In this document: positions 1 through 64,000 of the stretch, piece by piece
Numbering within the stretch: position 1 is the stretch's first letter
How the letters are laid out: each line of letters opens with the position of its first letter
Assembly: GCA_003971905.1 (NCBI GenBank)
Contig: RSEE01000166.1
Coordinates: 1-64,000, forward strand
Origin: Moniliella sp. 'wahieum'
Taxonomy: Eukaryota
Length of the DNA: 64,000 nt
Reading direction: 5' to 3'
Translations under genes and position numbers: made by a program
Notes under the pieces: generated by a model
What the model was told of the DNA's origin: nothing
Seen by the model: only the letters and a program-made list of their open reading frames with translations
The model's database searches: none

Positions 1-1979
1 GGGGAGGAGAGTTATGCCGAGGCGATAGCTCGTACCCGAAGGGGAGAGAGTTATGCGAGGCGATAGCTCGCTACCCGAAGGGGAGAGAGTTATGCCGAGG
101 CGATAGCTCGCTACCCGAAGGGGAGAGAGTTATGCCGAGGCGATAGCTCGCTACCCGAAGGGGAGAGAGTTATGCCGAGGCGATAGCTCGCTACCGAAGG
201 GGAGAGAGTTATGCCGAGGCGAAGCGAGCTACCCGAAGGGGAGAGAGTTATGCCGAGGAGATAGCGAGCTACCCGAAGAGGGGAGAGAGTTATGCCGAGG
301 CGATAGCGAGCTACCCGAAGGGGAGAGAGTTATGCCGAGGCGATAGCGAGCTACCGAAGGAGAGAGAGTTATGCCGAGGCGATAGCGAGCTACCCGAAGG
401 GGAGAGAGTTATGCCGAGGCGATAGCGAGCTACCCGAAGGGGAGAGAGTTATGCCGAGGCGATAGCGAGCTACCGAAGGGGAGAGAGTTATGCCGAGGCG
501 ATAGCGAGCTACCGAAGGGGAGAGAGTTATGCCGAGGCGATAGCGAGCTACCGAAGGGGAGAGAGTTATGCCGAGGCGATAGCGAGCCCGAAGGGGAGAG
601 AGTTATGCCGAGGCGATAGCTCGCTACCCGAAGGGGAGAGAGTTATGCCGAGGCGATAGCTCGCTACCGAAAGGGGAGAGGGAGAGAGTTATGCCGAGGC
701 GATAGCTCGCTACCCGAAGGGGAGAGAGTTATGCCGAGGCGATAGCTCGCTACCCGAAGGGGAGGAGTTATGCCGAGGCGATAGCTCGCTACCCGAAGGG
801 GAGAGAGTTATGCCGAGGCGATAGCTCGCTACCGAAGGGGAGAGGTTATGCCGAGGCGATAGCTCGCTACCGAAGGGGAGAGAGTTATGCCGAGGGTAGA
901 TAGCTCGCTACCCGAAGGGGAGAGAGTTATGCGGAGGCGATAGCTCGCTACCCGAAGGGGGAGAGAGTTATGCGAGGCGATAGCTCGCTACCCGAAGGGG
1001 AGAGAGTTATGCCGAGGCGATAGCTCGCTACCCGAAGGGGAGAGAGTTATGCCGAGGCGATAGCGAGCTACCGAAGGGAGAGAGTTAGCCGACGAGCGAT
1101 AGCTCGCTACCCGAAGGGGAGAGAGTTATGCCGAGGCGATAGCTCGCTACCGAAGGGGAGGAGTTATGCGAGGCGAGCAGTACCCGAAGGGGAGAGAGTT
1201 ATGCCGAGGCGATAGCTCGCTACCGAAGGGGAGAGAGTTATGCCGAGGCGATAGCTCGCTACCCGAAGGGGAGAGAGTTATGCCGAGGCGATAGCTCGCT
1301 ACCCGAAGGGGAGAGAGTTATGCCGAGGCGATAGCTCGCTACCCGAAGGGGAGAGAGTTATGCGAGGCGATAGCTCGCTACCCGAAGGGGAGAGAGTTAT
1401 GCCGAGGCGATAGCTCGCTACCCGAAGGGGAGAGAGTTATGCCGAGGCGATAGCTCGCTACCCGAAGGGGAGAGAGTTATGCCGAGGCGATAGCTCGCTA
1501 CCCGAAGGGGAGAGAGTTATGCCGAGGCGATAGCTCGCTACCGAAGGGGAGAGAGTTATGCCGAGGCGATAGCTCGCTACCCGAAGGGGAGAGAGTTATG
1601 CCGAGGCGATAGCTCGCTACCCGAAGGGGAGAGAGTTATGCCGAGGCGATAGCTCGCTACCCGAAGGGGAGAGAGTTATGCGAGGCGAGATAGCTCGCTA
1701 CCCGAAGGGAGAGAGAGTTATGCCGAGGCGATAGCTCGCTACCCGAAGGGGAGAGAGTTATGCCGAGGCGATAGCTCGCTACCCGAAGGGGAGAGAGTTA
1801 TGCCGAGGCGATAGCTCGCTACCCGAAGGGGAGAGAGTTATGCCGAGGCGATAGCTCGCTACCGAAGGGGAGAGAGTATGCCGAGGCGATAGCTCGCTAC
1901 CCGAAGGGGGAGAGTTATGCCGAGGCGATAGCTCGCTACCCGAAGGGGAGAGAGTTATGCCGAGCGATAGCTCGCTACG
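1..1979. repeat. 40-bp tandem repeat array (~49 units) at the window terminus; candidate telomeric or subtelomeric repeat
   Basis: Unit GGGGAGAGAGTTATGCCGAGGCGATAGCTCGCTACCCGAA repeated head-to-tail with no spacers. Scattered 1-2 nt indels. A variant TAGCGAGCTA replaces TAGCTCGCTA in a block of units. Confidence 0.97.
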
Positions 1980-2042
1980 AAATCGTCCGCTCGTTGCAGC
2001 ATATGGCCTCCGTTTTCGATCCGACGCACCGTTGACAAGTTA

Positions 2043-2083
2043 CACCCACCCATCCCTAACCCTACCCAACCCGACCCACCTAG
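2043..2083 (+). repeat. degenerate C-rich telomere-like repeats (CCCTAA-like)
   Basis: cacccacccatccctaaccctacccaacccgacccaccta contains one exact CCCTAA plus CCCTA/CCCAA/CCCGA/CCCA variants. The C-strand is on +, as expected for a left chromosome end. Confidence 0.55.
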
Positions 2084-2187
2084 ACGGGTGATGACTACGT
2101 CAGAGGTCATCGCTGAGGCTCAACCGGGTCACTCCAAAATCAATATTGATTTTGGACGTCAGGGGGGGGGGGCGATCAATAATTGCC

Positions 2188-2347
2188 TGTCGGCCTCGCT
2201 ACTACCACAGAATGTGAGCACTGAACGTCGTATTGGACTAAGAAGCTTCTGCGACTGACTCGTCCAGAAGACTGGTGCGAGCTCGGAAGGAATGAAAGCT
2301 GACTCACGTGACTCAGGGTCCGCGCGGTCCTAGGACGGATGTCAACA
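2188..2347 (-). repeat. 3' LTR of copia element (160 bp)
   Basis: Matches 7082-7240 except for one A indel near the end (tcaaca vs tcaca). Preceded on the minus strand by a short G-run PPT (gcggggg). Confidence 0.95.
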
Positions 2348-5300
2348 CCCCCGCTGACCGGAGGGCCCAGTCATGTGGACTGGATCCATCTCCTCGACGC
2401 GGAGTTGAGCAAGATGGCTTGTCAGGGCGGGACGGCCGAGAGGCTTGGTGAGGACGTCCGCTGGGTTCCTTTCGCCGGGGATGTGTACAAGTATGGCCTC
2501 GCCCGAGTCCACGTGTTGCCGTACATTGTGGTACCGGATCTTCAGCTCTCGGAGCTTGCCGGTGCTGCCAAATTTGTGGGCGAGATCGACGACAGACTTA
2601 TTGTCGCAATACCAATGAATGGGTGTACCCTCGCCGATGGCCCCAAGCTCGATCATGATGTTCTTGACATAGTTGGCGTCAACCAGTCCATCATATCCTG
2701 CCGTATATTGCGGCGGCGGCGGTACTGGTAACGCTCTTCGGCTGAAGAATGGATCGCCACGACACCGGCACACCGTACACCATCAGTAGGCATCCAGATG
2801 TGGAGCGTGCCTGGATGGGATCTCCCGCCAAGTCGGAATCTGTATACAGCGCAATGGCCGGTGCATCTGATGTTGGGGTCAACCTCAGGCCCTTTCCTCG
2901 AGTATGGTACAGGTAGCGAAGGAAGTCATCGACTGCTTGATGATGCTGCTGCGATGGGTCGGCAGCGGCTCTGCTGAGGGCCGTGATAGCGAAGAGGGAG
3001 TCAGGCCGGCCCATTCGTGCAGCCCACAGTCCCGATCCGATCTTCCCCTGATATGCCTTGCGCAAGGCTGGGAGGGATGGGGGTTCAGGGTCGGCACGGG
3101 GCGGTATCATCCGTACGGGATGTGGGAGAGTCCGGATCCACGGGGCTTTGATGTGGTGCTTTGCCACCACTTCCTCGATGAACTTTGGTTGGCTCAGGTA
3201 CAGCTCCCCACCGATCCGATCGTATTGGCATCCCAGGTGGTAGTGAAGGGGACCGTTACCACGAACATCAATGTGTGTGTTTATCTCGGCCATAAACTCC
3301 TCGTACTTTTGGTGTGACTTGCATGCGAGGAGCAGATCGTCGGTGTGGACCGCCAGGAGGATCTGCTCACCCGGTGGTGCAGCGCGCACGAACAAGCAGG
3401 GCTCGGTCAAGCTTTGCGTGAAGCCGAGCTTGTCACGCAGCAGGTTCCGGATGTATCGTGCCCAGTTTGCTCCGCTCTGATGTAGCCCGTATAGACTCTT
3501 CTTGAGACGCCACACGCGACCACCCGCTTCGGGGAAGTAGGGGGGTGGGCGGATGTAGACTGCTTCTTCGAGGGGGGCGTTCAGGTACGCTGCATTGACG
3601 TCCGCCGAGAAGAGGCCAAACTTATACTTCTCGGCCAGCACGACGAGGGTCAGGATGGCAGGTGTGCGCACCGATGGTGCGAACGTCTGGCCCCAAGTCT
3701 CGGCCGATTGTTGGTGTCCGCCCGCGACAAAGCGCGCGCGGTGGCGCAGGAACCGGCCCTCGGCGTCCGTCTTTGTGGTGATGCGCCATAGTCCTATGAG
3801 GATTTGTGCACCCGGTGGTGGGTACGTAGCCTCGTAGGTGCCGTATCGCGCGAGTGTGGCCACCTCGTCGGCCATAGCCTGCTTGACCATGGCAAAGGAG
3901 GGGTGAGTCTCGAGACCCTTGAGCGTCTTGGGAGCGAGGGGTACGCCATCCTTGGTGAGCTGAACCGTGTCCGGGTGGATGGGTGCGCTGAGAGCAGTCA
4001 TGGCGGCGTATTCGGGAGGTTGAACTGTGTCGGCAAACGGGGGGGCGGATGTGTCAGGTAGGGGGCGGGCGATGCCGATCTCTGGTGCGGCGCAGTGGGG
4101 CGTGGCGGCTGCAGCACGAGCATGGTAGGTCGTGTCGGTGGGGTCGTCAGCGATTGGGAGTGTGTGCAGGTCGAGGGAGGTGCGGGTGGTGCGCTGGCGG
4201 AGGGGGTAGCGGCGCGGAGGGGGGGTGGTGGTGGGGGGGTGTCTGGGGTGTGGCGGCGGTTCGGGGCATGGGTGCTGCCGCGGCTGGCGGAGTAGGGTTA
4301 GCGTCTTTTTCACTGTCGATTTTAATTTGAGGTGATTTGGAGATGTCGGGTGGGAAGTGGTCGGGGTGGAGATGGGGGTAGATGGCGTTGCCCCATTTGT
4401 ACGGTTTCGACCAGCGGTAGGTGAAGGTACCCAGGGATGGTTGGTATGTGGCGAAGAGCCATCCCTTTGATCCGCGCTGATGGTGGTATCCTACCAGCAT
4501 ACCTTCCTCTGCCCGCGCGCTGAGCTTGTGCTCGCGGCGTGACTCGGGCAGATGGAGGTATGCAACGCGGCCAAAGGGTTGCATCGGTAACGAGTATGCG
4601 TGGCCTTTGTATCGCTCAAATCGCGATTTGTTGTCTTCCCCGGATGTTTTGAGTGGCATTTGGTTTTGGGTGAAGCACGCAGCGTGGAGGCTGTGTTCCC
4701 ACCAGTCCGACGTCGGAAGACCTGTACCCAAGAGCAACTGCCTTGCACGAGTCGTTATGGTTCGGATGGCACGCTCAGCCACACCGTTGCTAGCACTCTG
4801 CCCCGGGATTGTCCGTTCTGACGTGATGCCTTGCTCGTCCAGAAAAGGTTGCAGTGCGCTTGTCAATTCGGGGGCGTTGTCCGTGCGCAAAGTCCGCAGC
4901 AGTCTGTCCGGGCCGTAGCGTTGCTCCCGCAATATGAGGTTCCGCAGTTCCTTCGTTGCAGCGCCCTTTGTCGGGATCGCTGTGGTGAAGACGTACCGCG
5001 TGAAGTCATCAACGGCGACGAGGGCGTATCCGTGCCCCATGCCGGTTACCCGGGGGAGGTCTACTACGTCGACGTGGAGGACCTCGAAAGGTCTTTTGGA
5101 TCGGAGGCGGTCCCGGCTCGGATGGGGCGATGCTGTCGCTAGTGCCACCGCGCATGTTGGGCAATCCCACTCTGAACGACAGAGGGAGATATGCTTGGCT
5201 GTGACGCGGAGGCCTGCGGTTTCCGATCGTGTAAGCCAGGGGAGGAGGTCGATGGCTGCGTGGTTCCAGCGTTTGTGGGCTTTAGAGACGTGGTCCAGGG

Positions 5301-5783
5301 CCAGGGATGCTGCGAGGGAGTTTGGGGTTGAGGTGGGTCGGCCGGTTTGATCGGTTTGGTCGCCATGGCCCGCAGGGGTGTGGGTGGCGTTCGCGGGTTG
5401 TGTAAGATCGTGAATTGATAGTCACTGCCGGTTACTTTTCGTAGGGTGGATCCTGGGTTACCAAGCCAGATACCCTTCTGGTGTGGGGCGAAGTATGATG
5501 CGATTCCGGTGTTCGACAGGTGTGCTACACTGACGAGATTTCGGCTGAAACGGGGCATGTATAGGCTGTTGGGGAGTTTTATCTCCATTTGGTGTCCTCC
5601 TAAGCATCGGATACGGATTGTGGCCGTGCCTCGTCCTTCCGCCTTTACATGTGTCCCGTTAGCAACCTCTATCTCGTCGTCGCAAGGGGTCATGGATGTG
5701 AAGACGGATTTGTCTTTCCAAATGGATGGGAATGCCCCACTGTCATATAATGCCCGGATGATTCGCATTTCGCCCCCGAGTTC
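2342..5783 (-). CDS. pol: copia Pol: aspartic protease, integrase, reverse transcriptase, RNase H (frameshifted)
   Basis: PR: LYDSGA...IEVANG...EGRGT...NLVSV. INT: WNH...CPTC, LHVDV, LRTDNAPE, SNGVAER. RT: RARFVAGG, DVNAAYLNA, LKKSLYGLHQSG, VHTDDLL. RNase H: YTDSD, YCDNKS, NPADVLTKPL. The TGA stop overlaps the 3' LTR. Confidence 0.95.
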
Positions 5784-7028
5784 CTAGTAGTCAGCTGTGC
5801 CCGCATCAACGTCAATCACTTCAGACTCGGGAGAGCTCGCTCTCTGAGCGACGTGAGCGTTGGCTCGGCCTGGGTTGCGCGGAGGGACAACAGGTTTATT
5901 AGACGTCGCGCTGCGCCAGGGTTGGTTGGTGCGGTCTTGCCCCTTGGTCTTTGTGTCCGCGAGGTTGTCGTCGCCGGCTTTGCCCCCGCTGGAGTTTTTT
6001 CCCCCGCTGGTGGGTCGTCCCCGCTGTCGGGTCGAGTCCAAGGCGTTCCTCCGTTGACCGGCTTGCCTCCGTTTCTCTTCCTTTCTCCACCGGGATACGT
6101 GGCGGCTGGTATGTCCATCACGGCCTGCCGTAACTTGTCTAGACTCGAGCGCTCTTCACGCTGGCGAATGCTCATGTCGCGTAAGCCGAGTAGGATCCCA
6201 GTGCGTTCCTGCTCTTCCGTAAGTGGGATGCCCGCTCGCGTCAGGCTTGCACTGATCTCTTCCATGTAGTCGAGGTAGTCTCGACCCGATCGGTTTCCTT
6301 GGTCGGCCGAAAAGTAGCGAATGAGTAGAGGCCCTCTGTTTGCGGTAGGCGTATATCCATACCGCTGACGCAGCATGTTCAGCGTGTCCTGGGTGCATGA
6401 TATTTCGTGGTGGGTGCGGATCGTCCGGAAGAGGGTTGACGGCATGGCTTCCCTAAGAAGGTTGTGCAAGCGTCTGTCGAGGTCCTCGGTGAAGTAGCGG
6501 GAGCTGCGACCATTCTGGACGACGTCGCTTGCGTGGGGGTGGGCATCTGTTATCGCGAAGAGAAATTCGTCTTCCCAAGCGCTGTAGGCGGACGGGTCTT
6601 TGTTCAGATCAGGCCACTTGATATTTGGTGGGAGACTCGCGTAGTGATCTGTAAAGGTCGTACTCGGGTCGCGAGGCTGCGCCTGTAGGTGCCCCCAAAG
6701 TTGCGTTGGGTTGAGTTTCCATTTGGTGGATGTTTTGCACCACAAAATTCGTAGCCCGTCGAACCCAGTTTGTCGTGATAGACGTAGGTTCGTCCTTCCA
6801 TCCAAGCCACTCGGCTCTGTCGTGTATAGCTCTGTTGATCTTCTCTTTAACGACATCGATGTCGTTCGTCTTCTTGAACCACAGGTGCGCTTCGGCGCAA
6901 AGCATCATGAGTTCCTCGTTGTCGGTGCCAATCGGTGGCGGATCGCGACCGGTTGGTGTCCAGTAATCGCGCTTGTTCACCATTGTGGTGTCGCTGACCG
7001 AGAGATCGGTGTTAGCGTTGGCGCCCAT
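5784..7028 (-). CDS. gag: copia Gag (split by frameshifts across ORFs 6609-7115, 5816-6856 and 5784-6041)
   Basis: Lies directly after the 5' LTR. Copia-gag-like helical segment AYSAWEDEFLFAI...LNMLRQRYG...YLDYMEEISASLTRAGIPLTEE...ILLGL. Ends at TAG 5784-5786. No CCHC knuckle seen. Confidence 0.8.
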
Positions 7029-7081
7029 GGTTGTGGGTGTAGTTTTGGCCAGCTCAGGATGAGCAGATAAGGATGTAACTC

Positions 7082-7240
7082 TGTCGGCCTCGCTACTACC
7101 ACAGAATGTGAGCACTGAACGTCGTATTGGACTAAGAAGCTTCTGCGACTGACTCGTCCAGAAGACTGGTGCGAGCTCGGAAGGAATGAAAGCTGACTCA
7201 CGTGACTCAGGGTCCGCGCGGTCCTAGGACGGATGTCACA
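7082..7240 (-). repeat. 5' LTR of copia element (159 bp)
   Basis: Direct repeat of 2188-2347, flanked by TSD TTGCC. Confidence 0.95.
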
Positions 7241-8241
7241 TTGCCAGCGCCCAATGATTCAATAACATATGCTAGGGACTACTGCTGTGGGAAGTGGGGG
7301 CTGGAACGGCTGAGACCCAAGTTGGCATGGTCACATCCACCCTGGGTACTATCGGTAGGGATACGCTAGGGTGCCCACGCGACGCAAGACCAGGCGTCAG
7401 ATCGGAGTGAGAGTGGTATCGTTGGAAAGCTACGGCCTGGGGCTATTCAAAAAAACTCACTCCCCCGGTCTGCCAGTCAAAAGTTGTCTCAACCCTGAAT
7501 GGGTGGGGTGGGCATGCCCTTGTAATGACCGGTGACCCATGATGCATGACGGGTGATAGAGTATCACGATCCGCGAAACACACAGCAGATGCTGGACGCA
7601 AGGAGAGGAAACGCGCGCAACTAACCCCGCAGCACTGGGCCAGTGGTCAGAGCCTGCGGCGTTCGCCACGCGCGAATGTACATGCCGACCCATGCTGACC
7701 CCACCGGTCGTCGCTCTTCCGCGGCCGCCGCGACATTCATTTTAATCCTCCGCCTCTTGAGTCTCCAGGTTGGGCGCTGCCGTTGTCGAATGCCATCAAA
7801 TACGGAGTGCCGCGACTTTTCTCCACTGCCACCATAACCCCGAGACCTGACGCATGCTCATCAGTAGGTTGCCATTTGAACTTGTCCTCCAGATCGCCAC
7901 CAGCGGGGTGCTCGACCCGCGCGATCGTCCACCTGTCGTGGTGCAACAAAGGTGCGTCTCCTGGCATACGCACTTCTGTGGAGTGGGCTGGTTCAGCGTC
8001 TGACCCCTTACTTATTGGGGCGGGTAGCTTGGTACGCCGCTTGGAGGGAGATGAACGTGGCATCGAATCGCGTGTCCGGTTGCTTCGTCTGCCTCATTAT
8101 GCTCGAATGGAGCTGGCGGATGCCACGCTGCATGTTGGATTCCACACGCCGTTCCCAGTACATGGAGGGCGCTCGTTGTGGCCGCCGAACTGCTGGAGGA
8201 AGAATTTGGATGGACATTGACCGGCCGCTCAATCGTCGACG

Positions 8242-10157
8242 ATGATCAAGATGTACTTCGCCCAGGGTCCCCGGGTGGTCAACACAGAAGTACCAGAACT
8301 GGTAACTGCAGCAACGATCAACGAATTGGGAAGCGATATATTTTCGGGCCCCACTACCGAATTGAATGAGCTACTTGGATCCTTCCTTCCAGTTCCGACC
8401 AACTGCTGGATGGGGACAGCTACAGTCCCCATGTCCTTTGATGAGATGAAAAGGGGGTTGGATGAATATCGGCCTTCACTTCCGGGCATTTCTTTATGCG
8501 GGGCAGGGTGTCACGCAAAGGAATGTTGTGGACACGCTGGGCTCCAAGTATGTCCTCCTATCCTATCCCCTCTCCTTTTGCTCGCGTATTAGATACCTCG
8601 TGATGGCTGACCATTCACCCTACTAAACCCAAAAAGGAATCTCCCCTAACGGTGTCCAACAAGTTGCGTATACGATTGATCGTTTTCGAGAGATCCTATT
8701 GTTGATTCTCCAGACGGCCGGGCCCAGGACAAATCCTTCAGGACGCTGGTCATCCCCGTAGCGAATGATTCATACGTATTTGCCAAGAAACGGGGTCAAT
8801 GTCCAGATCTTGTGCGTAGATGTCAGCAATGAGGCGCTCTGGTGCCTGATGCTGTGACTCTGCTGACTCTTCTTCTTTCCATCAGACATTTGAGGAAGAC
8901 CAATTATAATTGTCGAGAAGAACGTGTGGTGAAGCTGCAGGCGGCCAACTGGACTCTTGTACGGTGAGAGAGACGGTCGAATTCAAGCTGAATTCCAAAC
9001 TATTGAACTGGCATCCGGACTCGTTCTGCGTCGACGAGCAATGGGTCTATCTATATAAGTGTCCTTCCACCTGGGTTGGGTGGTGGGAGGTGTTCAACCG
9101 CTCTTTTGGCAACACACGTCTCTATTCGTTGGAGGATGTATTGACTCTACAGCGTGACGGTAGCGACATGGTGCATGTCACACATTTCCGCCTGGTCGGT
9201 ACCAGCACACCCGAGGGAAAACCTCGTCTCGAAGCCTATGCCCCCTCTGACAAGCAACCTCAACAATTTCTTCTCTGTTCCTTTGCATTTGGTCGGTGTT
9301 CGAACAGCTGGGCCTTTCTTTTGAGAAGAAGAAACGGAGGCATGGGGGCTGCGTCTAGAGGAGCGGACTCATCGACTGGTTGTCGTCAAGAATTTCGAAA
9401 GCCTCGTTGGCGCGCACCCAAGGACAACGTTGCGTCCCTGGATTTTCACGGGTGGACTTTAAGTTTGGCCCCATGTACCGCCTTACGGACTTGCAGATCC
9501 CGTGGCCCTACCATGATTCGATGACTTTGGCAAATAGGTCATCCGACTGGAGAACAAGATTCATGTTGGATGGTCGAGCTTGCGTTCCCACGAACGCCTA
9601 TGGCTGGCGATATGTCGTGAACCAAGCGGGACATGTGGTTTGCAAGGCGGGTGTGCCTGAGTACTTGGCCCAACATGACACCGTCACGGGTTGTCTGCAG
9701 GTTAATGTACTGGACTGGAAGTACGCACAATCGGCTTCGGACGTACGAGTGATCGGGTTCCCCATTCGTCCGATCCGGGTCGACACGAGCCCACCACTCT
9801 TGGTTGGGAAGGAGCTTCGCGTTCCTGGTCCCCAAACCAGCGCTTCGAACGCCATGTTGCACTACACGATACCCGGTTCCATTTCGTTGGATGTATCTAT
9901 GATGGGACCAACGAGCTTGCTCATCACGTTGGTCTCCATCTGGTCCGACGTAGGGCTAGAAGAAGTGATTCATGATGACTGCAACGAGGCTTGCCCCTTC
10001 AACCATTATGGTGAACTTCCCAACGCCAAGCAGGAAGAGACATTGGGACGGGTATGCCAAGTTGATCGGGCACGGTGACGACTGGCGGAACCCCAAGGCA
10101 GTCGCCTTCATTTGGATTGGGGACGACGCGCACGCGAATGTGTTGAAAGCACACTGA
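8242..10157 (+). CDS. hypothetical multi-exon subtelomeric gene or pseudogene of unknown function
   Basis: Chain of same-strand, protein-like ORFs (8242-8592, 8910-9524, 9380-10078, 9972-10157). GTATGT...TAG intron-like segment at ~8548-8592 and a CTGAC...CAG acceptor at ~8885. No motif recognised. Confidence 0.4.
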
Positions 10158-11729
10158 AGCGGTTGCCACGTGGAGAGTTCGGAGTATTTGCCAAGCAAAG
10201 GAGGTGCTGGCCACCCACCCCCGTCGTGGCTGCCTCAGGTGCACGTGGCACGGGAGGGCTGGTTCGCTACCACTGCAATACATAGGAACATATGCCAAAA
10301 CACTACGCAGGCAAGGCCCCATAGGCTTGACGCTTGCCTGGGTGGCAGTTTCTCTGTGTTGGATGGCACTTACAACTAACTTACAACCACAACTTAAAGC
10401 ATCGATCATCAGTGTTGGAAGCAGATTGAATGTGCCTTCGGTATTGACAAGAGAACCGACTAATGACTGGCACACAGAGGCGAGGGAAACAATCAAAGAG
10501 CACAGATGCGTAGTATACTTGCCGGCGGGGCGGTGGTTTATTATGGTTAGCCCAGACGGTGCAGAGGAGTCCGGTGCTCTGTGGGACAAACGCTAACCGT
10601 TACTAGGCAAGGAAGCCAGTACCACTGTTGATTCAACTCCTACCATTCCGCCATGGGCAGCAAAATGAATCGCCGGCCGTCTATGCTCAAGGGGCCTGGG
10701 TCTGCCGTTTTTTTCCTGGCCAGAGAAAACACCGTGGTCGGCGAGTGGCGCAGACTGGCCTTTCTCTGCCACCACCACCACCACCATTACCCCTTGGGCC
10801 TGCTCTGTCTCTTTCTTTCCCTCCTCCGTTCTTTGGTTTTTCTTTCTTTCCCGGTCATGTGGGGTGGTATCATGCATGACATTGCTCCGGGTGGTACTGC
10901 TGCGCCCCGAGTCAACGAGGGCCTGTCGCTGCTTCAGTACCGTGACCAGGACACGGCAGGGATCGTGTCATGTGGTCCTGATGCAAAGGCAACGGTTAAT
11001 AGGTGCGTGACGTGTTTAATGCCTCGGCGCTCAGCGTGTGGTGGGAAACATGGGCATTTGTCATGTCCGCTACCCTACCGCTGGCTATCCAACCACGCGG
11101 AAGCCCAACCGTTCTACGTCAACTCGCCCTACGGCATTACCTTTGCCCATCTAGGCCTGGTTCCTTCTGTGATATAAGCAACCATGTCTAAGGCTTGCTA
11201 GCTGTGGTCCTTGTCGACCATCCTGTCTTTGGTCTCCCCAACTACCCTTCTCTCTCGCCCTTCCACCTTCTAGTGTGTTAGCCCATCTGTGGTGGTCACA
11301 GAACGGTTGGAACCGTCGGACATTGCGGACGTAAAACCGCGTAGCTTGACGGCCTGACGCGTGACGTATTTTGCTTGACGATCAAGGTTAGGATTAGCAG
11401 CAGCCGAACGGCGGATTGAAATTGAATCCATTCCCTCCTCCCGATTCACGCTGCGGGGCACCACGCACGGGCCAGGGGCTGTGAAAGTGGGCCAAAGCCT
11501 GGGGTGAGCTCCGCGCACAGACCTGCCCAAGCCCCTTCCTCGCCATCCCCCACCACCATCGCCATGCCCCCTCCTCCCCGCCCGTCGCTCCCTCCTACCA
11601 ACCACAGCCCGCCCGCCTGTCCGGGCCGCGTGGCCTGCTCGGGCTGCGTTGCCGCCAGCCCTCCACACCACTGCCCTCTTGTGCCACCCCTACTGCACTG
11701 GCGTCCAAGAGGCCACTTCTGGGCTGGCC

Positions 11730-12712
11730 ATGCACAACACGGCCCGCCAAGGCTTTGACCTCTCGGGCTCATCCGGGCTCTACGACCGCGCCCGGCCTAG
11801 CTGTGCGTCTATCCGCTGCCTTTCCTTTGCGCGATGATGGCGAGAGGGCGCGACTGAGGCTGACGTCTCTAACCCCCCAGACCCGGATGAGGCGCTGGAT
11901 GCGATTTTGGACGCACCGCAGAGCCAGAAGACTGAAAGTAGCTGAGCTTGGTTCCGGTACTGGCATCTCCACCGCGCTCTACTTTTGCGTGCGGGTGCCC
12001 GGGGTAACCCCTGGCGTCGCTCGATGCGTTGAGAGTCGGAAGGCATGCGCGCCAACTGGGAAGCAACCACAGCCGCGATCCTTCATACTCCCGCCTACCA
12101 GGGAAGCGTGGTGCCCGGAGGCCATGTGCGTTGCCACCCAGGCACACTTTGACTCATTCGCTGCCACCGCTGGGCCGGGGACCTTAGATCTGGTCTTGGT
12201 CGCCAGGCTTGGCATTGGACGCCTGATTTAACGCAGCTCTGGCTGAAGTGGCCCGAGCGCTTCGCCCGGGCGGCGTGCTGGCGCTGCTTTGGAACCTGGA
12301 GGACCGTGATGGCGCGCGCTGGGTGGCCCACTAAGGCAGATGTACGAGGCTTATGAACATGGAGCCCACAGTACCACCGCGGCTCCTGGCAGGCCATGTA
12401 TGCCCAAGATGCGATGCCTATTCGAACTGCATACCCCACTGCATTTGAAGCGTGTCATCCCGGCACTAAGCAGAGCGTCAAGATCGTGTGTTTAGCAAGT
12501 CTCTCCTCTTGCCATCGGAGCAGAAACAAGTTGTCGACACGTTTATAGACCATCTCTGGACGAACCCGACGCGGACCTGGACCGCAAATGGATCGACGAA
12601 GAAAAAAAAGACTTTTGAATACGTGCGCTACCTCTGTCCTCTCCCCGTCCACACCCATGACCTCTTCCCCCTTACTCCAGCATATCGTCATGCTGCAAAA
12701 GTTTTATACTGA
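11730..12712 (+). CDS. class I SAM-dependent methyltransferase (Methyltransf_11 / Crg1-Tmt1-like), frameshifted
   Basis: MHNTARQGF...LYDRARPS|YP across intron ~11803-11880. Motif I VAELGSGTGIST, then DLVLVA-QAWHW and ALRPGGVLALLWNLEDRD. Confidence 0.85.
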
Positions 12713-12958
12713 CTTGTTTTACTGTGCCCCAGCCCCCAACTGCACGGATGTCTATCTCTTCACCAGAAATGAAGCTGCTCCCCCCTGTAGCTACTGCGCT
12801 CGTGCCCATGTGCATAAACTCTCTTTTCCAATTGCATCACTCTGAACGGTTGGGTGAGATCAGTGGCGATGTCATTGGGCTGTGTCCATTTAGACCAGGG
12901 AGTGGGTAGAATGGACGTAAGCCGAAGCCGAAGGAAATGGGACAACCACCCCTGCTAG

Positions 12959-14717
12959 TCACAGCGTTCCGGCCTTGCTAGCGTGGCAATGATTGCACCA
13001 GTGCGCGCTAAAGTCCGCACCAATTCAGAAGACTCCAGCATACCACGAAAGTCACGAGGCTAGCCAGTTATAGTGACACCACCGTCGTCAGCATCCAAGT
13101 TTGATCATCACAAAATGGAAGGATTAAAGGCGTACCGTAGATACAGCAAATGGATCGGAATCGATGCTGGCCACGACACTACCTGGATGGGGACTGGAGA
13201 TAAGCATCAATGTGTTAGAGAAGAATAATACAAAGAAAGAAGAGGTAAGATGATATTGGGGGGGAACGTACGAATCACTTATGGACAGACAAGGAGTGCA
13301 AAACCGGAGGTCGATAGATGCCTTCCATTCGGATTGACAAATCAGGGAAAAGAAAAAAAACAAGCCAGTCTCCCATCCACATCGCGCGCCACAGTTACCG
13401 AAGAAACGATTTACCATCCAACGCCCGTTTCTTCCCAAGTTTTTTGTGTGCAGAACAGCGGGTGTGGGGTGTACGGATTGTTCAGGCAAATTTGTTGAAG
13501 AAGAGTAAATAGTCCGTTCCATACCCGGTGTGAGGATGTATCGCTGCAGCTGGCTCAACTGCCTCATTTAGCAGACTGGCTTGCATGATTAGCGGCGGAA
13601 GAATACCGAGAATTGCTTCGGCTGTGAACTCGGTTTCCCCCCCTGCTCTCTGCTTCAGACTCGGAAGCTATTAAGTCATACCCCTCCTTTGTCTGGATGT
13701 GCAGCTGGATGATGGCAGCAGGGTCCAAGGGCCTACGGTCCTGGTCCCCCACACATGCGACCTTGCAAAGGTTGCTCGCGAAGCACCAAACCAAACTGCA
13801 GCGTGTTGATGTCCAAGTCGATTACAGTTGGGGAAACTGTTGACGACGAGGCTACTGCTTGATTATCACGCCCATAAAGAGGCATTGGAAGACCTGAGGC
13901 CCGTGGCATGGGTTGGGCAGTCCCAGAGCAGCTTCGACCTGCAGGAGAGAATTGGCTGTGGTCAGAAGAAGTCTTCTAGACCACTTCGTTGGGAATGATG
14001 CATACCCTCACGGGATGGTGTAGACACGTCCGATCCCCTCACGACCCACGTGGGACGGTCGCTTGCGCGATTCTTGTTTATGAGAGGTTGAATGAAGTGG
14101 TGGTGAAGAGCGGCGAGGTGGACTGGCGCTGCGACGCCGCATAGCCGAGGGCCAAAAAGGTATGAGCTCCTTCTGTTGAGTGCGAAGATTGGGCGGGGCG
14201 GCGACGGCGAGTGGGCCGATAGAGTTACTCGAACGTGGCGATGCTTTAGACGAAACGGTCGCGCATGAGGACCGTTGGTATCTATAAGCTGGCGACGGAG
14301 CAAGATTGGGATGGCGCCGTCAGATATGTGGCCCAGTGTGTTGTTCAAACTTGGCCTTTTAGAGTAGGTGCGATGGTTACGCTCCGCCCCCCTGCGGGAC
14401 GATGAGTCGATGTGAGTGGGTGTCAAGAAGAAATGCTGGTGGAAGTGGACGCGAGTACATAGCACCTTCATGATTTCTGGACAACGGTAATGAGGTACTT
14501 GCACCTTGAGAGGAAGGATTGAGAAGGGAGGATATGGTAGGGAGCGCCCTAATAGTAGGTCGGGATGGGACAGCCGAACTTTGCGTTGGATTGGTTGAAG
14601 CCCGAAGTCGTGGGCCATTACCGATAGAACCGCCTCCTGAAGGCGAATGTGATCCCTTGGAACTCGATCCGGAAAGGCGGGACAATCGTTAGGGTGGCTA
14701 GCTCTTCTGCGATCCAT
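12959..14717 (-). CDS. velvet-domain transcriptional regulator (velvet domain C-terminal, several introns, frameshifted)
   Basis: Motifs read across frames: LVLREQPLQGRMCG-GDQDRRPLDPAAIIQL; VSSVTVARDVDGRLACFF-FPDLSIRMEGIYRLRF; SDPFAV; PRDFRGMLESSEL-RTLARTG. These match conserved velvet motifs (QP..ARMCG, DRRP.DP, F.DLSVR.EG.YRLRF, FPGM..ST.LS). The start codon is uncertain. Confidence 0.85.
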
Positions 14718-16189
14718 TTTGCGCCCTGCCGATGAGGCCGTTTGGTCCGGGTAAGGGTACGTGTGTGGAGCGAGGGGTCGTGTTGGAGGTGTTCGGTTGA
14801 CTATCTGACGGTGCCCGGGCTTTTTGGGGTGAATGAGAAAGGTGGCGGTCGCATCAGCGCCATCAGCGTTCACGCGAAAAGCTGCAGAGAAACATGATAC
14901 CCAGTGGGCAACTGAAAAAGGGAGGGAGGATGCGGCATGAGAGCGTACTAGCAAGTGTGCTGGTAGACAAACTGAATGTGATCTCCAGTAGTGTCCGCTT
15001 CGCCCCTTCGAGCTTCAAGCTTCAAGCTTCAAGCTATCATGCACCGTATGTATCGCACAGAGGACCATGTTGGGCACAGGGGTTGGTAGTAATCACATGA
15101 TCACACGATCGATGTGAAAGGTTTGTGAACAAAGATCGGGACTACCCGGTACGATTGCATGATTAAAGCCACAGGCCCTTCCAGTCAGATCTCAGATCTC
15201 GGAGGCCAAAAATAGTCAGGCCTCAGGGCCTGAGCCTCAGGCCTCAGGACCTCAGGCCGTCCGTCAGTCAAACGATGGACTGTCTAAACTCCGACGGTAC
15301 TCTGAGACAGGGTACGAAGTGCTTCGTGCCTTGTGGCTTCAGTGGTTGATTTCCACAGGAGTTGCCACGCAGTCCCCTCTCAGGCCTGAGCCTCAGGCTG
15401 AGGCCTCAGGTGAGGCCCCAGGGCATCAGGCTCAGGCCAGGTGTCAGCATGCACATGTCAAGCTTCAAGAGCTTCAAGCTTCAAGCGTCTCAAGCCTCCT
15501 TCAGGCCTCACTCACTCACCATGGAACACAGCACACCTGTGATACTTCGAACCACAGTAGATATACCAACAGAGGCCAACCGTATGTTGCAGGTAATGAG
15601 TCCACGAGTCCACTGAGGAAGGTGGTAGAAGGTTGAACGTTTTTGAATTTGATGAAGCTTGAAGCTTGAAGCTTGGAGACACTAATAGATGCTCGAAGCA
15701 TTTGGCGCTTGAAGATCTTGAAGAGCTTCAAGCTTGAAGCTTGAAGCAGGATGCAGGAGCCCGCCCCTCTCCGTACGCATACCTCCGCCACAGTTGTACA
15801 TGCTACATGTTACTAGTTACTCTACTGGTGATACAGTGCGTGATTGCTTCGCTAGTGTTGCAGACGAGGATCGACCCGCAACCACAGAACCTGGTTCGGA
15901 GACGGGGAAATTGGCGATTGGAGCGAGCGTCAGGTCAGTGAATACGTACGTTTGTATGTTGATACGTCGGTGTGTTGATGGAACGTTCATGCATGGATGA
16001 CACTTCCATTCATTAATCATTTGGGCTGTGTGATGAATGTGACGCATGTGTGATTTTGTGGATTATAATGGGGCTATGCACTATGTCTGGCCATACACTA
16101 TGCCTGGCCATGCACTATGCCCAGTGGCTAATATTGCTAGAGTGCGACTTGGGAGCACTCGCGATCCTATGGATCAGCTGCGAAGCAGT

Positions 16190-16342
16190 CTTCAGACAAG
16201 GCGTGAAGGCAAAGTGATGAGCCACAAGTCTTCAAGCAACGTCTCATTGTGAGGAGCAACAGGTCAAGAAAGGAAGCAGAGGCGTACCTTCAGACAAGGC
16301 GTGAAGGCAAAGTGGTGAGCCACAAGTCTTCAAGCAACGTCT
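16190..16342. repeat. 55-bp direct repeat pair
   Basis: cttcagacaaggcgtgaaggcaaagt(ga/gg)tgagccacaagtcttcaagcaacgtct at 16190-16244 and 16288-16342, one mismatch. Confidence 0.9.
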
Positions 16343-16987
16343 GAAGGGAAGGAGAAAGGAGAGAGAGAAGGGAGATGGAGCGAGCAGGGCGTGCGCGGCC
16401 TGCGAGCGGAACGCTTCCGCTCGGCTAGGCGAGCGTCACCGATCCATTGAGGGCCGCGCAGGAGAACCCTAGCAGTCCCTCTAACAAATATACCTGGCTA
16501 TTTCCACAGCATCCGTCGCTGTAAAGTTCTTGGACGATGGCTACTCAGTCTGAGTGCTCAGTCTGAGCTGCTCAGTTACTCAGTTACTCAGTACTAACCG
16601 GTCGCCGGCCCATATCTTAGAGAGATACAAAAAAGGGAAAAGTTCGGTGTGGCCACTACTGAGTGACAGAAGTGTGATGCCGCGCTCACGTAAGCCACAC
16701 CGCGCGTGCCAGCCCCAGCAAGTATCGGTGATATTATTTTGCCTCTCCAGCGTGGAAGGGTTCCAGGGTGGAACGGTGGGCCGGTGGCTAAGGTGGCGAC
16801 GCAGCACCAAGCACCAAGCTGGGGCGAAGCCCCAGCTGACCGGGTCGTAGGCCCGGTGGTCTCCTCGTGTCACTGATAGTAATTAGCCTGCCACTCTAAT
16901 CACTAGAAGTCACATGTCACACGTCACACGTCACACGGGTCACTATTAGTCCCTTTCACTGCATGGCAGACCCTTATGGACCCTTCT

Positions 16988-17828
16988 TGTCACGGGCTGC
17001 GGCGGACACGAGATGGTCCGACCCAAGCTAAGGCCCGCCTGCTCCGCACATGCCCAGTAGAGCGTGCACCGCAGGCCAACCAAGTGTGATGATGGTTGGC
17101 TAAATTAAGTATCGTGGCCGAAGGGCCATGCTCCGCGCGACAACAGTCGCCAGTCGGCCGGCCTAAATAAGGCCATCGAGCTTCCAGTGCCGTGGCGGCA
17201 TCTGCCGTCCCGTCCCCGTTTCCGTTTCCTTTCTCGGTCGCGCCTGTGGCGACCAACCCCGCTTTGACATGTCTTCCTTTCTACACCCCCTCTTGTATTC
17301 GTTTCCCTTTTGATCCTGCCTGTACCCCTGGTTGACGGGGATCTTTTCCCCCACCTTCCATTCTCGTCATCCTCTCGTCATCTCTCGTCTCCACCTTCGT
17401 CCCTTTCCCGCCTATCCTGTCCGACTCCTGCCCGTTTTCCAGCCAATTGATCCAGTACAGGCAGCTCCTCTTGTTAGCGTCCGACATCTCCTCCGACCTC
17501 GTCCTCCAGCTCTTCGTCAGTCCAATCGCGCGAACCCTCCTTCGATCGCGGCGATTCCCAGTCTCAGTTGAGGCAGTGTTTGTCCCCCTCTGCCTCCTCC
17601 CGTCCCTAAGTCCCGGAGGCTTCAGACACGTTATACGGCCCAAGCCGGTGCAGACGCAGCCTTGCCACACGTGCAGCCGCCCCACCAAGGCCTCTCCTCG
17701 TCCCTAGCTCCGCTCGGACACACCAACCAGCCTAATCCCGAAACTACCGGAGTCGACCTACCGTCGCCTAAGGGATTGTACCCCAAAAAACTCCAGGGCG
17801 GGCCCCCTGGCGGCGCCCGCCCGTGACA
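16988..17828. mobile_element. solo LTR (841 bp), probably Ty3/gypsy type
   Basis: Starts TGTCACGGGC and ends GCCCGTGACA (10-bp terminal inverted repeat). Flanked by 5-bp TSD CTTCT at 16983-16987 and 17829-17833. No coding domains inside. Confidence 0.88.
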
Positions 17829-17833
17829 CTTCT

Positions 17834-19340
17834 GCTCCAGGTATATGCGTCACGCGTCACTAACGTCATTGTTGACGCCAAGAAGGGACCCGAGACTCCC
17901 TCTACCACCCCCGACGCCAGAAACCCCGAGAGGGTTGAAGCGCTGCTGAGCGCTAACGCGTAACGCCTAATGCTTACGCGTACACTGAAGTATATGCTAA
18001 CTGTGGAGTAAAACACGTCGGTCATTTGTGTGTTTCGTACCTGTTGTAATGCTTGTTGCGCCCCGAATAACAACAAGATCTGACGTGATGCGTGAGGATC
18101 AGGGACAGTGACCTTATCCTCATGGCCTCCAATTCATTGCGGAAAGGTGCTCTCCTCTCTTACCCCAAACAACACTACTTCTCATCGACGCGCTGCTTTA
18201 TGTGAACGGGCCGAGGGACATCGAAATGCCAAGCAATTATTGTTTGTCGGTACTGTAGGTGATGTTAGCACACTGTTTGGGGCGAGAAAGTGGGGCTGTT
18301 GGAGTACTGCAGTGAGTGCGCACGGTCGCCTATCCTATTGTCGACACCGGGTTGAATTCAACCACGCTCAACTCCCTATGCCCGCTGCATCCAACTTGGC
18401 ACTGCAGTCAACAGGCCTCTCAGGGGAGGGGGAGCTGGGGGGTGCAGGCCTCAAGTTGGTTAACGACAGGCGCCCAACGGTCTCCAGCAGACCAGATGGG
18501 CGTCCGGGACGAAGCGCCACTCCAACAAGATGAGCTGGAAGAGTGGCAGCGGGGCGAACCTATACCAGTAACGGGCTTAATACTACGGTTGAGCACAGAA
18601 GTACTGAGTTATTGCGCAGTGATCCATCCCCGGGTCGAGGCCAGCTTCTCTGGCGCATGGAGTTGCCGCGCCCCACGAGTCACTGTGGACGCCCCCGACA
18701 TATCGCGTCGTTGTGCCCGCTCCGAGCAGGCCGCATCTTGGCCTTCATCCAAGGTGCCCTGGGGCACGCTGGGGCTCGTTCGTTCTACGTCGCCTTCGCG
18801 CTCGCTACTATTTCCCGTGCATGGATTAAGCGATCACCCGCTTAGCCCTCCTGGCCTGACCGGCCCGTCGTGAAGCGGCTGTCCTTGTGAGCCCCAAGGA
18901 CAGCTTGGGAGAACGTTCCCCGGCCGGCATCGGCATGTATTGCTACGCCGACTATGGCCACACCGGCTCGTCGGCCCTCTCCTGAGAACACCATTTTCCT
19001 CCTCGTCGATCAGGCATTATATCGAACTTCATTGCCGGGGGCGCTGCTTCCTTCCAAACAGGCAAGGAGACAGGAGTCATGTTGCACACACTGGGTCCGG
19101 CCTTATGGTCCATCTGAGACGCTTACCACGGACTCAGGGGGGGGCATTCGCAGCGACGTGGTTCTCGGACCTGGTCTCGCAAGGCGTGCAGGAAATGCAC
19201 TCAAGCGCGTACCACCTTAAGGCAACGGGCCGGCAGAGGCAACTGTCAAGCATCAGATCAAGCGCTCTCTCAGCCTCGCGCTGCGAGACCCACGCTAAGC
19301 CGCCCTGCTCCGCACTGGAGTTGGACTATGGTGTTGGATT
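17834..19340 (+). pseudogene. degenerate Ty3/gypsy-like pol relic (RT end, RNase H, integrase)
   Basis: NPERVEALL (RT thumb-like), ALGHAG (integrase zinc region), and YGPSETLTTDSGG / GAFAATWFSDL..GVQEMHSSAYHLKATG (rve core D..G..F...SAYHP..NG). RT precedes INT. Many stops and frameshifts. Confidence 0.7.
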
Positions 19341-19361
19341 CTGTTATTCATGCCTATAATG

Positions 19362-19831
19362 TCACGTTTTCCCCAGCCGTGGGAGTCTTCCAGCTACCGC
19401 GTCTTCGGTCGTCGGATCCGCCATCCGGCCGACGGCGCGGTGCATCCGCTCGCTAGTGCTGCCCCCCCGGATCCAGCCATTGCCGCCGACAAGTAGGCAC
19501 CCGTTACTGTTCTGCGGGACCGCATCGCCGAGCGCCGAGAGCTCCAACAGAGTCGGAGGCACGCCCATTTCGATGCCTTTTCAGCACATTCAATTTCTAC
19601 GGCTCCTGGCTCCAGCAGCAGCTTGTTCGACGCACTTCGGACCCTGTGGGCGCCGTGTCCGCTAAATGGACTCTCCGCATTTACGGCTCGCTGGAGCGAC
19701 AGGCACGCCACGTATAGCTTGACCGACGCGACCGGCCGCGTTTTGTCACCGAGACGGCCCTGGTCGTTGGCTCCGTCCGTTCCCCTCCCCTCCGGACGCT
19801 GTCGAGCTTTCCGTTGCCTCTTCCTAGGCAA
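19362..19831 (-). pseudogene. possible tyrosine recombinase relic (DIRS/Ngaro or Crypton-like)
   Basis: SVKLYVACLSLQRAVNAESPF...RVRS resembles the YR N-terminal TIK.YL.AL...G...PF motif, followed by a degenerate A..G..G.L..S segment. Weak. Confidence 0.3.
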
Positions 19832-20724
19832 CCTAAGGGGGGCATGGTTCTGTTGCCACGTGGCAAGCTAGGTCTTCTTCAGTTAGCTTACCTACTCACT
19901 GAACTATTAGGTTTTCTTTTCTTGTAGCAACGCCTGCAGTGTATTTGCCTTACCACCACCTGTATCCCGCTCCCGCTTATACTCGATACTCCTCTCTCTC
20001 CGCTGTATTCGCTGTCTGCATCGTAGAGACTGTTGTGTCTCGCCTGCGTTCTGGCATACTTGCGTCGCTACTGGCCCACTGCACGCGGGCAGGCCCGGGT
20101 GCGTAAGTAGGTTCCATCATATGGTGCGTGCGCCGGCCCGAGGCTTTGGGCTTTCGTTTTACTATCCCTTGACTCTGAGTCGCAGCACGGTCGCGCACTT
20201 GGATCTCGGAGGCTATGATACGTCGCGCTGCCCGAACACGTACACCACGACAGGCAGACAACATGGAACATGTGACATGGCATGACACTGAAGCGTGGGC
20301 GGAGAGGATGCGATCTGAGATCTGGGGATTGAGACTTGCAAGGGCCAGGAGGCGTGCGGTGCGGTAAGAGGCGGTAGGACGCGAGTGTGTGTGGGGGGGG
20401 ATGTATGGACACCAAATGGCACGGTACTCGGGAGAATGGATACACAGGCGGGAAAGGTTTGTGACCACCGAAAGAATCAACAGGAGGCACACGCGCAACA
20501 ACATGCAAGCAAGCAGTGGAGAGAATTCGAGCGGGCATGGAACGGCAAAGCAATATGAGGTGGCGAGGAGGGTGAGGAGGGCGAGGAGGGAGCAACGTTC
20601 CTCCGTTGGTCCGCAGTGTCCTAGGGGGGAGGGGGGAGAAGAGAGGGGCGTGCTGAATGGAGTAGGGGCAATGGTTCGATAGCTAGCAAAAAGAGCGAGC
20701 AAAGGGAAAAGGATGCACGGTGCA

Positions 20725-23700
20725 TTATTTGGGTGTGTGTTCTGTGCCGAGGGGGGAAAGGGTGGCGTGGGCGCCAGTGTCGGACGAGGCCGCTGGCGCT
20801 GGCGCTGGTGGGACAGAAGCAAGAATGGGGTGTTCGGGCGAACGTCGGGCATAGAAGAGGAGATAGGCTTGGTTGGTCACCACTTGCGCCGGAGGCACAG
20901 GCTTGATCCTCGAATCGTCAAAGATGAACCACCCGTCCTCCCCTGCCGAGTGACTGGGTTCGTTCGAAAGCGGATTGGACGCGCTCTGTAGCGGATCCAA
21001 GCGCGGACCCGTACGTACAATGGCAGTATAATGCCCGCCCACCGTTGAGCCACGATGACAGTCGACCGCAAAAAGGTCGTACACGTCTGCCTCGTCCTTG
21101 CACCCAATAGGCTCCGCTGGTGATGACAGACCCAAACTCTGAGACGCCGATTCCAACCGCTTGGCCAGCATGCGCGAGCCAACTCGATCTCCCAAGCCCA
21201 ATTTGTCCAACGGGAAGCGAACCAATTCGTCCCGCTTCGTGCGTGTCGCATAGGCCACGGATGGTAGGGACTGGGTAGCTGGAGCGTTTGGTGACGGTGT
21301 GCGCTGCAACGACAGAGGCTTTGTCGGGGACGAGGGCGATAGAGAAGGAGAAGAGGTGGCGGGAACGACAGACACAGTGGGAGAGCGGAAGCGTTTGAGG
21401 TGCACCACAAGCACGTCAGGAAGCTTCCATAGATCTAAAGTTTTGACAGCTCGTTGTTCCGTTGCGCACCCAGGGCAGCGCCAGGTATCCTGAGGACCCA
21501 ACTGCTCGGGTGCTGTAAACGCATCGAGACAGTCGCTCAGCGTCGCGTCGCCAGCGGGAGGAGCAGCTAAGACACCGGCACTGGGGCACGGTGCAGGTGG
21601 AGGCGCTGTCGCCGGATCTTCCCACACGGCGACCACAGCCGCGCCCGTGTAGACCACAGGCCACGCCGGAGCCAGACCCGGGAGCCGGGAGGACAGAGCG
21701 GTGAACACGTCAGGGCTACCCTTGGTCGGTGGCACGGGAGTCGTAGGCAGCGGCGAAGCCAAGGACCGAGCGACAACCACAGCCCTGGCTTAGCCTGTGT
21801 GTCTGCGCCCGAAGCCTTGACCACAGCGGCAGCAATGGCTTCGGGGTCACGGGTGACCGAAGGAGGCAAGGCTAGCAGACGAGGCAAGTCCCACTTGATG
21901 GCAGGGCCGCCAATAGGCAGTTCCCCCCCTGGTCCGGGATGAATGCGCCCTCGGACAGTGTGAGAGGCACAACAGCCCATGTCGTTGGATCGGGATCGGG
22001 CGGGCTGACGCCCAAAGCTGCCAGAGAGGACTCGTACGTTTCGAGGCTTGGCACCGTCCCGCCTGAACAAGTGGGTTGGAAGGACGGATTGGTGTCGGGA
22101 GCAATGGAGAGGTCCAGGTGGGAGGCAGCTGGAACGCATGGGCTTCCCGCAGGATGAAAAATACCATGTCGTTGGCCCGTTCGTGTGCGGAGAGCTCGGC
22201 GAGCCGTTCCCACGGTTCATACCATCTTCGCACCACATTGCCCACCACACGGGCGGCAACGATCTATACACCACTGGTCAGCGCTCATACATACACCATG
22301 ACGGGATAAGGACGAACCTGATTGGCCGGCACACCGAGCATAGACCCCAGCTGCTTGCGGACTTGAGTCATATCTGCGTCCGCCCGCGGCGTCAACTGGA
22401 CTCGGCACGGGGGTTGGTTTGGGTCGGCAGGGACAAGGGTGACGATGGGTCGGGTGTGAGGCGCTGCGGGAGCGGGAGGTTCAGGGACAGGGAGGGAGAG
22501 GTGGAGGAACGGCTCGAAGCGAGTGGCGGTAAAGCGGCAGGCGGGGCAGACCAAGGTACTGCGCAAAAGACCAGTAAAAAGGTCGGTAATCGCACTGGAA
22601 TTGCGTTGTTCGTACTCGTCCCATGCTCTCGTCGCAGCTTGAAGCAACTCGTCGTCCTTCGCCTTCTCTCGCGCCAACGCTGCTTGGGCACCAAATGGGT
22701 TTTGCCAGCCAAGACGGGGACTTTACTGGGAACGGTCGACGTCATGGTCGCAATGCCCGGATTGGAGGTCAACACTCCATTAGAGGGCGGAGGGCGCTTG
22801 AGGTCCTCAGACAGCCCATCGAGCAGGAACGCGAGAAATTCTGATGGTCAAGCATGGATAGGTCAGACTGCAGAACAGGAGAAATATACCAAGAAAACAA
22901 GGGAGAGTCGCTTACCATGGGAGTCTTGCTGCGCATAGCCACTAAACTGGGGGGCGAACTTGCTCACGGCGGCGCGAAATTCGCGGGGGATGAGACTAGG
23001 GATCCTCGTGACCCACCCCTGGCTATCAATGTCAATAGGGGGCAACTGATGTGGTCCAGAAGGCTTTCCCTTGACGCTAGAAGAGGAAGACTTGTCTGTC
23101 TTGCTAGCCGTCTCATCGTCCGAGTCGAGCATACTCTTCTTGCGCGCAGGCAAGGCCGAACGGCGTTGGTTGTGCGCATGGTACCAACCGAAGGAGGGGG
23201 TAGGCGGTTAGGAACGGGGCGAGGGAACCCGGTTGGCGGGGTTCATAGAGGCTGCATACAACGCCGACGCGGTCACGGGTGCCCGTGCCGACGAGGGTCC
23301 AGATCGTGCAGTCTTGGACGGGACTGGGGCGACAAACGTGCTGGTCGGGGTGTAGTGCCAAATCTGGTCAAGCAGGCGACAGAAGGTGTGGACCAGCTCG
23401 CCTGGCTGCCAGCGGATTGGTCGTATTGGTCTCTTTCTCGTGGGCGCCTGAGAGAAAGTATTGGGCCAGGGCGGGGGTGTGGGCGAGGCATTGGACGGCG
23501 CTTGTCATAAAACACGTGTTACCCAGGTTGCTCACGCCCACCAGGCCGGCCGGGCGAGGTGGCTTGACCGCCGACTTGGTCTTGTCCCCCTCGGTCAGGA
23601 AGGCCTTGGGAGTGGAAGATCGCGTCGGGGGATCGAACGCGTCAGTGGGGGCCGTCGTAGCTGCAGTCCACTCGCTGAAGTCGGTTACACTGGAAGCAGG

Positions 23701-25148
23701 GGAAGAGGAGCGGGCGCCCGTTCTGAAACTGAGAGCGGTACCAGGGCTCTGTTCCCGACCCCACCCGACAGATGAGATAGGCGGACTAGCTGTGTCCCGG
23801 GCCAGACGGGGGACATGAGGGCCCCTGGCAGACTCGCTCCCCCACAGGAGAAGCCACACCCATACGTGGACCCAATCCCGAACCACCCGGGGAGCCGGAG
23901 AGACTTGCAGAGGAATGGTGCTCCATCGACCCAAAGACGGGTTGAGGGTGGTGGACGGGGATGCTACTCCTCCCGTTTACACCGTTGTTGTCCTCGTGGA
24001 GACGAGAAGTGCAAAGAGGAAGGGGTGACTTTCCAGGCGAACTTGAAAGTGGCTTGGATGGTGGGTGGGACGTAGCGCATGCAGGCGTTGGAGATGCGAG
24101 TGCTTTTTCCGCTGCTGGCGACTCTGTTCCAGTCAGTGAAGCAACCGCCACAGCTGGAGTAGCATTCACAGCTGGAGCCTCAGCTTGAATAGGTGCTGGA
24201 GCCTCAGCTTGAGTAGGTGCTGGAGCTTCAGCTTGAGCAGATGCTGGAGCTTCAGTTTGAGCAGGTGCTGGAGCCTCAGCTTGAGCAGGTGCTGGAGCTT
24301 CAGTTTGAACAGGCTGGAGCTGCAGCTTGAGTTGGAGTTGGAGCAGGAGCAGGAGCAGGAGCAGAGCAGGAGCAGGAGCAGGAGCAGCGGGCTGGGTGGG
24401 CGCTGAAAATGCAGAATGGGAAGGCAAGGGTAGAGCAGAGTGCCTTGCCGATCCAGAGGAAACCGAGGCGGTGGCGGTAGGGGGGGACGTCATCTGCGAG
24501 CCTGGCTGAGGCGCATTGCGCAAGGCGAGGGGGCCGTTGTGGGACGGGGCCGATGCAAGCGGAGGGGGGCACAATGCGATGGGAAATAAGAAGGGCTCGA
24601 TCCCGGTCCAGATGAGGGAGAAGGAGGATGGAGGGGACGAATTCCATGCTGAGGGCGGGGCCAGCGGCGCGTCGTGTTCCTGGCTGAGCGCTGGCGGAGC
24701 AGGGGAGCGGGACAGGCGCGAGAAGCGGGACAGGGGGCGGGGGGGGGCGGGGGAGGCGTGGCGGGTTGGTGGGGCAGTGGGCGTACTGGACGGAGAGCGG
24801 AGGAGATCGAAGCTGCGGCCATGGCTCAGGGCGGAGGGGGGCGTGGCGGTGCCGGAGCCAAGGTGGCTGTGGTCGGAGGCGAGGGAGACACTGCTGGTGT
24901 TGGCAGGCACGTCGGAGCGCGAGTGACGGAGGTTGCGCATGCCCGGAACAGCGGCGAGCGGCTGCGGGGAGGGTGGGCGGGGGCGGGCACGGACAGGTGC
25001 ATGGACCGGCGGGGCTGGGGCTGTCGGTCGTTGCATGGCGTCGGGCAGGCAGGGGCGGCGGGGGTGGCACGACGGTGGGGGTGGACGCGAGGGAGGCGCT
25101 GTCGGTGTCGGGCTCCTTCCTGCGCCGGCGCAAAAAGTCGAGACGCAT
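20725..25148 (-). CDS. ubiquitin carboxyl-terminal hydrolase (USP/UBP family, Ubp12/USP4-15-like) with long low-complexity N-terminus
   Basis: Cys box GLVGVSNLGNTCFMTSAVQCL; FSGYAQQDSH|EFL across intron ~22843-22915; DLFTGLLRSTLVCPAC; TLSDCLDAFTAPEQL..WRCPGC; LPDVLVVHLKRF; His box YDLFAVDCHRGSTVGGHYTA; WFIFDDS; AYLLFY. Confidence 0.93.
24165..24310 (-). repeat. 24-bp coding minisatellite (QAEAPAPA/QTEAPAPA) in the USP N-terminus
   Basis: About 6 copies of gctggagc(c/t)tcag(c/t)ttgagcaggt. Confidence 0.85.
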
Positions 25149-25801
25149 GGGGAGATGGTGGGGGGGGGGAGAGGGGAGGCGGGAGAGGGGGAGGGGAGAG
25201 GGGAGGCGGGAGAGGGGAGAGGTGAGATGGTGGTGGTGGGCCGTGTGGGGGCTGGAGGCGCCGGAGGGCGGAGCGGGAGGCGCAGGCTGAGCGGCAAGGC
25301 TGGCTAGTGACTGATGATTAATGATTGAGGGCTGCAGAGCTGAGCGCTGATTACGAGTAGCAGCGGATGATCAAAGCAGATTCAATATCAGTGATCCAGT
25401 CCCCCCCATCCGCCCAGCCGGCGGAAGGCAGGCGGCACGTGGGCAGTGTGCCGGACGAAGGGCGGGTGCGAACTTGAACAATTGCCTGGCCAGCCAGCGC
25501 AGCGCACGCGGGCGCACGCGGCGATGCATGGGCATGCATGACATGTGACGCATGACGGAGCCACTTCTGTTGGGGCCGGAACGTGCGCGGTTCCAAGGCC
25601 CGCTGATGTCCACATCGAATCCAGCACGATAAGACGTTTCCTCCGCCCGCGCCAACCGCCAACCACCGCCAGTCCAGTCCAGTTCAGTTCAGTCCGGTCT
25701 TGTCCGATCCGGTCTGCTGCATGCTGCCTCTCGCCGCGCGGCGCCAGTGCCATCCCAGGCGCGTGCTCCTGCGCCACCCTCCCCGCTCTCGCTCTCCTCC
25801 G

Positions 25802-26780
25802 CTACAATCCATTCGCATCATCCACCGTAACAAAGCTGCGGTCGCAGTACAGCAACGGCCGTCTCCGCTCCTCCACCGCCCCGAATCCCGTCGGGCGGCG
25901 GTCTACCCCACACACCTCGGCGATGAACAGCAGTGTACCCGGAGCGCGTGCGGCGGCGCGCACACGCGTCCGGAACGCCTCGTCCGTCCCGAGTTCACTC
26001 GCGCCCACCCGGAGGGGGAGAGGTCGACGACCCGAATGATGCGGCACGCCAGCGCGCCCATCGCATCCACCAGGAACGGCACGCCGTCTCCAGCGCCGCC
26101 GTGGGAAGGGTAGGCATGCTTGGAAAACGCAATGGCATTCGTATTGAGCGGGTGTAGGGTATCGTCCTCCATCTTGTCCGTTGGGTCCTTCTGCTCTCGC
26201 CGTCCCCCGCTGAGCACGGCGCGGTTTTGCGCGCCACATCGTACGGCGCCAGACCTGGGTGGGCATACGTCCGCGCAATGTCCGCCTGCTGCGAAGAGAG
26301 TAGGTTGACGACAAAGTGCGGTCCTGGTGCTGGTGCGCGGGAGGACGCATGGGCCAGCGCGTCATGCAACAGCGCATCGGCCAAGCGGGAGGGCACGCGC
26401 AGACTAAACGCAACCCGGGGCGGGTCGAGGCTGATGCTGCTGAATGAGGACAGGGTGGCGCCATGGACGAGGGTGCGGCCGGCTGCGCGGGCCATGGCGG
26501 CAGCGTGAGAGGGATAGGTACGTTTGGGCGCCAAGAACGCCGAAGCGCCTCCTGGCTCCCCCTCGGTGCCGGGCGGCGGCAAGAAGGCGGTGATGATGGC
26601 GACCGGTTGGGCCGAGGCAGCATGACCAGACGTAGCTGCTCCCCAATGTCCTCGGCCCATCCTCCGGGTGCGGAGGGGGCTTGGAGGCGAGCAAGCAGAG
26701 CAGCTGGAAATCGCACGCGCCGAGAGGAGCAGCGGCAGGGTGAAAGACCGCGCCTGGCGAGCAAAGGGAAGGAGGGCCAT
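25802..26780 (-). CDS. flavin reductase-like (FMN-binding split barrel) protein
   Basis: AQPVAIIT, HGATLSSFSSISLDPPRVAFSL, FVVNLLSSQQADIA, GVPFL..A.GALAC, LFIAEV, PLLYCDRSF. Confidence 0.85.
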
Positions 26781-27155
26781 CGAAACGTAGCAAAGACGGG
26801 GCTGGGCCGCAGATGGAGATGGCGGATGGCGGCGCAGGAGGTGGTGGGGTGGTGGTGGTGTCTTCCCGCGGATATTGGCCCAGGTCTCGTGCTAGCAATC
26901 GCTGCGCAGCGGGGTGCTTGCAGTGACGCCAGTCACGTGCACGCCATTCCGCATCGCTGCAGTATGAATGTTGAAATTGCAGGCCGGCGCGGGGCGGAGA
27001 GACACTGGCGCCGAGCGGGCCAGGAGGAATGGGCGGCGCGTCTTCTTCGCGTCGGGCGAGGGGAGGCGGGGAGCACGCTCCAGGTGCGCGTCGCCAGCCG
27101 CTGCGCCACCGCCACCACCGCCGCCACCACACACCTCCGCCTCCTCTACCTCCCC

Positions 27156-28382
27156 ATGCCCCGAGACGCGGCCCAGGAACTCGCGCGTCAGCTGTGGCTG
27201 CAGGCCATGCTCGCCAGTCGCGAGGTGAGTCGCGCCATGCCGAGATGCTCTATCGCAAAGCGCTCTCTCTCGGCCGAGGCCAATGGCGCCGGCGCCGCGC
27301 CGCTCGTCGTTGGGGACACGGCACTGAGCTTTGTGGACTTTTGTTCGGCCTCGGCGCAAATCCTGGAACGGGTGGGCCTCGACCTGCGGTTTTTCACCGA
27401 CCAGGTCTCGGGCGTGGAGTGTCTGATGATTGTCAATACCCGCGACGACGTTGCGGCCGAGGAATTTGGCACGGCCTACTCCAAGCCCGAGTTGGCCTAC
27501 ATCAAGCGAGTCGTGCGTCTCCTCTCCTCTCTTCTCTTCTCCCTCTTTCTCCTGCACATTGGACCTGCCTAACCTTGCCTCGTCTGTATGCTACAGATTA
27601 AAGCCATGTTTACAGCGCCGGGGATGCGGTACAGTGTGCCGTACTCGAGTGCGCTGCGGCTCGCGTCGCACGAGGAAGGGGGTCTGACGCGGCGTGCAGC
27701 ACAAGACTTGATCTACAACCTTCAGCTGCACGGCTGGTTTGTCTCGATCCACGACGGCACGCGTCTGTCGCTGGCCCCGCGCGCGCTGGTCGAGTTGCGG
27801 GAAAGCCTCGAAGCCGAGTTGACGTGCGCAAGTGCGTGGAATGTTCCGAGTTGCGTGACTGGCGCTGCGTGTGGCAACACGAGCGCGGCGCGCCGTTCCC
27901 TGTGACAGCCGCGGGCGAAGAAGAGGCTGTGCCGGCCGCATGTACATTTGCGTTTCACACGCGCTGCTCCAAGGCTGCGTTGAGTCAGCACATTCGTGCC
28001 GAGCGCGCGCATGGTCGTCTCGGGCCCGACGAGCAAGGTCCAGCCACATGTCCTGTCTGCAAGGGTGATTGGGCGCCGATCATGGTGGGCGAAGCTGGTA
28101 CGAACGATGCGGCCGACGCTGAGGACGGCTCAGAGGACGAGGATGATCTGGCGCGGATGCCAATCGAGCCACGGGCACGGCGGAGGCCAGCTGGCACCAC
28201 CGCGCCTTCCTCATCAATGATGAGGCCGAGACCGAGTCGGAAGGGGAAGATGCGTCCATGCTGCTGCGCAGGCTGGGATGGACGCGCTCGACGAGGAGGA
28301 GGAGAGAAGAGAGAGAAGAGGAAGAAGAGGAGGAAGAGGAAGAGGAGGAGGAGCAGCCGCGCCGAACGCGACGGGGTACTAG
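27156..28382 (+). CDS. NSE1: Smc5/6 complex subunit Nse1 (winged helix + RING-like finger)
   Basis: LWLQAMLASR, IVNTRDD..E.GTAYS.PELAYIK, intron ~27513-27597, GWF...LAPRALVEL, C-x2-C...FHTRC...CPVC..DW, acidic tail. Confidence 0.88.
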
Positions 28383-28613
28383 CGACAAGGTTCTGTGGGG
28401 ATGAGCGGGAACCCATTCCCCATTCCGTTTGCGTATGAAGTCTGTCTCTGTAGACTAACAAACCGCTTCGATAGACTCCAGAATGCAGGCTATGGACTGC
28501 TGTGGATTTGCATAGGACCAGCTGGGCTACATGAAAAAAAACCTGAGTCAAGTATAGGATCGCTTGATGGAGAAAGATGGAGACACAACGGGTAGCGAGC
28601 CGAACGAAAGATA

Positions 28614-29837
28614 TCACGACTTGGTCTCCTGCCCCCCGTGGCGGGTGTCGGGGGTTTGTTGCGGGCGAGCATGCGCGGTATGCGCCACGCGGAACCGGAA
28701 CCGGAACCGGAACCTTCCTGGGCCGGGGGGATAGGAGAGGACGAAGGTCCGTGACCCAAGATGCGCTGGTGGCGTTCCCAGTCCGAATCCATCATCCAGT
28801 GGGACACTGCCAGGTTGACCAAAGCCGACCCGTCCCACTCGGGGTTGGCCACGCCGGCATTCGCCAGCGCCAGCTCGTCCTCTGCCAGCGATACGTAGAC
28901 CTGCCGCCCTGGCGTCGGGCACGAAGGAGGAGGATGCGGTGGCTTGGAATGGCGCAAAATCAGGGCCTGGAAACGGACCTGGGCGGCATGCCGTTGCTGC
29001 TCGAGCGAGAGACGGGGGGCCAAGGTGGAGTGCAGTGGTAGTGCTGGCTCGGTCGAATAGGCTGGCAACCCATCGGACGTCTGTCCAGGAGGAGAGGAAA
29101 TGGATGCGGTAGAAGGGAGATCAATGTACCGTCTTGCATGCAACACCGAAGGGGTGTGGACCGCCGTACGAGGCAGTCCGTTGATCGCACAGATTTGCGC
29201 ACGAGAGCAATGGAAACGCAACGCAAGTCCGGCCACTGTATCGTGGGGTTGAAGGTAGTACCGCACCAACGCAGGAGCGGAAGTAACGTCGAGTGCGTTG
29301 GAGTTGCGGCCGGAACTCTGGTGGCGCCACCGTCTTTGGCGGGGGAGAGGGCGGAGCAGAGATGGGAGCAGGCGTAGGAGCTGCCGACGTGGAGGGAAGA
29401 GGAAGAGGGGTCGAATCCAGCGTGTCCGAATCATGGCCAAGGCCAAAATCAGCTGTGGGTGAGTAAGCCGGGGGGGGATCCAGAGGGGCAGAAGCAGGAG
29501 CAGCGGGTTGGACGGCGCCTGGCAGTGGCGACACACCGGGCGGGGCAGGGGCGTCTACGCCGCTGGCTCCGCCCGGTTGAGGGAGAGAAGAGTGGGCCAG
29601 CGCCGACTGCGCTTCGGCGGCATCGCAATCAAAGAGGGTGTCGCCGGCTTTGAGGACGTCGGTGCGGCGTTTGCGCAGCGCCGACAGGGCATCGTCGCAA
29701 AAGGGACAGTAGGTGGCGAGGCGGACATTGCGGGCCGTGCAGCGCGCACACACCCGGCGCTGGCAGCACCCATGCACCACCTCGTCCTGCGCACGCCCCG
29801 ACAGCGAGTGGAAGCACGTGGAGCACACGTTGGGCAT
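28614..29837 (-). CDS. LysM-domain protein with N-terminal Cys-rich (RING-like) region
   Basis: MPNVCSTC...CCQRRVCARC..RN.RLATYCPFC; LysM YYLQPHDTVAGLALRFHCSRAQICAINGL; DSDWER near the C-terminus. Confidence 0.85.
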
Positions 29838-30857
29838 GGCCAGAAAGAAGGCGGGCGGGGCGGCGGGTGGCAAACGAGGAGGCGATACACTCGACGGTGC
29901 GCTCGATAACAGATCTCCCCAGCTGGCTTTGGTCGGCCAGGCTGTAGCGCTGCGCTGTGTTTGAACATTGCACTGCCGTGACTGCCTCGACTGGAGCTTG
30001 GAGCGTGGAGCTGGAAGCGGAGGTGAGGCTGAGGAAGCATGACGCGTGCTGCTGGGCTGTGCTGTCCTATCCTCGCATCGAATCGTCGGTCGCCTTTGCC
30101 GAGGCGTCCGCTGCCGCTGCCGCTGAATCTGCGACTGGGTCGGGTGGGTATAGGATCGCGGAGGACGTGGCAATATGCGTGTTTGTGTGTGGGCACCCGT
30201 ATAACGAACGCATGACGCTCAGACTCAGGCCCAAGCCGAGGCGTGCGTTCCGCCTGTGCTGAGCCTTGATTTTGACGTTGATAATCTGATCACTACTCAC
30301 TGATCCCTGATCCCACCCAGGCGACGGGGGGATCCGGCTTGACCGTCCAATGTAACCCTCGGCCCCGGCAGGGCAAGTGACACACCCGCCCCCACCTGCT
30401 GCACACTCGACTGTACCATCTCTCCATCGACGCCCCTCCCGCTCACATGGCGGAGGGGAGCATCTCCACCAGCGTCCAGCGCGTTCGTCTCTTGTTGGCG
30501 ACGCGCTGGCCTGACGCTGACGCCTGACGCCTGACGCCAGATGGGCGAGTGGGGGCGAGCGGTGACCTGGGCATGTGAAGTGCACGAACAGAGGCCCCGG
30601 AGGCCGGAGGCCTCCTTGGGAGTGATACGACGACTCAGGAGGCCCCAAGCCCTCAGATGAGGCCCCAGGCCTCCCGCGGCCTCACGCGGCCTGACGGCCT
30701 CACCGCGGGGCTTGCTGGACGGAAGGAAAGTGCCGTCGTGCGGTCGCGCCGCCCGCGCGCAACGCGCCAGTGTGTCGCTGGGCTCCGCAATATTGGCAGG
30801 GGAAGCACGGCGGCAGTGGAGGCGATGCGCGTCACGTGCCGCGGGTCAGGCGCGTCT

Positions 30858-30865
30858 GTATAAAT
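30858..30865 (+). promoter_or_regulatory. TATA box of histone H1 gene
   Basis: GTATAAAT about 120 bp upstream of the ATG, followed by a pyrimidine-rich leader. Confidence 0.5.
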
Positions 30866-30977
30866 CCGTCGCTTGCTGGGCGCGGCCGCCTGGCAACCCA
30901 CCACCGTCTGCCCCCTCCGCCTCCTGCCTCCCTCCTCCCTCCGTTTCCCCCCTCTCCGCGCCTCCACCACGTCCACC

Positions 30978-31940
30978 ATGGTTGCTGCCACCAACGACAC
31001 CAAGCCCGCGCCCAAGAAAGCCGCCGGCCCCAGCTACGAGGTACGCCCCCCGCCGCCACGTCAGCCCAAGCCCCCGTGCCCAGTCGCCGCCCCCACCCCC
31101 CTTGCCCTCGCTGGCGCGCCTCGTCGCGCTGCTAGCGGCGCCATAGACTCTCCTTCCCCCCGCACAGCACCGCTCGATCGGCACCGCGTGCCGCTGTGTC
31201 GGTGACACGCGCCTGAGCGCGTCTGCCAGCCCGCGCGGCCGGCCGACGCAGCCGCGGGCAGGGCGCAGGCATGGCGCGAGCGTAAACCGGCGAGCGATCG
31301 CCTGAGCCAACACGGCCCAACGGCTGTGCCTCGAGCTCGGGCGCGTCAATGTGGCCGCTGGCTTGGGCTGGACGGGCGCTTTGCGCTCCCCATGTCCACT
31401 TGGACGGTTTACTGACCCTCTCCCCACCTCCCTCTGCCGCCATGTGCTTATCGCTCCTCTAATCGTGCTCGTTGAAATTGGGTTGGTACGCCGGCGCGAC
31501 GTGTAGGACATGATCAAGGCTGCGATCCTTGCGCATCCCGAGGAAAGTCGTTCGGGCCTGTCGCGTCCTGCGCTCAAGAAATGGATCCATGCGCAGTACG
31601 CCCACACTGCCTCGCTCTCCGAGGCAGCCTTTTCGGCGCATGTGGCGCGCGCCATCGCAGGTGGCGAAGCCAAGAAGGTGTTTGTGCTGCCCAAAGGTCC
31701 TTCGGGCAAGGTCAAGCTTGCGCCGGGCGCCAACCCAAGGCCAAGAAGACCAAGAAGCCTGCGGAGACCAAGGATGCTCCTGCCAAGAAAGCTACGGTCA
31801 AGAAGGCCGATTCGGGCAAGAAGCCGTCTGCCAAGAAGGCTACGACCAAAAAGACGGCCACTAAGAAGGCGGCATCGAAAGCCAAGACGGAGCCCAAGAA
31901 GTCTGCGCCGAAGAAGGCGTCGAGCGCGAGCAAGAAGTAG
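30978..31940 (+). CDS. HHO1: linker histone H1
   Basis: MVAATNDTKPAPKKAAGPSYE|DMIKAAI..GLSRPALKKWI...VLPKGPSGKVKLA, then a K/A/P/T-rich tail. Intron 31041-31506. Confidence 0.95.
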
Positions 31941-32399
31941 ACTTATGCCTTGCACCTCGTTAGGCTGCAGCCGCGTTTCGCCTGCTCTATTGCTGTTTTC
32001 CCCGCCCGGTCCCGTCCGTTCTTGCCGTGCCCCCATGTATCTCCATCTCCCCGCTTTCCTGACGGCTTCTTTTCCTCCTTCTCGAATCTCCCCCGCCGCT
32101 CCGCTCGCGCTCCTACTCTAGACTAGGCCACACGTTGCCTGGTGGGTCGAACGACCTTGGGCGGCGTATGCATGCGCCATCCTTTCTGGCGTGCGGCATA
32201 TGTTTTCTTTCCTGCGGCCCTGTATTCGAACTGGTTTCCTTGTACCCGCGATAGACGAACGCTATCTCCTCTCCTCTCGCTGTAGCTCTAGTGCCTACAC
32301 CCATCTAGACTGCCTTCAGATTCAAACCAGAGCAGAGCAAAGCAGAGCAGAGCACTTCCAATCTTTTTTTTCACCAGGGCAGAGCCTTTGTACCAAGCG

Positions 32400-33209
32400 T
32401 CACTTCTTCGAGCCGCGCTTCTTGCTCTGTTTGCCCGACTTGGGTGCCGTCGAGCTGGACTTGGCAACCGATGGAGCCGAGGCAGGACGCTGGGCATCGG
32501 CCAACGTCGCACGAGCCTCTTGCACTTGCTGCTCCAACGCCGCCTCGTTCTCCTTGGACTGGGAGCGGGTCGCATAGTACTGTCCACCCTGCAGCAGCAG
32601 CACGCCCACCAGCGCCGCGGCAATCGTCACATTGGCCGAGGCAAGGTCTTGCAGCTGCTGGGTAAGCGTCACCCCCGACGCTTCCGTCGCGGCCGCAGGA
32701 AAGGGCGGCAGGGCTCGCAAGATGGGGATCACATTGAACAGGGTGATGATGCCCACTGCACTGAGCAAAACTACGATCCACCGTCCCAAGCAAGGTCAGC
32801 TGGCACGATAGGAACAACAGACAGACAGCGGCGGGCTGTCGGCTGCGGGGTGAACAGCCTCACGGGGGAAACAGGGCCAGCACGTACACAGCGTGGCGCC
32901 ATCAAACAGCCAATTGTCTTCGCCGCCAGCAAAGACCTTGAGGCCCGCACCGCTGGCGCCAATCAGGCCAGCCAAAGCAATGCCGCGCTGGGCCCAGGCG
33001 TGCACGTCGCCTGCGCCGCCGGTGGGCAGCGTGTCGCGCGGGAAGTGTGGGCATAGTACGCGTGGGCAGCGGCGAGGTGCTCGGCGGTCAGCGGCCGTTG
33101 CCACAGCACCAGGTGGTCTGCGGTCCAGTGCACCGCCAGCGTGCCCAGAAGGAACGCAGCCGAGATGAGCACCACGGCTCCGCCCACCGAGTTGATGATG
33201 GTGCGTCAT
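32400..33209 (-). CDS. SHR3: Shr3-like ER membrane chaperone of amino acid permeases
   Basis: AFLLGTLAVHWTADHLVLW, ENWLFDGATL-like (EDNWLFDGATL), LASANVTIAAALVGVLLLQGGQYYA, basic C-terminal tail. One intron. Confidence 0.85.
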
Positions 33210-33499
33210 GCCGCCCGAGGTGGTGGAGAGAGGCACGTGCGGGTGGGGGGGGTGGGGGGGCTGCGTGCTGTGCGCCTGCTGCCCCGCACGTGTCTGCCCA
33301 GGCATGCGCCAGGCGACTGCTTACGTCACGCGTCACCCCCGCCTCGCATCTATCCATCAACGTTCAAGCGTTCAAACGTTCAACCAGGCCATGCTCTACA
33401 TGCTACCCACCCCCCCACGGCCGGTGGCGAGGGAAATGTACATGGCAATCGAGACGGTCCCGACGATGGAGACGTACATCGGGAGGAGGATCAATCAGG

Positions 33500-36400
33500 C
33501 TATGGCACCTGCAGCCGCAGCACCACCACCCCGCCGTCGGCGCCGGCCGACACAAGCTCGCACCCACCGGCCGGAACGCCAGTGCACTCACTGCCGCCGC
33601 GTGCAGCTGCATCTGCACCACCACGCGCGCCTCCTCGCCGGCATAGACCACCACCGCGCCATTGTCCATGCCGACGGCGAGGAGGGTGGTGCCGCGGGCG
33701 CGGGTGCTGGCGACCGCGCTCCCGGGCGCCTCCAACGCGAGTGTCCGGCTGGCCTGGCCCGCCGTGCCGGTCCACACCTTGGCCGTTTGTCCCGCCCGAC
33801 AGTGACAAAGTCCTGGTCCGACAGCCACGCGGCGTCGCGGATGGCCTTGTGTGTGCGCGCTCCTGCTTGGCCAGCGGCAAGACGTCGGCCAGGGGAGGGT
33901 GGGAGTCTGTGCGCGTCGGTGCGGGCGCGCGGTGGAGGAGCCACATGCGATCGCGTCCGACGCGGAGCAGTTGGTTGGATGGGTTCCATCGGATGCGCGC
34001 TGCGCCCAACGCGTGGCCGACCAGCTGGGCCGCAGGGCCCAGTGGGCCCGCCGGTCATGCAGCCAGATCTGGGCGCCTTGGGAAGAATGGGTGGAAGCAC
34101 TGGACGCACAGTAGTCGCCGCCATACGCGACGGCCAGCAACGGGTCGCCATGGCCATACAACTTGTCCGTCTCGAGCCAGAGAGTCGCAGTCAGTGCCGC
34201 CTCACTTGGCACGCCGGTCGCGCGGCCTACCGAGACCGAAGAAGCTTTGGTCGACAGGGCCAAGGGGGCCGAACTGGCGCCTTCGGCGCGCTGTTCCACC
34301 GGACGCCATACCAGGCGCGCAAGGCCGTCGACCCAATCTTGCTCGCGGCCAGCTCGGCGGGGTCGGAACCCACCACAGTTTCTCCCGTTGAACCGAGCAC
34401 GTTGATCGTCCACGTGTCCAACCCGGCCAACCCGTTCTGGCGGCGCGTCTCGGCAATCGTTCTCCGCCCGCTTTGGTTTCTTCGGTGAGCACCAGAGCTT
34501 GCAAGTCCGCCTCGCTCCCGGCTGGTCCGCATACGTCCGACAGCGGCACTATGTCCAGTTGCACCTCCCCCCAGGGTGCACGGAACAAGGCGAGAAAGTC
34601 GCGTACATCCCCGATCCGCTCCGAGAGGGACTTGAGTTGGTCCGCATGTTTTTCTTGCTGAGCAACGCGTCGGCTGGTCCAGACAGTCAGTTTCGTGGCC
34701 ATCCAAAGAAGAAAAATAAAAAGAAGATACATACTCGTCACGCCTACCACCACGCGTTGGTGGGCCAGCAGAGCAGCCATGCTCAGCAGCACTTTGTGGC
34801 CCACATGCAAGTGGTCAAACGTGCCACCCAAGGCGACCGAGTTGTACGATGGAAAGCTTGCCGTGCTCTTCTCCATCGGTTCGGGGGCAGCAAGGGGAGG
34901 CAGACGAGTGGCCGTTGGCAGGGGAACTTGATCGAGAAGGAGCGGACTTTGACCCGAAACAAACAGATTCGCGCCCTGGAAATGGGGGTGGGACAGAAGA
35001 GGCCTGAGAGGACGCTGGGACGGGACGAGGAGCACATCGATCTGCATATCCAGACGATCGTGTTTCACCGCTTCGGCCCAAACTTGGGCATAAACGCCCG
35101 CGACAAACGTCTCGACCGCAGTAAATGACAACTGAGCAAGCGAGTCCCACAAGGGCGAGACGACAAGAACAGTAAGCGAAGCCGAGGGGAGAAAGGTCCA
35201 TAGGAAGAGTGAGGTCCAAATCGGCCATAGACGCCAACAGGGTGTCCTTTAGGATATGGGGGTTGGGTACAGCTTCGCCTCCCATCTCCACCACTAGCGC
35301 TGCCTTTCTCTCGGCGCGAGGAACAAGCGACTGAGCCAGCTCAACAAAGCCCTGCGGTGCCTCGAACGCCCGCACCACCTTTTCTTCAGCGCCGCTGACA
35401 AAGGCGAGTCCTGACGGGTCGTAGAAGGAGACGCCCGTCATGGCGTATCCATGGACCTGAGGCCGCGCCAGCTGAACCCACTCGTCATCCTGCACCACGG
35501 CATGAAGGCGCGTCGTGCGGTCGTGGCCAACGGTGAGGAACCATTGTCCGTGCGATGCCCAGGCAAGGTCGCGAACGGCGTCCTGATGGCCGCCCACGCG
35601 AGCTGCGGCGGCGGCCCAGCGCTCGCCTTGGCGAACGAACAGGTGAGCAGCTCCATTCCACGCATGGGTAAGGATCTGCGCTTCCTTCCCTGGCAGGCCT
35701 GGGAGCCAGGCAGCGCGTACCAGCCTCCGGTAGCCACCCCGCCCACCTCGCCCAGTCGGGCCGAGGAGAGCCAGAGTTGTTGCTCGCCGCGCGCGACCGT
35801 GGTCGGAGCCCAGACGATCGCACTGCCGTCCACGCCGGCGGAGAGGAGGCGTGTTCCGGCCCCTGGGTCGAGGGGAACGCCCATCGCACATCTTGCACCC
35901 ACCCCTCATGCCCCAGCAACAGTGCATCAAAGCGCACGGTCACCACTGTGGCTTGCGGCAGCCCCGATAGGGGAAACGGGTGTGCCTTGGTGGTCATGCC
36001 TCGCTCATCGGCGCGGTCCTGCTCGATCCGCTGGGCAAGCGATTCGAACGCGTCGGTCTCCTTGTGGTCTCGTCCAGGGGGCGCGAAGAGAGGGTGATCT
36101 TCCAAAGACGAATGCAGGCATCCTGCGAAGCTGTAGCCAACATCAACTCGTTCTTGTCCGTGTTGTCGGACGACGGAATGGTGCAAAAGTCCAAGGCGCG
36201 GACCCAGTCGTCGTGGCCCTCGAGCGTAGCAACGCGCTGAAACGTGTCGTGCCCAGCACCGACCCCGTGCTGCTGAGCATAGAGGTAAATGTTCTTGGTC
36301 GTGGTTCCGACCGCCAACAGTAGTCGGTTGGTGCCGGGAATCGGAGCGAGGCCAAGCGCAAGCGGCAGCGCTTGGGGCGGCAAGGTGAGGAGCTGCGTGT

Positions 36401-36946
36401 GCTCCACCTGCACCAGCGGGGCAGCAGCGAGGGTGGTAATGGCAATCGTCCCCTCCGACCCGGCTGTGACAACGACCGAGTCAACGCCCAACGCAGACGA
36501 GGTAGCCGTCAGCGACCCGATCGCCGCGACGGAGCCGTGGTGGCGGTGGGGCAGGGTCAAGGCGGGGGTCCAGGCGAGGCGGGCGTGCGGGCTGAGAAGC
36601 AGGCCGGCAGGCGGGGTTGCCGGGCGGCGCTGGGGACAAAGAGATGGGTGGCGCCGTGCGCGTCGCCGACGGCCAGCGCATACGCATGGCCCTGGTCGCC
36701 GTGGGCCAGGAGGCGGATGGCGGTCACCTCGGCCGGGGCGGGCTGGACGAGGAGGGAGGCGATGCGGACGCCCGTCGGGCCAGGCCGCTCGGAGGTTAGG
36801 ACGAGTGGGACGAGGCGGCGACGAGCACGGGGAGCGTTCCGTCTGCGTCTCCACCGCGGCATCCCGTGGATGCTGACGACAGCCGAGTCGACGACGCGCG
36901 CGGCGCGGGCGATGCCGGCCGAGGCATACAGCAGCGAGGCGGCCAT
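33500..36946 (-). CDS. ELP2: Elongator subunit Elp2 (WD40) containing an internal phosphopantetheine adenylyltransferase module
   Basis: Elp2 motifs in order: [80 protein letters not shown] [insert] [25 protein letters not shown], then further WD repeats to LVSAGADG. Confidence 0.9.
34311..35310 (-). CDS. CAB4: phosphopantetheine adenylyltransferase (Cab4-like, HxGH nucleotidyltransferase) domain nested in ELP2
   Basis: [27 protein letters not shown]|intron 34674-34734, [48 protein letters not shown]. Upstream FVAGVYAQ...QIDVLL is typical of the fungal Cab4 N-terminus. Confidence 0.85.
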
Positions 36947-37294
36947 CGCGGGCGATGGATGGAGGGCCGCTGTGGTTATAGCAGGCATATAGCAGGCATG
37001 GCCCCAGCTCCCTCGCAGAAAAAGAGGCTGCCCGCTGACGTCAGCCGCCCGCCACGTGACCCCGCGGTGCCTCGCAGCGGACTAGGGCGACGTGGCGAGG
37101 CGGAATTGAGGCGCTGCGCGTCTTCCAACCAACACCCCTGCCGCACGGCGCCAGTGTCGCGCGCTGGGATGTGGCGCTGGACGGGGCCAGCTGGGCCACC
37201 GGGCTGGCCCCCACCTGGCTGGCGTGCCGCCGCCACCCGCTCTTCCCCCCCCACCATCCCCATCCCATCCCCACCCCATCCCACGCCCCTTCCC

Positions 37295-37818
37295 ATGTCC
37301 GACGCCGAGTTCAAAGAGGCCTTTGCCCTGTTCGACAAGCGCGGCACCGGCCAGATCCCCTCGTCGGTGCTGGGCGACCTGCTGCGTGCGCTGGGCCAGA
37401 ACCCGACCCAGGCCGAGGTTGCCGAGCTGGTCGCCGCTATCCCGCCGCCCGGCGAGATTGACTATGCCACCTTTGTCTCCATCCTGCAGCGGCCCAACGG
37501 CTTCAAGCCGGCCGGCACGCCCGACGAGTTCATCCGTGGCTTCCAGGTGTTTGACAAGGAGGGCAACGGGTTCATTGGCGCTGGGGAGCTGCGCTACGTG
37601 CTCACTTCGCTGGGAGAAAAGTTGAGCGACGAAGAGGTGGACGAGCTGCTGAAAGGAGTGCCTGTGTCTGCGTACGTTGACCCTCTTGCGCTGTATTTTT
37701 GTCTCTCTGGTTCGCGCTGCTGGTGCGCCTCGCCTTGGCCGCTGCTAACCCCGCCCCGGCTCTCAGCGATGGCAACATCAACTACGAGCAGTTTGTCCGC
37801 CAAATTCTGGCCCAGTGA
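37295..37818 (+). CDS. cdc4: myosin light chain (Cdc4/Mlc1, EF-hand)
   Basis: [19 protein letters not shown]...[13 protein letters not shown]...[43 protein letters not shown]. Intron 37672-37766, then [16 protein letters not shown]. Confidence 0.96.
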
Positions 37819-38331
37819 CGCAGGCTTGTGATTGACCCTGGCCCACTTCCATCTTGTTACGTCCGTCTGTCTATGAACACACCCCATTCTCCCTCGCGCG
37901 CTTGGGAGGGAAGCCAGATGCATCGTAGCCGTGGGCCTAACGCACAGGGGCGATGGCAGTAGCAAGGATGGACGCCCTGGGCTGCGTGCTGTCGTGGGCT
38001 CTGGCCGGGGGCGCTTGGATACCGACGCAGTGTGAGAAGAGCAGGCTAGGGAGTAGTGGCCAGGCGTCAGCGCTGAGCCGAGGCTCGCGGCGAGCAGGTG
38101 GGGCAGGGAAGGCAGCCAGGCAGATCCAATACCCAGCAAGCACTAGGGTTGGCCCCCACCGGCTGCAATCTGAAATGTTGCAGGGCAGCTTAAGCGAAGC
38201 GTCCACGTGGCCACGTCCGAGCGGCGGCGCGAGCGGCCACGTGGAAGAAGAAGCCGTCGCTCGCCCGCCGCTCGCAGCGTCGCTGGCCACCACCATCTCT
38301 CTTCCCCTTCCCTCCCTCCCCCCTGCTCCCC

Positions 38332-39789
38332 ATGGTTGCGATCCGCCGTGTTTGGGGCGGCGTGTTTGCCACGCTACTTGCCCTGGCCAGCGCCGTGGTC
38401 GCGACGCCGGCTGGTACGCCCTCGCCCTCCCTCGGCCACCGGCACGCGCACCCTCGTCGTCCTTCCCGACGGCCAGACGCCCGACGCGTACGGCGTGCTG
38501 GCCAACCACCTGACCGCCAAGGGGTACCACCTCTCCTTCCGCACCGCATCTGGCAAGCCGCTCGATAAGGGCGTTGTAGCCGCAGACGTGACGCTGGACC
38601 GCTGGGGCAGCAACCAATTTGACCACCTGCTGCAGCTGGCGCCTACGCTCGGCTCGTCCCCCGCTCCGGACCTGGCGCCGCAACGGCTTGTGTCCTTCCT
38701 CAAGCGCGGGGCAACGCAGTGCTAGCGTACGATGCGACTTCGCCAGACGCCTACCGCGACCTGGCGCACGAGTTCCACGTCAGCTTCGCGCCGCGTGGCG
38801 AGGCGGTGGTGGACCATTTCCGCGCGCTCCCCACGGGGGGCATTTTGGTCGGCGGAGAGTCGGAGGCTGGCCTGGCGCCCGGTGGGTGGTGGCCAACCCC
38901 ATTATCTTTTCCCGCTCGACGATCGAGACGCTGGCTAAGCAGCCGATCGTGTACGACGGCGTGGCGCACACCCTGGGCGACTTGCCGCTTGGCTTCCCGC
39001 TTCTCGTCGCGCCCGGCACGGCGTACAGCGCAGCCGAGGGCGGGGAGGTGGTGGGGTGCGGACGCGGTGCTCGTCTCGGCGTTCCAGCTGCAGGACACGT
39101 CGTCCCGTGTGATCTTCCTTGGTTCGACAGAGATGGTGAAGGATAGCGCGTTGACGGCTGGTGCGGATGGCGAGGCGGTGCAGGCGCGGTCGGGCCCGGC
39201 GTATGCGCACAGCGGCAACCTCGCCTTTTTGTCGGACGCACTGGCGTGGGGCATGCAGGAACGTGGGGTGGTGCGTGTGGTGGGCACGGCGCACCACCGT
39301 GTGCATGCGCCCGAGGACGAGCGGCCGAGCTACGAGGAAGACGAGGATGGGAACGCCATGTACCGCGTCAAGGACACGTCGAGTACAGCATCGACCTCCA
39401 AGCCTACTCTCCCACCGAGGGCTGGCACGCTGCGCCGACCGACCTCGGGGTGCAGGTATCGCTGGTGATGTTGGATCCGTATGAGGTGGTGGAGCTGGAG
39501 GCGGCCGTGGACGGGGCCAAGACGCGCTACCACGCGCACGTTCAGCTGCCCGACCGGCACGGCGTGTTTACCTTTGTGGTGGACTGGAAGCGGTTTGGCT
39601 ACTCGTTTGTCACGGCCAAGGACACGGCGCCCGTGCGGCCGTTCAACTCGGACGAGCATCCGCGCTGGCTCAGCGCCGCGTACCCCTATGCCGCCGGCGC
39701 TCTCAGCACCCTCGCTGGCTTCACTGCCTTTGCCGCGCTCTGGCTCTTTACGCCGTACGACGAAGCGGCCCAAGGCCAAGCTGGCGTAA
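38332..39789 (+). CDS. WBP1: oligosaccharyltransferase subunit Wbp1/OST48
   Basis: Signal peptide; LVSAFQ...SRVIFLGS; MYRVKD; MLDPY; LPDRHGVFTFVVDWKRFGYS; VRPF..DE.PR.LSAAYPY; C-terminal TM and KAKLA ER-retrieval-like end. Confidence 0.93.
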
Positions 39790-40999
39790 GCCTGCCCAAG
39801 CCCCTCATTGCAGCAGCCCGCTTGCCCCCGAAAACAAACGCAGTGACTCCCATTGACGTGAATAGTGAATAGGTGTGTGTGCACAATAGCGGTAGCATAC
39901 GTCTCACGATCCTGCCCGTCTCGACCGGTGGGTAACATTTCCTTGCAACTGAGGGGGCCTTGTCGGGGCGGGGTCGGCAGGTTGTACGTGTACAGGCGGT
40001 GATCAGGCCTCAGGACAGGCTAGGGCGGTGGGAATGCGATATTACCCCCGTCCGGCGCCGGCCGGAACCGGGGAGAAGAGAGGATGGGAGCAACGCATTC
40101 ACTTTTTCACCATTCACCATTCACTATTTGCCATTCACCATTCATTCAGCTGAAAGCGGGGTCCAACGTTCAACGTCAACACGTTCACCTGTCCAGGAGA
40201 CGCATGGTCTGGTTGCGAGGCACATGTACGCACCACTCCTATCGCCCCCACACCGCATCCCACGCAGCCACCCAGCGGCTCTGCTCCCATTCTCCCATGG
40301 CTGGCTGCTGCTTGGCTTGTTTGCAGTCAGATGCATGATGCATGATCGATAATCGATGATCGATGATCAGCCATCGCCCCTCCCCCCCTTCCCACCACAA
40401 ACACTAAAACGGGGCACGAGGCAGACTCAAGGAAAACACAGGGACTGGCCCTAAGGCCTAAGGCCGTAGCCCAAGGCCGAAGGCGTGGGGAAACGTGTGT
40501 ACGTAGAGTCGGTCGTATTCATCTCGGTCATGCACGTCGCCGTCGCCGTGAGACACACCAGGGGCCTAAACAGGGGACCAAAGAGACCAAGGACATCAAG
40601 GACATCAAGGAGACCAGAGCGGCCAGGGAGGCAGACCAGAGGACCAAGCGGGCCATGCACCGAAACCCAAAAGAGGACAAAGACGAAATAAAGTAAGAGG
40701 GGTACAGTACACAAAAGGCGGTGCAGGAAACGTGAGGAACCGGCGGGCGGGGTACGGGGGGGGCAGAAATGGGGAGGGGGGGGTGGGAGGGGCGGGACGT
40801 GTTCGGGATGGTCGTAACGATGGTTTGAAACGGGGGCGGTTCGGATGGCAGGGAATGCTGCATCGGAACGGTGCGCAGGTCGGAATGGTGGGAGAACGGC
40901 GGACAGAAACGCGCGAAATGAAGGAGGGGGGGAAAAATAGGGAGCGGACAGGAGAGGCAGGAGCAGGAAGGAGAGGTGGGGGGGGGGGGGGGATCAGGT

Positions 41000-41906
41000 A
41001 GCAGCCTAGGGTACGCAGAGCGATAGCGCAACCCCCGCGTTCCAAAGGATGGATGGGCGTAAGGTTCATCAGCTGTCCCATCCTCGGCGTCGGAGGACGC
41101 GAGACATCCGAATCGTCCATGTCAGACCCATCAAAGCCCAGCGGCCCATGTACGCCCACATCCATCGATCCGGGCTCTTGTTCTTCCAGCGGACTCGGGT
41201 CCACCTCGGCCAGCTCATCCACATGCACCATCTGGTGCCTTGGGATAGCGGGGAGGGGCAAGGCGGCCGACCGAGGCGGGGACATGGCATCGGTGGCACT
41301 GGCCTTGCGGGCCCGGTGGTTGGCTAGCAGCGTCGACGCATCGTACGTGCCCGGGGTCAAAAGGGGGGCCTTTTCACCAGCCGGGGCACGCGGGCAGTGG
41401 GACAAGCAGCGAGCTGGTAGACATGGGCGTGGGGACCGGGCCAGGCTACAAAGTCGGCCTCCTTGCCCGGCACGGAGGCGAGTTGGATCTGCGAACGGGG
41501 GGGCGAACGTGGACGCGAACTCGGCGCAGGCCTGCGGGGAGATGGCGAGGGTCAGTGGGGGGCAGAACGAGAGGGTGGAGAGGAGGACATACCCAGTGTG
41601 CGGAAGACAGCATAGCTGGCCACGTCGACGAGGATGAGGGCGATGAGGGAGGAGGAAGAGGATGGAGGCCATGGACAGAGGGTGGCAACGAGGGCGAGCA
41701 GAGGCGGGAGGGGCGGGTGGAAGAGAAAGCCCAGACCGTCTTGGCCATCTGGGCCGGCGGGGGCCAGGTGGGCGGGGCGGCTGCGAGAGCGGGAGGAGGG
41801 CGGAGGGAGGGTAGGCGTGGGTGAGAAGGAGGGCGAGGGAGAGCGCGATGGTGGCGGCGCAGATGGAGGCGAGGGCGATGGGGTCGACGCGGGGGGAGGT
41901 GTGCAT
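41000..41906 (-). CDS. hypothetical membrane protein
   Basis: MHTSPRVDPIALASICAATIALSLALLL after a pyrimidine-rich leader; GTATGT...CTGAC...CAG intron at ~41531-41592. No family recognised; the end is uncertain. Confidence 0.5.
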
Positions 41907-43645
41907 GGCGGGGGAGGAGGAAGAGATGGAGGTGGTGGTGGTGGTGTGGCAGGGAAAGAGCGGGCAGAAGAAGAAGGCAGATGAGCCTGCGCAGGAGCGA
42001 TACGAATGCAAGCGAGATGGGCGAGGCGATAACCAGGAACTAGTAACTAGAACTGACTGGCCAATAATAAAAGGCGCAAGAGCACGCCAGTGGCTGGGGA
42101 CCCGCACGTCGCAGCGCTCTAACCGGGCGTGTGTGTGAGGCGCACGGGGCGAGTGTGCGGCGGGGCGTGCGGGGCGCGGGGCGGGGCAGGCGGGCAGTGT
42201 GGGCGGGGTTGGAGGTTGAAAGTTTGAGTGGGCGGGTGGCGGACGCGGTGGAATTTGGCCGCCGCTCGGCTGGAGGAATGGGGAGCGGGGCGCGGGGGCA
42301 GTGTGCCTCCTGCTGGGTGAAAAATTCCCATTAAGTACTAACCCTCCACCCATGCCTGACAGGTGGGTGTCCCACGCCAGGCGGCATCCATCGGCCAGTA
42401 GCAGTACGTGGCAACACTCAGCTCGGACGCGGTACGCAGTACGCAGTACGCAGTACGCAGTACGTGCCGTCGCAAGTGTCCGTGCTGCCCTGTCCGACCC
42501 TACCCGCCCGACCCAGTTTTAGTCCACGCCGGTGGCAACATCCACATGGATGGATGAGCAGCATGCATAACGTCCCTGCCCCCCCTGCGCCCAACCGGCA
42601 GGGTGTAGGCATGTGCGCGTAAGGGCATGGCGGGGGGCTGGGGCCCTGACGCCTGAGGCCCAGGAATGAGGATGGGACAAGCGAAAGCGAAAGGAAGACA
42701 GAGGGGCAGAGGTAGAGGGAAAGGGAAGGGGAGAGGGAAAGGGAAAAGGAGAGGGAGAGAAACGAGAACAGCGGGAGGAAGAGAGATGAAACGAAACCGT
42801 GTGGATGGGAGGGGGGGGAGGAGAGGGGAACCCAAAGCACAAAGGCACAGAGAGCAGAGAGCGAGAGCAAAGCAGAGCGCAGATGCAAGCAAAAAAGATA
42901 CGTCCAATGAGATGTGAGAGTTGAGATTCGGGAGTTTGAGAGGATAAAGTTGAGAATTGAGATCGAGTACGTTGAGACGTTGAGATGACATCTGAGATCT
43001 GACATGGGACAACCGAACAGGAGACCCTTAGTAGCTACCCGGGGAGTCCGCTCCGCTGCCGCCCGGATCTGATCTCGAATCTTCATCTGTAGCGATTAGA
43101 GCGTGGATGGAAGAAAGCGTTGCCACGCGCGCCCGGCCGGCCGGACAGGTGACCAAAACCAGCAACGAGAAACAAAAATAAACTGCTCGAACCTTGAAGC
43201 TTGAAGCTTGACCCTTGGAAGATTGACCCTGGAAGCTTAAGCCAAGCACCTCTCCTGCCCCCGGCGCACGCCGTGACGCCACCGTGCATCCCTTGGGCCT
43301 CACATGTCACAGGCAGCGGGCCAGAGGAGGCAATCGGCGGGCAGAAGCAAGTGAGAAGGACCGAGCCAGCTTGGCTCGCGCGGTCAAGCGAGTCACACGG
43401 GGTCCACCCCAGTCCAGAGACAAGGGCGCAAAGGAGGGACGCAGGCGAAGCGAGGGAAATGAAATGAGTGCTGATAGTGCTGAGAGTGCTGAGAGTGCGG
43501 AGTGCTGAGTGCTAGGTGCTGAGTGCAGAGGTACTGAGGGGGCGGAACAGACGAAGCGAGGGGACCAGTGAGGCGAGGCAAAACAAAGGCAAAACAGGGG
43601 AAAGGCAAGGCGGAGGCAGAGGGAGCAAGAGGCCGCAAGCCCCGC

Positions 43646-45511
43646 TTAGGCAGCCATCGCAGCCGGCTTGCCGTTCTTCTGCAACGAGCGTGCCGGGCCC
43701 GGGCGGGCGCGACCCCACGAACCATAGGAGCCGCGCTTGGTGCTGCGTGCAGTGACCAGGGTGAACTCGTCCGCGCTCGGGGTCGGGCGGGGTGCAGCGG
43801 GAGCCGGAGCAGCGGTAGCGGGGGGGAGCCGGAGCGGCAGCGGCAGCGGCAGCGGCAGCGGCAGCCGCCGGTCGCGGCTGGACTGGCACGCCGCTGGACG
43901 CCTCCAGGGCGTCGGGGTGGCTGGTTTGTCCGTTGGAAGCGCCTGCGCCTGAGTCGGCGCCTCGGTCGTGGTCTGGGCCTTGGTCTTGGGGTCCTTGACG
44001 TTCCTGGACTGTTTGGTATACTTAGCCTCGGTCTTTTCCGACTCGGCCTTCTCTGCGGACGCCGAGACGATGGCAGAAAAGTTTTTCTTGGGCTGCAAGT
44101 CTGCGAGACGGGGGCAGCGGCGGGGGCGGGGTCGTGTGCGCCGCCAGGGCTGGGAAGTCGGCCGAGGAGAGAGAGGGTTGCGGGAGAGGCTTGGTAGATT
44201 TACGAGTACGGTGACGGGACGCGGCGCGCGCGGGCGAGCTTCGTCCTCCGTCTTGGCCTCGCCTACGGGTGCCGACTCGTCCTTGCGCCGCGGCAGGCGT
44301 TTGGGCAAGCCCGCTGGTTGCCGCCCGCCTTGCCCGACACATCCGTCCCATCGGGCATGAGGTGCGGGAAGGCACAGTCGTCGCCCTTGTTGCAAATGCC
44401 CTGCGGGAAGTAGCGGCAGGGCGGCAGGGGACCCGAACGCTTGGTAGGCCGGCCCGTGCCGGTCCCGCGCGGTTTGCGGTACGCACGGCCCTCGAGCGGA
44501 GGCAGGTGCATTGGTGCGCCCGTGCGCGGAAGCGACGGCTCAAATGGCGCCGCGTCCGCCTTGACGGGCGTCGAGGCGACGCTGCAGCCGGAGCAGAAGC
44601 ATCGGCGCGAGTGCCAGCCGAGTCCAGGCCAGGTGTGCCTTCCGTCGCAGGCGCTCGTCTGTAGGCTGAGCAGGGAGGAATGGGCCCGGGGCCGAAGCAG
44701 GGGAAGGGATGGAGACAGGAGCAGGGTGAGCGCCAGGCACAGGCGCGCCGTAGCCCATCACGGCTGGCATGTACATCTGCTCCGGGCCAGGAGGGAAAGG
44801 GTAGACAAAGCCCGGCGGCGGGTAATACATCGGCACGCCTTCCTCCGCCTCGGGCGGCGGGACATTGGGAACGGTGGACGGGTGGAAAAAAGACGCACTG
44901 CTCGCCGTACCGGCAGTGCGGGAAGAAGCGGCAGGGAATCGTCCGGGCCACGTCGGGGGGAGGGAAGCGAGCCCAAACCAGTGGGAGCCCCGTTGACGCA
45001 GGAGGCATGCCGTGCGGCATGGGCGGGAGCACCATGCCATTCGGGCCGACAAAGGCAGCGGGGAACTCGGGCGGGACCTGGCCCGGAGCAGCCGGGTAAA
45101 AGTATCCCGGTCCTGGCACGCCATAGGGGGCGTCACAGCAGGGGCACGCACCGTCTCCGGCTCGACCGACACGTGCGGGAGTACAGCCGCAACGGCTGGG
45201 TGAGCACGGGCCTGCTCAGGGTCAACCTGAGCCGGGTCGGCGCCTGACGAGAAGGGTGTTAGAAGGCGAAGCGTGCGGGGGAGTAGGGAGGCGAAGCAGC
45301 AAGAGAGGGGAAAGAACAACATACCACGGGCGAGGAGGTCGCGCACAATGTCGGCGTGGCCGGCGCTGGAAGCAGCCTGGAGCAGCGTCTGGCCCTGATC
45401 AGTGGTGGTAAGGGCGGGGGCGCTAGGCGCAGCAAGCGCAGCGTGAAGAGCAGGCAGGTCGCCCTTGCGGGCAGCAGCGAACGCCTGTGTGTGCGTCTCA
45501 GAGTCGGCCAT
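43646..45511 (-). CDS. ankyrin repeat + two CCCH zinc-finger protein
   Basis: AFAAARKGD...GQTLLQAASSAGHADIVRDLLARG|ADP (ankyrin, intron); IPCRFFPHCRYGEQCVF-HP and PCRYFPQGICNKGDDCAFPH (CCCH). Confidence 0.85.
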
Positions 45512-45869
45512 GCTCAAGCGAAGGAGAGAAAGGAAGAAGGAGGAAGAACAGAAAAGGGGGTGGAGGCGGAGACGGAGAAGAAGAAGAAGGAGAAGGAGGG
45601 GAGGCGGGGTGGAGGAAAAAGAAAAGCCGTCCAGCGAGCACTTCGAAAAATCCAACCCATTCTTCTCAGCCTGTTCCGCCTGTTCCGCCTGCAAGATGTC
45701 GGGTGCAATGGTTGGGTGCCAAAGCCTGTGCGGCCCAGCCCCGCCACGATCGCAATTGGACCAGGCCACTACCAGGCCCCAGGGGGGCGCAGGCAGGCCG
45801 ACACCCACTACACAGAATGCGCACTTCTACGGCTGTACAAGACCACGCACATGGCCATGCGGTATGGGA

Positions 45870-46760
45870 ATGAGCCAGGGAGCATCTACAGAACAGAACG
45901 GAATACAGGGTCAAGCAAGCGGCAGCCATCACGATGCCGACAGCGCAGGCGGGCCCGTCACCGTCTCATCCGGATCCTGCATCGGGACCGACGAGGTGGT
46001 CTGGGCCCAGCGCGACATGGATCCGCTCCCATTCACAGTGGATGAACACTGGGCACGGAGCGGTGTCCGAAACGGCTGGGAATCGCAGGGCCACCCGACA
46101 GGGACGAGTGTGCCGGTTTGGCAGGCAGGCCAGCTAGGCCGCCCAGGCTGCTCAGCGAGCCGGTAGCCTGATGGCCCCGCTCGAGAGGCCCCGTGGACGA
46201 GAGAGAGAGATGGAAGCCGATTGCAATGCAGGTCCCGCGGAGCGGAGCGGACGCAGTGGGTTCAGGGATCGATGCCAAGGAACTCACCGAGCTGGTGCCG
46301 CGAACGTGCGAACCGGCAATCCGGCTCCGCGGCCGGTTCTGGACAGAAGCAAGAATGGTGCTAGCATTGGGCCCGTCGTAAGGGCGCACCTGAGCTTTCC
46401 TACCAGGCGCATTCTTGAGCCCTGAATGCGGGTGGAGCAGACGGGTAAGGTAGGCCGCTTGGCTGGAGAACAGAGTGGGGGGTGAGTATACCGAGAAGCG
46501 CACATGCAGCGGGGACGACACACCTGTCGCAGGATCGGCAAAGACAACGTAGACGCAGTTATCGTCCACCCATTTGATCTTGAAACCGCCGCGGTCGTCC
46601 TCCCAGGGGCAAAAGATGGCCTGAATGTCGCGTGTTTTGAGGTCGGCGTGAAAGTCGCGCAGCTCGAGGATGCGGGTGAGGAGGGGCGAGCTGACAAAGG
46701 CGGTGGAGCCGATGGCGGAGGGCAGGGAGGAGGGTGTTGCAAAATGAAGGAAGCAGTCAT
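45870..46760 (-). CDS. RRM-like domain protein (R3HCC1/Thc1-like)
   Basis: TRILELRDFHADLKTRDIQAIF..W....GFKIKWVDDNCVYVVFADPAT|AKRAYL, followed by an S/R/G-rich tail. The end is approximate. Confidence 0.7.
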
Positions 46761-47297
46761 GGGGACAAGTGAAATCGTGGCAGAGGGGAGCGATGCAGGC
46801 AGGATGGTATCGAATACAGCAGAAGAGTGCGGCGGCGTGGGGGGGGCGAAAGCAAATGCGAAGTGAAGGCGAGGGCGATGGGCGTCCAGCGCGGGAAACG
46901 AATGGATCGGGGGGTGTGGCAAGAGGCGGTGGGAATGGGAGAGGGAGGTGGGGAAGAGGTGCGGGGAGGGAGCGGTGCGGGGGACGGTGGGGGAGCGGTG
47001 CGGGGGGCGGTGTGGGGGCAGTGCGTGGAGAGGCGAGGACAAGGGGAGGGGAAGAGGAGGAGGAGAGGAGGGAAGGGGCAGATGGTGGTGGCAAACCAGA
47101 CCCGCGCGTCCGTCCTGCCCGCCAGCAGCAGCAGCAGGGGTGCGGAGATGCGCAGGGGGACACTGCCGCTCTGCATGTTCCCCCGCCTGCACCGCCACGT
47201 GGCCCTCTGGCTGCTGAAATTTCACGTGGGGCGGCTGCGTGCATGCATGCATCCACCCAAGCTACACCTACATGAGTGCTACGAGGGGGAGGAGGAA

Positions 47298-48131
47298 CTA
47301 GTAACCGAGTACTTCATCGAGTACCACGTATCCCATTCGCTGCTGCCCTGCTATTACGAACTGACTACTGACTGCTTTCTTCCCCACTCGCCGCCGCCGG
47401 CTGCGCTTCTTCGACCGGCTTCTCCTCGGATGACGATGACTCCGCGTCCGCGGGCTCCCGCTCCGCCTGCGCTGGCAGCGCGGGCATCGTCCACACGCCC
47501 AGCACGTGCTGGCCCACGAACACCAGCACAATGCACAGCAAGCCCGACAGCCACTTGACCATCACCACGGCTGCCGGCAGCCCCGGCAGCAGCGCGCCTG
47601 GCATGACTTGAGGCGTGTAAAAGTCCTCCTGTTGGCGGATGTAGAACCGGCCGTCGACTTTGGTCAGAGCAGCAGCACCACGATCCTATCCGGCCCAGAT
47701 CCCATCCCATGTCCTCGCACGTCAGCATCCTGCTCACAGCCCCCCCTTTGGAAGATAGGGTGCGACCGCACGCATTCAATCCGAGGCACTACTACGTACC
47801 GAGCCCAAGGCGAATGGATCATGCGGATGAGAGAGGGGGGGACGAGATGCTGCCTGGCGTCGACGTAGAGGACCTGGTGCGCTTGATCATAGGCTACGCT
47901 CTTGACATGAATGATGCCGGGCCCTGAGACAAACATGATCTTGAGCCACTGGTAGATGCGGAGGATGGTGGCGTCGCGGCTGGACTCGCGGGAAAACGCA
48001 GTGCAGAGGGGGTGGTCAAAGCTGGCATTGGGCAGAAAGTAGGTTCGCATCGTGGCGGCCTGGTCGGCGGCACAAGGAGCTTCGATCAGCCCCTTGATCA
48101 CGGTCTCAATCTCTTTGGTGGGGTCTTGCAT
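47298..48131 (-). CDS. NTF2-like (SigF-like) domain fungal protein
   Basis: MQDPTKEI..VI..L...YFLPNASFDHPLC....SRD.IL.IYQW...VAYD....LYVD..Q, and QQEDFY downstream. Confidence 0.7.
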
Positions 48132-49425
48132 CCTAGGAGGGTGCGTGCGTGGTGCGGGCAGGTGGTAGGGGTGGAGAAAAGAGGGGGATGGGCGCCGACG
48201 CAAGCCGAGGGTGGATGGGTGGATGCGAAGCGTTGTTTGTCGTGCAAGCGCCTTCGGCTGGGGAGATGCTGGCCAGCGCCCCACCAACCGGCCCCGATCG
48301 CCGTGTCTGCGGGGCAGCCGAGCGAGGATGATGTCATCGGCTGTCTGCGCTTGTACAGGACACACTTGCCCATCCTTGGGCGTCGACGGGATAAGCGAAG
48401 TACCCCCCGACGCGTGGCATCGTCCTACCCCCACACCGCTCGTCCATCAACGCTTGTAGCGTAACCCCCGCTTTCGTCGGCATTCCTTTGGTTGTAGTGC
48501 TCGCCTCATCCGGCGATGGATGTGGCCACTGCATATATGGCGACACCATTAGAATGGGGACGTTGCCGAAGCGAGTCAGGGACATTTTTGTCCAGAGAGG
48601 AACGCGAGGGGGTACGTGAGCTGATGGTTCGACGGGGCCACTGTGCATGGCCTGGCAAAATGAAGAGGTGCATACCAAAACAAAAAAGGCTATTCAGAGG
48701 GCATCAGTCGAAATGAATGCTTTTGCAACACCAACGACTCAATGATCATCTGCATCATCGAGCCAGAGGTGATCGCCCCCGGCACAACTGTCCCGATCCC
48801 TCAGATGGATCGATGAGGGGCGACGAGCCAGGATGAGGGTGTACGTTCTACTGTGCGTTCAAGCATATGAGACTTCTCCGAGCGAAGGAGACAACCCCTT
48901 TAGGGACGATATGGCCTATCCAAATCGTTCCAACCATCTCACAGTCGAATCATACTATACGTGAGGCTACATACATCGTTTACAGCACTACCTCCGATCG
49001 GCACCACGAGCTGCATAACCAAAATTATGCATGGCATAGAGCTGGCGCTGACATGCCAGCGCAGCATTATGAGAGTGGTGAAGGTAGAGTAGTGATACAG
49101 AGTTTTGTACACACGCCAGGGCGGGTTTTGGCTTTTTTTTGGTGTTGGGGGTCGTCCCGAGTACCCCACCGCCTGAACGTCTGTAGGGACAGGCAGGCAG
49201 AAAGGTTGAGAAGGACGGGGCGTGGGGGCCAGCGAAGCGCCAGGCAGGCAAGGTGCGGGGAATATGAAGGCAGCACAGGGTAGGGCAGGGCCAGAGCGCC
49301 CCCGGCTCCAGGGCAAAGGGTGAGAGGGCAACAACAGCAGAGGCAGTGGTACGGAGAGAGGGCAGGTGACATGTCACTGGGACATTTGACGCTGGGCCTG
49401 CGCTTTGTGGTCTGCACCTTGGGCT

Positions 49426-50992
49426 TCACTTGGTACGACGGCGGCGTTTGCTGGGTCGAGGGTTGCAGCTATCCAAGGGAGTGGGTGTGAGTTCCATTTC
49501 GTCCGGTTCCAACGTCGCTGCATCGTCCAACGACGCGTACCCCTTTTCGTCAGGCCCACTCGTCAGGCCTGGCGAGTCCAACAAACTCGCACCATTCAAC
49601 AACAGCATGGTAGGTTCCACTCCCGATTCGACCGACAACTTGTCCTCCCACTCGTCCCCAGACGACAGGGGCGACAAACTGCTGGTTTCTTCTTCCTCGG
49701 TTTCCCACGAAGGGAAGAGCGCCGCGGCCTTTTCCGACATGCAGCGCCACGTCGCAACGCAATCTTCCAATTCCGTCACGGCGCCCCAGGGCGAGTGGTG
49801 GGTGGCGGCCAGCACTTGCATCACATGGGCCATCGCGCGCGCTTGCACGTGGCCCATCTGTTCCATGTGCCGCTTGAGCGTGCCCAGTTGAGCCTGCAGC
49901 ATGGTCATCTCCGATTTGAGCTGGTCCACCTCCGACGACGGGTCGACGGCGGTAGCAGTGCTGGAGGCGGTGGAGCTGACGGAACTGGAGGAGAGGCGCT
50001 TGGTGAGCGTCCGCTCGCCCGTTCGAGGCCAGTAGGACGAGGCAAAGCTGGTCACGAGCGGTGCCGAGATGGGAGCAGCGATCGACTCGCTTCCTGCCGT
50101 CGATTGAGTGCGAGCGAGGGGTTGAGACGCACGTTTTGCGACGTGATCTGCGACGAACCTTGTTGGCTGTGCGCGCCCACCGAGGAAAAGAGGGAGGACG
50201 AAGAGGGCGATGCACTGGACAACTGAGCCAGTTGAAGGTCCATCGGACTCAGACTTGCCCCCGTACCCACCGCTGTGGTTGCGTCTGCGCCAGTGCCAGT
50301 GGGGCGGGGGGACGAGGTCGAGGTAGAGGTGGGAACCGAGCTGGTCGCCCCGGCATTGGCAGCCGTGGCTTGTTTGACCAAGTTGGCCACCTTGGCCGCG
50401 TCGGCTTCGGTGGGCTTGGGCGTCTTGGGGGTCCGGCGCTTGATCTCCTCCATGGCGGCCGGTGCTTGGCGGAGAAAGAGCGGGTGCTTGAAGCACCAGT
50501 CGACAGGCGAAGAAGAAGGACCGGAGGCGTGACCGTTGGAGCCAGGGTGGGCCACATCGGTCTGTTTGACAAAGCCATAAATGTTGAGTTGGCGGATGAA
50601 GGATTGCCAGTTGTTGTGCTTGAAATAGTTGGGCAGCACGTCGCGGGAAAAAGTAACCGAGTCGATGACGCGGAACGCATTGCCAGTGGTCGTCCAGTGA
50701 ATCTGGAGCACCTGCTCATTGTCGAGATGCTGCTGCGCAGCTTGCGTACAAAGGCGGGGATGCGTTTCTTGGCTGCCTCACTGAGTTCGGGTGGCAAGTC
50801 AACCGACATGGGCGCAGACGGCACTGGCGCTGGGCCCGGAGCCGGGGTGGCGGTGTTGGGCGAAGGGGAGGCCGAGGACGAAGATAAAGACGCGGGCGAG
50901 AAAGACGGAGAAGGCGAGCAGGTTAACGTCGGGGCGATGCTCAGTACGGGCCCAGGGGGCGGCGCAGCTGGCACAGAGACGGTGGTGGCCAT
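49426..50992 (-). CDS. HSF-type DNA-binding domain transcription factor
   Basis: PAFVRKL; IHW...GNAFRV.D...FSRDVLPNYFKHNNWQSFIRQLNIYGFVK; WCFKHPLFLR...IKRR; downstream coiled coil EVDQLKSEMTMLQAQL. Confidence 0.92.
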
Positions 50993-53900
50993 GGGGGCAA
51001 GTCGAGGTGGGGCCGTAGCGATGCAGAGGGGGATGGACGCGAGCAGAGCTACCTACCGTGCCGAAGCGAATCGGACGGCAGCAATCAAATGGGCGGACCG
51101 TTCGAGCAGGCGAGGCCAGGGGGGGGGGAGGGGGAGGGGAGGGAGGGAGGGGGGGGAAGAGGGGGGGAAGAAAGGATGCGCTCGGCGAGCAGAGGGGCCG
51201 GGGACGGCAAACCGAGATGTTGGAGGTGGTGAACGCTGGCGGAGTGGGCAAGTCGTTTGTCATATATCCTGCCAGCCCTGGTTAGTCGGGGGGCAGACCA
51301 CACACTGGCGCCACGCCGTCTCCGGGAGCGCCGAGGCCGGCAGCCGCCAGCCGCTGTTGGGCGGCGGGGGTCGTGCGCACACTGGCGCAGTGCGGGTGCC
51401 GGCGAGTCAGCAGCGTTGCGTGGGAAGCGTCGCGGCGGAGCGCTGAGCGCAGGCCAGCCGGCCCAGACACGCCCAGACACGCCCAGACACGCCCAGCGCA
51501 GCCACGGCCTCGGCATCGCACTGCGCTGTGCGTGTGATTAGCTGGCGCATGTGACACACGGGTGACACGCACCCGCCCAGCCTGCCTGACCAACCCCGCG
51601 CCCGCCCAACCCTACTGAATTTCGCACCGTACACTGCCCGCATGCCCGCGTAATGCGGCACGGCTGGGCGCAATAACACGAACTGAGCTCAGCCTGAACG
51701 CTTTTCCTCGTTGCTCATCTCCGCTCTCCGCTCTCCGCTCTCCGCCCCCAAACTCCCCGCGCTGGCAGATTGACTCTCCCACCAGGTGCCTTGCCGTCGC
51801 AGGCAGTGGCACACTGTGGCTGGCCGTGGCTGGCAGTGGCACGCAGTGGCGCGCACCCGCGGCGTGTCAGATCTCAGATGGCCTCCGCGGCTCAGCGCTC
51901 CGCAGGACTCCGCCTCTGAAAATCTGAAATGAGATCGTCTGAGGATCTCAGGCGCAGCGCTCCGCCGGGATTGACACTGGCGCCGTGCGCTTCAATCCCA
52001 CTGAGACATACTCAGCTCACGCAGTACGCCAGCCTTAAAGCTTTGAAGCTGCAATTAAAAGGTACCCAGGCGCCAAGCCCAGCCTGCCCAAGCCTAGTCC
52101 TGGCACAGCGCCACTGTACCGGATACCGCCTACCGGCACCCCGTAGTGGGTTGTGCGCCGCCCCAGACGCCCGCCCTCGGCCTCCTTCCCTCCGGCCCTC
52201 AGGCTGAGGCCTCAGGCCTCCCGCGTCACGCGTCACCGGCTACGCGCTCCGCGACGCGCGTTGCGGGTCAAGGACTGTCCATATGACATTGTGCCACGTC
52301 ACTATGACATGGAAATGTCGAACTCAGCCGGAACTACCATCCATGGCGGTTACGCGGGTCTTTTTCTAATGCAGGCAATGCGGTTGAACTGTCGGTAGCC
52401 GGCCGTGCGCTGCATTGCTGCTCGCCTCACGCTGCGCTCCCGACGGGTTGAGCTGAGCTCAGCGTTATTTACTCAACTGAGTACTCAGTACAGAGTTACA
52501 GAGAGTGCAATTGGCCAACCGGGGTAGCAAAAAAGTGGATAAGCACGTGGAAAGGCGGTACGCGGTACGTGAGCCGTGTGCATGAACGCGTGGGCGGAAT
52601 CATTAATCATCTACTACTAAGCACAGTCGTTGCCACCTTTTGGGCTGGAGAACGTGAATCCCCCTCCCCCAACTGTGTGATTGTGGTGAGTGTTCAACGT
52701 ACGTTCAACGAATTAATGAACGCGGCGTTGAACAACGTTGAGTCCGTGGAGTCCGTGAGTACGTTGAGTTGCGGGGAGGCCTGGGGTGGCCGGTGCGAAG
52801 AACGTCGAGCAAGTGACTAGTGAAATTTGAATGCAAACAATTGAAACGAAATAGTATCCGCACGTGCTCCTACAGTCACTATAGTCACTTGACTAAACCC
52901 TTTGTCTGGGCGCTAGGGCAGGGGTGAGGGGTGTGATGCATGTGAACACTACTCTGCGATGCAGGCTCAGAAACGGCCCTGAGGCCTGAAGTGGAATCTG
53001 AGATCTTGAGAGATCTGATATCAAGTAGACTTGCCACCTGCGCTTTCCGGTCTGCCCGCCGGGTTTGACATTGTACAGGTTTGAGTCTTCTGCTCTGAGA
53101 TCGATCCCAATTGGCCTTCCACACACGAGTCACGATTGGACCATGCAAGCGCAACTACCTTGCTTCTCCATCCTCTTGCGGTCGCCGTCGCCGTCGTCAT
53201 CTTTACATTTCGCCCTCCTTCCTCCCCAGCCTCTCCGATCCTATCCCCCCTTCCCTTCTCGCGTCAGCCGACCGCATGGAGTCCTGGTGAGTCTGCGTCG
53301 GTTGTCTGCTCCGCCACGGTTGTGCGGCTGTATTGTTGTGCCGCTTTTCTGTCCTCGTGCACGGGGCAGCTGTAACGGAAATCACGCTGGCCGCTGCCGC
53401 TTCTACTTGGCGATACTGCTTCCGGAGTCTTGTGCCCCGCCCACCGCGTGCACTTGCAGATTCACCATTATCATCCATTGGTATCTCCGAGTCCCATGCG
53501 CATTTTCCGCATGCCCTCGTCGCATCCGCTCTGGTCCACAGCTTCTCCACCGTGCTGGTTTCTCGCGATCCCTCTGCGCGGTAGTACGCTCACCCAACCC
53601 CCCCAGCTGGAGGGCCAGTCGCCCTCGACGCGAATGGACGGTGCGCTCGCCTGATCAATTTTGGACCACCACTTCCCTTCGGCCGCATCCATGCTTTCCT
53701 TTAGTGCTAAGCACTTGGCAATCTCAGTCAAGACACCTGCCTCCGCGCACTACGATTACCGCCTCTGTTACCTAATGCTGTTTAACCACTGAACCTGGTC
53801 TTCCCTGTGCGGGTGGAAAGAGAAGGGTGCCCAATGCGGGTCGTGCCGCGTCGCGGACCAGTTCGAGAAAGGAGTGGTAACAGCGAGGGGCGAGACGCAT

Positions 53901-55346
53901 TCTCAGCAACCGATCCGACCTACGTCTGGAGCTGGATCGAGATGAGCTAGCGCCTTGGGCCATTCTCAACCCGCTTATTCAACCCACCCCTTGCTCGTTG
54001 GCCACCCCGAGCCGGTCGTTTCGATCTCTGTCGCTTCGTTCACCCTGCCGATAGGCACGAGGACAGGAGGGCCTCAGCGAACTGGACACGCGGTGGAGCA
54101 ACAGCCCACGGGGGCGCAACAGCGGTGCGGTCGGTAGGCGTGCCTGAGAAGAGCGGAACGAGCCCGGCTTCGAAATGGGCCAAGGGATGCATTCACTGTT
54201 GTTGCTGTTTTCAGTAGGGCCAGATGGGGTTTACGTGTTTACGACGGCCGACCCCGATTCCGGAGGCGGTTTGCTGGGTTGGCCCGCCGATCGATGGGCT
54301 CATAGTATGCCGCTAGAGACGAGGGGTGGGGGTTGGGATGGGGGTAGAAGGGATGGGAAGTGACTTGAGGCGATCCGGTATGCGTTTCAACACCACCCCT
54401 CGGAAAACCACCAAGACAGTCCGCCAGTCCTGCTCCGCGGTTGAGCTGTGGCCAGCTTCCCGTCCCAGCCTGTAGCCTCGACTGGGCTGGTACCAGACCT
54501 AGGGTAGCTCCTAGCCCCCTGACCAGTGCTGGTACGGACGTTGGCCCCAGCAGCAGCGGGGCGAGGAGGATGGTGGAGGGAAGAGGGATGGGTGCTGCCC
54601 ATGGCTCCCTCCTCCCTCCACATCGGCGCCCACATTGGTGAAGCACGCGTGGGGCGAGGCACCTTCCCTGCCACGGGCTTCGTCAGATGAGTCCATACTA
54701 TGCAGCCTCTGTGTTTGCGGGCGGGGACGTCGTCGCACAGTGTGCTTGCACCGTCCTTTTTGGGGGGGGCAGGGGCCGAGTAGGCGGTGTATAGCCACCT
54801 CGTCCAGCCTCGACCTTCAAGCTTCACTCCCGCAAGGCAGGCCGCAGATGATCATGGACAGCATGGTAGGTTGGAAACGATCAGGTGTCCACAAGATTGA
54901 TGTGTCGAGATGGTGCTCGTCCGGAACGGCTGTGGGCGCACCCTGGTGTCCCTTCTGCGGGCAAGCCGACGTTTATTTCGACCTGCGGTCTCACGGACCG
55001 GTCGCCCCAACCAAGACGGAGGGATGCGTCGCGAGGCGTGGGCAGCGTGGACGTGGAATGGGGCGCCCATAGCAGGCATCGTCGGCCGGGGCTCTCCACG
55101 CTGTGGATGGGGCGCCCAGAGGCGATAAGAAGCGGCGCTGGAGGGCACTGCCGCGCACTGCCCCTCCCCAGCCCGCTCGGCTTTGGGCGGCAAGTGGCGG
55201 ATCCTGCCGGGGCCCACACCAGCGGGTGTCTCACGCCTGTCTTACTTCTCCCGCAGAGGCTGCTGGACAGATAAACGCTTTTAAGCCGTCGCACCCCTTC
55301 GACCCTCTCTCTCCTCAACGCCTCTGCCCAGCCCTTCCCATCGCCC

Positions 55347-57034
55347 ATGCGTCTCCCTCCGCCTCCGCCGCCGCTCCCGCCCTCGCTCGCTCGCTCTCCA
55401 CCGTCGCACGCACCGTGCCCCCACGCACCCCGCCCCGCCCCCACCCGCTCGCACCCAAGGCCATCGCACCCAGCGCCCCAAGCGCCTCGAGCGCCCCAGC
55501 CCCGGCTGCGCCGCATGCTGCGCCCTCTCTGACCACCCATTCAGCCCGTACCGCCCGTCCATCGCGCTTGGCAGTAAGTTCTGTGCTGAACGATGGGACG
55601 GCGAGCATGGCGCTGCGTACGCCTGGTCTCACTTTCTCGACCCGCATCCGACGGGGCAGAGGGAGGTAGCCAAGACCAACCTGTGCACGGCGGTGCGGGA
55701 TGCGTTGGAGCACACGCTGGCGCGCGACGAGACGAGCTGTGTGTTTGGGGAAGACGTGGCGTTTGGAGGCGTGTTCCGTGCGACGGCTGGGCTGGCGGAA
55801 CGCTATGGCGTGGAACGCGTGTTCAATGTATGTGCCTTTGTCTGGGTTGGAAGAAGGGGGTGGGCACAGGACGCGACAGGAACGGAGTACTGACGCTGGC
55901 GGCCGGGCGAGCAGACGCCACTATGTGAACAGGGCATCGTCGGTTCGGAATCGGGTTGGCTGATATGGGGCAGACGGCGGTGGCGGAGATCCAGTTTGCA
56001 GATTAGTATGTGCCCCCCCCCCCCCTTTCCTTCCTCTGTTGCTGTCCTACAGATCCCTAGGGACAAACGAGATGGGACCAACCTGACCCCTCTTGTGACA
56101 TGTGATAGTATCTTTCCTGCCTTTGACCAGCTCGTCAACGAAGCGGCCAAGTACAACTATCGCTCGGGTGGCCAATTCACCGCGGGCAAGCTCACCATTC
56201 GCTCACCGTGCATGGGCGTAGGGCGTACGTATCTTTCTTTCGGTTGGGTGCATGTACACGCACCGACATGGAAGCTGGGGATGCTGGCTGTGTGGCTGAC
56301 ATGACGCGTGATGGATGGATGGATGGTCGTCGCAGATGGTGCCCTGTACCACTCCCAGTCGGTCGAGCAATTCTTCATGGCCGTACCGGGGCTGAAGGTG
56401 GTGATTCCACGCAGCCCGGTGCAGGCCAAGGGTCTGTTGCTGGCCTCGATCCAAGACCCGAACCCGGTCGTGTTCCTCGAGCCCAAAGCGCTCTACCGTT
56501 CTGCCGTCAGGGAGTCCCGACCGACGCATTCACTCTTCCGCTCAGCACGGCTGAGGTGGTGCGGGAAGGCAAAGACCTAACCCTGATCACGTGGGGTGCG
56601 CCGGTGCACACGTGCGTGGCTGCGGCGGAGCTGTTGGCTCGGCCGTCAGAAGCGCTCAAGGCGCATGTGCCTGCTGCCTGGCCGGGGCAGGTGGAGGTGA
56701 TTGACCTGCGCACCATCCTTCCCTGGGACCGGGACGGAGTGGTGGCCGCGGTGCAGCAGCGACGGGACGCTGTTGGTGGTGCACGAAGCGCCGGTCACCA
56801 TGGCGTCGGAGCCGAGGTGGCGGCGGCGGCAGGAGGACTGCTTCTTGTCGCTGGAAGCGCCGTTGGCCGGGTGGGAGGGTTCGACCTCCGTTCCCGCACA
56901 CCCAGGAGCACTTTTACAAGCCGGATGTGGTGCGCGTGCTGGATGCGGTATGTGCTGTGCGGCCGACAGACGGATGTGGAGGATACTGACCTGACTGGAT
57001 TGGGTGGACAGATGATGCGGACACTGGCGTCTAA
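55347..57034 (+). CDS. BCKDHB: branched-chain alpha-keto acid dehydrogenase E1 beta subunit, mitochondrial
   Basis: [105 protein letters not shown]. Four introns. Confidence 0.95.
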
Positions 57035-57288
57035 GCGTTACAGTCTCGAGCGAGCGGAGCAACCGCAACACGCATGGGGATGGCCCAGGGTAGGACTGTG
57101 ATGGCATCGTATGATAGAACCGCTCGTTGGTCTCGTCGACAGGTCTCTAGAGGTTCTTTGCTGTGCACAGCAAGCTGAGGTAGCCAGCTTGTCGCCTCAG
57201 GCGAGGGGGAGAGGTGGACAGATGCCACAGGGGTACTGTCATCGTTTGTCGGCACTGCCGTGATACGAGGAGGCAGGACGGACAGCAA

Positions 57289-57382
57289 GGCGAGATAGCG
57301 AAGTGGTCTAACGCGCTGTGTAAGGAATCCCTTCCATAACCGCAGTCCTCCGGGGCGTGGGTTTCGAATCCCACTCTCGTCA
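57289..57382 (+). tRNA. tRNA-Leu (probably AAG anticodon) with short intron
   Basis: Acceptor GGCGAGA/TCTCGTC-A; D arm AGCGAAGTGGTCTAACGCG; anticodon stem CTGTG/CGCAG around TAAGG plus a ~14-nt intron; long variable arm; T arm GTGGG-TTCGAAT-CCCAC; TTTT terminator follows. Confidence 0.88.
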
Positions 57383-57696
57383 TCTTTTGTTGCTGTGGTG
57401 GGCCCCTGCTGCGCCCCCCGCCGCCCTGCCCAGCCCCGCTTTGGGCACTCCGATCCAAGCGAAACTGTCCCGTGCTCGTCAGCAGGTGGGTGCGTATCCG
57501 CCCGGTAGCACAGCCACCGCCTGCGCAGCACAGACACAAACCGTATCATATATCACCCTGAATAATTCCGAGCCCCCATGGACGGATTTCCCAGGCGTTG
57601 CAAGCGTCCTCGCGAGCGGGTGGCTCTTTGGCGTTTGCTCTTTCGCCCCCAGGCATAACCCTCGCACCTCACTTCTGGTTCGCTCTTTCCAACCCC

Positions 57697-59170
57697 ATGG
57701 CAAGCAAAGGTCTCTTGGGCGGGCTGTCGTTGCCGCTGGTAACCGTGCGAGGGGGCGGAGGCGCTCTGGTGGCCGTGTGTCGGCGCCCGCGGCAGTCCTG
57801 CGGTGGCCCAGCGGCCGAACCTGTTCCTGCTCCTTGTCCCCGGCAACCCCGGTCTGCCGAGCTACTACCTGGACTACCTCTCCGCCTGCACGCCCATCCC
57901 TGCTCCAAGGCCGCGTGGAGATTTTGGCCGTGGGACATGTGGGCCACACGGCGCTGCCGCGGACGGTACCTCGGTCGAAGCCGGTGCGGTGCTGCTCGTT
58001 GCAAGACCAGATCCAGCACAAAGTCCGCATTGTCGATCGCATTCGTGCCACCTACCCGCGTCTGGGCGCGGGGGAGCCAGGAGAGGAGGTGGAGGTGGTG
58101 CTGTGTGGCCACAGTGTGGGCGCGTACATGCTGCTCGAGATACTGAAACAACGCGCAGCGCAGTTGGATGGCCTGCATCTGCTCTTCCCGACCGTTGCCC
58201 ATATTGGTTCGGCACCCAATGCGCCCGGGATCCGAGTACGTGTTGGCTGGCCGGCCTCCTTCCCAGCTGGTCTTTCTCGTCCTTCAACCCGTGCTGAGAG
58301 CGAGGAGACGCCGAGCCTGGCCCAGCCGCGGTTTCGTACTGACTCTGTGCTCTTCGTTTCGTTTCTCCCAGGTTCTTGCGTCTTGGCCCTTCCGGCAGAT
58401 CGCGCAGGGCTTCTGCCTGCTTCTCAGTGTGCTGCCCTTTTATTGGCTTGCCGTGTTGGTGCATTGGATTACGGGGCAATCGCTGACGCCCAGTGCGGCC
58501 GAGACGACAGCGACGCTGCTTTCGACGCCCGGGGCCGTTACCAACGCGTTGCGAATGGCGCTGGAGGAGTTTGACGAGATTGGGGATGTACCCGCCGAGA
58601 CGATTGAGGCACTGCTGACATTTACCCACCCGTCTCTTGCGCCCGGGACGACGCCGGCCCGACGCAAGGCCGGTGTGGTTCGTAGCTATTGGGCCGCTGG
58701 CGATCGGGACCATTGGGTTCCCGAGTGGATCCGGACACATTCAGAGCAAGTGCTCAAGTTGTTGCCGACGCGCGTACACCCCCGTTCATGTACCTGCGCA
58801 TGTCGCTGGCGTTCCGGACGAGGAGAGCGAGGCGATTGTGCAGGCGCTGACGCACGAGGAGGGGGAGCAGGTGGTCGCCAGCACAAAGGCGAAGGACAGC
58901 ACAAGTGCCACCCCCCGCACCGCGCACGACGTGGACGAGGAAGGCGAGCAGTTGCCGGTTCGGACGGCCACGGTGTGTGAGGTGGGGATGCCGCATGCGT
59001 TCTGCCTGGAGTGTGAGTCTAGTGGCGTGCCGAGGGAGGAAGGGGGCGGGGAGGAAAAGGCGAAAGCGGGGCGTGAGAGTGCTGACTATCTTCTGTCTCC
59101 TACGCGGCAGATTCGGCGGAGATGGCGCGCATCTCGGCGCATTGGTTGGCCTACGACCATGGTCTGGTAG
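57697..59170 (+). CDS. lipid-droplet-associated serine hydrolase (LDAH/DUF2305-like alpha/beta hydrolase)
   Basis: LVPGNPGLPSYYLDYL, SLQDQIQHK, GHSVGAYM nucleophile elbow, LLFPTVAHIGSAPN, DHWVP, MPHAFCL. Two introns. Confidence 0.9.
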
Positions 59171-60023
59171 ACAAGTAAGGATGGAGCAGGTCGCCTTGAC
59201 GGAGCGGGGGCGGGCTCCCCTGATGGACCTAATTGTTTCGTTCCGGTTCTGCCGCTTCCATCTTTTCCATCAAGGTCGTGACGGACGTGGCGCCGATCCC
59301 TGCTAAGATTCACTGGCAAGCGCGCCTAAAGAGATGAAGGTGGTGCCGGATAAGCAGTACGTGTATGCGCCCCCGACACGTGAGGACAACCACAATGCGA
59401 TTCTTGATGGCTGTACCTCCCCCTCTGTGCGGGTTAGCGCGAACAGTGCAATGGAGTGTCAATCTAGCCCCCGTCCCCCTCAAGTCTCATCGTCAGAAGC
59501 TACCTATAAATTGCTAGGAAGCGGTGCTATGCTGGGCTGGGGGAGAAGGTAATCCGGTCGTAACTAGAACGAAGGAGCGCGCTCTGCGGTGGGTGTAGTG
59601 GATAGAGGTCGCCGGAGATACAAGGAGCAGGTTTAGCATGGGGTTCAGACACGGTCGTGCGCATCTGTTCCAACTGGATAGGGTCGCAGAGGACCAGATG
59701 GGATACAGACAGTTGTCCGCGCACGATCAGGATCATGTGCGGGAGAAAGATCGGGACAGAAGAAACAGAGTGGGGCGAAGAAGAAAAGAATGCCAGACCT
59801 TTCCCTCTTGGCCAGTTCACGTGGGAGCGGCGAATTTAGGACAACGCGGGCGCACCCAACTTCATCACGACGGTATCTGCTTTCCCCCCTTTCCTGCCAC
59901 CCGGTCGGCCCACGCACCAGGGCAGAAACATCGGTTCAACGCTCGGGGATTCTGTGCTGCGGTGCGACGAACCCAGTGTGCAGAGGACGATACGACCAAT
60001 TGCGCGTCCCAGCCCGCAGCCTA

Positions 60024-60832
60024 GACGGGAAAGGAGACACGTGAAAAGGAGAAGCAGATCGACCTTCCCCCATAGTTTGGTCTACCACGTCTGCATATGC
60101 TCGTCCGCGCCCCTGGAGATGGGGGTGGACGCTGGAACGGGAGCAGGAGTAGGAGCAGAAGCAGACAGGAGCAGGAGCAGGAGGGGCGTGGTCCGGCTCA
60201 TCGCTGTACCCAGCCACGAGAGCAGACCATTGCTGGTCAGGGGCAAGGGCGTGGAGCTGTTCGGGGGCGAGTTTGCTCTTGCTCTGGCTGTCTGCCGTTG
60301 CCCGGGCAGGGTAGGGCGGGCGAGGCGCAGCGCCGTTGGGCGGGATGGCGTGTGCTGGCGGAGGGAAGGCAGCATGCTCTGCCTCCAGTGGATCATGGGG
60401 ATCGGCGGCAGATCGATCTGGCGCGGGTTGCCACCAAAGCCATAGTACTCGTCGGAGAAGCGGGCCACCTGCCACCTGTGAGGCCATCAGTCAGTCAGTC
60501 AGTTGCTCCGCCCGGACGACGGCCCTATCACAGCGGGCCGCAGGCCCGGTGTTGTCTTTTTCCCCCGAGGCCAAGCAAAACAGGGGGTGGACACGCACAT
60601 GCCGGTCGCTGCGTCCCATTGGGGGCCGCGTTGGGCGCGGGCCCAGACCAACAGCGAGTTCCACTCGGCGGCAGAGATGTAAGGCTGGGCGTCGGGCGCA
60701 GAGGCGGCGGCGGCCTTCCATGGTGGGGGCGGATCAAGAGGGTCCGGTGGGCGGAGGCGGGGCGGGTGCGCCGCGGGCAAGAACAGGGGCGCGGACGATG
60801 AGCTCGCGTGCGGGGGCCAAGGTGGGCGCCAT
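60024..60832 (-). CDS. hypothetical protein
   Basis: Spliced reading QPYISAAEWNSLLVWARAQRGPQWDAATGM|WQVARFSDEYYGFGGNPRQIDLPPIP with a GTGCGT...CTGAC...CAG intron at ~60476-60598. Boundaries uncertain. Confidence 0.55.
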
Positions 60833-61116
60833 GGCGGGCGGCAAGGCGAGGGCGAAGACGAGGGCGAGGGCGAGGGCTGCGTTCCCCGCCAGCCGACGCG
60901 ACGGGCGGAAGCAGATGGAGGGCAGGCGCACGCGAGTCACGTGACCAGGCCGGCTTAACTCCGTCCTTGCCACCCAGGCACGGGGGCTGTGTGGAAGTTA
61001 GCCCGTACGCGTAAGCCCGGGTAGCGCCGGCTGGCTGCGCTGGCACCTAACCGTCTGCTCCCGGCGGCTTCTTGGTGGGGCTTGCTTGGCCTGCCCCCAC
61101 CGCCCGTGTCTGCGCC

Positions 61117-61969
61117 ATGCTCGCCCCCCTCCGCGCCGCCCTGCGTCCGTCGCTCGCACACGGCGTCCGCGCTGTGTCCACCGCCGCCGCCACCCGCCCC
61201 GCTGCCGCCGCCACCGCCCGCTGGTCCGCCGCCGCTGCCACGGTCGCCCTCGCTGCCACGGGCCTCTACCGCCGCGGCGCCCCCGCTGCACCTCGAGGGC
61301 CGCTCCAGCTACGACCAGCGTCTCTCCCACATCACCCGCGCCGCCGCCGCCGCCGCGCCGCAGCAGCAGGAAGAGTCCTACACCCACCCCTCGTCCAGCG
61401 CCAACGCGCCCCCCCGTCGCAAGACGTACCACGAGCGGATTGCGATCATCAATGAGTCTGAGCAGACCGTCGATCAGTTCTCCGTGGAGGGACAAGGTAT
61501 GTTACTATCCCCCTCTGACTGCGTCTCTCGTGACGCGTGACCGGGACGAAACTGACTTCGTCAAATCCGAAATCCGCAATGCTAGATGCCGAGGCGGTCG
61601 AGGAGGTGGCCGAAGCTATTGTCGACGCCGAACTGGCTACCTTGAAGGCCGAGGCCGAGGCTGCCTTGTCGGACGAGCCTCAGTCGGCGGCGTTTGACCC
61701 GCTTACGGGCCAGATCAACTGGGACTGCCCTTGCCTCGGTGGCATGGCCCACGGCCCGTGTGGGGAAGAGTTCAAGTTGGCGTTCAGCTGCTTTGTGTTT
61801 AGTGAGGCCGAGCCCAAGGGGATCAACTGTGTGGACAAGTTCCAAAACATGCAGACCTGCTTCCGCAAGCACCCCGATGTCTATGCCGAGGAGATTTCCG
61901 ACGATGAAGAGGCCTCGCGTGCGGCTCAAGCCGAGGCGGAAGCCGAGGCCGAGACCCCCCTCCACATAA
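61117..61969 (+). CDS. MIA40: mitochondrial intermembrane space oxidoreductase Mia40
   Basis: Presequence [11 protein letters not shown]...; [35 protein letters not shown]...[23 protein letters not shown] (CPC + twin CX9C). Intron ~61497-61584. Confidence 0.96.
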
Positions 61970-63276
61970 GACCTGCATGCCCCACCCCAAATAACACACA
62001 CCACTCGTTGCCTCTAATTGTGCCCACGTCTTGAACTGTTCTTCCAATGCTGACGCGCTGATGGTGCAGCGTGGATTGGAGAACCAAAAGCTGTTCAACA
62101 GGCTGTTGCCTGGAAAAATGTGATGCTTTGACAGCAAAGACGGAATGGGCGAAGCAAGGCGTTGTAGCCCAGGAATTAGTTGCGATTAGAAGGAAACTTC
62201 TTGTAGTCGGGGGGACGCTGCAGCCTCAAAAACAGTCAGTGAGGAATCGCGTCAGGAGGGGAGTTGGAATGTGTAGGTTCTCCTGTTGCTTGGATGTTTG
62301 GTCGACTACAAATATACCCCCACGGCGAGTAAAGCTCAGGCCCGAGACTATGGGGCAGACAACCCCATGGGTTAACGACTGCACTGGGTGAGGGGGCCTG
62401 GCCCAGGACCAGTTCGCTGGGATCACCGTCAAAGCAAAAGAGAAAACGGGCTAAGTACCATTCGTGAGGGCCCGAGAAGAAAATTGGGGGAACAGCACGA
62501 GTTCCCGCGCCTGCAGTGTTTCCCAGGTGACCACGAATGAGCCACTATCCCAGCGGAGAAGGCGGCACAGTTATGCACGTTGTCTCCTTGTCCTTGTCCT
62601 TGGTCTTCTTGAGCGTCTAATCGGCTGGGCATCCGCACTGCGAGAAAGAGCCCAAGTCGCACGCAAAGTACATTTCCTTGAGCGAAACAAGAGGCTGCGA
62701 GCAACAAGAGAGATACAGAGATGAAGAAGCAAGCAGATACCCTCGCTGGCCTTGCAGCGATCCAGACTACTAAGCTACAGCTACTCGGCGCAGCCCATCA
62801 AGCACGTACTCGGACTGCGCCTACGGGCGGAGCCCCCTCTTGCCATGTGCGAACGCGGTACGCTGACCGGGCGTGAGGCAGGCTGGTCCAGTACCCGGGG
62901 TGTACCGCGGCATACCAACCTCCCGCGACCCGCATCCATCCTCTGCCTTGGCATACGCTCCCCCCACAACCAAAACAGCCCAGTCCGCCTCCTCCTCCTC
63001 CCCCCACCACCACTAACACACACCTAAGCTATAGACGAGCATGCCACACCCAATCTCATCTCGCGTCTCGTGAGTGGGATTAACGACCAAACATTCATCC
63101 AGGCCGGCCAATCTTACCCCTGATAACAGGATAGGCGGTGTTTCTGCCTCATTTTACCGTATATGGTGCCGTCCGCTCTCGGCATGGCAGCACCAACCGC
63201 AGCACGTAGCAGTAGGAGGAGGAGGAGCAAAAACGAACGCGCGGAAAGCAGGTCGGTCACTACTGTGCAGGGCGAC

Positions 63277-63895
63277 TTATTGAGGCGTGTCCGTCTCTGT
63301 CTTCCCGTCCTCTTCGCGCAGCTGAGCGACACGGAGCTGGTTGCGTTTGCCCAGCACGCGCAGCGTGCGCTCCCGCTCCAGCTCGGTCATCTTGGCCCAG
63401 TTCTCGATCCTCGAGAGGGTCTGTGGGTATGGGTATGGGCACGGGGGCGAGGCAAGGCAAGGCAGGAGAAGGCAAAGGTCAGGGTACGATCGTTCGTGAA
63501 CCACACCATACGCTGGCAAGGCCACCAACAAAGGTGGCAAGCAGGATGGAGCAAGCACGTACCCCATTGGAGTTGACGACGAGCGGGCCGAGCTGGTCAA
63601 ACTTGAGGTTGGCCGAGCCGGAAGACAAGTCGAGCTGCTGCGCATCGGACGGGTGCTCTGGGGAGGCTCAATGTACCCGCTCACGTGCTGCGGTGTTTCG
63701 TCCGGTGCGGATGGCATGGGAGGCAAGAGGCAAGAGGCGGCTGGAAGGGGCTGAGCGGGGCCTGAGCAGGCGGAGGCAGTTCAGTTGAACGTTGAGGGCG
63801 GGGAGGACGGGGGCCACTGGCATTGGGGCCGTGGCGAAACAGACGACAGACTGGGTCAACGCAAAGACTGCAATGTTCAGATGAATGGTTCAACA
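63277..63895 (-). CDS. conserved small fungal hypothetical protein
   Basis: FDQLGPLVVNSNG|TLSRIENWAKMTELERERTLRVLGKRNQLR across an intron; a motif I recognise from small conserved fungal proteins of unknown function. Start uncertain. Confidence 0.7.
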
Positions 63896-64000
63896 TCCGA
63901 ACCACACACGCACGCACACGCTCTACTTCTCCTGCCGCGTCGATGACTTGGCTTGCGTGAGGAATGAATTTCTGTCGCCTAATACGTGCTTTTGCATCTA

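What the first reader, a model, noticed from the sequence alone, without database searches (positions are those of the whole stretch)
1..1979. A 40-bp tandem repeat occupies the telomere position: candidate unusually long telomeric repeat or telomerase-independent end
Seen: the window begins inside ~49 homogeneous 40-bp units with no TTAGGG tract visible distal to them. Each unit contains CCCGAA (TTCGGG on the outward strand, one base from TTAGGG). Degenerate CCCTAA repeats lie just proximal in the same orientation, followed by a transposon-rich subtelomere-like zone. Established: most basidiomycetes use TTAGGG, the long telomerase repeats of budding yeasts are roughly 25 bp, and Ustilago maydis has a 37-bp repeat proximal to its TTAGGG tracts. 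Inference: this is either a very long telomerase-templated repeat, a recombination-maintained terminal satellite, or a subtelomeric satellite whose TTAGGG cap was not assembled.
Basis: partly seen in the sequence, partly recalled or inferred. Interest (0 to 1): 0.75.

Follow-up and report, generated by a model that had tools for sequence, protein, structure and literature searches.

The report
40-bp satellite near fungal chromosome end
A real and very uniform 40-base repeat array begins this fungal sequence just outside a worn remnant of ordinary telomere repeats; it is most likely a repeat block beside a chromosome end whose true tip was not assembled, not a new kind of telomere.

Summary
The array is real: 49.9 copies of a 40-bp unit at 1-1978. 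Almost all differences between units are indels of the kind an error-rich assembly makes.

- **Against telomerase:** two true unit variants lie in blocks, 10 B units in a row inside A units. The strand running out to the end is C-rich. Both argue against synthesis from one telomerase template and for recombination or slippage.
- **Flank:** 62 bp inside the array lies a 33-bp run of seven C3 tracts with a CCCTAACCCTA core, oriented as a left-end telomere. A young Copia and about 13 kb without recognisable genes follow.
- **Organism:** a smut-relative fungus that falls outside the five sampled Microstromatales. That order was shown in 2026 to cap its chromosomes with 41-178-bp arrays (PMC13234504).
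- **Not testable here:** no genome or source reads were available, so whether the array is terminal stays open.

Best reading (0.45): a subterminal satellite distal to an internalised telomere tract, with the cap not assembled. Rivals:

- internal satellite at an assembly break (0.2)
- tandem block of a telomere-targeted retroelement (0.15)
- true ALT-like terminal array (0.15)
- telomerase-templated repeat (0.02)

An earlier scan note (e1-7835206) reports a like array on another piece of this genome.

The parts
1..1978 (+). 40-bp tandem array, 49.9 copies. The + strand is G/A-rich (G15 A10 C9 T6 per unit). The strand running outward begins each unit with TTCGGG.
208..601 (+). Block of 10 consecutive B-variant units (GCGAGC in place of GCTCGC). 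The change flips the centre of the 10-nt palindrome TAGC-TC-GCTA to its reverse complement. One more B unit lies at 1046. A garbled unit at 1163 was also labelled B by the script.
   Evidence: longest B run 10; no permutation of 100000 reached it
1979..2040 (+). 62-bp unique spacer between the array and the telomere-like tract. The last unit is cut after GCTACGAA.
2041..2080 (+). Degenerate C-strand telomere-like tract. It holds seven C3 tracts at 2045-2077 with core CCCTAACCCTA at 2054-2064. Read outward on the G strand it is TCGGG TTGGG TAGGG TTAGGG ATGGG TGGG.
2133..2156 (.). Perfect 24-bp palindrome TCCAAAATCAAT/ATTGATTTTGGA; role unknown.
2183..7245 (-). Young Copia-type LTR retrotransposon. 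LTRs lie at about 2188-2347 and 7082-7240, with 158 nt 100% identical. A 5-bp target duplication TTGCC lies at 2183-2187 and 7241-7245. RT and integrase ORFs are on the minus strand.
   Evidence: flanks read
7246..20000 (.). Zone with lower GC (0.558 against 0.635 further in) and no recognisable gene or transposon domain.

Best explanation
The array is a young, recombination-homogenised 40-bp satellite in the outermost part of a subtelomere. It lies distal to an old telomere tract that has become internal.

- **How it grows and shrinks:** by unequal exchange, gene conversion or replication slippage between units. This is inferred from the block pattern of the variants.
- **Telomerase:** it is not synthesised by telomerase.
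- **Assembly:** the assembly stops inside the array, so the real chromosome tip is missing. That tip would be a TTAGGG cap, perhaps after more satellite.

Shown: the array, its two variants in blocks, its strand composition, the telomere-like tract and its orientation, the Copia insertion, and the gene-poor flank. Inferred: the position at a chromosome end, the missing cap, and the mode of expansion.
For: 1. Near-perfect homogeneity. Against the two variant consensus units there are only 4 substituted positions and 51 indel positions over 49 units. Exact units are rarer towards the window start (9 of 30 before 1198, 13 of 19 after). This fits falling consensus quality at an assembly end.
2. 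Variants lie in blocks. Ten B units run in a row inside A units, and 0 of 100000 permutations reached that run. Local duplication or exchange gives this pattern.
3. A telomere-like C-strand tract lies 62 bp proximal, in the orientation of a left end.
4. The first 18 kb inside the array hold one young Copia and no recognisable gene. Housekeeping genes start near 20.7 kb.
5. Distal subtelomeric tandem repeats directly under the telomere are known in fungi. One example is the roughly 0.9-kb STR of M. oryzae TEL4/TEL8, which expands and contracts without change at the tip (PMC7367193, passages).
6. Unchecked earlier notes of this scan speak for a working TTAGGG system in this genome: a candidate telomerase RNA (e1-7641912) and telomere-targeted retroelements at another end (e1-7648826).
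7. Named relatives outside Microstromatales are reported to keep TERT and TTAGGG (PMC13234504, section read). The organism falls outside the Microstromatales clade.
Against: - No sequence distal to the array is available, so a cap is assumed, not seen.
- A long-read assembly would often carry a TTAGGG tract if it lay only 2 kb beyond unique sequence. Its absence fits a much longer array or a true end as well.
- The telomere-like tract has only 1.8 canonical units, and similar low-complexity runs occur twice elsewhere in the window.
- No telomere-linked helicase or other classic subtelomeric gene was found.
- I cannot show that window position 1 is a contig end, nor that the contig end is a chromosome end.
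Confidence: 0.45

Rival explanations
1. Internal satellite at an assembly break. The contig simply ends in a repeat that the assembler could not cross, and the place is not a chromosome end. The telomere-like tract is then chance low-complexity DNA or an old interstitial tract.
For: - The canonical core is short and not beyond chance by itself: 3 matches against 2.56 expected.
- Two other C3/G3 runs exist in the window.
- Earlier unchecked notes report other contigs of this assembly ending in a 676-bp satellite (e1-7649786, e1-7835305). The assembly has at least 95 pieces, so most contig ends cannot be chromosome ends.
- A Copia element and gene-poor, lower-GC DNA also fit a pericentric region.
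Against: - A run of seven C3 tracts arose in 0 of 200 simulations.
- The tract has the orientation expected of a left end.
- It sits 62 bp from the array.
Confidence: 0.2
2. The array is the tandem-repeat block near the 3' end of a telomere-targeted non-LTR retrotransposon of the MoTeR/FoTeR/Cnl1 kind. The element was reverse-transcribed onto a short telomere. Its body and 5' end would lie beyond the window start.
For: - Such elements always point their 5' end to the chromosome tip. Their 3' end abuts an interstitial TTAGGG tract of half a unit to over 20 units (PMC7367193; PMC12857005). The layout here, array then 62 bp then C-strand tract, has that orientation.
- Read outward, the tract runs TCGGG, TTGGG, TAGGG, TTAGGG. 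This is the same order as the MoTeR-MoTeR junction TTCGGG(TTTGGG)n(TTAGGG)m.
- These elements are rich in tandem repeats, and the largest array of MoTeR1 lies near its 3' end.
- Unchecked notes report such elements in this genome (e1-7648826, e1-7648827).
Against: - No non-LTR reverse transcriptase or REL endonuclease was found anywhere in the ORFs scanned. In particular, none lies proximal to the tract, where the junction grammar would place a second element.
- 2 kb of one 40-bp unit exceeds the total tandem-repeat content given for MoTeR1 (1167 bp).
- The match in junction order rests on four short words.
Confidence: 0.15
3. True terminal array: a telomerase-independent, recombination-maintained (ALT-like) chromosome cap of the kind shown in Microstromatales. 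Here it would have been added outside an eroded TTAGGG tract, in a lineage outside that order.
For: - A kb-scale array of a long unit lies at the start of the sequence with no TTAGGG distal to it in the window.
- Published arrays have units of 41-178 bp and span 1.6-21.6 kb.
- A block pattern of variants fits recombination.
- Proximal repeats as remnants of former telomeres capped by a new motif is one scenario of that paper.
Against: - The outward strand is C-rich (G9 C15 per unit). The motifs in the part of Table S4 that I read are written outward from GGG and look G/T-rich. My hand count of one 41-bp motif is G17 C4.
- In a 131-aa one-gene tree the organism lies outside the clade of the five Microstromatales, which has 100/99 support.
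- No Microstromatales protein was among the 11 OST48 hits, although the database holds those proteomes.
- Unchecked notes point to a telomerase RNA candidate in this genome (e1-7641912).
- TERT and Tpp1 status could not be tested.
Confidence: 0.15
4. A 40-nt telomerase-templated telomere repeat used at all chromosome ends.
For: Each unit holds TTCGGG on the outward strand, one base from TTAGGG.
Against: - Two unit variants lie in blocks, which one RNA template cannot give.
- The outward strand is C-rich.
- A canonical-type tract lies proximal.
- No partial copy of the unit occurs elsewhere in the window.
Confidence: 0.02

Closest known systems
Distal subtelomeric tandem repeats (telomere-associated satellites), e.g. 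the ~0.9-kb STR of Magnaporthe oryzae TEL4/TEL8 (PMC7367193)
   Same: Both are head-to-tail arrays directly under the chromosome tip, each unit carrying a telomere-like hexamer, with copy number changing by unequal exchange or gene conversion. A degenerate TTAGGG tract between an outer repeat domain and an inner domain is the layout I recall for human and yeast subtelomeres (recalled, not checked here).
   Different: The unit is far shorter (40 bp). The telomere junction is not seen here. The hexamer is TTCGGG, not TTAGGG.
[quoted passage not shown]
   Same: Host is in the basidiomycete subphylum Ustilaginomycotina. Long-unit arrays of kb scale lie at sequence ends, and variants and lengths point to recombination.
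   Different: - The unit is 40 bp, just under their range.
- The outward strand is C-rich, where theirs are G/T-rich.
- A TTAGGG-like relic is present, where they report complete erasure.
- The organism lies outside the sampled clade.
- None of four 14-mers of the unit occurs in their supplementary tables.
- Terminal position and loss of TERT are untested.
Telomere-targeted non-LTR retrotransposons MoTeR1/2, FoTeR, Cnl1 (PMC7367193, PMC12857005)
   Same: The orientation relative to an interstitial telomere tract matches. So does the TCGGG/TTGGG/TTAGGG order at the junction. These elements also carry tandem-repeat blocks, including one near the 3' end.
   Different: No reverse transcriptase or REL endonuclease is seen. 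The array is larger than their repeat blocks.
Long telomerase-templated repeats of budding yeasts (about 8-25 bp; recalled)
   Same: The unit is longer than 6-7 bp and holds a telomere-like core.
   Different: The unit is 40 bp, has two variants in blocks, and is C-rich on the outward strand.
Complex terminal satellites of chironomids and Anopheles (cited in the introduction of PMC13234504)
   Same: A satellite array serving as a chromosome end and kept up by recombination is a known solution.
   Different: These are animals that lack telomerase and have much longer units. Nothing shows that this fungus lacks telomerase.

Membership tests
Microstromatales-type noncanonical telomeric array | kb-scale tandem array of a long motif at the very end of the assembled sequence | tested here: met
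   40 bp x 49.9 copies at 1-1978. The published range is 41-178 bp and 1.6-21.6 kb. It is not shown that position 1 is a contig or chromosome end.
Microstromatales-type noncanonical telomeric array | Array is physically terminal (BAL-31 sensitivity, long reads ending in it) | not testable with these tools
   No genome is held. The only run found is a food metagenome kept as contigs.
Microstromatales-type noncanonical telomeric array | Genome lacks TTAGGG-like repeats | tested here: inconclusive
   A degenerate tract with CCCTAACCCTA lies 62 bp proximal. The rest of the genome was not available.
Microstromatales-type noncanonical telomeric array | Genome lacks TERT (Est2) and Tpp1 | not testable with these tools
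No genome is held.
Microstromatales-type noncanonical telomeric array | Host belongs to the order Microstromatales | tested here: not met
   In the Cdc4 light-chain tree, five Microstromatales form a clade with 100/99 support and the query lies outside it (one gene, 131 aa). No Microstromatales protein was among the 11 OST48 hits.
Microstromatales-type noncanonical telomeric array | Outward 5'->3' strand is G-rich (shared by the motifs I read; not stated as a definition) | tested here: not met
   The outward strand has G9 C15 per unit. The motifs in part 4 of the supplement start with GGG and look G/T-rich.
Telomerase-templated telomere repeat | One unit sequence copied from one RNA template | tested here: not met
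   Two variants, A and B, lie in blocks.
Telomerase-templated telomere repeat | G-rich strand carries the 3' end | tested here: not met
   GC skew of the outward strand is -0.25 per unit.
Telomerase-templated telomere repeat | Same repeat in the same polarity on all chromosome ends, and a template locus of about 1.2 units | not testable with these tools
   No genome is held. Within the window there is no copy outside 1-1978.
Subtelomeric tandem repeat / telomere-associated satellite | Array lies directly proximal to a terminal TTAGGG tract | not testable with these tools
   The distal side is not in the window.
Subtelomeric tandem repeat / telomere-associated satellite | Lies in a gene-poor, repeat-bearing terminal zone next to telomere-derived sequence | tested here: met
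   Telomere-like tract, a Copia element, no recognisable gene up to about 20 kb, and lower GC.
MoTeR/FoTeR/Cnl1 telomere-targeted retrotransposon | ORF with reverse transcriptase and REL endonuclease | tested here: inconclusive
   None was found in the window. For the distal element it would lie beyond position 1.
MoTeR/FoTeR/Cnl1 telomere-targeted retrotransposon | 3' end abuts a short interstitial telomere tract, with the 5' end towards the chromosome tip | tested here: met
   The layout and orientation fit. This holds only if 1-2040 is element sequence, which is not shown.

The most novel reading that the evidence does not exclude
The array is the true end of this chromosome. That would be a second, independent origin of satellite-type, telomerase-independent chromosome caps in basidiomycetes, outside Microstromatales. 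It would have been caught with the fossil of the old TTAGGG telomere still lying 62 bp beneath the new cap, and it would have the opposite strand composition to the published cases.
Probability: 0.12. Interest if true: 0.7.

Novelty: new member of a known kind. Interest (0 to 1): 0.3.

Why it matters
**If the array is only subterminal.** It is an ordinary species-specific satellite. It is useful mainly as a marker of this chromosome end and as a warning that the assembly is incomplete there.

**If long reads show that molecules end in it.** It would extend the 2026 finding of satellite telomeres beyond Microstromatales. It would also supply what that study lacks: a relic of the ancestral TTAGGG tract directly under a noncanonical array. 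That would bear on how a lineage switches from telomerase to recombination-based end maintenance.

The test is cheap for anyone who holds the raw reads.

Tried and rejected
- **Whole-genome search and genome file:** no genome is held for this window. Other contig ends, TERT, Tpp1 and a telomerase RNA template could therefore not be searched.
- **Sequencing runs:** only three runs of one food-metagenome study were found, kept as contigs. The best holds 0.11 of the words.
- **Laying those runs on 1861-10000:**
  - X1 gave two 70-letter contigs on the array unit and four pieces inside the Copia. I read 70 letters as a closed 40-bp cycle at 31-letter words.
  - The junction 1957-2252 and 7239-10000 had no cover. 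No contig showed a loose end leading out of the array.
  - Word depths were 14.3 + 9.4 on the unit against about 2.5 on the Copia pieces. By the tool's own warning these are not copy numbers, so I draw nothing from them beyond presence in a second data set.
- **Pattern scan of metagenome contigs with a 21-mer of the unit:** one single-copy chance match inside a 2326-bp contig, no array.
- **Earlier-findings look-ups:** by sequence, by neighbourhood and by relatives all found nothing.
- **Supplement of PMC13234504:** four 14-mers of the unit gave 0 occurrences.
- **Full-text search for four 17-21-mers of the unit:** 0 papers.
- **Rfam at gathering scores:** 0 matches. **tRNA scan:** 0.
- **Pfam on ORFs:**
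  - 16 ORFs between 5.8 and 19.9 kb: 0 families.
  - All 131 stop-to-stop ORFs of 55 aa or more between 7.2 and 20.1 kb: 7 weak matches in 6 ORFs, all under the curated cut-offs.
- **Largest ORF there (350 aa) against 1.84 billion representatives:** 0 hits.
- **Single-strand folding:** three A units fold better than shuffles on the + strand only (z -3.1; minus strand z -0.24; two B units z -0.65). I draw no function from this.
not found in the passages of PMC4192592 and PMC6167521 that I read. The original 1990s papers were not available to me.

Full report
**Observation**

- Tandem Repeats Finder reports one array at 1-1978: period 40, 49.9 copies, 94% matches, 4% indels. The consensus is GGGGAGAGAGTTATGCCGAGGCGATAGCTCGCTACCCGAA.
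- Two halves of the unit, searched with up to 3 mismatches, match 40 and 29 times. All matches lie inside 1-1978 on the + strand, with none expected in 100 shuffles each.
- The array holds no CCCTAA or TTAGGG. CCCGAA is present 36 times and CCGAA 13 times.
- So the core observation stands.
- I could not check that position 1 of the window is a contig end, because no genome is held for this window.

**Anatomy of the array**

I split the array into 50 units and compared 49 of them with their consensus.

- There are 4 substituted positions and 51 indel positions.
- Most indels are changes in the length of C or G runs. Housekeeping genes further in are broken between reading frames: OST48 at 38623-39465 / 39147-39869 and the lipid-droplet hydrolase at 57324-58571 / 58147-58977. 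I therefore read most differences as assembly errors and take the true array to be almost perfectly uniform.
- Exact units are rarer near the window start (9 of 30 before 1198, 13 of 19 after).
- One difference is real. Units carry either GCTCGC (A) or GCGAGC (B). B swaps the centre of the 10-nt palindrome TAGC-TC-GCTA for its reverse complement.
- The order along the array is AAAAA BBBBBBBBBB AAAAAAAAAAA B AA B A... The second isolated B is a garbled unit at 1163. A run of 10 B was reached by none of 100000 permutations.
- Blocks of a variant inside the other variant are what unequal exchange, gene conversion or slippage produce. Copying from one RNA template does not produce them.
- Per unit, the + strand has G15 A10 C9 T6. 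At a left end the strand that runs 5'->3' to the tip is the complement. It is C-rich, although it begins each unit with TTCGGG.
- Three A units fold better than shuffles on the + strand only (z -3.1). I draw no function from that.

**Flanks**

- The last unit is cut after GCTACGAA and is followed by 62 bp of unique sequence (1979-2040).
- Next comes CACCCACCCATCCCTAACCCTACCCAACCCGACCCACC: seven C3 tracts with 1-3-nt spacers at 2045-2077.
  - A run of six or more arose in 0 of 200 Markov simulations.
  - Two other low-complexity runs of this type exist in the window.
  - The canonical core is only 1.8 units, which is not beyond chance by itself (3 matches with up to 2 mismatches against 2.56 expected).
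  - Its orientation (C strand on +) is that of a telomere whose tip lay to the left. Everything in 1-2040 is therefore distal to a probable former telomere.
- A perfect 24-bp palindrome lies at 2133-2156.
- A Copia-type element follows on the minus strand (RVT_2, integrase).
  - Its LTRs are 100% identical over 158 nt.
  - From the sequence I read LTRs at about 2188-2347 and 7082-7240, and a TTGCC target duplication at 2183-2187 and 7241-7245. This is a recent insertion in place.
- From 7246 to about 20 kb, GC is 0.558 against 0.635 further in.
  - 16 ORFs gave no Pfam family. These were 15 of the 64, plus one.
  - All 131 stop-to-stop ORFs of 55 aa or more gave only 7 sub-threshold matches in 6 ORFs.
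  - The largest ORF has no relative among 1.84 billion representatives.
  - 'Transposon-rich' is therefore not supported beyond the one Copia. 'Gene-poor' is supported.
- From about 20.7 kb on there are ordinary genes: UCH, flavin reductase, Nse1, histone H1, a Cdc4-type myosin light chain, OST48, HSF and others.
  - One search scanned 14 of the 37 ORFs.
  - One search scanned 71 of the 159 ORFs.

**Organism**

- The best named hits were:
  - Tilletiaria anomala, 56%, for OST48 (11 hits);
  - Meira miltonrushii, 47%, for a branched-chain dehydrogenase E1-beta-like ORF;
  - many Ustilaginomycotina at 78-82% for the myosin light chain.
- The database does hold the proteomes of five Microstromatales, yet none was among the OST48 hits.
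- I built a tree of the 131-aa light chain from the query and 21 of the 120 listed hits: 16 named Ustilaginomycotina, one unnamed 91% relative, and 4 outgroups. Three further Malassezia and all other rows were left out.
  - The five Microstromatales form a clade with 100/99 support.
  - The query and its unnamed relative lie outside it, in an otherwise unresolved polytomy.
  - This is one short gene, so a sister position to the order cannot be excluded.

**Outside data**

- The only public runs found belong to one food-metagenome study.
- Laid on 1861-10000, run X1 holds two 70-letter contigs on the unit and four pieces inside the Copia. Four of the six are 99% or more alike.
- The satellite and the Copia family therefore exist in a second data set.
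- Nothing there tells what lies beyond the array.
- A 21-mer scan of metagenome contigs gave one chance match.

**Earlier notes of this scan (unchecked by me)**

- A like 40-bp array at the start of another piece of the same genome, next to worn telomere repeats (e1-7835206).
- A candidate telomerase RNA (e1-7641912).
- Decayed telomere-targeted retroelements at another chromosome end (e1-7648826, e1-7648827).
- Contigs ending in a 676-bp satellite (e1-7649786, e1-7835305).

**Literature**

*Brejova et al. (PMC13234504).* I read the abstract, introduction, three results sections, the discussion, one methods section, and part 4 of the supplement.

- Four Microstromatales yeasts lack TTAGGG, TERT and Tpp1.
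- Their chromosomes end in BAL-31-sensitive arrays of 41-178-bp motifs, 1.6-21.6 kb long and mostly specific to one end.
- Other Exobasidiomycetes, including Tilletiaria and Meira, keep TERT and canonical repeats.
- Four 14-mers of my unit are absent from their supplementary files.
- The motifs I saw are written outward, start with GGG and look G/T-rich. My hand count of one 41-bp motif is G17 C4. This is the opposite of the array here.

*Rahnama et al. (PMC7367193, passages) and the FoTeR paper (PMC12857005, passages).*

- Telomere-targeted retroelements point their 5' ends to the tip.
- They are separated by TTAGGG tracts of half a unit to over 20 units.
- They begin with TTCGGG(TTTGGG)n and are rich in tandem repeats. 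The largest array of MoTeR1 lies near its 3' end.
- A subtelomeric tandem repeat directly under the telomere expands and contracts without change at the tip.

*Searches for prior print.*

- No searched paper prints the 40-mer.
- A search for noncanonical telomeres in basidiomycetes brought up only the Brejova paper and its preprint on that subject.

**Weighing**

- **Telomerase-templated 40-mer (0.02).** The least likely reading: two variants in blocks, a C-rich outward strand, and a canonical-type tract beneath.
- **True ALT-like terminal array (0.15).** It has a precedent and cannot be excluded without reads. Against it stand the reversed strand composition, the position of the organism outside the known telomerase-free clade, and the unchecked hints of a telomerase RNA.
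- **Retroelement tandem block (0.15).** It explains the orientation and the TCGGG-TTGGG-TAGGG-TTAGGG order of the tract, but no reverse transcriptase supports it in the window.
- **Internal satellite at an assembly break (0.2).** This stays a fair possibility in an assembly of at least 95 pieces.
- **Subterminal satellite distal to an internalised telomere tract, kept uniform by recombination or slippage, with the cap not assembled (0.45).** This is the reading I hold most likely.

**Novelty**

- The sequence is new. The kind is known.
- Interest is modest unless reads show that molecules end in the array. The test is simple for whoever holds the reads.

Noticed in passing
window 2183-7245: Copia-type LTR retrotransposon with LTRs 100% identical over 158 nt and an intact 5-bp target duplication (TTGCC). 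It is a very recent insertion about 105 bp inside the telomere-like tract. Pieces 99% or more alike occur in a food-metagenome run.
   Followed up: partly
window 2133-2156: Perfect 24-bp palindrome TCCAAAATCAAT/ATTGATTTTGGA, followed by a run of 11 G, between the telomere-like tract and the Copia. Its role is unknown.
   Followed up: no
window 15006-15035, 15216-15258, 16909-16937, 25166-25227, 30509-30538, 40106-40144, 42427-42464, 43465-43530, 51718-51745: Nine short tandem arrays with a 7-bp period in one 64-kb window. This fits earlier notes of this scan on frequent heptamer repeats in this genome. I did not test their palindrome rule.
   Followed up: no
window 38623-39869 and 57324-58977: The OST48 and lipid-droplet hydrolase genes are each split between two overlapping reading frames. 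This looks like indel errors of the assembly, which also explains most unit differences in the array.
   Followed up: partly
window 56127-57098: The branched-chain keto-acid dehydrogenase E1-beta-like ORF is only 47-54% identical to its best database hits, which are mostly ascomycetes apart from Meira. It is an unusually divergent or patchily distributed gene.
   Followed up: no
window 7246-20000: About 13 kb with lower GC (0.558) and no Pfam domain in 131 ORFs. A 350-aa ORF at 13965-15014 (minus strand) has no relative among 1.84 billion representatives. This is orphan or decayed sequence.
   Followed up: partly
window 208-601: The B variant of the unit differs from A by reverse-complementing the 2-nt centre of a 10-nt palindrome. 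Template switching within a quasi-palindrome would make such a change. This is my inference and was not tested.
   Followed up: no

What the first reader, a model, noticed from the sequence alone, without database searches (positions are those of the whole stretch)
33500..36946. Elongator subunit Elp2 carries a whole CoA-biosynthesis enzyme (PPAT/Cab4) inserted inside its WD40 sequence
Seen: Elp2 motifs run to [26 protein letters not shown]. The same open frame continues without a stop or intron into ~1 kb of Cab4-like sequence ([12 protein letters not shown]xGH motif, [25 protein letters not shown]). Elp2 then resumes with its next expected motifs ([25 protein letters not shown]) and the remaining WD repeats. 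I see no separate promoter gap or terminator. Established: in yeast and animals Elp2 and PPAT are separate proteins. Elp2 scaffolds Elp1-Elp3, Elp3 uses acetyl-CoA for tRNA wobble U34 carboxymethylation, and PPAT makes dephospho-CoA. Inference: a domain insertion into a variable Elp2 loop that physically tethers CoA synthesis to Elongator, possibly coupling CoA status to tRNA modification. Frameshifts near both junctions resemble the indel noise seen in all genes here. I cannot verify whether this fusion has been described.
Basis: partly seen in the sequence, partly recalled or inferred. Interest (0 to 1): 0.88.

Follow-up and report, generated by a model that had tools for sequence, protein, structure and literature searches.

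The report
Elongator Elp2 with embedded CoA enzyme
In this smut-related fungus, as in nearly all its relatives including Ustilago and Malassezia, the gene for the Elongator scaffold protein Elp2 carries a complete coenzyme A synthesis enzyme (PPAT) inserted in one of its surface loops, an arrangement that sits in sequence databases but seems never to have been described.

Summary
One minus-strand gene (36946..33500) reads Elp2 WD40 sequence, then a whole Cab4-type phosphopantetheine adenylyltransferase (PPAT), then the rest of Elp2.

The window comes from an error-prone assembly. I infer 13 net frame breaks, all of the one-base-missing type. Junction 1 is nevertheless in one frame, and junction 2 needs one break. 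The PPAT part has one 61-nt intron.

The insertion is not an artefact. 47 full-length public proteins (1042-1406 aa) from Ustilaginomycotina share it at the same site, among them Ustilago, Sporisorium, Malassezia, Microstroma, Exobasidium and Tilletiaria. Three Malassezia-like metagenome contigs carry it as a single uninterrupted ORF of 1092-1116 codons.

The PPAT catalytic core is more conserved (59% mean pairwise identity) than the Elp2 parts (44-49%), and the HxGH and GSTxIR motifs are invariant. The site maps to yeast Elp2 ~480-490. That is the start of a loop reported to become ordered at the Elp1/Elp3 interface.

Only Tilletia has separate genes.

A bifunctional protein is well supported. 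Functional coupling of CoA synthesis to tRNA modification is untested. Eight paper searches found no description, and the scan's own notes held no earlier finding of it.

The parts
33500..36946 (-). Whole gene: Elp2 with embedded PPAT. The conceptual product is about 1130 aa once frame breaks are read through.
   Evidence: Frameshift- and intron-aware alignment to Tilletiaria anomala P0185; tblastn frame tiling with all stored relatives over 600 aa.
36944..36946 (-). Start codon ([11 protein letters not shown]...).
   Evidence: Sequence; aligns to residue 1 of P0185.
35325..36943 (-). Elp2 N-terminal part: first WD40 propeller and the start of the second, ending in [14 protein letters not shown]. 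It holds about 5 assembly frame breaks.
   Evidence: Pfam WD40; tblastn to fused relatives; translation.
35304..35324 (-). Linker 1 (VPRAERK). It is in the same frame as the Elp2 sequence before it and the PPAT start after it.
   Evidence: In relatives this linker is 13-29 aa long and poorly conserved (24% identity).
34841..35303 (-). PPAT N-terminal (non-catalytic) domain. It begins at AALVVEM, where standalone fungal PPATs have their first residues. Frame breaks lie near 35248 and 35204.
   Evidence: Alignment of fused and standalone PPATs.
34311..34840 (-). PPAT catalytic nucleotidyltransferase domain ([15 protein letters not shown] ... [10 protein letters not shown]). It is interrupted by the intron and has frame breaks near 34646 and 34458.
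   Evidence: Pfam PF01467; NCBIfam NF001985 pantetheine-phosphate adenylyltransferase is the best family for the N-terminal piece.
34793..34828 (-). [12 protein letters not shown]: the HxGH nucleotide-binding motif.
   Evidence: Sequence. These positions are invariant in 44 of 44 aligned fused proteins.
34674..34734 (-). Spliceosomal intron inside the PPAT part. It is 61 nt long (GTATGT ... CTGAC ... CAG) and follows GVT.
   Evidence: Sequence; the DP alignment places an intron here. The plain ORFs P0006 and P0012 from other organisms break off right after GLT/GVT at the same place.
34317..34340 (-). KIGSTALR: the second nucleotidyltransferase signature, equivalent to ISSTxIR. That motif name is recalled.
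   Evidence: K, G, S, T and R are invariant in the 44 fused proteins; the window has L where they have I.
34282..34310 (-). Junction 2 / linker 2. It is very short here and contains the one frame break needed to pass from the PPAT frame into the Elp2 frame.
   Evidence: In relatives the linker is 20-68 aa, always open, and 22% identical.
33503..34281 (-). Elp2 C-terminal part: [25 protein letters not shown] and the remaining WD40 blades. It holds 4 assembly frame breaks.
   Evidence: Pfam beta-propeller families.
33500..33502 (-). Stop codon after ...[14 protein letters not shown].
   Evidence: ORF table.

Best explanation
This is one gene for a bifunctional protein. A canonical Elongator subunit Elp2 (two seven-bladed WD40 propellers) carries a complete fungal Cab4-type phosphopantetheine adenylyltransferase in a surface loop. 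The insert consists of a non-catalytic N-terminal domain plus the catalytic nucleotidyltransferase domain. It lacks only its own start and stop, and it is joined on each side by a short, variable, unconserved linker.

Shown:
- The architecture is present in the window.
- It is conserved at the same site across Ustilaginomycotina.
- It is read as one uninterrupted ORF in cleaner DNA of relatives.
- The catalytic motifs of the insert are invariant.
- The catalytic core is more conserved than the Elp2 parts.
- The site corresponds to yeast Elp2 ~480-490.

Inferred:
- The frame breaks in the window are sequencing errors.
- The protein still assembles into Elongator through its propellers.
- The insert carries out step 4 of CoA synthesis (4'-phosphopantetheine + ATP to dephospho-CoA).
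- It is probably the only PPAT of these fungi.
- The fusion arose once, early in Ustilaginomycotina, when a whole PPAT gene landed in the Elp2 loop. Tilletia either branched off before that event or separated the two genes again.

No result here shows that the two activities influence each other.
For: Window:
- Elp2 motifs, PPAT motifs and Elp2 motifs lie in that order on one strand. No stop separates the modules in the appropriate frames.
- Pfam finds WD40 and CTP_transf_like.
- Junction 1 is in a single frame.

Assembly noise:
- The DP alignment needs 15 frame events apart from two that merely flank the intron. They amount to 13 net breaks, and every one is a shift of the one-base-missing kind (frames). 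Breaks fall inside contiguous conserved blocks where there is no room for an intron, for example [15 protein letters not shown] at 35715.
- The neighbouring OST48 gene changes frame across 338 nt that must hold 110 profile positions.

Relatives:
- 13 of the 74 hits to the PPAT N-part are 1131-1387 aa proteins with WD40 families.
- 47 of 53 hits in the near-length search are 1042-1406 aa Elp2 proteins with the insert. The named ones come from Microstroma, Sympodiomycopsis, Parajaminaea, Jaminaea, Violaceomyces, Tilletiaria, Ceraceosorus, Exobasidium, Meira, Kalmanozyma, Ustilago, Melanopsichium, Pseudozyma, Sporisorium, Testicularia and six Malassezia species.
- The distance between the FxAPxxF and LGLSNR motifs is 346-428 aa in 18 fused proteins, against 27-45 aa in 5 unfused ones.
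- L001, L002 and L003 each hold a single ORF of 1116, 1092 and 1113 codons across the whole match.
- P0001 is an uninterrupted 1170-aa ORF product.
- No fused row has Met at the column where the Tilletia standalone proteins start.

PPAT identity and constraint:
- The best NCBIfam family is NF001985, pantetheine-phosphate adenylyltransferase.
- The only PDB sequence hit is 3do8, a PPAT.
- The modelled fold is closest to 3do8 (TMt 0.79) and then to bacterial CoaD.
- 36 columns of the insert are invariant in 44 fused proteins, and the window keeps 33 of them.
- Mean pairwise identity is 0.59 for the catalytic core, against 0.44 and 0.49 for the Elp2 parts.

Elp2 integrity:
- The model of P0207 has pLDDT 83.1 and pTM 0.81, and its best matches are the Elp2 chains of human and yeast Elongator (TMt 0.71-0.77).

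Sole PPAT:
- Among 120 shorter hits, the only named standalone PPATs from this subphylum are five Tilletia entries.
Against: - As assembled, junction 2 is out of frame and the PPAT frame ends at a stop at 34229-34227. Without accurate reads, the continuity in this organism is inferred and not seen.
- Tilletia maclaganii has an Elp2 of 932 aa without the insert (P0221). Its PPAT (P0082) has a distant locus-tag number and lies on a contig of a different length. The fusion is therefore not obligatory.
- The linkers are not conserved.
- The NCBIfam score (85 bits) is below that model's cut-off of 104, which was set for archaeal proteins.
- The window copy departs from 8 of 38 otherwise invariant Elp2 C-part positions, for example LALSTKA for LGLSNRA.
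Confidence: 0.8

Rival explanations
1. The PPAT is a nested or separately expressed gene. It would be made from its own promoter or by alternative splicing or processing, so that cells contain ordinary Elp2 and ordinary PPAT. On this view the long ORF is only a by-product of annotation.
For: Tilletia shows that both genes work apart. The insert is a complete PPAT from about its second residue to a few residues before the usual C-terminus, as expected if a whole gene landed in Elp2. The linkers are unconserved. No transcript data were available.
Against: Both junctions stay open and in frame in 47 diverged proteins and in three intron-free ORFs of 1092-1116 codons. A nested gene would not require that. 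There is no conserved Met at the insert start in 23 fused rows. No stop follows IRxWL in any fused row. Removing about 1 kb as an intron would need splice sites that the Malassezia-like ORFs give no sign of.
Confidence: 0.07
2. In this organism the gene is a decaying pseudogene. The frame breaks would be real, and the working Elp2 and PPAT would lie elsewhere in the genome.
For: There are 13 net frame breaks in 3.4 kb. The tree branch is long, and 8 of 38 invariant Elp2 C-part positions are changed. The rest of the genome could not be searched.
Against: All breaks go the same way (one base missing). No in-frame stops lie inside the homologous segments. 33 of 36 invariant PPAT positions and 42 of 45 Elp2 N-part positions are kept. 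The neighbouring OST48 gene shows the same kind of break. Earlier notes on this genome report the same in RPB2 and other genes (these are leads, not independent proof).
Confidence: 0.05
3. The embedded module has lost catalysis and serves Elongator as a nucleotide- or CoA-binding regulatory domain. On this view PPAT activity comes from another, unrecognised enzyme.
For: Enzyme activity was not tested. The NCBIfam score is below cut-off. The window has K where the 44 fused proteins have an invariant E (position 699 of P0207).
Against: HxGH, GSTxIR and 30 or more other positions are invariant across the subphylum, and the core is the best-conserved part of the protein. Standalone Tilletia PPATs belong to the same clade with the same motifs. 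No other PPAT candidate from fused species appeared.
Confidence: 0.06
4. The join is an assembly chimera, in which a PPAT locus was wrongly placed inside Elp2.
For: The assembly is error-prone.
Against: The same join at the same residue is seen in dozens of independent genomes and metagenomes.
Confidence: 0.01

Closest known systems
Canonical Elp2 (yeast Elp2, PDB 5M2N/4XFV; human and mouse ELP2 in 8PTX/8AVG)
   Same: Two WD40 propellers. Shared conserved motifs are ARPQxHGY, DEKxxRxF, PxLGLSNKA and TLWPExxKLYGHGYE. The model of a fused relative superposes on these chains with TMt 0.71-0.77.
   Different: The short loop between FxxPxxF and LGLSN is 27-45 aa in the unfused fungal proteins I measured. 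In the fused proteins it holds 346-428 aa that make up a whole enzyme.
Standalone fungal PPAT (Cab4 type), e.g. Tilletia controversa P0081 and Mycena P0015
   Same: The same two-domain layout, the same motifs and colinear alignment from the first to the last residues. Tilletia PPATs fall in one clade with the embedded ones (SH-aLRT 100).
   Different: These are free-standing proteins of 311-364 aa with their own Met and stop.
Animal COASY (bifunctional coenzyme A synthase, PPAT + dephospho-CoA kinase)
   Same: A PPAT domain of the same family fused to another protein. Anopheles and Caenorhabditis entries were hit by the window's PPAT piece at E 1e-5 to 1e-6.
   Different: In COASY the fusion is end to end, and the partner is the next enzyme of the same pathway. 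Here the PPAT is inserted inside a scaffold protein of a different pathway.
Archaeal PPAT (NCBIfam NF001985; PDB 3DO8 from Archaeoglobus fulgidus)
   Same: It is the best family and the best solved structure for the catalytic domain.
   Different: The archaeal protein is a single domain of about 150 aa, without the fungal N-terminal domain and without a host protein.

Membership tests
Elp2 (Elongator complex protein 2) | Sequence homology to solved Elp2 chains over both halves | tested here: met
   The relative P0002 hits 8avg_B, 8ptx_B, 5m2n_A and 4xfv_A at E 1e-85 to 1e-93 in two stretches that flank the insert. The window aligns to the fused relatives over the same parts.
Elp2 (Elongator complex protein 2) | Double seven-bladed WD40 propeller fold | tested here: met
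   Tested on the relative P0207, not on the window protein. The model has pLDDT 83.1 and its top ten Foldseek matches are all Elp2 chains. Window pieces give Pfam WD40 and beta-propeller hits.
Elp2 (Elongator complex protein 2) | Assembly with Elp1 and Elp3 into Elongator and support of cm5U34 formation | not testable with these tools
The role of Elp2 is taken from passages of PMC6620098 and PMC11096365.
Phosphopantetheine adenylyltransferase, archaeal/eukaryotic type (Cab4, PPAT domain of COASY) | HxGH motif and C-terminal (I/V)(S/G)STxIR motif of the nucleotidyltransferase superfamily (motif names recalled) | tested here: met
   [12 protein letters not shown] and KIGSTALR are present in the window. 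These positions are invariant in the 44 fused proteins except I to L in the window.
Phosphopantetheine adenylyltransferase, archaeal/eukaryotic type (Cab4, PPAT domain of COASY) | Best match to a PPAT-specific profile rather than to other cytidylyl- or adenylyltransferases | tested here: inconclusive
   NF001985 ranks first for P0081, P0207 and the window piece (85, 85 and 36 bits). All three are below its curated cut-off of 104 bits. Other families score far lower.
Phosphopantetheine adenylyltransferase, archaeal/eukaryotic type (Cab4, PPAT domain of COASY) | PPAT-like fold of the catalytic domain | tested here: met
   Tested on the Tilletia relative P0081 (pLDDT 85.3). The best match is 3do8 (TMt 0.79, 31-33% identity), followed by many bacterial CoaD entries.
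Phosphopantetheine adenylyltransferase, archaeal/eukaryotic type (Cab4, PPAT domain of COASY) | Catalysis of 4'-phosphopantetheine + ATP to dephospho-CoA | not testable with these tools
   This needs an enzyme assay or complementation.

The most novel reading that the evidence does not exclude
The insertion is not a neutral accident but a working link between CoA metabolism and translation. The PPAT module hangs from the start of the Elp2 loop that packs against Elp1 and Elp3. It would either sense CoA or dephospho-CoA, or bring the CoA-synthesising enzymes to Elongator. In a whole fungal subphylum, the acetyl-CoA-dependent wobble-uridine modification by Elp3 would then be tuned to CoA supply, or PPAT activity would be tuned to Elongator assembly.
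Probability: 0.15. Interest if true: 0.85.

Novelty: new variant of a known kind. Interest (0 to 1): 0.62.

Why it matters
An essential step of CoA synthesis appears to be encoded only inside ELP2 in fungi that include the model plant pathogen Ustilago maydis's relatives and the human skin yeasts Malassezia. This has four consequences.

1. ELP2 knock-outs in these fungi should behave quite differently from those in yeast. They should be lethal or CoA-auxotroph-like, not just tRNA-modification defects.
2. Metabolic reconstructions that look for a CAB4 gene will wrongly report a gap.
3. The case is a clean natural example of a whole enzyme inserted into a WD40 loop and kept for a very long time. 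Tilletia offers a possible natural reversal.
4. It gives a concrete, testable handle on the long-discussed idea that Elongator ties acetyl-CoA metabolism to translation.

Tried and rejected
- **Whole genome of the window.** None is held. A second PPAT or Elp2 in this organism could therefore not be sought.
- **Sequencing runs.** None was listed for 33400-37100, and no RNA holder was listed.
- **First protein search.** It failed on a frame error and was repeated correctly.
- **Representative search.** The run with the 44-row alignment failed because the profile exceeded 1,200 positions. It was repeated with a 16-row alignment.
- **Trees to decide whether Tilletia lost the fusion or never had it.**
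  - The PPAT tree was the quick version because the careful search did not finish. It puts Tilletia in an unresolved fork inside the clade.
  - The Elp2-only tree puts Tilletia after Malassezia with SH-aLRT 91. The AU test does not reject all fused rows forming one clade (p 0.263).
  - The concatenated tree gives a basal polytomy.
  - I left out Microbotryum (its motif was not found by my pattern). From the concatenated set I also left out Ceraceosorus and the window.
- **Intron explanations for the frame breaks.** I rejected these for the breaks inside contiguous conserved blocks. The 21-nt GT..AG at junction 2 is too short to be an intron.
- **Paper searches that found nothing on this fusion.**. 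One search gave 2 papers on fern proteins. One search gave 23 papers, of which 15 were listed and none bore on the fusion. One search gave 7 unrelated papers. One search gave one general review, seen only in the listing.
- **The scan's own notes.** A search for Elp2/PPAT words returned nothing.
- **Complex prediction.** I did not use it, because I make no binding claim.
Full report
**What is in the window**

On the minus strand, an ATG at 36946-36944 opens a gene that ends with a stop at 33502-33500. Its product has three parts.
- The N-terminal two thirds of Elp2, up to ...[26 protein letters not shown], which ends at 35325.
- About 330 residues of phosphopantetheine adenylyltransferase (PPAT).
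- The rest of Elp2, from [18 protein letters not shown] at 34296 onward, including [12 protein letters not shown].

Pfam finds WD40 and beta-propeller families in the flanks and CTP_transf_like (PF01467) in the middle. 4 of the 9 ORF pieces gave hits. NCBIfam ranks pantetheine-phosphate adenylyltransferase (NF001985) first for the window's PPAT piece.

**Frames, intron and assembly quality**

I aligned the DNA to the closest relative, Tilletiaria anomala P0185. The dynamic-programming alignment allowed one- and two-base skips at equal cost, and also introns.

It finds one intron, at 34734-34674. The intron is 61 nt long, with GTATGT, a CTGAC branch-like site and CAG, and it lies directly after GVT of the PPAT. 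Two plain ORFs from other organisms (P0006, P0012) stop a few residues after GLT/GVT at the same place. The intron position is therefore shared.

Apart from two skips that only flank the intron, the alignment needs 15 frame events. These amount to 13 net breaks. Following the frames, every one of them moves the frame the same way, as if one base were missing. Several lie inside contiguous conserved blocks with no room for an intron, for example [15 protein letters not shown] near 35715 and [16 protein letters not shown] near 35855. No homologous segment contains a stop in its own frame.

The neighbouring OST48 gene also changes frame, across 338 nt that must encode 110 profile positions. Earlier notes on this genome describe the same in RPB2 and other genes. 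I treated those notes as a lead. I conclude that the breaks are deletion-type sequencing errors, not decay.

The junctions behave differently.
- Junction 1 is in one frame...[39 protein letters not shown].
- Junction 2 needs one break between 34310 and 34288. As assembled, the PPAT frame runs on to a stop at 34229-34227, while the Elp2 frame is already open.

**Is the fusion real?**

The PPAT N-part of the window finds 74 proteins. 13 of them are 1131-1387 aa long and carry WD40 families.

Searching with the insert of Microstroma glucosiphilum P0002 among proteins of similar length gives 53 hits.
- 47 are Elp2 proteins of 1042-1406 aa.
- 5 are fragments of such proteins.
- 1 is an unrelated Termitomyces fusion.

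The named species cover Ustilaginomycetes, Exobasidiomycetes and related orders, and Malasseziomycetes.
- Ustilaginomycetes: Ustilago, Sporisorium, Pseudozyma, Kalmanozyma, Melanopsichium, Testicularia.
- Exobasidiomycetes and related orders: Microstroma, Sympodiomycopsis, Jaminaea, Parajaminaea, Exobasidium, Meira, Ceraceosorus, Tilletiaria, Violaceomyces.
- Malasseziomycetes: six species and one more.

In 45 stored proteins over 1000 aa, the order FxAPxxF - HxGH - GSTxIR - LGLSNR - LYGH is the same.

The most direct DNA evidence comes from three long Malassezia-like metagenome contigs. Each carries the whole gene as one uninterrupted ORF, of 1116, 1092 and 1113 codons. An exhaustive profile search puts 12 full-length fused clusters (at 50% identity) at the top. 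The ESM Atlas holds two clusters of 78 and 59 members in which 97-100% of members carry both WD40 and CTP_transf_like.

**Anatomy of the insert**

I aligned fused proteins with standalone fungal PPATs. The first residues of the standalone proteins match the start of the insert. Their last residues, 6-10 after IRxWL, match its end.

None of the 23 fused rows has Met at the column where the Tilletia standalone proteins start, and none has a stop after IRxWL. A complete PPAT coding sequence, minus start and stop, was therefore placed in Elp2 between two linkers. The linkers are 13-29 and 20-68 aa long and only 22-24% identical.

Among 44 fused proteins, mean pairwise identity differs by region.

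| Region | Mean pairwise identity |
|---|---|
| PPAT catalytic domain | 0.59 |
| PPAT N-terminal domain | 0.26 |
| Elp2 N part | 0.44 |
| Elp2 C part | 0.49 |

36 columns of the insert are invariant, including GGTFDH-H-GHK and K-GST-IR. The window keeps 33 of them.

The catalytic domain's only PDB sequence match is the archaeal PPAT 3do8. A model of the Tilletia protein (pLDDT 85.3) matches 3do8 best (TMt 0.79), followed by bacterial CoaD structures. This pattern is that of an enzyme under purifying selection.

**Where it sits in Elp2**

In mouse Elp2 the flanks of the insert align to residues 477 and 494, and in human to about 473 and 488. I counted along the alignment of the unfused Tilletia Elp2 to yeast 5m2n_A. 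By that count, FDLPKGV is 466-472 and LGLSNKA is 499-505, so the site is about yeast 480-490.

Dauden et al. 2019 (PMC6620098, passages read) report that Elp2 loops aa242-254 and aa484-532 are seen only in the assembled Elp123 lobe, at the interface of Elp1 and Elp3. [quoted passage not shown] Abbassi et al. 2024 (PMC11096365, passages read) describe ELP1 and ELP2 clamping ELP3 from opposite sides.

The PPAT therefore hangs from the start of a loop that contacts the catalytic core. By sequence position it lies between strand C (DEKVxRVF) and strand D (LYGHGYE) of one blade of the second propeller. This blade assignment is my inference from general WD40 topology.

A model of the whole Malassezia pachydermatis protein keeps the Elp2 double propeller. 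It has pLDDT 83.1 and pTM 0.81, and its top ten matches are all Elp2 chains (TMt 0.70-0.77). The insert folds with high confidence, and low-confidence stretches flank it at 780-789 and 829-847.

**Is it the only PPAT? What about Tilletia?**

Among 120 shorter hits to the insert, the named PF01467-only proteins from this subphylum are five Tilletia entries of 344-364 aa. Two of them are even named 'Elongator subunit elp2'. The other short hits with WD40 families are fragments of the fused gene. No standalone PPAT from Ustilago, Malassezia, Microstroma and the like appeared. This is suggestive but not proof.

Tilletia maclaganii has an Elp2 of 932 aa with only 31 residues between the two motifs (P0221, locus tag V8E36_003269). 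Its PPAT carries a distant locus-tag number and sits on a contig of a different length (P0082, V8E36_007183).

Tilletia PPATs fall in one clade with the embedded ones (SH-aLRT 100, quick tree). Where Tilletia branches is not resolved.
- The Elp2-only tree puts it after Malassezia (SH-aLRT 91).
- The AU test does not reject a single fused clade (p 0.263).
- The concatenated tree is a polytomy at the base.

If the usual taxonomy holds, with Tilletiales inside Exobasidiomycetes (recalled), then one gain and one later separation is the simplest history.

In the Elp2 tree the window groups with Tilletiaria anomala (SH-aLRT 100, 44% identity), on a long branch that is partly due to assembly errors.

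**How it most likely works**

The propellers do the usual Elp2 job of holding Elp3 against Elp1. The inserted module, on flexible linkers, makes dephospho-CoA from 4'-phosphopantetheine and ATP. That is what the conservation pattern supports.

Nothing here shows that the two functions talk to each other, although three points make it a fair hypothesis.
- Elp3 consumes acetyl-CoA.
- The site is next to the Elp3-contacting loop.
- The fusion has been retained for a very long time.

Against the hypothesis, PPAT makes dephospho-CoA and not acetyl-CoA, so direct channelling is unlikely, and Tilletia does without the fusion.

**Novelty**

The architecture is present in public databases under names such as 'Elongator complex protein 2', 'related to ELP2' and 'Cytidyltransferase-like domain protein'.

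Eight full-text searches found no paper describing it. The term sets were:
- Elp2 with phosphopantetheine adenylyltransferase;
- Elp2 with Cab4;
- Elp2 with PPAT and fusion;
- Elp2 with Ustilago;
- Elongator with cytidylyltransferase and Ustilago;
- Elongator with coenzyme A biosynthesis and gene fusion;
- PPAT with WD40 and fungi;
- Elp2 with propeller, Elp123 and acetyl-CoA.

The library lacks most subscription journals. The scan's own notes held nothing on it.

I rate it a new variant of known kinds. The window itself adds one more, divergent, member from an error-prone assembly.

Noticed in passing
window 36947-37250 and 37235-37830 (+): An EF-hand protein gene (Pfam EF-hand_6/7/1; [17 protein letters not shown]...) starts about 300 bp upstream of the Elp2-PPAT start, on the opposite strand. 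The two genes therefore share a short divergent promoter region. Its last exon seems to follow an intron near 37650-37690.
   Followed up: partly
window 38174-39869 (+): An OST48/WBP1 oligosaccharyltransferase subunit gene is split over three reading frames. OST48_N positions 1-78 and 189-245 and the OST48_MD domain lie in different ORFs. There is no room for an intron between the first two pieces, so this looks like another case of the assembly's one-base errors.
   Followed up: partly
window 32403-32795 (-): An SHR3-type ER chaperone domain (PF08229) lies directly downstream of the Elp2-PPAT stop, on the same strand.
   Followed up: no
window 31507-32118 (+), 50055-50777 (-), 47667-48446 (-), 20728-23976 (-), 25998-26891 (-): Other recognisable genes in the window are linker histone H1, an HSF-type DNA-binding protein, a SigF-like NTF2 domain protein, a ubiquitin C-terminal hydrolase with a long insert between the ends of its UCH domain, and a flavin-reductase-like protein.
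   Followed up: no
protein P0224 (named Adiantum nelumboides, a fern): This 834-aa fragment carries the fungal Elp2-PPAT architecture and resembles Exobasidium/Meira sequences. It is probably fungal contamination in the fern assembly.
   Followed up: no
proteins P0080 and P0086 (Tilletia horrida): These standalone PPATs of 358 and 364 aa carry only PF01467 but are named 'Elongator subunit elp2'. The name was apparently transferred from the fused orthologues, which makes it a misleading annotation.
   Followed up: partly
model of P0081 (Tilletia PPAT), residues 1-140: The non-catalytic N-terminal domain of fungal PPAT is predicted as a second alpha/beta Rossmann-like domain. Whole-length Foldseek matches to tandem proteins (UspE 5cb0, human ECT 3elb) hint that it is a degenerate duplicate of the catalytic domain.
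   Followed up: no
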